Translations under genes and position numbers: made by a program
Shown: positions 1 through 53,708 of the stretch, piece after piece
Layout of the letters: each line of letters begins with the position of its first letter
Numbering within the stretch: the first letter of the stretch is position 1
Sequence record: SRR31156797_2069
DNA length: 53,708 nt
Reading direction: 5' to 3' (one strand)
The notes under the pieces: generated by a model
What the model saw: only the letters and a program-made list of their open reading frames with translations
Databases searched by the model: none
What the model was told of the DNA's origin: nothing

Positions 1-115
1 GCGGAAAATTTTATGAATTTTCCGGGTTAAGAATGAAGACGCGGTTAAATTTATGAAGTCCCGAAGGTGGGGGATTATTTTCTTCACTATGAACAAAGTA
101 AAAAATCTCAAACAG

Positions 116-262
116 ATGAAAAAGGATAAAAAATGGCACATCGTAACAGGAGCAGGGTTGGGGATGATTTTCGGCTATGCGATATGGAATGCAGGAACAG
201 GATTGGTGCTGGGGGCTGCAATTGGCTTGATATTGTTTGCATTTAGTAAAAAGAAAAAGTAG
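116..262 (+). CDS. Small membrane protein with glycine-zipper-like helices
   Basis: ORF 53..262; likely start ATG 116 (or 89). GAGLGMIFG...GTGLVLGAAIG hydrophobic GxxxG segments and a KKKK tail. Confidence 0.55.
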   Translation: MKKDKKWHIVTGAGLGMIFGYAIWNAGTGLVLGAAIGLILFAFSKKKK

Positions 263-364
263 AGCCTGTTAATAACCCTCGAGACATTTTATAATGCCAT
301 TTTGCACATAATTTCGGATATTTGAAAACGATAGATTTCAAAACTTTGAATCAAACAAAAAAAA

Positions 365-973
365 ATGGAACAGCAAACAGACATTGAAATCCTGCAGGCC
401 TATGCCAAATCCAAGCACCGGGAGATACATATTACAGAAACCCCTTATCCACGCACTGGAATCCGCACGACACAAAAATACAGGCGGACGGTTTTTATGC
501 CGAACAACCCCCAAAAAACAAGCTTTTTTGTGTGGTTTAACGATCCTTATACAAAAACCATAGGCCAAACAGTTATTTTCAGTGGCGCTTTTATTCCCCT
601 GTCCTCCAGAGTAAAATCAAAACTGGATATCCGTAACAGTTATGTTTTGGATAAACTCAGCCCTTTCTCAAAAGCAAGGCGCAACAAAATCGGGAACGGG
701 CACTTTGATTCAAAAGTTACCATATCTGGTGAAATCGATACGGCAGCGGAAAGGTTGCTTTCGAGAGCCGATATGCAAAAGCAAATTTTGCAGGCCCTGA
801 AAATCCAATCGTATTATCACGTATCCATCAATCAGTTCAACATTGATTTCGTGCCTGAACTTGAAGGCAAACCCACCTTATCCATTATAGAACCGCATGG
901 CTGGGAAATGAAAAGAGAAAACATCGAAAGCATGTTTAATCACATCGAAAAAATCAGGGATATATTAATTTGA
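365..973 (+). CDS. Hypothetical protein
   Basis: 202-aa ORF with an A-rich leader before ATG; no recognisable motif. Confidence 0.7.
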   Translation: MEQQTDIEILQAYAKSKHREIHITETPYPRTGIRTTQKYRRTVFMPNNPQKTSFFVWFNDPYTKTIGQTVIFSGAFIPLSSRVKSKLDIRNSYVLDKLSPFSKARRNKIGNGHFDSKVTISGEIDTAAERLLSRADMQKQILQALKIQSYYHVSINQFNIDFVPELEGKPTLSIIEPHGWEMKRENIESMFNHIEKIRDILI

Positions 974-1169
974 TATTCTCAAGAAAAGCGAAATTTGGTT
1001 TTGCAATTTAACTGATATGTAAATTAAAAATTCTGATTAGTCTGATTTGTAATTATATGCTCATTTGGCAAAATGATAACCTTAGTTTAAGATTGTTTTT
1101 GGTGGGTTTTAGGAAATGAAGCTTGAACCAATTGGATGTTGGGCTTGTTACTTATCAAATTTTAAAACC

Positions 1170-3059
1170 ATGAAATACAGATACAATCTTCATATTTTAC
1201 TGATCACATTAATTGCTGCCTTTTTCGCCAAGCCGGCTATGTCTCAGGGCGTTCATGCCAGGGAAGAATCCCGACTTGACCTTGTATATCAGCAATACAA
1301 CCTGACAGGTGAGCAGGTTGTAATAGGTATCATCGACCGGGGCATCGATTATTTTCATCCGGATTTTATTGATGAAAACAATAACAGCCGTATTTTATTT
1401 GTGTATGATATGCTCAATCCCGAGGGCGCCAACGACCCGGATAATCCCTATGGTATAGGCACTATTTTTTCACAGGAAGATATTAATGCATCACTGGCTT
1501 CGATGTCTGAACCTTTGTCGATGGACAGGTATGGTCATGGGACTGCAACCACAGGTATAGCCGCCGGTAATGGTGCTGCTGTTGCCGGAACCGACTTTCA
1601 GGGAGTGGCGCCAAAAGCCAAAATAATTGTAGTTAAAGCCATACAGGATTATTTCCCTCCTTTTGATGATCAGCCCGGGCAGGCCGGATTTTATGATCCG
1701 GCATACATTCCTGTTGCCATGGACTTCTTAAAGGATAAATTTGATGAAGCCGGTTTGCCGGCTGTCGCATTGATCAACCTGGGCTCCATTGGTGGGCCAA
1801 CTGATGGCACGAGCATAATAAGCAGAGCTATCGATGATTTTGTTGAGGCAGGTTATCCGCTTGTTTGTGGTGTCGGTGATGATGGTGGCGCTGAAAATCA
1901 TGCATCCGCAAGCTTATCTGCAGGAGAAACCAAGGAGTTGTTGATACAGAAATCCGAACCCGGAAACCTCCGGCTGGATCTTTGGTATAGCGAGGATGAC
2001 CGCTTTGAGGTAAGTATTGTCAGGCCGGATAATTCCATGGAAGGCCCCTTTTCCGCTCCGCAAAATGCAAATGCCAGTGACGATCGTATCTTAACAGAAA
2101 TTTATTATTACCACAGGGGTGCAAATGTTGAATTCTTTGGTGCCACATCCAATCGCCGCGAACTATTGATCGATTTCACCGGAGCAACCGGAACTTATAA
2201 AGTAATCGTTGAGGCTACAACCGTTGGAAGCGACGGTTCATTTCATGCCACGCTTAATCCATCTAATTTTGGCAGCTCAAACAAGTTTTTGAGCTATGTG
2301 GTTGAAGGGTATAGCATCAACGATTTTACATCAGCTGAACTGGCCATAACCCCCAGCGATTATGTGGTAAAAAACGACTGGATAGATATGGATGGAAATT
2401 TCAGGCAATTTACCGGACAGGGTGACCCCGGCGAATTGTGGGTGGGAAGCAGTTCAGGGCCTACCCAATCGGAATATCTCGGTATCGATTTTGCCGCCTG
2501 TGGCGAAGTGCTTTATGCTGCTTACAGTCCGAATACCTGGTATAGCCATTTCCCGCATTTGCTGGTGCAGGGAGGTGATAACCATTATGGGATTCAAAAT
2601 GCGGTAAGTGCTGCGGCGCCTCTTACAACAGGCGTTATTGCCCTGATGCTTCAATTGGATCCATCACTCTCTCCAAATCAGATTAAGGAGATCCTTCAAA
2701 ATACTGCACGGGAGGATGGATTTACAGGAACCACACCAAATATTCACTGGGGCTATGGTAAGCTGGACGCCTTTGAGGCCGTTAATGAAGTACAAAATCT
2801 GGTTGGTATTACAACGGATATATTTTCCAATCAATCCGTAACTATATCTCCCAATCCTGCCCGTGAAAAAATGCTGGTGGATGCTTTATTTCAAATTGAG
2901 TTTATTCAACTATTAAATGCCACCGGGCAACTGGTTCATGAGCAGTATACTTCTGGTTATCAATTAGAAATTAGCACATCCCATTTTGAGACCGGCGTTT
3001 ATTTTTTACGTTTATTTCATTCCGACAAGGTGATCATCAGAAAACTTGTGATAGAATAA
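1170..3059 (+). CDS. S8 (subtilisin-family) serine peptidase with T9SS C-terminal sorting domain
   Basis: Signal peptide from ATG 1170. Catalytic motifs IGIIDRGID, YGHGTATTG and NAVSAAAP; WGYGKLDA; CTD ISPNPA...GVYFLRL...RKLVIE. Confidence 0.9.
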   Translation: MKYRYNLHILLITLIAAFFAKPAMSQGVHAREESRLDLVYQQYNLTGEQVVIGIIDRGIDYFHPDFIDENNNSRILFVYDMLNPEGANDPDNPYGIGTIFSQEDINASLASMSEPLSMDRYGHGTATTGIAAGNGAAVAGTDFQGVAPKAKIIVVKAIQDYFPPFDDQPGQAGFYDPAYIPVAMDFLKDKFDEAGLPAVALINLGSIGGPTDGTSIISRAIDDFVEAGYPLVCGVGDDGGAENHASASLSAGETKELLIQKSEPGNLRLDLWYSEDDRFEVSIVRPDNSMEGPFSAPQNANASDDRILTEIYYYHRGANVEFFGATSNRRELLIDFTGATGTYKVIVEATTVGSDGSFHATLNPSNFGSSNKFLSYVVEGYSINDFTSAELAITPSDYVVKNDWIDMDGNFRQFTGQGDPGELWVGSSSGPTQSEYLGIDFAACGEVLYAAYSPNTWYSHFPHLLVQGGDNHYGIQNAVSAAAPLTTGVIALMLQLDPSLSPNQIKEILQNTAREDGFTGTTPNIHWGYGKLDAFEAVNEVQNLVGITTDIFSNQSVTISPNPAREKMLVDALFQIEFIQLLNATGQLVHEQYTSGYQLEISTSHFETGVYFLRLFHSDKVIIRKLVIE

Positions 3060-3150
3060 ATCTTGTATTATTATCAGGTTAATTTATGCTTTCAGATGGA
3101 TTAACTGCTTAAAATTCAGATATTTGAGGATTAATCATACTCATAGTTTT

Positions 3151-3720
3151 ATGCACAACGAATACTACAAAACCAAAGCATCCGTAGCCGAATACATAGA
3201 AATGGCAAAAGATGTGAGCGGTAAAGATTTGATTGATCAATTCAGAAAATTTTTACCTGCGAATGCTGAACTACTTGAACTGGGCAGTGGCCCCGGCACC
3301 GACTGGAAAATTTTATCTCAGCATTACGAAGTTACCGGTTCCGACTTTTCAATGGAGTTTATAAGCCATTTGAAATCCAAACATCCCAATGGAACTTTCC
3401 TGCATCTGGATGCCGCAATCCTCAAAACGGATCAGCTTTATGATGGCATTTACAGCAACAAGGTTTTGCATCATTTGCCCGACCAGGATTTAAAAGCTTC
3501 CATAAAGCGACAATACGAAATCCTGAATAGCAATGGTGTGATCTGTCATTCATTCTGGAAAGGGGAGGGTACGGAGAATTTTAAGGGCATGTTTGTAAAT
3601 TATCATGATGAAAAAGAACTCAGGCATTTGTTTGGGGAATTCTTTGAAATACTTGTGCTGGAGGCATATGCAGAATTTGAAGATGGGGACTCGTTGCTGC
3701 TCATTGCCAGGAAGAAATGA
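3151..3720 (+). CDS. Class I SAM-dependent methyltransferase
   Basis: LLELGSGPG motif I, YDGIYSNKVLHHL; ATG 3151 preferred to TTG 3124. Confidence 0.85.
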   Translation: MHNEYYKTKASVAEYIEMAKDVSGKDLIDQFRKFLPANAELLELGSGPGTDWKILSQHYEVTGSDFSMEFISHLKSKHPNGTFLHLDAAILKTDQLYDGIYSNKVLHHLPDQDLKASIKRQYEILNSNGVICHSFWKGEGTENFKGMFVNYHDEKELRHLFGEFFEILVLEAYAEFEDGDSLLLIARKK

Positions 3721-3793
3721 AGCCTCTTTTTTATCTATAAATGAATGCATACATAACCCAATCAAAAAAAATTGACAACCTAAATTGTAAACT

Positions 3794-4210
3794 ATGAAAT
3801 CACTTCAACATGATCCCAGAGTAATCCTCTCAACCTTATGGATTTTTGCCATGCTCAACTATTTGTATTGCGATGTGATGAGCCTTATGGATGCTAACCT
3901 TTTGAAGCAATATCTTACCGGAACAGTTAATGGCATGGAATTGAACCAGGATTTCCTTTTGGGCGCGGCCGTGCTGATGGAGATACCCATAGCGATGGTT
4001 TTACTTTCGCGAATCCTGAACCGGAAAGCAAACAGGATCGCCAATATCATCGCCGGATTCATTATGACGGTGATTCAAATTACCTCCCTTTTTGTGGGTA
4101 CTCCAGCAAAATACTATCTCTTTTGCAGCATCTTCGAAATTGGTGCTACAGGTTTCATCGTGTGGTATGCATGGAACTGGAAGGCGGGTGATAAACCGGT
4201 TATGGCCTAA
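3794..4210 (+). CDS. Small four-TM membrane protein (DUF6326-like)
   Basis: LSTLWIFAMLNYLYCDV and MEIPIAMVLLSRIL segments; four hydrophobic helices. Confidence 0.7.
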   Translation: MKSLQHDPRVILSTLWIFAMLNYLYCDVMSLMDANLLKQYLTGTVNGMELNQDFLLGAAVLMEIPIAMVLLSRILNRKANRIANIIAGFIMTVIQITSLFVGTPAKYYLFCSIFEIGATGFIVWYAWNWKAGDKPVMA

Positions 4211-4234
4211 TTTATCCATCAAAAAAAATGATTT

Positions 4235-4897
4235 ATGAAAAATCAGGCTTTCCGTAATATTTTCTTTGTACTGGCTTTTTGTTTGCATAATATTAATGGA
4301 ATTGGGCAAACCATTAAAATCCAGGGAGGAACGTCCATATCAAAGCTTGATCTCCAATATCATGGCCTCAATGTTAATTCGGCTTTTGATGATAACTTGA
4401 CTGGCTATTCAGTTTTTGCTGGACTCGATTATCTTGAAAAGACCTGGTTTAATTTTTCAACCAATGCTGGTGTGTATAGGAGAGGTGGGAAAGGAGAAAT
4501 ACAATTGACCAACATAAACGGTGATTCCCTGGGCTCTGTTATCTCCAGACAAAAACTTGATTACCTTTCCATAAATACTACCCTCGATGTAAAGCGACAG
4601 TTTTGGAATACAATCACTCCATTTGTTTCCATTGGGCCAAGAATTGATTACCTCATTAGCTACAGTGATTTTTTTGATGGAGTTGAATCCATTGATGCCC
4701 TCGAAAAGTTTGCGTTCGGCCTGATCCTTGGCGGTGGCATAAAATACAACCCATCTAAAATTCAAATCGGGCTCAGGGCTGATTATTATATGGATTTCAC
4801 CAAGGTAGCTGAATGGAAATTTGAGAATGGTATCGGTGGTGAAATCACTACCTCAACATTTTCAATACAGCTATTTCTTGGCTATCCAATCAAGTGA
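4235..4897 (+). CDS. Outer-membrane beta-barrel protein (Bacteroidota porin-like)
   Basis: Signal peptide, alternating beta strands (LDYLSI, GPRIDYLI, GLILGGGIKY), C-terminal LFLGYPIK. Confidence 0.75.
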   Translation: MKNQAFRNIFFVLAFCLHNINGIGQTIKIQGGTSISKLDLQYHGLNVNSAFDDNLTGYSVFAGLDYLEKTWFNFSTNAGVYRRGGKGEIQLTNINGDSLGSVISRQKLDYLSINTTLDVKRQFWNTITPFVSIGPRIDYLISYSDFFDGVESIDALEKFAFGLILGGGIKYNPSKIQIGLRADYYMDFTKVAEWKFENGIGGEITTSTFSIQLFLGYPIK

Positions 4898-4977
4898 TTA
4901 ACCCAGCGTTTTAAAGCGTAATCAATTCGCCAGGAATTGTTTCTGGCTTATCCGAAATGGATCTTTGTATCGGAAAA

Positions 4978-7041
4978 CTATTCCCACTCCAGCCCGTACT
5001 TATCGCTGATATCCAGTGGAGGCATCGGGCCATCCAACGGTTTGGCATCTTTCACGTACCAGTCGAGCCAGTCAATCTGGCGATACAGTACATCAATTCT
5101 GCCGGGCTGATTCCGGTTGCCGTGGCCTTCACCGGGATATTGTACAAGCCTTACTGCAGGATGATCATTCATTTTCATTCGGCGGAACAGCTCAAAGCTT
5201 TGGGATGGATGTACACGTGTATCGGCAGCGCCGCCATAGATCAGCGTGGCTGTTTTACTTTGATGAGCGTAATATATGGGGCTTCGCTGTAGGTTCATCT
5301 CCCATTGTTCTTCGAGCGGTTTGCCGCTGTGCACCAGAAGTTCCTCCCAGGCAATGTCGGTGGTGCCGCGTTTGCTGATTACATTGCTGATGCCCACAAA
5401 CATACAAACAGCTTTAACCTTTTCGGTGTAGTAGGTTGCAAACCATGCCGAGGCATATCCGCCATAGGAGCCGCCTGCCATGCCAACTCTGTCTTTGTCG
5501 GCACCATATTCAGCTACAAGGTAATCGATGGCATCTGCCAGGTCGTCAAACTCTTTACCTGCCGGATCTTCAAATCCTTCCATGGCAAAATCAACACCGT
5601 AGCCAGTGCTTGCCCGGTAGTTGATGTAGGCCACCAGGTATCCTTTTCCGGCCATCACCTGCCCGGGGGTAGAATAGCGGCTGAGCCAACCGTTGCTGTG
5701 GTGCGATTCCGGCCCGCCATGAACATAAAGTATGAGCGGGTATTTTTCACCATCCCTGTAGCCAACAGGTTTAATCAGCAGTCCTTCTATTTCCTGTTTG
5801 TCACGCGCAATATATTTGATCACTTCCTGCTGTCCAAAGGTAATGTTACTCAATTGCGGATTTAGATTGGTTAAATTGTCTAAGTTTCCATTGGTATCCA
5901 GGATGTAAATGTTGGAAGGGTCGTAAGGTGAGTTCCCTGAAAAAACAAATTGATTGTCGGTGGCAAGGTATGGCACACTAAAAATGATGCCCATGGTTTT
6001 AGAATCCAATAGGATGGTGCGTTTGTTGTTTTTGATGTTGATGGTTGAAAATTTGGGATATACGCCTTCTCCTGAAAAAGTGTAAAGCTCCTTGTCGTTT
6101 TTCCAATCTACATGACTGATGTGCCCACGGAAGTTTTCGGGGGTATGGTTTTTTATGGTTTCATCTTTGATCGTATATGTAAATGCCTGGCTTACGGCGT
6201 GGTCGTTAATATTTAATGCTGAAGCAAAAGCCAGGTGCTTTCCATCGGGGCTAAAAACATAATTACCCAGTTTACCTTCATTTCCAACTTTCTTTATTAC
6301 CTCTCCCGATGCTAAATCCAGGATTTGAAGTTTTCTGAACATGTAGCGGTGGTCTATCAGGTTTTTCTCCGAACTGGTAAACGCCAGGTGCTTGCTATCC
6401 TTGCTGAATTCAAAATCCCACACATGGGTTCCGGCGAGCAATTCATTGTTTGCTGTCACTTCAAAATTTTCACCGAAAGTCATATGGAAAAGCCTGTTGC
6501 TCTTCAGGTTTTCTTCGTAAAAAATAAAACCGTATCCTCGTTCTTTCAGCTCCTTTTCCATTTCAGTTTCAGCCTCTCTCGAAAGGTAGGCCAGGCCTTT
6601 ACCATCTGGTTGCCATTTGTAACTGATTACACCATTTTTAGCATCAGTCAATTGTTTCATTTCTCCGCCGGCAGAAGGCATGGCCCAAACCTGTGTTTTG
6701 CCGTCCTCAGGTTTGTGTGTAAAAGAAACGTAAGCACCGTCGGGGCTGTATTGCGGGGAACTTGCTTTAAAATCCTTTTCGAATAGCAGGTTGGATGCTT
6801 TGGTGTTCATATTCATACTGTAGTATTTCCGGTGAGCTGAACCCGGTTTTTCATTGGGACTACGTGGTGTGATTATCGAATATATGACCTCTGAACCATT
6901 CGGGCTTAAATCATGGATGCTGCATCGCTCCAAAGAAAGCAGGTCGGCAGGTGTGAATACATTTTGAGCAAAGGCTTGTTGAATTGCAGGGATTGCAAAA
7001 ATCAACATGAGTGTTAAAATAATACTGTAAGATTTTTTCAT
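4978..7041 (-). CDS. S9 family peptidase (dipeptidyl aminopeptidase/acylaminoacyl peptidase)
   Basis: Signal peptide MKKSYSII from 7041; SPDG/QPDG propeller repeats; VHGGPE, GGSYGG nucleophile elbow, DTRV and YPGEGH. Confidence 0.92.
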   Translation of the reverse strand: MKKSYSIILTLMLIFAIPAIQQAFAQNVFTPADLLSLERCSIHDLSPNGSEVIYSIITPRSPNEKPGSAHRKYYSMNMNTKASNLLFEKDFKASSPQYSPDGAYVSFTHKPEDGKTQVWAMPSAGGEMKQLTDAKNGVISYKWQPDGKGLAYLSREAETEMEKELKERGYGFIFYEENLKSNRLFHMTFGENFEVTANNELLAGTHVWDFEFSKDSKHLAFTSSEKNLIDHRYMFRKLQILDLASGEVIKKVGNEGKLGNYVFSPDGKHLAFASALNINDHAVSQAFTYTIKDETIKNHTPENFRGHISHVDWKNDKELYTFSGEGVYPKFSTINIKNNKRTILLDSKTMGIIFSVPYLATDNQFVFSGNSPYDPSNIYILDTNGNLDNLTNLNPQLSNITFGQQEVIKYIARDKQEIEGLLIKPVGYRDGEKYPLILYVHGGPESHHSNGWLSRYSTPGQVMAGKGYLVAYINYRASTGYGVDFAMEGFEDPAGKEFDDLADAIDYLVAEYGADKDRVGMAGGSYGGYASAWFATYYTEKVKAVCMFVGISNVISKRGTTDIAWEELLVHSGKPLEEQWEMNLQRSPIYYAHQSKTATLIYGGAADTRVHPSQSFELFRRMKMNDHPAVRLVQYPGEGHGNRNQPGRIDVLYRQIDWLDWYVKDAKPLDGPMPPLDISDKYGLEWE

Positions 7042-7218
7042 TGTGTTAAGATTCTTCTGGTTATAAAATTTTGCGGACGAAGATAGAAAATTCTCCTCCA
7101 ATTGTGCCAATCAACACCATCCACTTTGGGATAAAGCAAAAAATGATAAACACAAAGCAAGATTGGTCAATGATCATTTTACCGGTTGGTTACCTTTGAT
7201 CCCAAATCTATAGGTATT

Positions 7219-7842
7219 ATGAAACACGAATGGCGCAAACATGAAAAGCATTTTTACCTGCCTAAGCAAAAGCCTGAAATAATTGATGTTCCGGCGTTTA
7301 AATTTTTTACAATTGAGGGTGCCGGAAATCCAAATGATGATCTTTTTGGTGAATTTATCGGGGTACTTTATTCGCTTTCGTATGCCGTAAAAATGAGCCC
7401 TAAAAAAGGCCTTGCACCTGAGGGATATTTTGATTATACGGTTTATCCTTTAGAAGGTATCTGGGATGTGAATGGCAAGGTAAAAAATAGTGGAAGCAGC
7501 TCCTGGACAAAGGATGACCTGGTTTTTAAGCTGATGATCCGCCAACCCGATTTTGTGGATGAGGAATTTGCGCTGAAAATACTTGAGATTACCAAAACCA
7601 AAAAACCACATAAACTATTAGAGAAGGTTAGGTTCGGGGAAATCAAAGATGGACGCGGTGTGCAAATGATGCATTTGGGCAACTACGACAGTGAGCCCGA
7701 AAGTTTTAAGATAATGGAAACTTTTGCCAGGGCAAATGGGCTTATCCGAAAAGGAAAAAACCACCGGGAAATCTACCTGAACGATGCCCGCAAAACTTCC
7801 CCTGATAAATTGAAGGCCGTGCTCCGGTTTTGGGTTGGTTGA
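7219..7842 (+). CDS. GyrI-like small-molecule-binding domain protein
   Basis: VYPLEGIW, LMIRQPDFV, QMMHLGNYDSE and HREIYL motifs; ATG 7219 follows a TACCTTTG -7 box. Confidence 0.85.
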   Translation: MKHEWRKHEKHFYLPKQKPEIIDVPAFKFFTIEGAGNPNDDLFGEFIGVLYSLSYAVKMSPKKGLAPEGYFDYTVYPLEGIWDVNGKVKNSGSSSWTKDDLVFKLMIRQPDFVDEEFALKILEITKTKKPHKLLEKVRFGEIKDGRGVQMMHLGNYDSEPESFKIMETFARANGLIRKGKNHREIYLNDARKTSPDKLKAVLRFWVG

Positions 7843-7960
7843 CAATTCATCATATTGCAGGTAAGGAATGATCATCGAATTACGCCAATTAAACGAATTT
7901 TCAATTCATACAATTCGGTAAATTACTTGATCATATAAAACGTCCGATAATCAAAAACAT

Positions 7961-7989
7961 AAAGCCCTGATGTTTCCACCGGGGCTCTT
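7961..7989 (-). terminator. Possible intrinsic terminator after the ABC permease
   Basis: Minus strand GCCCCGGTG-GAAA-CATCAGGGC followed by TTTATGTTTTT; one stem mismatch. Confidence 0.45.
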
Positions 7990-8080
7990 CAAATTTCTTA
8001 AGGTTGAAAACCTGTCTAATTTCAACCTTTTGGATTATCACTTTATAGTTTGATCTTCACACTGGTTCTTAAGAATTCTT

Positions 8081-10456
8081 CTACTCATATTTAATGGCAT
8101 CCACAGGATTTTTGTTGGCAGCATTATAAACCTTTAATGTAATGGTGGCAACAGAAACCGCCAAAATGATAATAGATGGAACGATAAAAATCAACAGGGT
8201 GCCGCTATTGTATATTTCGTAAATGCTGTCCAAAAGCATTTCGGATAAATAATATCCCAGCACCGAACCAATGATCGCCGAAACAATTATGATCACCAGA
8301 AATTCGATATTTAGCAGTTTTATGATGCTAAGTGTAGATGCCCCCAGCACTTTCCTGATCCCGATTTCTTTCATCCGCTTGATGATTTTTAAGGAAACCA
8401 GTGTGTAAAGGCCCACAAGTGAAAGTATGACCGAAACTACAGCCAGAAATAGAAAAATGTTCACAATATTTTTGTTGATGGTAACTGCCTCGGCGAGGCG
8501 TTCTTGCTGAAGAAACCCCGGGTAAACAGCATTGGGTATTAGTTTTTCCCATTCCAGGCGCATGTAATTATTCAGTTGCTCCAGGTTTTTAGCTTCGGCC
8601 TGAACTACCAAAGTCCTCATGCGTTCTTTAACGCCAAGTTTCAGCATGGCGGGGGATATGTCAGTCCAGAAACCGTAGGGATAAAAATCCTTAACCACGC
8701 CTACTACCGTTAGTTCGGTGGTGTCATTTTCTCTCAGTTTCTGTCCGATGGCCGTTTCCCAGCCGTAGGTCTCTACCAGTTTTTCATTTACGATAATGGC
8801 TTTTTCCCGTTCTGACTCCTTAAATTCCTGATCAAAATAGCGGCCTTCAACCAACTGAAAACCCATGGTTTCAAAATATCCTTTGCCTATATCAAAACCC
8901 TGCACTTCGTGCTCTTCTTCGGCGCCCCACTTGAGCGAGCGGGAATAATTAGACCAGCTTACATGTTCTTCCGACCAGCCTATATGATTAATCATCGAAT
9001 TTTGTATGATGCTATTACGAAATAATTCAAGGGTTGGATTATCGTTAAAGGGAACGGCTATCAATTTATCTTTTTCATACCCCTGCGAAAGCTCCTTCTG
9101 AAATTTTGCATTTTGTGTAAAAATAATGGTAGATATGATGGCAGTAACAGCCAGGATAAACTGGATGACAAGTAATATTTTTGAAAGCATGCCTGCTCCG
9201 CTATGTTTCATATCGCCCCTTAAAATGTTTACAGGGTTGAATTTGCTTACATAGAAAGCGGGATAAGAACCTGCAGCCAACCCGGTAACAAATAACAAAA
9301 CCAAAAGAAATATCCATAAGTGTGCGCCTTCAGCGAAACTCATTTCAATGGTATATTCCCACATAACATTCCATTCGTCCATTAAATAGCCGGCAATGAG
9401 GAGTGATGCCAGGATTGCCACAAAACAGAGCAAAATATTTTCGCCCAAAAACTGAATGATGATTTGAATTCTATGCCCTCCCATTACCTTTCGTAATCCA
9501 ATTTCCTTCAAGCGACGGTTTGAAATGGCAAGTGCAGTATTGGTGAAATTGAGACAAGCCAGTAACAGTATAAGCACCGCCATAATTGTGGGGGCAAGCA
9601 GTGCTGCCGGATGTAAACCGTAGTTCAGCCAGTGATTCCAGGTATCGCGGGCCGTATTGGGAACATCCGCCAGTGGCTCAAGATGAAAGCGGTCGATTTG
9701 AAAATCCTCTCGTGCTTCATTCTGGATGGGGATGTATTTTTCCAGTTGATCTTCGATGGATTTTACCGACCCGGCATCGGGAATGATTATAAAAGTTCCT
9801 GCAATCCATGCCCTCCAGTCGTTTTCCTTGAGCTGAAACATATCAATAAAATTATCAATATGTGTTAATACACTGAACCTAAAGGTGGAATTTTCGGGGA
9901 TATCCTTTAAAATGGCGCCAACCACAAAGCTTTTCTCCTTCCCGTCATCCAGAAACATCTTTATCATCTTACCCATCGGATCTTCGTCACCGAAGCATAT
10001 TTTAGCAAACTCTTCGGTTATGATGGCACTTCTTAAATCCTCAATGGAGTTTACATCACCCCTTAAAAGCGGATAATCAAATAGCTGAAAAACAGTGGGA
10101 TCAGCAAAACCAACAACTTTTTCGAAAATCTTTTCGTCATAGCGAATAGTGAGGTCCGACCGGTGCACCCTTGTAATTTCCTCTATTCCGGCCATCGAAT
10201 TACCTATTGCAGGCTTTAACGACATAGGGTTCATGCCATAGGCCTGGTTGCGGCCATTGGTTTCTTTGGTAAATCCAACTTTATAAATTTGATCTTTCCT
10301 GGACAGGACACTGTCAAAATTATTATTCCAGCGGTAGTTGTAAAAGGCTACAATGCAACTGGCCAGGGCGATACCCAAACCAATTACATTGACCAGTACA
10401 AAAAACTTGTTTTTAAAATAATTACGAATTGTAATTTGAAGGAAGGTTTTAAACAT
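8081..10456 (-). CDS. ABC transporter permease, MacB/FtsX-type with duplicated domains
   Basis: Two KEIGLRKVMGG/KEIGIRKVLGA motifs, two periplasmic domains, C-terminal NPVDAIKYE. Confidence 0.92.
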   Translation of the reverse strand: MFKTFLQITIRNYFKNKFFVLVNVIGLGIALASCIVAFYNYRWNNNFDSVLSRKDQIYKVGFTKETNGRNQAYGMNPMSLKPAIGNSMAGIEEITRVHRSDLTIRYDEKIFEKVVGFADPTVFQLFDYPLLRGDVNSIEDLRSAIITEEFAKICFGDEDPMGKMIKMFLDDGKEKSFVVGAILKDIPENSTFRFSVLTHIDNFIDMFQLKENDWRAWIAGTFIIIPDAGSVKSIEDQLEKYIPIQNEAREDFQIDRFHLEPLADVPNTARDTWNHWLNYGLHPAALLAPTIMAVLILLLACLNFTNTALAISNRRLKEIGLRKVMGGHRIQIIIQFLGENILLCFVAILASLLIAGYLMDEWNVMWEYTIEMSFAEGAHLWIFLLVLLFVTGLAAGSYPAFYVSKFNPVNILRGDMKHSGAGMLSKILLVIQFILAVTAIISTIIFTQNAKFQKELSQGYEKDKLIAVPFNDNPTLELFRNSIIQNSMINHIGWSEEHVSWSNYSRSLKWGAEEEHEVQGFDIGKGYFETMGFQLVEGRYFDQEFKESEREKAIIVNEKLVETYGWETAIGQKLRENDTTELTVVGVVKDFYPYGFWTDISPAMLKLGVKERMRTLVVQAEAKNLEQLNNYMRLEWEKLIPNAVYPGFLQQERLAEAVTINKNIVNIFLFLAVVSVILSLVGLYTLVSLKIIKRMKEIGIRKVLGASTLSIIKLLNIEFLVIIIVSAIIGSVLGYYLSEMLLDSIYEIYNSGTLLIFIVPSIIILAVSVATITLKVYNAANKNPVDAIKYE

Positions 10457-10597
10457 ACCGGATATTCCTGTATTAGTCCTGGTTATTTAACGCTGCTTAT
10501 GATCTCAGAATAGGACGTTAAAGGTAAGGAAAAGTTACAGTCAGGTTCAGGAAGATTAACAATCCACCGCACAACAATTGCAAAAAATGGATTATAT

Positions 10598-10629
10598 AAA
10601 AAAAGCCCCGACATTTTGCCGGGGCTTTT
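10598..10629 (-). terminator. Intrinsic terminator of the C25 peptidase gene
   Basis: Minus strand GCCCCGGC-AAAAT-GTCGGGGC followed by T7. Confidence 0.8.
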
Positions 10630-10651
10630 CAATATTCTGAAAGAAAACTGC

Positions 10652-13600
10652 TTATTTAATCACAATCTTCTTAATGATTACTTCTTCGTTGGTTTTTAAT
10701 CTCAGGTAATAAATACCACTGGCATAATCACCAATTTCGATTTGCTGGCTCGTAAAGCCGTTCAGATTTCCAATTTCCTTGCGGTAAACTTCACTGCCCT
10801 GGTAATTGAGCAATCTGTATTCAACAGTTTCTGAAACACCTGAAAGATTTACGTTCAGTACTGTGGAAGCAGGATTTGGGAATACAGAAAGTGTGAGTTC
10901 ATCACCGTAATCTAAAATTCCTGTACAAGGATCAAACATAATTGTGATTTCATCTTCAGCCTCACAATCGTTGCTGTTGGTCACCATAACTGTATAGGTA
11001 ATCTCACCTGCGCCAACACCTGTTGAATCCACTTCGATTGTAGGTGTGGTATATCCACCCGGAGTCCAGAGGTAGCTGGTGGCATCCGGGCATGTAGCGT
11101 CGAGGGTTACGGTATGGTTTATACAAATGGTCATGTCTTCACCAAGATCAGGTTCCGGTGCATCCATAACTTCAAGTGTATAGGTGTCAGTCATAACGGT
11201 TTCACCATCATCCACGGTTAGTGTGTAGGTTGTTGTAACGTCAGGTGTGGCGATCGGATTCATGACGTTAGGATCGCTGAGCGTTTCGGCTGGTGTCCAC
11301 TCACAGTCATAGTTTCCGGTACCGCCTGATACGGTTGCTATCAACATCGCCGACCCACCTTCACACATTTGTTCAGGTTCTGAAGTGATAGTACAGCTGA
11401 GTTCTCCGAGGGCTTCAAATGATGCAGCCCAGCCCATTTTTGTGACTGACCCGTCAGATTCGAAATGGAAAGTAAGTGCACCGGTTTCGTGGGTTGATGT
11501 GATTGTTCCCGGGCCCGAAGTGCCGTTAAAGGGGCTTCCTGATACCTGAGGTGCATTTACATCGGGGCCATCATAAACATACAGGTAATCATAATTTGAT
11601 TCAGTTTCGTATGCCTGGAATTCGAATTGCATGAGCTGGCCGGGTACAGGTGATTCAAATGTCATCACTATATCCTCGTCATTGCTGTATTCACCGTCAG
11701 CTCCACCAGTATCGTAAAACATACCGTTTGCAGCTGTAACCGTGCCGTCTGACATCAGGTATTCCGGGCCACCTGTTGTGAACGACCACACCGGGCAGTC
11801 CTCAGCCTGTCCGTTGGCGTTAATAGGTGTAACGCTCCAGTAGTATGTGGTATTTGGCATCAGTTCGGGCTGGTATTGAGAAACAGCAACAGTTTCAACA
11901 AATGGTGGATCTTCAGTTACACCAAAATAAACATCAAACTCAACGGCATCAAATGATGACCAATTCAACATTGATGTAATGCCAACATTCTCAGCGCCGT
12001 CAGCAGGTTCGGGATCTGAAGCACATTCAGGTGTACCTGAAATGTCGTAACAACCGATCTCAGCTTCCCAACCGGTTTTGGTAACAGAACCGTCCGAAGT
12101 AAAATGGAAGGTAAGTGCTCCATCAGCGTTAAGTGCAATAATGGTTTCGGGTGCATTGTCACCACTAAACGGGCTGCCTTCAACTTCCGGGGCTGATGTG
12201 TTTGGTCCATTATGAACATATAGGTAATCGTAATTATTTTCAACTTCAAAGGCAGTGAATTCGGCTATGATCATTGCGTCAGGAGTGGCCGGATAAAAAG
12301 TCAAAGTTAAATCTTCATCATCGCCATATTCACCTGATGGGCCGCCTGAATCATAGAAATATCCCACACAAGTCGTTATTTCATCATTGGTCATGTTGAA
12401 TTCAGGAATCAGGCCAATTACAACCTGCAGTGTTTGTTCAGCGGTATATAAACCTTCGGGTCCGCCGGCAGCTTCAAGATCAACATCAACCGGATATCCG
12501 ATTGGTGATGAAGCATCTGCAGTAGCACCGATGGCGATCTGCTCTGTTTCTCCGGCAGCAATCGCAGCAACGTTTACAGTCGCTGAATTGATGGTGAGTA
12601 ATGGATCATTTGATTCAATAGCAATTTCGATATCAGAAATATCGCTGGCTCCTGTGTTAAATATATTCAGCATAATATTTCCGGTTTCACCCGGATCTAG
12701 GATGCCGTCACCATTGCCTGATTGCGTATCGTCGATCATAAATTCATCGGCAATTTCGATTACCGGTGCCTGAACGGTGATGAAAAGGTTGGAAGTCCAG
12801 GTATCGCTGCCATCAGTAATTTCAAGTACAAACTGCGCTTTATGCTGGTCAGGAACGAAATCGTCAATTTCAAAAGTATAGGCATCATCAACGGTAGCCA
12901 TTTCACCATTAACGATCGGGCCAAATGTTTGTGAAGCTCCTGAAGTGAGGGTAACATAATCGTCCATGCCGGTAACAGTTGCAGTTACGTTGGCTGATGG
13001 ATCAGCACCTACATTTTCAAGGGTTACATTCAGGCTGATGGTCTCGCTATAGTCGGCCATACCATTGTTATTTCCTGATGCATCGTTTATTGTAAAACTT
13101 TCCAAAACAACATACGGGCCTTCGAGTGCGGCTGCTGGAACCTGCACCATGTAAGGAATGCGCTGTGGCTTGGTAACCACGATGTCAACCTGTCCCGAAG
13201 AAAGTATCGGATCCAGTGACACTTCTACCACACCACTTTCATCTACCAAAGCGGAACCATGCAGTACACCATCTTTGGAGATACCAACGTATGATCCTTC
13301 TTCGGCTGTTACTTCATAATAATCCAGTCCGATAGGCATGATGGCCATGTGTGACACTTCATTTTCCTCACCTTCCGTAAAATATGGTACAAGCGACGGA
13401 TCACCAAGTACGTTATAAGCCTGCCAGTAATAGGTTGGGTTGGAGTGCTGCGGATATCCCTGGATCTCAACTTCAGTAACGGCTAGGTTTCCAACAAATA
13501 CGGTAGCACCCGTGGTTACATAATTACTCACAAACGGCGCATCATACACGCCCCAGGAAGATTCCTCGTAAGTTGGAACATAACCATTGTTATTTCCCTG

Positions 13601-15214
13601 GATGGGGAATGCACCCACTGCCCAGTAGAAATCTTCAAACCAATAACTGCTTGGTGATGAACCAATATACGCCACAGAACCTTTGTTTACGCCACGTTGC
13701 CAGGTTTCGCCAATACATTCGTCATAACCAAAGTCGGCGGCAAGGCAGCAGTTTCCAATCGCGATCGGGTACTGTCCATTATTCTCAAAATTTTCAACAT
13801 CACTTTGTGAAAGGTTGGGATCACCCCAGGACGTCTGACTACAGTGTGCGGTATAGTTGATCATGCTCACTGCGATTCTCTCCGGATCGTAACATCCACC
13901 ATAGGAGCTCAGGTAAGCGTTTACATTTACAAAGTCATATGATGCATTGAAATAATTTTCGGTACCATAAAGTACGGTAGGCTGGCCAACAGCAGGATTC
14001 CACGAACCATCAGCGCCGGCGATCAGCGTTACATCGTTAAGGTAAGACGGATCGGAAAATTCGTATTTTTCATAATACATGGTTTTGGCGATCTGTGTGT
14101 TTAGTTCGCCGGATGTGGTTGCTGAAAAACGTCCGTAGTACATTTCAGGGAAATAATCCCCGTCAACGCTGCCATAATACAGATCGGTCATCTTACCCGA
14201 TGATGAGCCCATCTCGGCAGGGATCTGAGGAGTGTCGCCTACAAAAAGGATAAAACTTGGGGCCGGATCGTTTGGCGTGCCCTGGTTGTACTGATCGTGT
14301 ACATAAGATTGTATCTGGCTGTATGACGACCCGATTTCATCGGTGAAGGCCAAAACAACTTCGAAACCTTTCATGGTTTTCCATTCGATGAATGGCACCA
14401 GATCGTCCTCAAACATGCGGTCGGCAACGATCAGGTATTTCACCGGATACGTTGTGAGGTCTGGGTGATCAGGATATCCGCCGCCCATGCGGTTTGTAAT
14501 GCTGTTGCGGATAACCTCAAAGTAAGGTGAATAAGTTGATGATTTGATGTATTTTGTCAGTTCAACATCAGCATCGTTGAATTTTACTTCAACCTCAATG
14601 TCGTTGTAAACCCTGATGACCCCTTTTACCGGGTTATAGTTAACCGGGGCAACAGTTACACGTGCAAAGCGGTACCCACGCATCACGCCAAGGACCTCAA
14701 CCTTTGCCAATTCAGGTTCAATAAACCGGTTGGTGGAATAAACCTTATCATCCAGTTCAAAAGTTACATCGTCGGCGTTCTGATCTTTACGAATAGATGG
14801 CTGAGAAGGCATGATCATTTGGTTGATGCCATAATCAGACAATGCATATTCTGTTACCGTGTAGTTTTTTACTTCAACGGATACTTCAGCGCCAAAAGGA
14901 ATTTCGATGAGTTTTTTGGCTGCCGGAAGTTTTGGTGTACCCAGTTTTCCGATGAAGAAAGTTCCGGGGATTCCAATTTCATTAAATGTGCCTTTTTTGG
15001 TTTCAACAGAAAAAGTGTTGATTCCGCTAAAGGTAAAGTTGAGATTCAACTGATAGGTGTTGTCTTCAGCGATCTGAACTTCTGTTGCTGTTTTTCCAAG
15101 GTCGATGGCATAGTCCTGTGCCATACCCTGGTTTGAAATGAGTGCCGTGAGCATGAGGAGAGCTGCAATTAGCAGGCCTTTGCCGTTAAGCATTCTGAAA
15201 GTAGATTTTTTCAT
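10652..15214 (-). CDS. C25 cysteine peptidase (Lys-gingipain-like) with propeptide, two CUB-like domains and T9SS CTD
   Basis: Propeptide GTPKLP...LIEIP; YFPEMYYGRFSA; catalytic NYTAH and IGNCCL; VLGDPS; two FYDSGG/FYDTGG...YDYLYV...FTSDGS CUB-like repeats; CTD VFPNPA...KKIVIK. Confidence 0.92.
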   Translation of the reverse strand: MKKSTFRMLNGKGLLIAALLMLTALISNQGMAQDYAIDLGKTATEVQIAEDNTYQLNLNFTFSGINTFSVETKKGTFNEIGIPGTFFIGKLGTPKLPAAKKLIEIPFGAEVSVEVKNYTVTEYALSDYGINQMIMPSQPSIRKDQNADDVTFELDDKVYSTNRFIEPELAKVEVLGVMRGYRFARVTVAPVNYNPVKGVIRVYNDIEVEVKFNDADVELTKYIKSSTYSPYFEVIRNSITNRMGGGYPDHPDLTTYPVKYLIVADRMFEDDLVPFIEWKTMKGFEVVLAFTDEIGSSYSQIQSYVHDQYNQGTPNDPAPSFILFVGDTPQIPAEMGSSSGKMTDLYYGSVDGDYFPEMYYGRFSATTSGELNTQIAKTMYYEKYEFSDPSYLNDVTLIAGADGSWNPAVGQPTVLYGTENYFNASYDFVNVNAYLSSYGGCYDPERIAVSMINYTAHCSQTSWGDPNLSQSDVENFENNGQYPIAIGNCCLAADFGYDECIGETWQRGVNKGSVAYIGSSPSSYWFEDFYWAVGAFPIQGNNNGYVPTYEESSWGVYDAPFVSNYVTTGATVFVGNLAVTEVEIQGYPQHSNPTYYWQAYNVLGDPSLVPYFTEGEENEVSHMAIMPIGLDYYEVTAEEGSYVGISKDGVLHGSALVDESGVVEVSLDPILSSGQVDIVVTKPQRIPYMVQVPAAALEGPYVVLESFTINDASGNNNGMADYSETISLNVTLENVGADPSANVTATVTGMDDYVTLTSGASQTFGPIVNGEMATVDDAYTFEIDDFVPDQHKAQFVLEITDGSDTWTSNLFITVQAPVIEIADEFMIDDTQSGNGDGILDPGETGNIMLNIFNTGASDISDIEIAIESNDPLLTINSATVNVAAIAAGETEQIAIGATADASSPIGYPVDVDLEAAGGPEGLYTAEQTLQVVIGLIPEFNMTNDEITTCVGYFYDSGGPSGEYGDDEDLTLTFYPATPDAMIIAEFTAFEVENNYDYLYVHNGPNTSAPEVEGSPFSGDNAPETIIALNADGALTFHFTSDGSVTKTGWEAEIGCYDISGTPECASDPEPADGAENVGITSMLNWSSFDAVEFDVYFGVTEDPPFVETVAVSQYQPELMPNTTYYWSVTPINANGQAEDCPVWSFTTGGPEYLMSDGTVTAANGMFYDTGGADGEYSNDEDIVMTFESPVPGQLMQFEFQAYETESNYDYLYVYDGPDVNAPQVSGSPFNGTSGPGTITSTHETGALTFHFESDGSVTKMGWAASFEALGELSCTITSEPEQMCEGGSAMLIATVSGGTGNYDCEWTPAETLSDPNVMNPIATPDVTTTYTLTVDDGETVMTDTYTLEVMDAPEPDLGEDMTICINHTVTLDATCPDATSYLWTPGGYTTPTIEVDSTGVGAGEITYTVMVTNSNDCEAEDEITIMFDPCTGILDYGDELTLSVFPNPASTVLNVNLSGVSETVEYRLLNYQGSEVYRKEIGNLNGFTSQQIEIGDYASGIYYLRLKTNEEVIIKKIVIK

Positions 15215-15270
15215 TGCGGTTTTTAATTAAGCGTTAATGAATAGTAATTAGTGTTAATAAATCTTAACCG

Positions 15271-15278
15271 CAAAACTA
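15271..15278 (-). promoter_or_regulatory. Bacteroidota -7 promoter box for the C25 gene
   Basis: TAGTTTTG on the minus strand (TAnnTTTG consensus), about 57 bp upstream of the ATG. Confidence 0.6.
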
Positions 15279-15384
15279 CATTTTTTTATCAGCTGTCAGA
15301 CAGTTTGATCGTCTTTTTAAAGACTCAATTGATTGCTGCTTTATGTATTGCTTGCATCGAAGGGATTGGAGCTGTCTGACATCC

Positions 15385-15418
15385 AAAAAAAAACCACCCA
15401 AATTCCTCCGGGTGGTTT
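15385..15418 (-). terminator. Intrinsic terminator after the small Pro-rich gene pair
   Basis: AAACCACCC / GGGTGGTTT inverted repeat with a T9 run on the minus strand. Confidence 0.7.
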
Positions 15419-15449
15419 CTGAAATAAAAAATATCCTGTTGAACAAAAA

Positions 15450-15701
15450 CTATTCAGCGAGTTTGCGCTTTTTATAATCGTACCATTTTTTGGCTCCATA
15501 CCCGGCCCCGAGTAATACAAGGATCAATGCACCACCGCCGATGGCTGCACCGCCTCCGGGAGGTTGATTTCCGGTTTGGCCGTGTTCTCCGGGGGGTGGG
15601 GGTGGGTCACCATTCTGCGAAAACGCGGTTGAGTATGTCATCGAAAAAATCAGGAATAATAATGAAGCCAGCGCAGTTTTAAAGATTCTATTCATTTTCA
15701 T
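15450..15701 (-). CDS. Small secreted Pro/Gly-rich protein with C-terminal TM anchor (PID-CTERM-like)
   Basis: Signal peptide (TAFS|Q), PPPPPGEHGQTGNQPPGGGAAIGGG, TM helix, basic tail KKRK. Confidence 0.85.
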   Translation of the reverse strand: MKMNRIFKTALASLLFLIFSMTYSTAFSQNGDPPPPPGEHGQTGNQPPGGGAAIGGGALILVLLGAGYGAKKWYDYKKRKLAE

Positions 15702-15741
15702 TTGTTTTGATGATCAAAAATAGTTAATTAAATTTAACAGC

Positions 15742-15990
15742 TTACATGTTTTCCGCTTTTTTTTGCGTCATGTAAACTTTCCGGGTTCCCCATACACCTG
15801 CCAGCAATGATAATATCAACAAGCCTTCGCCAACAGGTGCACCACCGCCGGGAACATTACCCCCGGTGCCATGGCCGGGTGGGGGTGGAGGAGGTGGCGC
15901 ACCACCGCCTGCATATATCAGGTTTGAACTCCCCATACTGATCATCAGTGTCAGCAAGGCTATTGCTATGATTTTCTGAAATTTTTTCAT
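15742..15990 (-). CDS. Small secreted Pro/Gly-rich protein with C-terminal TM anchor (PID-CTERM-like), paralog
   Basis: Signal peptide (LIYA|G), PPPPPPPGHGTGGNVPGGGAPVGEG, TM helix, basic tail. Confidence 0.85.
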   Translation of the reverse strand: MKKFQKIIAIALLTLMISMGSSNLIYAGGGAPPPPPPPGHGTGGNVPGGGAPVGEGLLILSLLAGVWGTRKVYMTQKKAENM

Positions 15991-16022
15991 GATTTACGTC
16001 CTTATTATAAAGTTCAACCTGA

Positions 16023-19000
16023 TTATTTAATGAATACTTTTTCTGAAGCCATACCCTCACCGGTACTTACCTTCACCACGTACCAGCCTGTTTTCAGGTT
16101 GGGGTTGATCCGGGTGAGTCCGGCCATCACAACCTGCTGGCCATAAAACAGCTGCCCTGTAACATTGTAAAGCTCTACATCTGCGTCTCTTGCAACATCA
16201 CTGCTCAGATAGAGGCTGTTGTTGTGGGTGTAGATGTTGAGGCCCTGGATGGTGGTTTCGTAGATGGCTGTTCCTGCTTCGGCGTGTAGTTTGAAGCGGA
16301 ATGGATCATCGTCCGGAGTAGCCGTAAAAGCGTAGGTTTTACCATCAGATAACACTGCAAATTCATTCAGTTTGGTATCTTCAATGGTCAGTTTTGAAAT
16401 GCCAAAGTTCGTTTCGAAATTCCCGATCGAAAATGATATTTCCCTTTCTTCCTGTACAGTAAAGCGGATTGGAATGATTGAATTTTCATCTTTTGAATTG
16501 AATACGTATTTTGAAACCCAAATGTCATCTTTGGTAATGGCACAGAAATACGGAATGCTGGTGACCGGATAAAAATACCTGGCGTCATATTCCCATTCAT
16601 AATTCTGGGAGGCGTTTTCGTTGGCCTGCAGTAAAATCTGAACCTGTTTTTCGTTGTCGAATCCGGCAAGCAATTTCACAAACCCACTATACTCACCTGA
16701 TTTTTTTGTTGATCCGTGTGTTTGGTCAGCAGTTTCGAATGTTAGCGATGCTGATCCATTCTCAGCATATACGAATACACCCTGGCCAACTTCGAGTTCA
16801 GTTCCCAGATCCTGCCATTCTCCTGTTGTGGGGCTGAGTACTTTTGGTGAACTTACATTCGATTTGGTAACATCTGCCCAGGTAACTTTTGAACAGTAAG
16901 GATTACCTGAAAGGTTCCATGCTGTATTTGAATTGGAAACAATAGGTGAAACTGAAGTTTTATTGAGGTCTGTTCCGGCAAAAGTCTTGGTTCCTGCATT
17001 GTTTGGATGATAAGCTACAAGGTAACCGGTATCTGCTTCAAACTGATCGAAAATGCCAGGCTGGTTGCTGTTGTCATAATAATTAAGCCAGTAATTCGTG
17101 TTTTGGTCATACACATAAAAATCATCTTCGTTTTCTACAGGTTCAAAATCAGAGACGGCAATATCCATTTCTGAAACCGGGGCAGAAATGGCATACCAAC
17201 CATCATCATTTCCGGTATATCCTGTGAATGATTTCTCAACATAAGCAGTACCATTAATGGTCAGGTTTTCCTGGCCGACCAGGGTGACGCCTTCCTTAAG
17301 CACAATGTCTTCGATTGTGGTAGGTGCAGATAGGGTAGGATAGGTTGACAATCCTGATGGGATAAAAACACTAATTCCATTTCCAGGCAGGCCATTATCC
17401 CAGTTTCCTTCAGTATCCCAAGCATTACTTTTTGCAGCACTTCCGTTCCATGCTGTAACAGGATGCATACCGGGGGTCATTCTTAGGGCATCACAGGACG
17501 TAATAATGTTCCATTCTGAAGCGGTCCATGTAGCATTTGGCGACGTAATGGTGTTTTTCCTAACTGCCTTTGAGTTTTCATATTCCCATGGCTCCCCGGT
17601 TCCATCTACACCAACCTCACCATAAATGTCGACAACATTTGAACCATCAAAAAGCTCATATACATCATCACCATTACCTGATATGAATCCACTGTAAATT
17701 TCAGCAGTAAATCCATAAGTTGCATCAAATGTTGTGTTGTAGGCAACTGTTAATGTATTACCAGCATCAATGGTACCGGACAAATCCACGTCAGAGCTTG
17801 ATGTACTGCCGTTCGCATACCTTCGGATCTGCCATCCTGTTATGTCAATGGCGCTCTCAGATGAATTATACAATTCAACATATTTGGCATCAGCTTCATC
17901 AGCTGGGTCTGTTACTTCTGAAATGATCAGCAATGATCCTGAGTATGCATTTGTTGTAGCGGTAGCCTGTTCAACGGTTTCGTCTGTTTTATAATTTACA
18001 GCACCCCCAGTTCCATTATAAGGGAAAATTTTAAAGTAGTAAGTTGTGGAAGCCGATAAACCGGTGAACTGGAAAGTTCCAGCTCCGGAATTGACATTTT
18101 GAACAAGAGTTCCGTTGGATTCTGGAGTTCCGTCAACCGGGTCGTTTATTGCTGCATAGCTAACATCGCTGCCTTTTATCAGATAACTGTCGGCATCAGA
18201 GTCTGTCCATGAAACTGTGATTTCGCTATCGGAGTTGGCCACTGCTAAAAAGCCGGAAGGATGGTTGCTAGGTTCATCAGAAATAACGATATAGCTTTGT
18301 TCATCAGATGTCGCTTCACCTGAATCATTGTCAAGGGCATATATTTCATAATAAACTGTGGTGCCTCCGGCCTGCGCAGGAATATCAGAATCAGTAACGT
18401 AAGTATCTCCAGAGGATACAGACATATTTATGGTATTTCCAAGGCTGCCGGATGCAGTGCCCCAATGCAACTCAACGCCAGCTACTGTGCCATCTGAATC
18501 TGTTACATCTGCGGTTACAGAGACTGTGGTTGATGAGGTAATTCCTGTGGCAGGGGTTTGGATGATGTTTGAAATGGAAGGTGGGGTATTACCACCACCA
18601 GAATAACCAGTCCAGGTTACATTATCGATTGAAACCTGCCCACCAACAGAGGTATTCTGTTGAAATTTTATTACAAAAACTCCAGAAACATTTACTGAAA
18701 TATTACCAGAATTTTTCGTTATACCCTCCTCTCCGCTCGATGTTACAGTTCCAAAGACCTGGTCATTTACTAAAACATCAAGATTTACATTTGTTGAGAA
18801 TGCCTGCTTGTAATCAAAACTAATTGTTCCGATACCATCTGATATTGTTCCTGAATATACATTTGCTGTTGAATTGTTTCTTAGGCATGGTGTTTCATCT
18901 GTAATTGTCTGGTCACCTCTACAGTCAGTATAGGTCCATGTTGAACCGTCCTGTCCAATAAACGTTCCACTAGCATAACTACTTCCTGTTTCAGGAAAAT

Positions 19001-19853
19001 TGGCAAAATCTTCCGTAACAGAACCATCCGTAACTTCGCCATCACAAGTCACCGTTTCATCAGTGGCACCAGTTGAAGAACAGGTAATATCTTCACCATT
19101 GTAGGTTCCTGTGGATAATCCGGCCTTGAGTCGAACATAAATTGTTGTTGAGGCAACCGAACCACCAGTTTGGGTTAGGGTAATCGGACTGGTGTATCCG
19201 CTTCCTGAAGTTTCTGAAATTTCATAATTGGTGGGTGCTGTCAATGAAATGTCAGCAGTAAGGTTTGTACCCTCGACCGTAAAAGTTAGTTCATCTGAAG
19301 GGCCATTATCAAGTACATAAGTAAAGCCTGTTAGTGATGATGGGTCAACCGATATTGTTGGGGTGGAGCCTCCAGAATAAGCAGTCCATTGCAAATCATC
19401 TATTGCTATCCTATCACCATTTCCCGGAGTTTCAATTACAACCACAATATCCCCTGAAATATCAATATTCAAAATAGAGTTTGTTTGTTCAGTATCTGAA
19501 TAAGGAATTGTTCCAACGGTTGAGCTGTTAACTTTGATTGTTAGGTTTCCTGACCCTCCACTAAAAACTCTTTGCGTTGTAACTGTCAATGAACCAATTC
19601 CCCCCAATACAGAGGGAGAGGTCAAATCTCCATTTCTAATACAAATTGCTTTTCCATTTATCGTTTGATCCGTTCTTGCGTCAGTTGCTGACCAAGTGCC
19701 ACCATCATCACCTGTCCAGGTTTCTGTTTGATAACCTCCATATGGGCCGAGATTGCTAAACGATTCGTCTATTGGGCTTGATTGCCCCCAAACATGCCCC
19801 CCAAAAAAGAGTAAAACTGTAAAAAGTGTAATGAGTCGTAAAGAGTGTTTCAT
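16023..19853 (-). CDS. Large T9SS-secreted multidomain protein (two repeated beta-sandwiches, Ig-like, FN3-like and lamin-tail domains)
   Basis: Signal peptide (VWG|Q); repeats ending IDDLQWTAYSGG and IDNVTWTGYSGG; TTYYFKIF FN3-like module; lamin-tail IISEV...KYVELYN...NGDD; WNLSGNPY; CTD ...GWYVVKV...EKVFIK. Confidence 0.88.
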   Translation of the reverse strand: MKHSLRLITLFTVLLFFGGHVWGQSSPIDESFSNLGPYGGYQTETWTGDDGGTWSATDARTDQTINGKAICIRNGDLTSPSVLGGIGSLTVTTQRVFSGGSGNLTIKVNSSTVGTIPYSDTEQTNSILNIDISGDIVVVIETPGNGDRIAIDDLQWTAYSGGSTPTISVDPSSLTGFTYVLDNGPSDELTFTVEGTNLTADISLTAPTNYEISETSGSGYTSPITLTQTGGSVASTTIYVRLKAGLSTGTYNGEDITCSSTGATDETVTCDGEVTDGSVTEDFANFPETGSSYASGTFIGQDGSTWTYTDCRGDQTITDETPCLRNNSTANVYSGTISDGIGTISFDYKQAFSTNVNLDVLVNDQVFGTVTSSGEEGITKNSGNISVNVSGVFVIKFQQNTSVGGQVSIDNVTWTGYSGGGNTPPSISNIIQTPATGITSSTTVSVTADVTDSDGTVAGVELHWGTASGSLGNTINMSVSSGDTYVTDSDIPAQAGGTTVYYEIYALDNDSGEATSDEQSYIVISDEPSNHPSGFLAVANSDSEITVSWTDSDADSYLIKGSDVSYAAINDPVDGTPESNGTLVQNVNSGAGTFQFTGLSASTTYYFKIFPYNGTGGAVNYKTDETVEQATATTNAYSGSLLIISEVTDPADEADAKYVELYNSSESAIDITGWQIRRYANGSTSSSDVDLSGTIDAGNTLTVAYNTTFDATYGFTAEIYSGFISGNGDDVYELFDGSNVVDIYGEVGVDGTGEPWEYENSKAVRKNTITSPNATWTASEWNIITSCDALRMTPGMHPVTAWNGSAAKSNAWDTEGNWDNGLPGNGISVFIPSGLSTYPTLSAPTTIEDIVLKEGVTLVGQENLTINGTAYVEKSFTGYTGNDDGWYAISAPVSEMDIAVSDFEPVENEDDFYVYDQNTNYWLNYYDNSNQPGIFDQFEADTGYLVAYHPNNAGTKTFAGTDLNKTSVSPIVSNSNTAWNLSGNPYCSKVTWADVTKSNVSSPKVLSPTTGEWQDLGTELEVGQGVFVYAENGSASLTFETADQTHGSTKKSGEYSGFVKLLAGFDNEKQVQILLQANENASQNYEWEYDARYFYPVTSIPYFCAITKDDIWVSKYVFNSKDENSIIPIRFTVQEEREISFSIGNFETNFGISKLTIEDTKLNEFAVLSDGKTYAFTATPDDDPFRFKLHAEAGTAIYETTIQGLNIYTHNNSLYLSSDVARDADVELYNVTGQLFYGQQVVMAGLTRINPNLKTGWYVVKVSTGEGMASEKVFIK

Positions 19854-19887
19854 AATGGTTAAGTTTTTAAAGTTTGTTTAAATATTT

Positions 19888-20094
19888 GTTATCGTTGTTG
19901 TCAGTTCGCTGCGCTCAGGTTATCGTTGTTATCAGGTTATCATTGTTATCTTGTTGTCACTGCTTTCCCGCCATTACTCCAACACTCCAATATCCCATTA
20001 CTCCAATCTTCTAGCCTTCCTCGGTTCCGCGCTCCGCTCTCTGCACTCTACTCTCCGCGCTCTGCGCTAGGCGCTTTGCTTTATGCGCTCAGCG
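19888..20094. repeat. Three stacked degenerate short tandem arrays (8-9-mer, 8-mer, 7-mer)
   Basis: GTTRTCnn(n) x7 (19888-19961), CCAWYWYY x5 (19971-20010), CTCCGCG-like heptamer x10 (20025-20094). Confidence 0.9.
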
Positions 20095-21240
20095 TCACTT
20101 CGCCTCCAAACTCACCTGCATCACCCCACCATCGGTTTTGTAGTCAATTTCGCTGCCGCTTCCCGTGTATCCGAAAATTTTAAAATAATATGTCGTGTTG
20201 GGCGTAAGCCCTCCAAAAATGCATGTTTCAACACCGTAAGCAATATTCCGGTTGGAGAAATTATCGCTTACGGCGGTGCCATCAACCGGGGTGGTTATGC
20301 TGTTAAAGCCCACATCACTCATACGTACCAGGTAACCATCGGGTAGGGTTGTGCCGGTGGCATCGGTCCAATTAAGCGTGATGGTATGTGCTGAGAAATC
20401 TGTTGCGTGGTTACCGGGTTCAGGTGCTAAAATTGAACCTACACCCCAGATATCATACACATATTCCGGATGGTCGATAAATGGGTTGCGGTTGCCCTGA
20501 ATGGCATACACGGCATCGTTCCGCTCGGTTTCCTTTTCGGAGACGGGATCATCCACATGCCACTGTCCCAGCATGTCAAGGAACCAATTTTCAAAAACCG
20601 GATAATCCGTGCCATCCAGCACTGCATCTCCATAAGTATTGTTGTTTTCCCAGCCACTTATCACATCTTCATAGCGGGTAGCCATATAAAAATAGGTGCG
20701 TGCAAAATCGCCTTTGTATTCGTCGATGGGTTCAAACACGGTCCCGCTGTAACCACTCACACTGCAAGGCCCCAGTTTGCTGCCATTGCCTGTGGTTTGG
20801 GTGGGGGAGGACGTTTCGCCAAAAGTATAGCTGCCCCTGATGTTGTTCACCTTGCCATCTGTAGGGTAGATCTGGAACAGGTCGGAATACATGGGGGAGG
20901 CATCATTGAACCAGCTTGACGGGAAGGAGTGTTCGCGGTTGTAGCAGTCACATTCCAATGAATAGGTTCCACACTGGTCATTGCCGAAAGCAAATGTGCA
21001 GTTTGAGTACATATCCCAAACTTCTCCCTGGGCATTGTCATCGGTAGTTTGAAATGCCGTCCACAGGTAATCATAGGATTTTACGGTATGATCGTCAATG
21101 ATGTTGTGAAGTGCTGTTTTGAGTGATTCGCCGGAGAGTCCGTTGGCGTCGTCGTAATAGCCTGCCGGCTGGGCCTCAGATAAATAATGCCCTAATATCA
21201 AAGTGATAAAGAGAAAAACTCTTTGGGAAATGAAGCGCAT
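20095..21240 (-). CDS. Endonuclease I family nuclease with C-terminal FN3-like module
   Basis: Signal peptide (SEA|QPAGYY); YNREHSFP, KGDFARTYFYMATRY, DPVSEKETERN, QGNRNPFIDHPE; TAGATTTG -7 box at 21263-21270. Confidence 0.92.
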   Translation of the reverse strand: MRFISQRVFLFITLILGHYLSEAQPAGYYDDANGLSGESLKTALHNIIDDHTVKSYDYLWTAFQTTDDNAQGEVWDMYSNCTFAFGNDQCGTYSLECDCYNREHSFPSSWFNDASPMYSDLFQIYPTDGKVNNIRGSYTFGETSSPTQTTGNGSKLGPCSVSGYSGTVFEPIDEYKGDFARTYFYMATRYEDVISGWENNNTYGDAVLDGTDYPVFENWFLDMLGQWHVDDPVSEKETERNDAVYAIQGNRNPFIDHPEYVYDIWGVGSILAPEPGNHATDFSAHTITLNWTDATGTTLPDGYLVRMSDVGFNSITTPVDGTAVSDNFSNRNIAYGVETCIFGGLTPNTTYYFKIFGYTGSGSEIDYKTDGGVMQVSLEAK

Positions 21241-21375
21241 GTACTCTTATTTTGCTGGAGCGCAAATCTATTAAAAATGGTATGAATTTGAAAGTCCGGA
21301 TATTAAGATTTTGTTAACTACATCAAATGAAAATTTCACCATTTACAGAGTATCCTGAAATTCAATGCGATGACA

Positions 21376-22476
21376 TTACTGAGCTTCGAGGCTTATCTGC
21401 ATTACGCCGCCTTCTGTTTTGTAATCAATGGCTGAGCCTGCTCCTGAATATCCAAAAATTTTGAAATAATACGTCGTTCCGGGAATCAGATTACCAAAAA
21501 CGCACTGCTCCAAACCGTAGCTTACATTTTTGTTGTTCCAATCATTATCAACAGGTGTACCATCAACAGGAGACTGGATTGATTCGAATCCGATATCACT
21601 CATCCGTAATAGGTATGCCGCTGGTACAACATCTCCGGTAGCATCAGTCCATTGAAGGGTAATGGTATTTGCCGAAAAATCGCTGGCATGATTGCCGGGT
21701 TCCGGACCAATCTCATCGCTCCAAATGCTCACAGCAAATTCAGGATGGTCGATGAAAGGATTTCGGTTGGATTGATAATTATTGTAAATTAGGTTATTAC
21801 GCACAATTTCAGCATCATCAACGGGGTCGTCTTCATGCCACTCAAGCAGGGTTGAAAGGATGCCCAACTCACCGTAGCCATTGCTGGATGATTCCGTGAT
21901 GTAATCTGCAACCTCCAGGTCCGGTTCACCGGCTTCATCACCTTCCCACCTGATGCACATGTAGAATACCGCACGGGCCACATCTCCTTTAACGGCGTCG
22001 CGCACCTGCCATGAATCCGAGTCGCTGTAGCAGCCGGAAGCTTCATCGTGAGGCGTTCCGCCATCGTCAAAATCTTTGTTGCCGCGGCTGGTATTGATGC
22101 TTACGTCGCATGGGCGTAAGGCATGCAGGTCAGTTCCGGGTCCCATGCTTGTGCCAAAATCTCCGTGTGATTGCGGCCAGAGGTGTTCGCGGTTCCAACC
22201 ATCACTACCTGTGTCGAAATCGGTTTTGAGGATCGATACCCCTTTATAAATGAGTTTGATGTAATCACTATCATCAGGATCTTCGTCCAGAATCTGCAGA
22301 AAAATTTTTGCATCATCATAACTTATTTCAGTGTGATCATCAATAATGTTGTGAAGCGTATTTTTTAAAGCTGTTCCGGTTAGCCCATCAGTTCCATCGT
22401 AGTATCCGGCAGGAATTTGCGCAGACACACTCCACCAAAGTACGCCAAGCGCAATGAGTAAAAAAGTCTTTTGCAT
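21376..22476 (-). CDS. Endonuclease I family nuclease (Bsn-like) with C-terminal FN3-like module
   Basis: ATG 22476, signal peptide (VSA|QIPAGYY); WNREHLWPQSHG, TDLHALRP, KGDVARAVFYM, QSNRNPFIDHPE. Confidence 0.92.
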   Translation of the reverse strand: MQKTFLLIALGVLWWSVSAQIPAGYYDGTDGLTGTALKNTLHNIIDDHTEISYDDAKIFLQILDEDPDDSDYIKLIYKGVSILKTDFDTGSDGWNREHLWPQSHGDFGTSMGPGTDLHALRPCDVSINTSRGNKDFDDGGTPHDEASGCYSDSDSWQVRDAVKGDVARAVFYMCIRWEGDEAGEPDLEVADYITESSSNGYGELGILSTLLEWHEDDPVDDAEIVRNNLIYNNYQSNRNPFIDHPEFAVSIWSDEIGPEPGNHASDFSANTITLQWTDATGDVVPAAYLLRMSDIGFESIQSPVDGTPVDNDWNNKNVSYGLEQCVFGNLIPGTTYYFKIFGYSGAGSAIDYKTEGGVMQISLEAQ

Positions 22477-22665
22477 GTAGGTTTTGTCCCTTGTTAGAAT
22501 TATCCGCGGTAAAAGTAGCATTGTTCAGGATACGAAAGGGGTAGGCTGGTATGAAGTATGAATTGGAATGGAGTTGAGGGGTTGATTTATAATGAACTAC
22601 ATTGATGAATTTATTGATTTTTTTATGGCAGGTATTTATGATTGGCATATTAATCCATGGGAATC

Positions 22666-23754
22666 TTATTTCCCGGTTTTCACGTCAGTCCCTTTTCCTG
22701 CTTTCTCTTTTTTTGAATAAACACGCCTCAGCCAGTTGGGAAGAACCAATGCTCCGATGATAATGTACGGGTAATAACTGAGCATACGCCAGGTGAGAGC
22801 CACTGCTGCTGCCAGTCCCAGTGGGATGAACTGGCCGAAGAAACTCGGGAAAATGATTTCGGCCACGCCGCTGCTTCCGGGTGTAGGGCTGATGAGCATG
22901 ATCACCCACATGATGAGTTGCCGGGCCCATATCAGCAGATGGTTGCCCACGGGGGTAATGGACAGGATGAGGAAATTAACCACCCAAAACCTGCCGCTCC
23001 ACGAAATGAAGGTGGACAGGTAGGCACGCACCCAGAAAACAAATGGTTTTCCGCGCATTTCACGTGACGTAGTAATAATGTCATCACCGGTTTGGGCAGC
23101 ATCGTGCCGCCATTTGCGGAGAAACTTCAGGCGAAAAATCTGCAGCAACACCCACTTGAATCCGCGTGGACGGATAAAAACCCCATAAATGATAATGGAG
23201 GTGAGTATGAGGATGAAAATATATCCGGCAATAAAGGCTGCCTGTACACCCAGTTTGGTGTCGAAGAAGAAGGGGATCTCATCGTTGGTAAACAGCTGGC
23301 TGGTGCCGGCGATGAGCAAAACCACAGGTACGGTAGTGATGTAAAAAAGTTCATCCAGGAAGGCGGTGATCATCACAATGGCTGTGGAACGCCCGGTGCT
23401 GATGCCTTCTTTACTTACGATATAAAGTGCGGCGGCAGAGCCTCCCACAATGCTGGGAGTTACGGCCGAAGCAAATTCCCAAAGCATGATCACATCGAAA
23501 GATTTACGCCATGAGAGTTTTTTGTCGGTGAGCAGGCGTATCCGATACATATAGGCCACATCGCGTGTAGCCATCATCATTACTGCTATAAAAATCCAGA
23601 CGGCTGAATAGAATGTCCAGTTGATGTTGTAATACGGCTCGGAATCGAAATCGCGGAATTCGAGAAAAAGAAACACACCCAATCCAAGAATCACTGGGAT
23701 GATAACCCGGTGAAATTTAAAAATGCGCAATACCCTGGAATGAGAATCGGTCAT
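22666..23754 (-). CDS. Lysylphosphatidylglycerol synthase TM-domain (flippase-like, UPF0104) protein
   Basis: FASAVTPSIVGG, PTPGSSGVAE and LTWRMLSYY motifs; multiple TM helices. Confidence 0.88.
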   Translation of the reverse strand: MTDSHSRVLRIFKFHRVIIPVILGLGVFLFLEFRDFDSEPYYNINWTFYSAVWIFIAVMMMATRDVAYMYRIRLLTDKKLSWRKSFDVIMLWEFASAVTPSIVGGSAAALYIVSKEGISTGRSTAIVMITAFLDELFYITTVPVVLLIAGTSQLFTNDEIPFFFDTKLGVQAAFIAGYIFILILTSIIIYGVFIRPRGFKWVLLQIFRLKFLRKWRHDAAQTGDDIITTSREMRGKPFVFWVRAYLSTFISWSGRFWVVNFLILSITPVGNHLLIWARQLIMWVIMLISPTPGSSGVAEIIFPSFFGQFIPLGLAAAVALTWRMLSYYPYIIIGALVLPNWLRRVYSKKEKAGKGTDVKTGK

Positions 23755-23897
23755 TAGTATCTTTTTTTCAGTGCACAAAAGTCCTATTTATTTTTTGAAT
23801 TCAACAACGGAATGTCTCTTGAGTTTCCATAAAAATTCCGAAAAAATGTAAACCTCACAAAATCAATGTTTAAGAATGGGTATTTAATTCCTGAATT

Positions 23898-23988
23898 GCC
23901 ATTATGGCGCACTATACCTAAATATTGCGCCATAATGGCGTGAATTATTATTCAAAAAGATTGAAATTTTGAATGGTACGGACTTTGA
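23898..23988 (+). promoter_or_regulatory. Putative sigma54-type promoter with upstream inverted-repeat binding sites for hsp20
   Basis: TGGTACG-N4-TTGA at 23974-23988; perfect 14-bp inverted repeat GCCATTATGGCGCA (23898-23911) / TGCGCCATAATGGC (23926-23939). Confidence 0.6.
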
Positions 23989-24056
23989 CTGGTTGGGTGA
24001 AAATTTTGAGTAAAAAAATAAACACAAATACAAACCATTAAGAAAGGAGTATCAAT

Positions 24057-24485
24057 ATGACAATGATGAAATTCAATCCGACTTCACCGCTTGCTGATCT
24101 GTTTGAAGATTTATTTGGCGACGAGAGAAAGGAAAAGATGGAACGCAAAAATTACGAATGTGCACCATCCACAAACATTCTGGAAACCAACGAAAACTTT
24201 AAGCTTCAAATGGCCATTCCGGGTGTAAACAAAAAAGATATCAAAATCGATCTTGAGAAGAACATCCTGAACATCAGTTCGGAGAAAAGTGCTGAAGAAA
24301 AAGAAAAGAATGATGTAAAATTCACCCGCCGTGAGTTTGTGTACGGAACTTTCTGCCGTTCATTCACACTACCCGAAACCATTGATGTTGAAAAAATTGC
24401 AGCTGATGTAAAAGATGGGATTCTGACAATAACACTGCCGAAGAAAGAAGAAACACGCGTTAGCAAAGAGATTAAGATTGCATAA
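24057..24485 (+). CDS. Hsp20/alpha-crystallin small heat-shock protein
   Basis: PSTNILE, RREFVYGTFCRSFTLP, DGILTITLPK. Confidence 0.95.
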   Translation: MTMMKFNPTSPLADLFEDLFGDERKEKMERKNYECAPSTNILETNENFKLQMAIPGVNKKDIKIDLEKNILNISSEKSAEEKEKNDVKFTRREFVYGTFCRSFTLPETIDVEKIAADVKDGILTITLPKKEETRVSKEIKIA

Positions 24486-24513
24486 TAATTGAAATGGGTA
24501 AAACCAAGCGTGA

Positions 24514-24545
24514 AGAGGCTGCTCCGAAAGGGGTGGCCTTTTTTT
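24514..24545 (+). terminator. Intrinsic terminator of hsp20
   Basis: GGCTGCTCC-GAAA-GGGGTGGCC followed by T7. Confidence 0.8.
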
Positions 24546-24557
24546 GGTAGTGATGAA

Positions 24558-24720
24558 TTGTGAGTTTTGAGTTGAGAGTTCAGTGCTGGGTACTGCTTGA
24601 AGGGTGCTGCCTTTTCCTGAATCAGGTTTGCGGAAAATTTTTTCCCGATTTAGAATTTTTGAGAAAGAAAAAAAGCAGCGAGTCCTTACTCAAAACTCAC
24701 AACTTTCAACTCCTAACTTC
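24558..24720. repeat. Inverted heptamer-repeat element
   Basis: TTGTGAGTTTTGAGT (24558-24572) is the exact reverse complement of ACTCAAAACTCACAA (24688-24702); both lie in 7-bp-period arrays. Confidence 0.8.
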
Positions 24721-25236
24721 TTACTGATTTTCATATTTCTCCACATCCTCATTAAAGAACTCCAGTTCTACGCCGGCTGTTTTAAACATCTCTTCCGATT
24801 CAGCCCCGGCGTGATATTTCTTTTCACAAACTACCCTGGTAATACCACAGTTGATGATCAGCATCGCGCAGGTGCGGCATGGTGTCATGCGGCAAAAGAG
24901 CGTTCCGTTTTCCAGTGAGATTCCCAAACGAGCTGCCTGGCAAATGGCATTTTGTTCGGCATGAACGGTGCGCACACAGTGCTGGGTAATTTTTCCATCT
25001 TCGTGGGTAACGCGCTTGAGCAGATGGCCAACATCATCGCAGTGAGGCAATCCCATGGGCGAACCCACATACCCGGTAACAAGCACATGCTTGTTGCGCA
25101 CGATAATACAACCGCTGCGGCCGCGGTCGCAGGTGGCACGTTTGGCAGCCGTGCCGGCCAGTTCCATAAAGTATTCATCCCAGGTCGGACGCACATGCTT
25201 AACCGGCTTTTCGTAAACGATCTTTTCCTTTTTCAT
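24721..25236 (-). CDS. dCMP deaminase (cytidine/deoxycytidylate deaminase family, ComEB-like)
   Basis: RPTWDEYFM, RATCDR, HAEQNAI and PCRTC zinc-binding motifs. Confidence 0.92.
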   Translation of the reverse strand: MKKEKIVYEKPVKHVRPTWDEYFMELAGTAAKRATCDRGRSGCIIVRNKHVLVTGYVGSPMGLPHCDDVGHLLKRVTHEDGKITQHCVRTVHAEQNAICQAARLGISLENGTLFCRMTPCRTCAMLIINCGITRVVCEKKYHAGAESEEMFKTAGVELEFFNEDVEKYENQ

Positions 25237-25364
25237 AGTTGCAGGTTCAAAATTTTTCCAAAATTAGAATTATTATCAATGCAGAATATGACCTATGCCT
25301 GTTTTGGTTCCCTTATATCATCGCAGAATTTGTAAATTTGATACCTCAAAAAATCGCACAAAAA

Positions 25365-27275
25365 ATGAAGAATCTCTACACTGTTCTGGCGCTGATTACA
25401 ATATTCATTACCCTCGCTGCAATCGCATTTAGCCAGGGCCGGCAAAACCGCCACAGACACCGGCATCATGCCGCATTACGGGCGACGGAGGGCGGCACCC
25501 TTCCCACCGGTTTCAACGATCTTTTTGCCGGATCGGGCGAATGTTTGATGTGTCACAACGAACAGGTAAACCAGCAGGGAGAATCTGTGAGCATCATCGC
25601 CGACTGGCGCTCTTCCATGATGGCCAACGCTGCCAAAGACCCGTTCTGGCAGGCCAAGGTCAGCCACGAGGGACTGGTGAATCCGGCACACAAAGAAGTG
25701 CTGGAGGATGTGTGTACCCGATGTCACGCCCCGACCGGACACCACAATGCCCATCATAACGGGCAGGCGCTTTATTCGGTGGATGAAATGCGCGAAGACC
25801 CGCTGGCACTGGACGGCGTTCAATGTAGCGTTTGCCACCAGGTAACGGTAGAATCGCTGGGTAGTTTTTCAGGGCAGGTGGAGATCGGGACCGACAAAAG
25901 GATATGGGGGCCTTACGAAGCTCCGTTTACCAATCCCATGATTTTTAATACCGGATACACCCCCGAACACGGCCCACACATAAGGGATGCAAGGCTTTGT
26001 GGTTCATGCCACACCCTCATCACCAACACGGTCGACCTGAACGGCGTTCCCACCGGGGGCGAATTTGTGGAACAGTCCATTTACCAGGAGTGGCGCAATT
26101 CGGAGCATGCTGTTGCCGGTCAGGTTTGCCAGGATTGCCATGTTCCCCGCATCAACGATGAGGTGGTGATCAGCGCCATGCCGCCGTGGCTCGACCCCAG
26201 GTCGCCTTTTGGCCTGCACCACATGGCCGGGGCAAATGTTTTTATGAGCCGCCTGCTCAGGGATTTTGGAGGTCAGATTGGCGTTACAGCTACCGAAGCA
26301 CAGTTAGACTCCACCATCGACAGGTCCACGCGCATGCTGCAACAACAAACCCTCGATATCACCCTTACCGAAGAAGGCCGGAGCACGGATACGCTCTTTG
26401 TTTCGATGCTGTTGCAAAACAAGGCCGGGCACAAGTTCCCCTCAGGATACCCGGCGCGGCGGGCATTTATCGAGTTGATTGCCATTGGCGAACCCGGCGA
26501 CACCCTCCTCCATACCGGGAAAACGGATGCCGATTACAACCTGATGGCTGAAAATGAAGACTATGAAAACCATTACACCATGATCAACCAGGATGAGCAG
26601 GTGCAGATTTATGAAATGGTGATGGGCAACGTGGAAGGCAACGTAACCACTGTGCTGGAAAGGGCCGCCATTCATTTAAAAGACAACCGGATACCACCAG
26701 AAGGGTTTACGACATCGCATGGAAGCTACGACACTACGCAGATTGTAGGCAACGCCTTTGCTGATGCCAACTTCAACAAAGAAAACGGCACGGAAGGATC
26801 GGGTTCCGATCGGATATTTTTCCACATTCCCACGGATGGCTTTGAAGCGGAAATCCATATCACCGCAAAAGTGTATTACCAGTCGGTGAACGATAAATGG
26901 CTGGAACACATGTTCAGCTACAGCTCCGATCAGATTGACGCTTTTAAATCGTTTTATGATAATGCCGACAAAACCCCGGTGCTGGTGGGCGCCACTGATC
27001 TGACCAGCCTTTCGGTGAACCTGGATGAGTTGAATACAGACAGAATGGTGGTGTTCCCGAATCCTGCTGGCGAAAAGGTGTACATTCATTTTAGTACTGG
27101 TGGAATCAAACAAATCTCCGTGTTCACCCCTGACGGCAAGCTGCTGGAACAACACAAGGTGGAAGCGGGCCGCGAAAGCATACAGCTCAACACCTCCGGC
27201 TGGCAGGGCATCCTCTTCCTGAAAACCGAATTTGCCGACAATACCGCCACGGTTACCAAACTGTTGGTGCATTGA
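25365..27275 (+). CDS. Pentaheme c-type cytochrome with T9SS C-terminal sorting domain
   Basis: ATG 25365 after a TAAATTTG box (25333-25340); Sec signal; CLMCH, CTRCH, CSVCH, CGSCH, CQDCH; GHKFPSG; CTD VVFPNPA...DGKLL...TKLLVH. Confidence 0.88.
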   Translation: MKNLYTVLALITIFITLAAIAFSQGRQNRHRHRHHAALRATEGGTLPTGFNDLFAGSGECLMCHNEQVNQQGESVSIIADWRSSMMANAAKDPFWQAKVSHEGLVNPAHKEVLEDVCTRCHAPTGHHNAHHNGQALYSVDEMREDPLALDGVQCSVCHQVTVESLGSFSGQVEIGTDKRIWGPYEAPFTNPMIFNTGYTPEHGPHIRDARLCGSCHTLITNTVDLNGVPTGGEFVEQSIYQEWRNSEHAVAGQVCQDCHVPRINDEVVISAMPPWLDPRSPFGLHHMAGANVFMSRLLRDFGGQIGVTATEAQLDSTIDRSTRMLQQQTLDITLTEEGRSTDTLFVSMLLQNKAGHKFPSGYPARRAFIELIAIGEPGDTLLHTGKTDADYNLMAENEDYENHYTMINQDEQVQIYEMVMGNVEGNVTTVLERAAIHLKDNRIPPEGFTTSHGSYDTTQIVGNAFADANFNKENGTEGSGSDRIFFHIPTDGFEAEIHITAKVYYQSVNDKWLEHMFSYSSDQIDAFKSFYDNADKTPVLVGATDLTSLSVNLDELNTDRMVVFPNPAGEKVYIHFSTGGIKQISVFTPDGKLLEQHKVEAGRESIQLNTSGWQGILFLKTEFADNTATVTKLLVH

Positions 27276-27286
27276 AATTCATTATA

Positions 27287-27385
27287 GCAACAACATTGGG
27301 TTACCCAGCCAAAATGGGCCAATAACCCAAATTGATAATAGAGAAATAACCCAATGTTTTGGGTTACGCATACGTTGTAGTGCAT
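27287..27385. repeat. attC-like/palindromic intergenic element
   Basis: Ends GCAACAAC ... GTTGTAGTGC; internal perfect 12-bp inverted repeat AACATTGGGTTA / TAACCCAATGTT; four TAACCCAA copies in mixed orientation. Confidence 0.5.
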
Positions 27386-27406
27386 GCGCCCAGAGATTCT
27401 GCAAAC

Positions 27407-27607
27407 ATGAGTACTAAAATTAAATATTGGAAAATCTTTAATTATCGTCTAAAAGAATTGACGGATAATGTTGACACTAAGCATGCAAATCCGAGTGGAG
27501 CTTCAAGAGCCATGTTTGTTCTTGTTCCTTTACTAATCTTTACTACATTGATTGAGTATTTATGGATTTTGATATTTGGAGGTGATACTGATAAATACCT
27601 TGATTAA
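27407..27607 (+). CDS. Short hypothetical membrane protein or gene remnant
   Basis: AT-rich 66-aa ORF from ATG 27407 with one hydrophobic segment. Confidence 0.35.
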   Translation: MSTKIKYWKIFNYRLKELTDNVDTKHANPSGASRAMFVLVPLLIFTTLIEYLWILIFGGDTDKYLD

Positions 27608-27650
27608 TATACTAAAAAGATATACTTTTGTGATACTAAAATAAGATATC

Positions 27651-27881
27651 ATGAAAACAGTGTCTTTAAAAATAGACGATTCGATTTTCGGCGAGACTGA
27701 AAAAATACTTGCTCGGATTAAGAAACCACGGAATCGGTATATAAACGAAGCGATTGAGTTTTATAATAAAGTTCAACGCAAACAGATTCTTGAGAAAAAG
27801 CTTAAAAAGGAATCTGGATTAGTTAAAGCGGATTCAATGTCTGTACTAAAAGATTTCGAGGAGATTGATTATGCCGATTAA
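27651..27881 (+). CDS. Antitoxin, ribbon-helix-helix-like
   Basis: MKTVSLKID...RNRYINEAI RHH pattern; overlaps the toxin gene; TACTTTTG box at 27623-27630 flanked by ATACTAAAA direct repeats. Confidence 0.75.
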   Translation: MKTVSLKIDDSIFGETEKILARIKKPRNRYINEAIEFYNKVQRKQILEKKLKKESGLVKADSMSVLKDFEEIDYAD

Positions 27882-28218
27882 GCAATTTGAAATTTGGATT
27901 GCGGATTTAAATCCACAGATTGGAGCCGAACCAGGAAAAAACAGACCTGTTTTAGCGATACAAACAAATCTGCTCAACAAAATTCCTCACCCTTCAACTA
28001 TTGTTTGTCCAATTACAACGAACGTAAAAAAGGATTCTGAGATATTAAGGGTACATCTTAAAAAAGGAACAGCTAAATTGCATCAAGCCTGTGATATAAT
28101 GATTGACCAAATTCGTGCGATTGATAATAAACGGTTGACAAAAAAACTGGGGGTTTTACCTGATGAACAAATTGATTTGGTGAAAGAAAATATTCAGATA
28201 GTACTAGACCTTGAATAA
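27871..28218 (+). CDS. Type II toxin, PemK/MazF family endoribonuclease
   Basis: EIWIADLNP..GAEPGKNRPVL, TIVCPITT, DQIRAIDNKRL. Confidence 0.92.
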   Translation: MPIKQFEIWIADLNPQIGAEPGKNRPVLAIQTNLLNKIPHPSTIVCPITTNVKKDSEILRVHLKKGTAKLHQACDIMIDQIRAIDNKRLTKKLGVLPDEQIDLVKENIQIVLDLE

Positions 28219-28225
28219 TGCACGA

Positions 28226-28362
28226 CACCACAACACGCGATATAGAACATTGCTGTTTAGGTGGTCATTCAAGCATTCTACCACGCATCAAGTTCGGTGT
28301 AACTGGACGGGAAAGTTGCCCGCAATCCCCAACGATTTCATACCGCCACCGATGCGGGTAAT
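28226..28362. repeat. Long Bacteroidota attC-like intergenic element (degenerate)
   Basis: Begins CACCACAAC just after the toxin stop; ends CAACGATTTCATACCGCCACC-GATGCGGGTAAT, with GAT where a GTT core is expected. Confidence 0.5.
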
Positions 28363-28444
28363 ATCAAATCAAAAATCCAGAATGGATGAAAAACATGATT
28401 TCCCTAACAGGAATTTAGCACTATAATTGCCAAAAATATTTCAT

Positions 28445-31399
28445 ATGAAACTGATCCTACTATGCTTTACGGTCCTTCTTTGTTACCCGCTAACCCTAAA
28501 AGCGCAATCCGTCTTCACACGGATGCCTGATGACCCGGAAGCATTTTTCTTCACTGCTGAAAACTTTAACATTGTGCCTGATGGAAAACACGATGTATCT
28601 GAAGCACTTCAGTTTGCTATAAATAAGCTTAAAAAGGAAAAGAATTTTGGCATTTTATTCATCCCCGAAGGAAAGTATTTGATCAGTAAAACCATTTATG
28701 TGCCAAAAGCCATACGCATTATAGGATATGGGGAAAATCGCCCGGAATTTATTTTAGGTAAGAACACGTCAGGCTATCAGGATGAAAATAACTACATGTT
28801 CTGGTTCACCAGCAATCTGGTTGAAGAAGGCCTGCAGCCAAGGGATGCCACTGCAGGAACATTTTATAGCGCTATCTCAAATATCAATTTCCGGATTGAA
28901 AAAGGAAATCCAAAAGCCATTGCGCTTCGCACCCATTTTGCGCAGCACAGTTTTGTAAGCCACTGCAACTTTTATACAGGTGATGGCTACGCCGGAATTT
29001 ATGATTTGGGAAACGAAATCGAAGATCTGAAGTTCTATGGAGGTGAATATGGGATTTCCACGGCCAGGACATCCCCGGGTTGGCCCATGATGATGATTGA
29101 TCTGTATTTTGAGGGTCAGCGAAGTGCAGCCATTATAAGCCGAAATACCGGGATGGCTATTGTTTCCATGCATGTAAAGGATGCACCGGTAGCGGTTGAG
29201 CTTCAACGGGGTGTTTCGGACCGATTATTTATGGAAGACTGCCTTTTTGAAAATGTAAGAATGGGTGTAATAGTTGGAGTCGAAAAGGAAGCAGGTAGTC
29301 AAATTAATTTACTGAATATCGCTTGCAAAAATGTAGATGTGCCAGTGCACTTCTCTCCCGGCGGAATAAGTATTGATGGAAAAGGGAATCAGTACCTGAT
29401 TAACAATTTTGTATATGGATTGGTCATGGATGATATGTCTGATTATTCCGAGTATAAAACTGTCATTGATATGGGAGCCGTTGACCTTGTGCCCAAAAAA
29501 CTGGAAAAGGTGATACCGGATCTGCCTTCGATGGATACATGGGTCAATGTGAAAGATTTTGGAGCTGTGGGCGATGGCCAGACAGATGACACGCAGGCCA
29601 TCAAAGAAGCGATTGCCAAACACAAAAATATTTATCTGCCAGCAGGTTGGTATCGGGTCACTGAGACGCTTAAACTGAATAAAGGAAATGCATTAATCGG
29701 CCTGCACCCTTATGCCACGCAATTATTGCTCGATGAAAGTGAGGTTAATTTTAGCGGGTTTGGATCCCCCGTTCCTGTGCTGGAGTCATCAGAGGGAGGG
29801 GACGATATCATTAATGGAATTGGGATAAACACCGGCGCCTATAATAACCGCGCAGTTGGGCTGAAGTGGATGGCCAATGCGCATTCCATGGTCAATGATG
29901 TGAAATTTGTAGGAGGACATGGCACCATGGCAAAGCCGGGACAGCCCTCCCACAGCAGAAAACGAGACCAAAATATCAGCAGTCCGTCAGCGCCGGCTTA
30001 TGCCCGTGGAATGGATCTGGCCTGGGACAATCAGTACTGGAGCCTCTGGGTTACCAACAATGGCGGGGGAATTCTCAAGGATATATGGACGGCTAACACC
30101 TATGCCGCTGCAGGTTTATATATCAGCAACACCTCCACCCCTGGAAAAGTCTATGCCATGTCGTTGGAGCACCATGTGCGTCAGGAGGCTCGCTTTAACA
30201 ATGTTGCCAACTGGAACTTCTATGCTTTCCAGTTTGAGGAAGAAGGCAGGGAAGGTAAAAATGCACAAACACTTGAAATCAACAACTGCAACGACCTGAT
30301 GTTTACTAATTTCTGGATGTACCGAACGATTCGTGTGAACACGCCCCGGCCATGGGGTGTGAAAGTATCCAACAGCCACCATATTGAATTTCGTAATATG
30401 CGGAGCTGGACGCAGGTTTTGCAATTACCTGAGCGCACCATTTTCGATATGGAAAAAAACCTGATTGTATTTCCGGGAGATTTTGCCAGCGTAACCATAA
30501 CCGGGAAGGAAAAAAACAACAGAAATGAAAGCTTCAATGGTAAAGCTGAGGAATTAGGCTTTGGTTATGCGTTTGCTACCGGGGCAGTTTCTGACAGTAA
30601 GGGAAATGTTTACTTCTGCGAAAACCAGCGAAAGCGTGTATACCGTTGGTCTGCCGAAACCAACACAATATCCGTCTATGCTGATTATCCTTTCAAGCCT
30701 TTTTCGCTGGCCGTTGACACCAGGGATAATTTGATTGTGATCTGCCGTTACGATCCACAACCGGGCTTTGAAGATGATGAACAGCCAAAAACAATTGAGA
30801 CACTGCCGGACAATAATCCTCATTATAGTGGCTGGGGGAATGGAGGCTGGGCAATTCAGGTCTATGCCATAAATCCTGATCATGTGGATGTCATGCACGT
30901 ACTTGAACTTGTGAAAACAAACGAGGTGAAAAATGTTGAGCGGGTAATCCACCCTACCCACCGGTGGAGAGAAAATTTTGAGGAGGTAGCCACAGGTATC
31001 GCCGAAACAAGCTTTATTGCACCAGATGGTGTTACTATAATTCCCAACACTTTTGATCTCGGGCGATCAGTGCAGCTTGTGGGTGTTTCGCCAAACCAAA
31101 GCGAACCTGTTTATGTGACCCATGAAAACCCCAAAATCACTTACCGTTTTCAAGTAGGTGACAATGGTAAGCTTTCAGATATGACTGAATTTGTAAAACG
31201 AGGTGAGTACAGCAATGTGTATGACCGTCAGGGTAATTTGTATTTAGCCGAAGGGGAAATACTTGTTTTTAGTAATGACGGAAATGAAATTAAACGAATC
31301 ACCCTGGATGAACGTGTACAGTCAATGACCTGGGGCGGCAAACATAAAAATGAGCTGTTCGTAACCACAAGCAGCGCATTTTACAGGATCAGATTGTAA
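28445..31399 (+). CDS. Beta-helix glycoside hydrolase (pectate lyase superfamily, GH55-like) fused to an SMP-30/gluconolactonase-like propeller
   Basis: Two beta-helix starts (PDGKHDVSEALQ; WVNVKDFGAVGDGQTDDTQAI); SLEHHVR; C-terminal DSKGNVYF / DRQGNLY / WGGKHKNELFVT. Confidence 0.8.
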   Translation: MKLILLCFTVLLCYPLTLKAQSVFTRMPDDPEAFFFTAENFNIVPDGKHDVSEALQFAINKLKKEKNFGILFIPEGKYLISKTIYVPKAIRIIGYGENRPEFILGKNTSGYQDENNYMFWFTSNLVEEGLQPRDATAGTFYSAISNINFRIEKGNPKAIALRTHFAQHSFVSHCNFYTGDGYAGIYDLGNEIEDLKFYGGEYGISTARTSPGWPMMMIDLYFEGQRSAAIISRNTGMAIVSMHVKDAPVAVELQRGVSDRLFMEDCLFENVRMGVIVGVEKEAGSQINLLNIACKNVDVPVHFSPGGISIDGKGNQYLINNFVYGLVMDDMSDYSEYKTVIDMGAVDLVPKKLEKVIPDLPSMDTWVNVKDFGAVGDGQTDDTQAIKEAIAKHKNIYLPAGWYRVTETLKLNKGNALIGLHPYATQLLLDESEVNFSGFGSPVPVLESSEGGDDIINGIGINTGAYNNRAVGLKWMANAHSMVNDVKFVGGHGTMAKPGQPSHSRKRDQNISSPSAPAYARGMDLAWDNQYWSLWVTNNGGGILKDIWTANTYAAAGLYISNTSTPGKVYAMSLEHHVRQEARFNNVANWNFYAFQFEEEGREGKNAQTLEINNCNDLMFTNFWMYRTIRVNTPRPWGVKVSNSHHIEFRNMRSWTQVLQLPERTIFDMEKNLIVFPGDFASVTITGKEKNNRNESFNGKAEELGFGYAFATGAVSDSKGNVYFCENQRKRVYRWSAETNTISVYADYPFKPFSLAVDTRDNLIVICRYDPQPGFEDDEQPKTIETLPDNNPHYSGWGNGGWAIQVYAINPDHVDVMHVLELVKTNEVKNVERVIHPTHRWRENFEEVATGIAETSFIAPDGVTIIPNTFDLGRSVQLVGVSPNQSEPVYVTHENPKITYRFQVGDNGKLSDMTEFVKRGEYSNVYDRQGNLYLAEGEILVFSNDGNEIKRITLDERVQSMTWGGKHKNELFVTTSSAFYRIRL

Positions 31400-31532
31400 T
31401 ACATAAAATTGCTTCGGTTAAAAGTGTTGTGCAATTACACCAACAAGATGAATTTCTTTCAATACTTTTGGGGAAGCTTACAACACACAACCTGGCCACA
31501 CGATTATGTAACAGACCCAATATACATACATT

Positions 31533-32963
31533 ATGAATCGAATATTTTTATTGCTTGCCAGTCTTTTCCTTTTACTATCTTCATATGCACAGCATTATCA
31601 AAATACCTGGGAATCGCTTGATGCCAGACCAATCCCCACCTGGTTTGAAGACGCGAAATTTGGCATATTTCTTCATTGGGGCATTTATTCTGTGCCTGCC
31701 TGGCGGAAGGTAGAAACCGGGAGATATGCCTCTTACGCTGAATGGTATTATGCAAGAGTAATGGATAACAAAGAAAATGGAGGCTATGCTTTTCACAGAA
31801 AAAACTATGGAGATAATTTTGAGTATCGGGATTTCGCACCATTATTCAAAGCCGAATTATTTGATCCTGAAAAATGGACAGAATTATTCAGGAAATCAGG
31901 AGCAAAATATGTTGTATTAACAGCCAAACATCATGATGGCTATTGCCTTTGGCCAACAAAAAACGTGCATAAAAAATCCTGGAATTCTGGTGATACCGGA
32001 CCTCATAGAGATCTCATGGGAGATTTAGCAAATGCTGTTAAGCATGCCGGTTTAAGGATGGGCATATATTATTCAATACCTGATTGGGAAAGCATTCCAA
32101 GGAAAATTGATAAATCTCAATATTATATAAGGAAAGAATTCGTTTATAAATATGGTTTAGAACCTGAAGTATATCGGGATGAAATACTCATTCCTCAACT
32201 TAAGGAATTAGTAATTAAATATGAACCGAGTCTTATTTTTAGTGATGCAGGTGAATGGCTGTACGATGATGAATTTTGGAAAACGAAGGATTTCTTATCA
32301 TGGCTGTATAATGATCCTGGAAGAAACAAGGAAATCGTTGTGAATGACAGGTGGTGTAAAGGTATGCCTGGTAAACACGGCGATTACTTTTCAAGTGAGT
32401 ATAAAGATGCTGATGCAGATTCTTTTGCTAAGCCATGGGAAGAAAGCAGGGGGATTGGTGGATCGTACGGATTTAACAGAGCCGAAAATGCTGAGGATTA
32501 TTCAACTTCAAAAGATTTAATTGTAGAATTAATTGATATTGTGAGCAGAGGTGGGAATTTGCTGTTAAACGTTGGGCCAACTGCTGATGGCCGGATTCCG
32601 GTCGTAATGCAAGAGCGTTTATTGGATATTGGTGACTGGTTAAATATAAATGGGGAAGCTATTTATGGTACAAGAACATATGCTGCCTCATCAATTATAA
32701 ATAACAGACAAGATTTGTATTTCAGCACGAAGGGAAATAAAATCTATTGTTTCTTCACCAATTGGACTGACAATATCGAAATAAACCTATCTCCAAATGA
32801 TGAAATAAAAAATGTTAGCTTATTGGGATATGACGGGAAAATTAACTGGAAGATTGTCAATGAAAACAAAATAATAGTAGCAATTCCTCACCTCACCATT
32901 GATAAAATTCCATGTTTGTATGCATGGACTTTAAAAATAATATTGAAAGAGCATGTAAACTAA
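31533..32963 (+). CDS. Alpha-L-fucosidase (GH29)
   Basis: DAKFGIFLHWGIYSVP, YAEWY, LTAKHHDGYCLW, VVNDRW, GGNLLLNVGP, WLNINGEAIYGTR. Confidence 0.95.
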   Translation: MNRIFLLLASLFLLLSSYAQHYQNTWESLDARPIPTWFEDAKFGIFLHWGIYSVPAWRKVETGRYASYAEWYYARVMDNKENGGYAFHRKNYGDNFEYRDFAPLFKAELFDPEKWTELFRKSGAKYVVLTAKHHDGYCLWPTKNVHKKSWNSGDTGPHRDLMGDLANAVKHAGLRMGIYYSIPDWESIPRKIDKSQYYIRKEFVYKYGLEPEVYRDEILIPQLKELVIKYEPSLIFSDAGEWLYDDEFWKTKDFLSWLYNDPGRNKEIVVNDRWCKGMPGKHGDYFSSEYKDADADSFAKPWEESRGIGGSYGFNRAENAEDYSTSKDLIVELIDIVSRGGNLLLNVGPTADGRIPVVMQERLLDIGDWLNINGEAIYGTRTYAASSIINNRQDLYFSTKGNKIYCFFTNWTDNIEINLSPNDEIKNVSLLGYDGKINWKIVNENKIIVAIPHLTIDKIPCLYAWTLKIILKEHVN

Positions 32964-33002
32964 ATTAAATACTAAACATTACCATTTTAATTATCTGAAA
33001 AA

Positions 33003-34436
33003 ATGAAAATACAATTGTCTCTTGCATTTATCTCTCTACTTTTTATCATTGGATGTACAAAAATGCCAGATGAAACCACAAAAAAATCATATGCCAACTG
33101 GTACCAGGTGCCCACCGGGGAACCCACAGCGCTTGTTTTTGCCAGCTACAAAACCACCATGATCGCCAATGGTAAGGATGAAGCCTTGCTGCGGATCAGT
33201 GCTGTGGACAGTGCCGGCATGGAAATTATGGATGCGGCGCTTCCCTTCGAAATCAGCGTAAAAGGAGATGCCACCATTTTTGAAACCGATCATTCGGAAC
33301 CTGAGGTGGTTTTAAAAACGGACAGCCTTGTGGTTTGGAAATCGCAATTATCGGACGGGATAAAAAAGCTATTGCTGAAAAGTGGCACTACGGCGGATAG
33401 AATTAAGGTGGAAGTAAAAACCGACAGCTTGTGGCCGGCATCTCATGAAATCCATACGATTCCTGCAAATGTAAAACTGCTTGAACCGACGGCATCGCAA
33501 TTAAAGCCCAGCCCGAATATTGTAACGAAAATGATTGGTGCTGACATCTCTTTTTTGCCTCAGCTCGAATCGCGGGGAATGCGTTTTTATGACCGGGGCA
33601 CAGAAGGAGATGCCATTGAGATCCTGAAGAATCACGGATTTAATTATATCCGGCTAAGGATTTTTGTGAACCCTGAAAATGAAGCCGGGTATGCTCCCGG
33701 CAAAGGATTTTGTGGACTGGACAGCACGTTGAAGATGGCACGAAGGGTAAAGGAGGCCGGCCTGAATCTATTGCTCGATTTTCATTACAGCGACACCTGG
33801 GCCGATCCGCAAAAGCAATATAAACCCAAAGCCTGGGAGGGGCTTGAATTCGAGGCATTGACCGAAACTTTAAAGGATTACACCAGGTCGGTTTTACTAG
33901 CGCTAAAGGAACAGGGCACCATGCCTGAAATGGTGCAGATAGGAAATGAGATCAATCACGGCATTGTCTGGCCCGATGGCCATATTTCCAATCCTGATAA
34001 CCTGGCTGAATTGCTAAAGGCCGGAACAGAGGCGGTTCGGGAAGTGAATCCCGAAACAACGGTGATGATGCATGTGGCACTGGGCGGCCAACATGAAGAA
34101 ACCGTTTTTTGGTTCGACAATATGATTGCCCGCGGGGTTGAATTTGATATCATTGGATTATCCTACTACCCAAGATGGCACTGTACCCTGGATGATTTGA
34201 ACTACAACATGCTGAAAATCGCAGACCGGTACCAGAAAGATGTGAATGTTGTGGAATACAGTGCGTTTAAAAGGGAAATAAATGAACTGGTTTTCAATTT
34301 GCCGGATAACAGGGGAAACGGTACGTGCATCTGGGAGCCTTTAAACACCTGGAGCCGCATTTTCGACGAGCAGGGAAACGCGTTGGAGCTACTCAATATT
34401 TATGACGAGATGCAGGTGGAATACCTGGATAATTGA
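33003..34436 (+). CDS. GH53 arabinogalactan endo-beta-1,4-galactanase lipoprotein with N-terminal Ig-like domain
   Basis: Lipobox IIGC; GADISFL, RLRIFVNP, LDFHYSDTWADP, VQIGNE, GLSYYP. Confidence 0.92.
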   Translation: MKIQLSLAFISLLFIIGCTKMPDETTKKSYANWYQVPTGEPTALVFASYKTTMIANGKDEALLRISAVDSAGMEIMDAALPFEISVKGDATIFETDHSEPEVVLKTDSLVVWKSQLSDGIKKLLLKSGTTADRIKVEVKTDSLWPASHEIHTIPANVKLLEPTASQLKPSPNIVTKMIGADISFLPQLESRGMRFYDRGTEGDAIEILKNHGFNYIRLRIFVNPENEAGYAPGKGFCGLDSTLKMARRVKEAGLNLLLDFHYSDTWADPQKQYKPKAWEGLEFEALTETLKDYTRSVLLALKEQGTMPEMVQIGNEINHGIVWPDGHISNPDNLAELLKAGTEAVREVNPETTVMMHVALGGQHEETVFWFDNMIARGVEFDIIGLSYYPRWHCTLDDLNYNMLKIADRYQKDVNVVEYSAFKREINELVFNLPDNRGNGTCIWEPLNTWSRIFDEQGNALELLNIYDEMQVEYLDN

Positions 34437-34651
34437 TTATCTAAGGAAATTTGCTGGAAATATCGGCCCGTCATTACAATTGAAGGTGATTCCACATATA
34501 ATGGTGAAAAGTTTGATAAATAGATCATTTTTATGCAGTTAGACAAATTATATTATCTCATTTATAGATGATCCTGCCGAAGAGTTTTTGGTTTGAACAA
34601 CAAACCTTTCAAAAAAAATCTGCTACTTTTACGAAAAATAATTTATGTGTT

Positions 34652-35104
34652 ATGAGGAAGTTTTTTTTATTGCTTGTTATCATAGTTAGTTTATCCTCTT
34701 GCGAAAAGGATAATGATGATAAGGAATTTACATCGGCAATTGTTGAAGATGTTATCAAGCCACCTGAAGCTCCGTCAGTGTATTTAAACAGCAGCGTTGA
34801 ACCTGAAGTAAAAATCAGAAATAATGGTACAATTGAAATTACAAGTATTGCAATAAGTTATAGCATAAGCATCAATAACAACGGAAGTGTTATATCAGTA
34901 GGGCCCACAACAACCTGGTTCGGGAGCATTGAGCCTCAAAATGATGCAGTAATTGTTCTGGATAAGTGGGATGGTCATTTAAGCAGACCTCCTCTAAGCG
35001 ACGGCACACACATGTTATACATCAACATTCTCCAAATCAATACCGAGTCGTATTTCTCTGACAATAATGACCTGTTCAGGAGACTGTTTATTCTGGAAGA
35101 ATAA
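34652..35104 (+). CDS. Lipoprotein with Ig/CARDB-like domain
   Basis: MRKFFLLLVIIVSLSSC lipobox, acidic EKDNDD export signal, IRNNGT and DNND motifs. Confidence 0.7.
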   Translation: MRKFFLLLVIIVSLSSCEKDNDDKEFTSAIVEDVIKPPEAPSVYLNSSVEPEVKIRNNGTIEITSIAISYSISINNNGSVISVGPTTTWFGSIEPQNDAVIVLDKWDGHLSRPPLSDGTHMLYINILQINTESYFSDNNDLFRRLFILEE

Positions 35105-35298
35105 TCAACAAGCAAGAATAGCCTGCAAAGCAAATAAGATGAAAATCCTTAACAAAATCAGACAAGGCAAGTTGCAGCATACTTTATTACGATTGCAGAT
35201 ACTTTTTTAAAGATAGAGAGGGCTTGGTAAAATTGCAAAACTTGAATCCTACATTTAGTTAATAACAGTTAAAACAGAAAAAGGAAAAGTTTCTCCTC

Positions 35299-35379
35299 TC
35301 ACCCCAGCCCCAGCAAATACGCATGCAAATCCCTATCCGTTTCCAGGGCCAGCTTTTTGCAAAGGCGATAGCGGGCTTT
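35299..35379 (-). pseudogene. Orphan copy of the last 26 codons and stop of the TPR-LuxR gene
   Basis: 75/81 nt identical to 36252-36332; translates as KARYRLCKKLALETDRDLHAYLLGLG*. Confidence 0.9.
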
Positions 35380-35534
35380 ATCAATAACGATGTCAGAATT
35401 TTTGAGTATGTCTGCGATTACCCTGGATAATGGAGTAATACCGAGCAGGACGATAAGCATACCTTGGCTATGGTCATAATAAAATCGAAATTCTTCCGAT
35501 AGAAATATAGTATCTTTGACAAAAGCATTTTATT

Positions 35535-35738
35535 ATGATTGTAGAAAGAATAAACAATGAAATATTGGTTCGGTTACCCTCCAACGTTGATTTATCTGAA
35601 TTGCAGGATATGCTGGATTACCTAAAATACAGGGAATTAACGGCTGATTCAAAAGCAACTTCGGAAGACGTCGACAAATTAACAAAAGCGGTAAATGCAG
35701 CACTGTGGGATAAAATAAGAAAAGAACGGAAATTGTAA
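35535..35738 (+). CDS. Putative antitoxin partner of the PIN toxin
   Basis: 67-aa ORF 3 bp upstream of the PIN gene; TATCTTTG -7 box at 35511-35518. Confidence 0.7.
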   Translation: MIVERINNEILVRLPSNVDLSELQDMLDYLKYRELTADSKATSEDVDKLTKAVNAALWDKIRKERKL

Positions 35739-35741
35739 TCG

Positions 35742-36209
35742 ATGAAAATCACAGTTGATTCAAACATTGTTTTTAGTGCAATCCTAAATACAAAAAGTAA
35801 CATTGGCCAGTTATTAACTCTTGGATCAAAATATTTTGATTTTTATTCTATCGACTTACTTAAGGAGGAGATATTAAATCACAGGGTCAAAATTCAGCAA
35901 ATTACAGGATTCTCGGCACAAAAATTTGAAGAAGTTTTTGATTTAGTTATTTCAAAAATACGATTTGTCGAAGATGTATTGATTCCTGACAGTTATGTTA
36001 AAAATGCCATGGAACTCACCCATGATATTGATCAGGATGATACACCATTTGTTGCATTAACAAACCATCTGAAGTCAAAACTATGGACCGGTGACAAAGC
36101 ATTGGAAAGTGGATTAAAAAAGAAAGGCTATTCCCGAATAATCACAGCTTCAGAACTGTATGAGATTTATATTAATTTGGAATTAAAAAGGAGAAAGGGA
36201 ATTGAATAA
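35742..36209 (+). CDS. PIN-domain (VapC-like) toxin
   Basis: [29 protein letters not shown] acidic PIN motifs. Confidence 0.9.
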
Positions 36210-36251
36210 GTAATACGGAAGTATAAAGTAGTTCCCCCAGCTACACACTTT

Positions 36252-38117
36252 TCACCCCAGCCCCAGCAAATATGCATGCAAATCCGTATCCGTTTCCAGG
36301 CCCAGCTTTTTGCGGAGGCGGTAGCGGGCTTTTTTGATGCCTTCGGAAGAGATGTTCAGCATGTTGGCGATCTCCTTGGATGAAAGGTTCATCTTGAGCA
36401 GGCACGCCAGCCGGGTTTCGGATTTGGACAGGCCCTCGCTGACATCGGTTAGCTTTTTCATGTAACTTGGATGCACATCACGGAAAGAGCTAATGAAACT
36501 GTCCCACTCCTCCTCGGCGTTGATCTCTTCCTGGATATGCCGCAAAATACTTTTTACTGCCGGGTCATCCAGTACGATTTTCTCTTTGATCTCGGTCTGC
36601 AATCCGGTTAAAAATTCATTCTTCCTGGCAATCTGCAACATCCCCGAGGCGAGCTCTTGCTTTTTCATATCCAGGCCTTTTTCCAGCAATTCCAGCTTAA
36701 GCTCCGATTCCCGTTGCTGTGCCTCGGCGAGCGACTTCTCCTTTTCATAGATCTTCTGTTTGCGACGATTCCGGCTCACCAAAAGCACAATCAGCATTGC
36801 GCCAATTAAAACAATTGTGGAGAGGATTCCAATCAATCGGTTACGTTTCAGCCTGTCGATTTCCGATTCGGACTTTAGCCTGATGAGCTGCTTCTCCTTT
36901 TCAGCCGCCTCAAACCGGTCCGTATAAAACCTGATCTGTTCCTGTTGCCGGATGCTGTTCACACTGTCGCTAAACTGTTGGAATTTCTGGTACCATTCCA
37001 GAGCCGGTTCAAAACGCTCTTTCCAAAAGTAAGTCTGATATAGTGCCTTAGCATAAAAAGCACCCTTACCCCAGTTTTTGTAGGCCAGCGCCAGATCAAA
37101 TGCCTTTTCGATGTAAATCGCCGCCTTATCGTACCGGTCGAGACCACGATAAACTATGCCCATCCAGTACAGGTCGTGGGTAGAGTCGGATTCCAGCTGG
37201 CCAGCCATTTTCAGGTTGGCTTCCGTTTGTTGCATGGCTTTTTCAAATGCACCCATAGTCACCAAAAGCTGGGCCTTATTCCGGCCATTGGTCAACATCC
37301 CGATTTTCGATCCCAGTTGCTGTTGGATTTCAGCCTGTTTATCGAGATACAACAAAGCCGAATCGTATTTCTGTTCACCCTGGTAGGTTGCTGAAATATT
37401 GGTGTACAGGGTAAGGATCAAAGACAGTTTCCCGACAGACTCATAATATTCTACTGCCTGAAGGAAATAACTGCGTGCCTTGCCGTAATCGCCCTTCCCG
37501 AAAAAAATGCCCGCAATGGTATAATCCACCACGGCATTCATCCCCTGATCGTTGAAGCTTACGGCCAATGCCCGGGCACTGTCGGCATGCTGCATGGCCG
37601 CTGCCACATCGTGCCGGGCATCCAGGGAACGGCCTTTCAGGCTATACCAGTTAATCATCTGCGCGGTATCCCTGCCTGCAAAAACAAAAGGCCTCACAGT
37701 GTCCAGTTCACCCATGGCCAGTTCCAGTTTCCTGGTGGCCACATAAATCCGGCTCATCGTCATGCGCACATCGGTTTCAAGCTTTTTAAAACCACCTTCA
37801 ACAGCCAATGTTTTGGCTTTTCGCAAATGATCAAGGGCCTTTACCGGTTCACCCAGCCCAAACCACGCATTCCCCTGTCCGCGCTCAGAAATAATCAGGC
37901 CAGCATTGTAGTTCATTTCTCTTGAAAGCCTCGCTGTTTCTGCATATAGCTCAAGCGATTTTTTGAGATCATTGGTGCTGAAAGTTTCCGCTTCGGTGAT
38001 CTTATTGTTGATGGATATCGTATCGCCGACAGCCAGTGCAGGATGAACCAATAAGGCCATAAGGAATACCAGGATCAGCGAAAAATGATGTTGTAATCTG
38101 TATTTTACAAAGTGCAT
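36252..38117 (-). CDS. Membrane-spanning TPR sensor with C-terminal LuxR-type HTH regulator
   Basis: N-terminal signal/TM, TPR helices, TM (LIGILSTIVLIGAMLIVLLV), coiled coil, LSKSETRLACLLKMNLSSKEIANMLNIS...KARYRLRKKL. Start uncertain (38117 or 38195). Confidence 0.9.
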   Translation of the reverse strand: MHFVKYRLQHHFSLILVFLMALLVHPALAVGDTISINNKITEAETFSTNDLKKSLELYAETARLSREMNYNAGLIISERGQGNAWFGLGEPVKALDHLRKAKTLAVEGGFKKLETDVRMTMSRIYVATRKLELAMGELDTVRPFVFAGRDTAQMINWYSLKGRSLDARHDVAAAMQHADSARALAVSFNDQGMNAVVDYTIAGIFFGKGDYGKARSYFLQAVEYYESVGKLSLILTLYTNISATYQGEQKYDSALLYLDKQAEIQQQLGSKIGMLTNGRNKAQLLVTMGAFEKAMQQTEANLKMAGQLESDSTHDLYWMGIVYRGLDRYDKAAIYIEKAFDLALAYKNWGKGAFYAKALYQTYFWKERFEPALEWYQKFQQFSDSVNSIRQQEQIRFYTDRFEAAEKEKQLIRLKSESEIDRLKRNRLIGILSTIVLIGAMLIVLLVSRNRRKQKIYEKEKSLAEAQQRESELKLELLEKGLDMKKQELASGMLQIARKNEFLTGLQTEIKEKIVLDDPAVKSILRHIQEEINAEEEWDSFISSFRDVHPSYMKKLTDVSEGLSKSETRLACLLKMNLSSKEIANMLNISSEGIKKARYRLRKKLGLETDTDLHAYLLGLG

Positions 38118-38204
38118 ATAAATCAATTTCAAAACAGAAAAAACAGCATCTATCCTGATTAGGTTCATGTGGAGCATGTTTTTACCGATTAACATTCCAT
38201 GGCT

Positions 38205-53708: not shown

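Follow-up and report, generated by a model that had tools for sequence, protein, structure and literature searches.

A PHC-family pentaheme cytochrome bearing a type IX secretion sorting domain, and its putative route out of the periplasm

Where does a cytochrome work when its five heme-binding motifs are followed by a type IX secretion system (T9SS) sorting domain? The question is raised by a gene located in a stretch of 53,708 nucleotides (record SRR31156797_2069), analysed here as a whole and referred to as the window. To our knowledge, the T9SS cargo known so far consists of hydrolases, adhesins and nucleases and, as far as we could find in the literature, no T9SS cargo with covalently bound redox cofactors has been described. 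An earlier note on this DNA, made from the sequence, had pointed to the lack of any characterised T9SS route for a cytochrome, and our literature search likewise found no work linking T9SS and multiheme cytochromes. The association of a five-heme protein with a surface-export tag suggests extracellular redox chemistry. The reading that we favour, with a probability of roughly 0.6, is that a holo-pentaheme cytochrome of the PHC family leaves the periplasm through the T9SS and acts outside as a tethered electron-transfer module.

A single long frame spans the coordinates given in the earlier note, which confirms the gene and its position (Table 1). This frame, which holds no in-frame TGA, opens at a TTG at 25239, but the ATG at 25365 is likely to be the start codon because the closest homolog (P0002, 82% identity across 100% of the length) begins at the same place. 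The upstream octamer listed in Table 1 is considered as a possible -7 element by reference to TAnnTTTG, which we take to be the Bacteroidota consensus; the strict -33/-7 pattern gave no match at 25333..25340, and promoter and terminator scans around the gene revealed nothing distinctive. Among the sequencing runs listed as matches, one DNA run, perhaps that of the source sample itself, carries the gene at full length, the shares of the remaining ones do not exceed 0.09, and none of the listed runs is an RNA run.

The N-terminus also agrees with what had been noticed from the sequence. It is made of a hydrophobic Sec signal peptide, MKNLYTVLALITIFITLAAIAFS, followed by Q, without any lipobox cysteine; both the peptide and its probable cleavage site were read by eye. 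The His/Arg-rich stretch RHRHRHH that had been singled out is present on the plus strand, but it is not conserved: P0002 has RFRQRYH instead and distant homologs have unrelated linkers. The five CxxCH motifs, in contrast, were confirmed and are all invariant in an alignment of 100 homologs; they contain all 10 cysteines of the protein. In a six-frame scan of the window (ORFs of at least 60 aa), only one other ORF has CxxCH motifs, a cytochrome b fusion at 42437-45163.

Table 1. Positions of the features of the cytochrome gene and of its product in the window
Feature	Residues	Coordinates	Strand	Basis or remark
TAAATTTG, possible Bacteroidota -7 promoter element		25333..25340	+	24 nt upstream of ATG 25365
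Pentaheme cytochrome with T9SS CTD (P0001)	636 aa	25365..27275	+	Frame and homologs; stop codon included
Sec signal peptide	1-23	25365..25433	+	Read from sequence; probable cleavage between AFS and QG
RHRHRHH, N-terminal linker	29-35	25449..25469	+	Sequence; unconserved; pLDDT 52-67 (blocks 21-40)
Mainly helical heme cap with five CxxCH	50-328	25512..26348	+	AlphaFold pLDDT 93.8; 5ZE8 alignment
Heme motif 1, CLMCH	C60-H64	25542..25556	+	Invariant, 100/100 aligned sequences
Heme motif 2, CTRCH	C117-H121	25713..25727	+	Sequence and alignment; counterpart of the MccSep active-site heme
Heme motif 3, CSVCH	C154-H158	25824..25838	+	Sequence and alignment
Heme motif 4, CGSCH	C212-H216	25998..26012	+	Sequence and alignment
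Heme motif 5, CQDCH	C255-H259	26127..26141	+	Sequence and alignment
Ig-like beta-sandwich stem	329-548	26349..27008	+	DSSP strands from 330 onward; 5ZE8 alignment
GHKFPSGYPARR motif	355-366	26427..26462	+	Profile-to-PDB alignments; partners GHSIPDG-U325-P in MccSep and PHAMPTGAPFR in c552
Flexible linker	549-558	27009..27038	+	pLDDT falls to 58 (block 551-560)
T9SS type A CTD (VFPNPA...KLLVH)	559-636	27039..27272	+	PF18962 (residues 563-635), TIGR04183 and structure

The earlier note had described the region between the hemes and the C-terminal domain (CTD) as a heme-free middle. As a separate module, this region does not exist: in the AlphaFold model (pLDDT 93.8, pTM 0.86), residues 50-548 form one fold, of which it is the Ig-like stem. 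This fold matches PDB entry 5ZE8 (Z 26.6, rmsd 2.7 Å, 348 of 385 residues, 22% identity), and a Foldseek comparison of the model with the same entry gave an E-value of 6.3e-17. A profile of 100 homologs searched against the PDB led to 5ZE8 (E 1e-12) and to MccSep (9WT8, E 1.1e-6), a relationship found by the profile only, the single sequence giving no significant match (best E 0.22). On the basis of this model, the protein belongs to the PHC pentaheme family, in which a helical cap with five hemes sits on an Ig-like stem. According to PMC11976967, this family takes in c552, ExtKL and GSU2801 and is related by evolution to AvECN, a nanowire of archaea (Baquero et al. 2023, cited therein).

The structure 5ZE8 is that of c552, the low-potential pentaheme cytochrome of Thermochromatium tepidum (Chen et al. 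2019, as cited in PMC11976967). The two proteins have five CxxCH motifs in the same order and share the stem motif H-x-x-P-x-G-x-P-x-R. However, c552, whose host is a purple sulfur gammaproteobacterium, lacks the T9SS CTD, the core of our protein is about 115 residues larger, and its M86 aligns with a His of c552.

The only characterised PHC enzyme is MccSep, or ExtKL (GSU2937-2936), from Geobacter sulfurreducens, whose five-heme helical cap and Ig-like stem resemble those described here. The preprint on MccSep (bioRxiv 10.1101/2025.11.18.688581) presents it as a periplasmic homotetrameric polysulfide reductase, with 97% of its homologs predicted to be periplasmic as well. Its active site lies, according to the same source, between heme 2, which is the active-site heme and is ligated by His and Cys (C239), and the Ig-like stem, which provides the catalytic selenocysteine U325. 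Besides its T9SS tag, the protein encoded in the window differs from MccSep by the absence of any cysteine outside the heme motifs and by a tyrosine at the selenocysteine position. It is not an MccSep-type polysulfide reductase, and both catalytic residues (Cys and Sec) are missing. The heme-2 distal Cys is absent and the invariant pair E236-Q237 is found at or adjoining its position, while the column of U325 holds Y362 in our protein and Y (54), F (28), I (15) or H (3) in the 100 aligned sequences. In the same way, the score against the MccSep equivalog NF040886 is 32.3 bits for a cutoff of 250, and a weak match to this model is also given by 67 of the 70 members of the family that are closest to our protein.

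Conservation also suggests candidates for the distal heme ligands. M86, M192, H285, H356 and H403, found in 94, 99, 99, 100 and 100 of the 100 aligned sequences respectively, are likely to be these ligands, the last two being probable contributions of the stem. Judged from conservation only, five candidate distal ligands would make all five hemes six-liganded, two of them possibly His/Met. Outside the heme motifs, the invariant polar residues are E236, Q237, E242, N291, K357, R365, K439, N441, R442, D467 and D482, from K439 onward counted together with H356 and H403 as invariants of the stem. This pattern is more in keeping with an enzyme than with a simple electron wire.

The protein could instead be a redox enzyme working at the cell surface or in the medium, which would act at one heme on small sulfur, nitrogen or selenium species, on peroxide or on an organic substrate, with diffusible reductants. 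It would be in keeping with the enzymatic nature of the only characterised PHC member and with the many invariant polar residues, including E236-Q237 beside the position of the heme-ligating C239. Furthermore, no non-heme motif is better conserved here than that of the stem loop (GHKFP.G.P.RR), the loop in which MccSep has its Sec. The gene is found on its own, in contexts that vary, and a stand-alone surface enzyme could do without partner gene and outer-membrane conduit alike. However, neither catalytic residue of MccSep is kept, the selenocysteine position is occupied by Y, F, I or H, no cysteine is available beyond the CxxCH motifs, and, with a conserved candidate distal ligand for each of the five hemes, no coordination site is obviously open. 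The sequence names no substrate either. We regard such an enzyme as less likely than the electron-transfer module.

The type A T9SS CTD recognised in the earlier note passes both curated models, with 30 bits for TIGR04183, i.e., 7 bits above its cutoff of 23, and 27.8 bits for PF18962, only 0.8 bits above the gathering threshold of 27. The protein shares its organization with type A cargo such as gingipains, mirolase, NucA and RemA: a signal peptide at one end and, at the other, a beta-sandwich CTD, here some 78 residues long. Structural comparison of the modelled CTD (residues 559-636) with those of mirolase, NucA, RemA, FspA, PorZ and PorU gave Z-scores of 9.1-10.9 and rmsd of 1.6-2.3 Å. The closest was mirolase (Z 10.9, rmsd 1.6 Å, 74 residues), and the translocon-bound CTDs of NucA, RemA and FspA reached Z-scores of 10.3, 10.2 and 9.6 (rmsd 1.9 Å). 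Cleavage by PorU, which we assume for this protein as for type A cargo in general, would likely occur in the flexible linker that precedes the CTD. Two other products encoded in the window also carry a CTD, an S8 peptidase (36.5 bits) and a C25 peptidase (43.8 bits).

The T9SS and heme maturation were surveyed in three related genomes that hold an ortholog (relatives of 52-57% identity), two of them being fragmented assemblies. SprA, PorU and GldM are above cutoff in all three; PorV is matched in all three and above cutoff in two; CcsA is present in two. Other homologs, of 54-55% identity, lie on contigs of 4.4-4.8 Mb, which hints at the existence of complete genomes, possibly from isolates. 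In a wider sample of 301 genomes of the class, 66, about a fifth, have a homolog of the cytochrome. PF01578 is matched in all 66 carriers and PorV in 65 of them, but this presence does not discriminate, since CcsA is found in 289 and PorV in 288 of the 301 genomes. We infer export by the T9SS from the tag and consider it well supported.

The life of such a tethered module could be as follows. The precursor would be exported by Sec and cut by signal peptidase I after residue 23, and heme would then be attached covalently at the five CxxCH motifs by a System II maturation of the CcsA/CcsBA type, whose genes are found in relatives. The protein would fold in the periplasm, M86, M192, H285, H356 and H403 presumably serving as distal ligands. 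PorV and SprA would recognise the 78-residue type A CTD, translocation would follow, and PorU would remove the CTD; the tag and the fate of type A cargo suggest that the cytochrome would afterwards be attached to anionic LPS or released. Once outside the cell, its heme chain would most likely exchange electrons with the redox substrates found there, whether soluble or solid.

The source of these electrons is less easily accounted for. No conserved neighbour gene of the cytochrome was found in the window or in the three related loci. The three related genomes, two of them fragmented, contain no match to MtrB/PioB (PF11854) and no MtrA/DmsE (TIGR03508) above cutoff. Since no conduit across the outer membrane is recognised, one has to suppose either a reductant that diffuses or a conduit of a kind not yet described. 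The window itself encodes a Rieske protein and a protein that fuses cytochrome b with an 11-heme part, the cytochrome b fusion mentioned above. This fusion was considered as a general partner and rejected, since it occurs in 1 of the 301 sampled genomes versus 66 for the cytochrome and therefore cannot be the general electron source. Another candidate role, an electron feed to extracellular AA10 LPMOs, was dropped, PF03067 being found in none of the 301 genomes.

Mtr cytochromes are decaheme lipoproteins that depend on type II secretion and are wired through MtrAB. The location of MtrC and OmcA of Shewanella, multiheme cytochromes on the outward side of the outer membrane, and their role are those that can be proposed for our protein if it is the terminal reductase of respiratory extracellular electron transfer (EET), acting on Fe(III) or Mn(IV) minerals, humics or electrodes. 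Both a surface-export tag and a multiheme chain are indeed present, and the Rieske protein and the cytochrome b/11-heme protein of the window could feed periplasmic electrons. Lipoprotein homologs with long linkers, which recall outer-membrane cytochromes, occur in other phyla. Furthermore, PMC11495043 predicts extracellular multiheme cytochromes in Bacteroidota MAGs and suggests EET for them. However, the match to PF22113, the MtrC/MtrF pentaheme domain, is weak (27.7 bits) and below the gathering score of 30, and TIGR03507 (MtrC/OmcA) is not among the NCBIfam matches of the protein. Members of the MtrC/OmcA group would have one of these two models above cutoff and ten hemes, whereas our protein has five hemes, the PHC fold, a T9SS route and, in relatives, no MtrAB found. 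The missing MtrB/PioB and above-cutoff MtrA/DmsE in the related genomes, the absence of a conserved partner gene and the restriction of the fusion to a single sampled genome also argue against this role. Finally, if two hemes are His/Met-ligated, as is probable, their potentials would be expected to exceed those of the all-bis-His Mtr cytochromes, and MccSep, the nearest relative to have been characterised, works as an enzyme in the periplasm and not as an EET conduit. A respiratory terminal reductase therefore seems doubtful to us.

The distribution of the CTD in the family bears on whether the protein leaves the periplasm at all. The family comprises 597 clusters (50% identity, E <= 1e-30), and TIGR04183 is matched at E <= 1e-3 in 50 of the 70 closest members, query counted. 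In a tree of 239 core sequences of the family, the protein belongs to a clade of 151 members (support 0.99), 128 of which carry the CTD. The presence of the CTD requires 11 changes on this tree versus a mean of 75 and a minimum of 61 in 200 label shuffles, and the CTD is stably maintained within the clade. According to a crude pattern, 114 of the 143 CTD-bearing homologs have an N-terminus resembling a signal peptide. Homologs from other phyla have other predicted tethering devices on the same core. For example, a crude regular expression finds a lipobox, in many cases with a long linker of low complexity after it, in 25 of 58 tail-less homologs versus 3 of 143 forms with CTD, and some homologs carry a dockerin (PF00404, 35.5 bits in P0209). 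Matches in the ESM Atlas are multiheme clusters of 543-669 aa (scores 0.91-0.92), mostly from Acidobacteriota, Planctomycetota and Pseudomonadota.

It could still be argued that the protein is periplasmic like MccSep and c552, its CTD being poorly functional, regulatory, or used for disposal or packaging into vesicles. The location of MccSep and the prediction made for almost all of its homologs in the preprint cited above, together with the marginal Pfam score of the CTD, would agree with this proposal, and electron supply would be no problem in the periplasm. However, the CTD exceeds the NCBIfam cutoff by 7 bits and superimposes on translocon-bound CTDs within 1.9 Å. Its occurrence in most members of the clade, with so few changes across the tree, is hardly what one would expect of a useless tail, and homologs in other phyla have tethers of their own. 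A periplasmic protein is thus unlikely.

T9SS type A cargo proteins usually end up as single molecules, either anchored or released. That secreted subunits polymerise into an extracellular cytochrome filament, as has been proposed for PHC proteins of cable bacteria and by analogy with AvECN, is very improbable: c552 and ExtKL in the same family, the evolutionary link to AvECN and the homotetrameric state of MccSep, all three taken from the papers already cited, would speak for such a nanowire, but the single-molecule fate of type A cargo does not, and no nanowire chain (OmcS, AvECN) is among the structural matches listed, although this absence does not exclude membership in such a family.

If the tethered electron-transfer module proposed here is correct, a five-heme class of cargo would show that redox proteins with their cofactors in place pass through the T9SS translocon. 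With this comes the question of how a cytochrome located at the outer leaflet obtains its electrons without an Mtr-like conduit. On a practical level, one could use the CTD to display multiheme cytochromes on cell surfaces. More broadly, and only as a tentative extension, the T9SS may be a route, of general use and not yet described, along which Bacteroidota bring folded, heme-loaded multiheme cytochromes to the cell surface for respiratory or catalytic electron exchange with extracellular substrates; an outer-membrane conduit or shuttle different from all known porin-cytochrome systems would then feed them. With 597 clusters and a presence in 66 of 301 sampled genomes, the function of this family bears on the iron, sulfur or humic cycling attributed to these taxa. 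Bacteroidota abound in sediments, soils, mats, sludge and bioelectrochemical systems, and such a class of cargo would give them an unrecognised means of extracellular redox exchange.

The gene of interest occupies 25365-27275 (+), within a frame opened by a TTG at 25239; a start at the ATG at 25365 gives the 636-aa protein P0001, whose N-terminus agrees with that of P0002, an 82% identical homolog. As the earlier note had proposed, P0001 carries a Sec-type signal and five CxxCH motifs, both read from its sequence; a lipobox cysteine is absent from its N-terminus. All ten cysteines lie inside the five motifs. This cluster is not due to chance, since in all six frames of the 53.7-kb window just one ORF of at least 60 aa, besides P0001, contains CxxCH. 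The T9SS type A C-terminal domain (CTD) that had been read in the sequence is recognised by the two profiles run on the C-terminus, PF18962 on the last 73 residues (27.8 bits for a cutoff of 27) and TIGR04183 (30 bits for a cutoff of 23). The RHRHRHH stretch is indeed present but is not kept, even in the closest homolog, and falls within a linker of lower model confidence. P0001 joins two known kinds of protein, a cytochrome of the pentaheme cytochrome fold family (PHC) and a T9SS type A cargo.

Features of P0001 and of the window, neighbours of the cytochrome gene in the window and in related loci with an ortholog (L001, L002, L004), and export and heme-maturation genes in three related genomes (G001-G003)
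Feature	Location	Strand	Basis or result
Hydrophobic signal peptide, MKNLYTVLALITIFITLAAIAFS followed by QG	P0001 N-terminus	+	sequence
Five CxxCH motifs	C60, C117, C154, C212, C255	+	P0001 sequence
S8 subtilase/peptidase with CTD	1116-3059	+	PF18962 36.5 bits
Gingipain-like C25 peptidase, 1520 aa (propeptide, CUB domains, CTD)	10652-15214	-	PF18962 43.8 bits
Cytochrome b + multiheme fusion, 908 aa, 11 CxxCH	42437-45163	-	Pfam, motif scan
463-aa membrane protein, sulfotransferase-like motif	45306-46697	-	no Pfam match
Arylsulfotransferase-like beta-propeller	46842-48113	-	
Rieske 2Fe-2S protein	48230-48706	-	
Neighbours: divergent dCMP deaminase gene on one side, MazF-like toxin gene on the other	window		
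Neighbours: helicase / AbiEii-like gene	L001		
Neighbours: fucose-utilisation genes / DUF362 protein	L002		
Neighbours: SNF2 helicase / glycoside hydrolase	L004		
SprA	G001-G003		over cutoff in 3 of 3
PorU	G001-G003		over cutoff in 3 of 3
GldM/PorM	G001-G003		over cutoff in 3 of 3
PorV	G001-G003		matches in all three genomes, two of them over cutoff; a stop splits it in G002
CcsA-type PF01578	G001-G003		found in G002 and G003; no match in G001, which is fragmented

The AlphaFold2 model of P0001, computed on an alignment of 100 homologs (A1), is confident (mean pLDDT 93.8, pTM 0.86). Its top Foldseek match is PDB 5ZE8 (E 6.3e-17), the pentaheme cytochrome c552 of Thermochromatium tepidum; the accessible text of PMC11976967 places c552 in the PHC family, together with Geobacter ExtKL and GSU2801. 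The VIA-align superposition on 5ZE8 (Z 26.6, rmsd 2.7 A, 348 of 385 residues aligned) spans model residues 50-548, and the A1 profile finds 5ZE8 (E 1e-12) and MccSep (9WT8, E 1.1e-6) among PDB sequences. Since both fold and profile match these proteins, the middle region, previously described as heme-free, is the Ig-like stem of one fold. The structural matches that come next all fall on the last 78 residues and are T9SS CTDs. For example, VIA-align gives Z 10.9 with the mirolase CTD and, for CTDs bound to the SprA translocon, 10.3 (NucA), 10.2 (RemA) and 9.6 (FspA); the CTDs of PorZ and PorU match as well.

MccSep (ExtKL of Geobacter sulfurreducens), the sole characterised PHC enzyme, is according to the accessible text of its description (bioRxiv 10.1101/2025.11.18.688581 = PMC13510729) a periplasmic homotetrameric polysulfide reductase, whose heme 2 is His/Cys-ligated via C239 and whose selenocysteine U325 extends from the Ig-like stem. 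P0001 has this fold in common but not the catalytic apparatus, since it has neither a cysteine beyond the heme motifs nor an in-frame TGA, its stem motif GHKFPSGYPARR aligns to GHSIPDG-U-P of MccSep with Y362 at the Sec position, and its score with the MccSep profile NF040886 is 32.3 bits, below the cutoff of 250. The 100 sequences of A1 have Y (54), F (28), I (15) or H (3) in this column. Candidate distal heme ligands are M86 (94 of 100), M192 and H285 (99 each), H356 and H403 (100 each), M86 pairing with a His of c552 in the profile alignment. All five hemes would then be six-coordinate, two of them with His/Met ligation; the ligands are predicted from conservation, the model carrying no hemes.

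P0001 belongs to a large family. A word-indexed search scored 8000 candidates, 2460 of them at E <= 1e-3; the matches listed are mostly of 620-640 aa with a precomputed PF18962, and the named ones come from Bacteroidota or Bacteroidales MAGs. An exhaustive search of 50%-identity representatives, which match residues 45-545 or so, gives 3048 clusters at E <= 1e-3, 1717 at 1e-10 and 597 at 1e-30. An ortholog with 54% identity is also carried by a 2.7-kb contig (L003, 2697 bases) of a Sulfurimonas-titled MAG; as the family is of Bacteroidota type and the contig is short, misbinning seems a likelier explanation than a genuine copy in a campylobacterium. For A1, 100 of 269 fetched proteins were chosen manually, a complete core and some 520-750 aa in length being required. 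Invariant or nearly so in this alignment are the five motifs and W81, D92, P93, G182, E236, Q237, E242, N291, G355, H356, P359, R365, G385, H403, K439, N441, R442, P445, D467 and D482.

Several lines of evidence indicate that the export tag is meaningful. Of the 70 nearest members of the family (P0001-P0070 of 121 listed), 50 match TIGR04183 at E <= 1e-3. Using an ad hoc HMM made from 54 CTD-like tails, the fetched proteins with a core matched to its end (260 of 269) were divided into 159 with a CTD-like tail, 60 ending at most 25 residues past the core and 41 others (33 tails of at least 110 aa, 7 of 60-110 aa, one of 25-60 aa). A FastTree tree was built from 239 core sequences, after 30 were dropped for a core match starting beyond profile position 25 or ending before 480; its root is placed at the midpoint, and it is not read as an order of events. 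The clade of P0001 (151 members, support 0.99) contains 128 CTD forms, 19 proteins whose alternative tail measures about 165 aa, 2 tail-less proteins and 2 others. CTD presence switches 11 times on this tree, versus a mean of 75 and a minimum of 61 in 200 label shuffles; as related sequences share labels, this shows stable inheritance and no more.

The alternative tail, which replaces the CTD in a sub-lineage of 707-715-aa proteins (P0085, P0019, P0020, P0030, P0064 and others), is conserved over about 165 residues, ends in ...YWPE...PGKAYLVKM...FP.C. and has no match in Pfam or NCBIfam. On the midpoint-rooted tree, this sub-lineage is nested among CTD forms (31-member clade, support 0.992). 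The tail is possibly one more domain for sorting or anchoring. Relatives outside the clade of P0001 bear other devices: by a crude regular expression, 25 of 58 tail-less relatives have a lipobox, after which a long linker rich in Pro, Thr and Ser often comes, versus 3 of 143 CTD forms with a lipobox, and a few relatives have a dockerin (P0209, 35.5 bits; P0223, 22.8 bits, just below the cutoff of 22.9).

Two other proteins of the window have a strong CTD (PF18962), both peptidases. The window also encodes other proteins: two tandem 381-aa paralogs (20095-22521, -) each combine an Endonuclease I and an fn3 domain, with PF04231 scores of 282 and just 116 bits, and a 1276-aa protein (16023-19853, -) has lamin-tail and fn3 domains and no CTD detected by Pfam. 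That c-type cytochromes are made by this organism is evident from the 908-aa fusion and its 11 CxxCH motifs. Export and heme-maturation genes were sought in the species-representative genomes reached through L001, L002 and L004, whose orthologs are 52-57% identical (table). Among 301 genomes evenly drawn from the class of G002, 66 carry a homolog at E <= 1e-20, all at 1e-92 or better; 15 of them have 2-3 matches, the two of G214 looking like one gene in two pieces. PF01578 occurs in 66 of 66 carriers versus 289 of 301 genomes, and PorV (E <= 1e-40) in 65 of 66, the exception being G183, versus 288 of 301. The PF01578 and PorV tallies fit the reading proposed here but do not discriminate; like the homolog tally, they include two unpublished genomes, G183 and G097.

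P0001 would be exported by Sec, receive its hemes from System II, fold in the periplasm and cross by T9SS translocation. The last steps for type A cargo are CTD removal by PorU, then anchoring to anionic LPS or release; PorU would process P0001 in the same way, and the mature protein would be anchored or released. A location outside the cell is likely (probability about 0.75). As for function, a tethered electron-transfer module comes first, because the five apparently closed hemes and the lipoprotein-with-linker homologs resemble outer-membrane cytochromes.

The cytochrome gene stands alone, with no conserved partner across the window, L001, L002 and L004. In L001, the ortholog is followed at a distance of 2.3 kb downstream by a PorV gene (10016-11236, -; PF19572, 232 bits), an arrangement that the window, L002 and L004 do not show. 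In the window, the cytochrome gene is followed immediately by the gene of a MazF/PemK-like toxin (27865-28218, +) and, farther on, by that of a PIN_2-domain protein (35742-36209, +); a thiol-activated cytolysin domain (PF01289, 111 bits) occurs in a 624-aa protein (38205-40079, -) that adjoins a TPR/LuxR-type regulator (36252-38195). The absence of partner genes, the many invariant polar residues of A1 and the stem loop conserved where MccSep has its active site would all suit a stand-alone extracellular enzyme, a possibility that we consider rather unlikely. A service to AA10 LPMOs was dropped because PF03067 is found in none of the 301 genomes.

The four co-oriented genes at 42437-48706 (-), with their Rieske protein and cytochrome b/11-heme fusion, could feed periplasmic electrons in this organism. 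They were rejected as the general partner of the family because the fusion protein is found in one of 301 class genomes (G002, 54% identity). In the three related genomes, MtrB/PioB (PF11854) was not found and MtrA/DmsE (TIGR03508) gives weak matches, none over cutoff. No recognisable conduit leads electrons through the outer membrane, which is the chief weakness of every reading as extracellular electron transfer (EET), and the EET reductase envisaged in the earlier note is doubtful. A periplasmic role, such as that of MccSep, is improbable for P0001. The accessible text of PMC11976967 cites a proposed link of the PHC family to the archaeal nanowire AvECN; that P0001 forms a filament is very improbable.

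Full-text searches, covering few subscription journals, found no description of a link between T9SS and multiheme or c-type cytochromes or EET, in agreement with the statement that no such characterised route was known. In the accessible text of PMC11495043, extracellular multi-heme cytochromes are predicted in Bacteroidota MAGs and "type-9 secretion systems" are named once, in passing, unconnected to cytochromes. The combination of PHC cytochrome and T9SS tag is both real and widespread; the functions considered for it are putative. The repeated fusion of the cytochrome core to anchoring devices argues for activity of this core at the outer membrane or outside it in several phyla.
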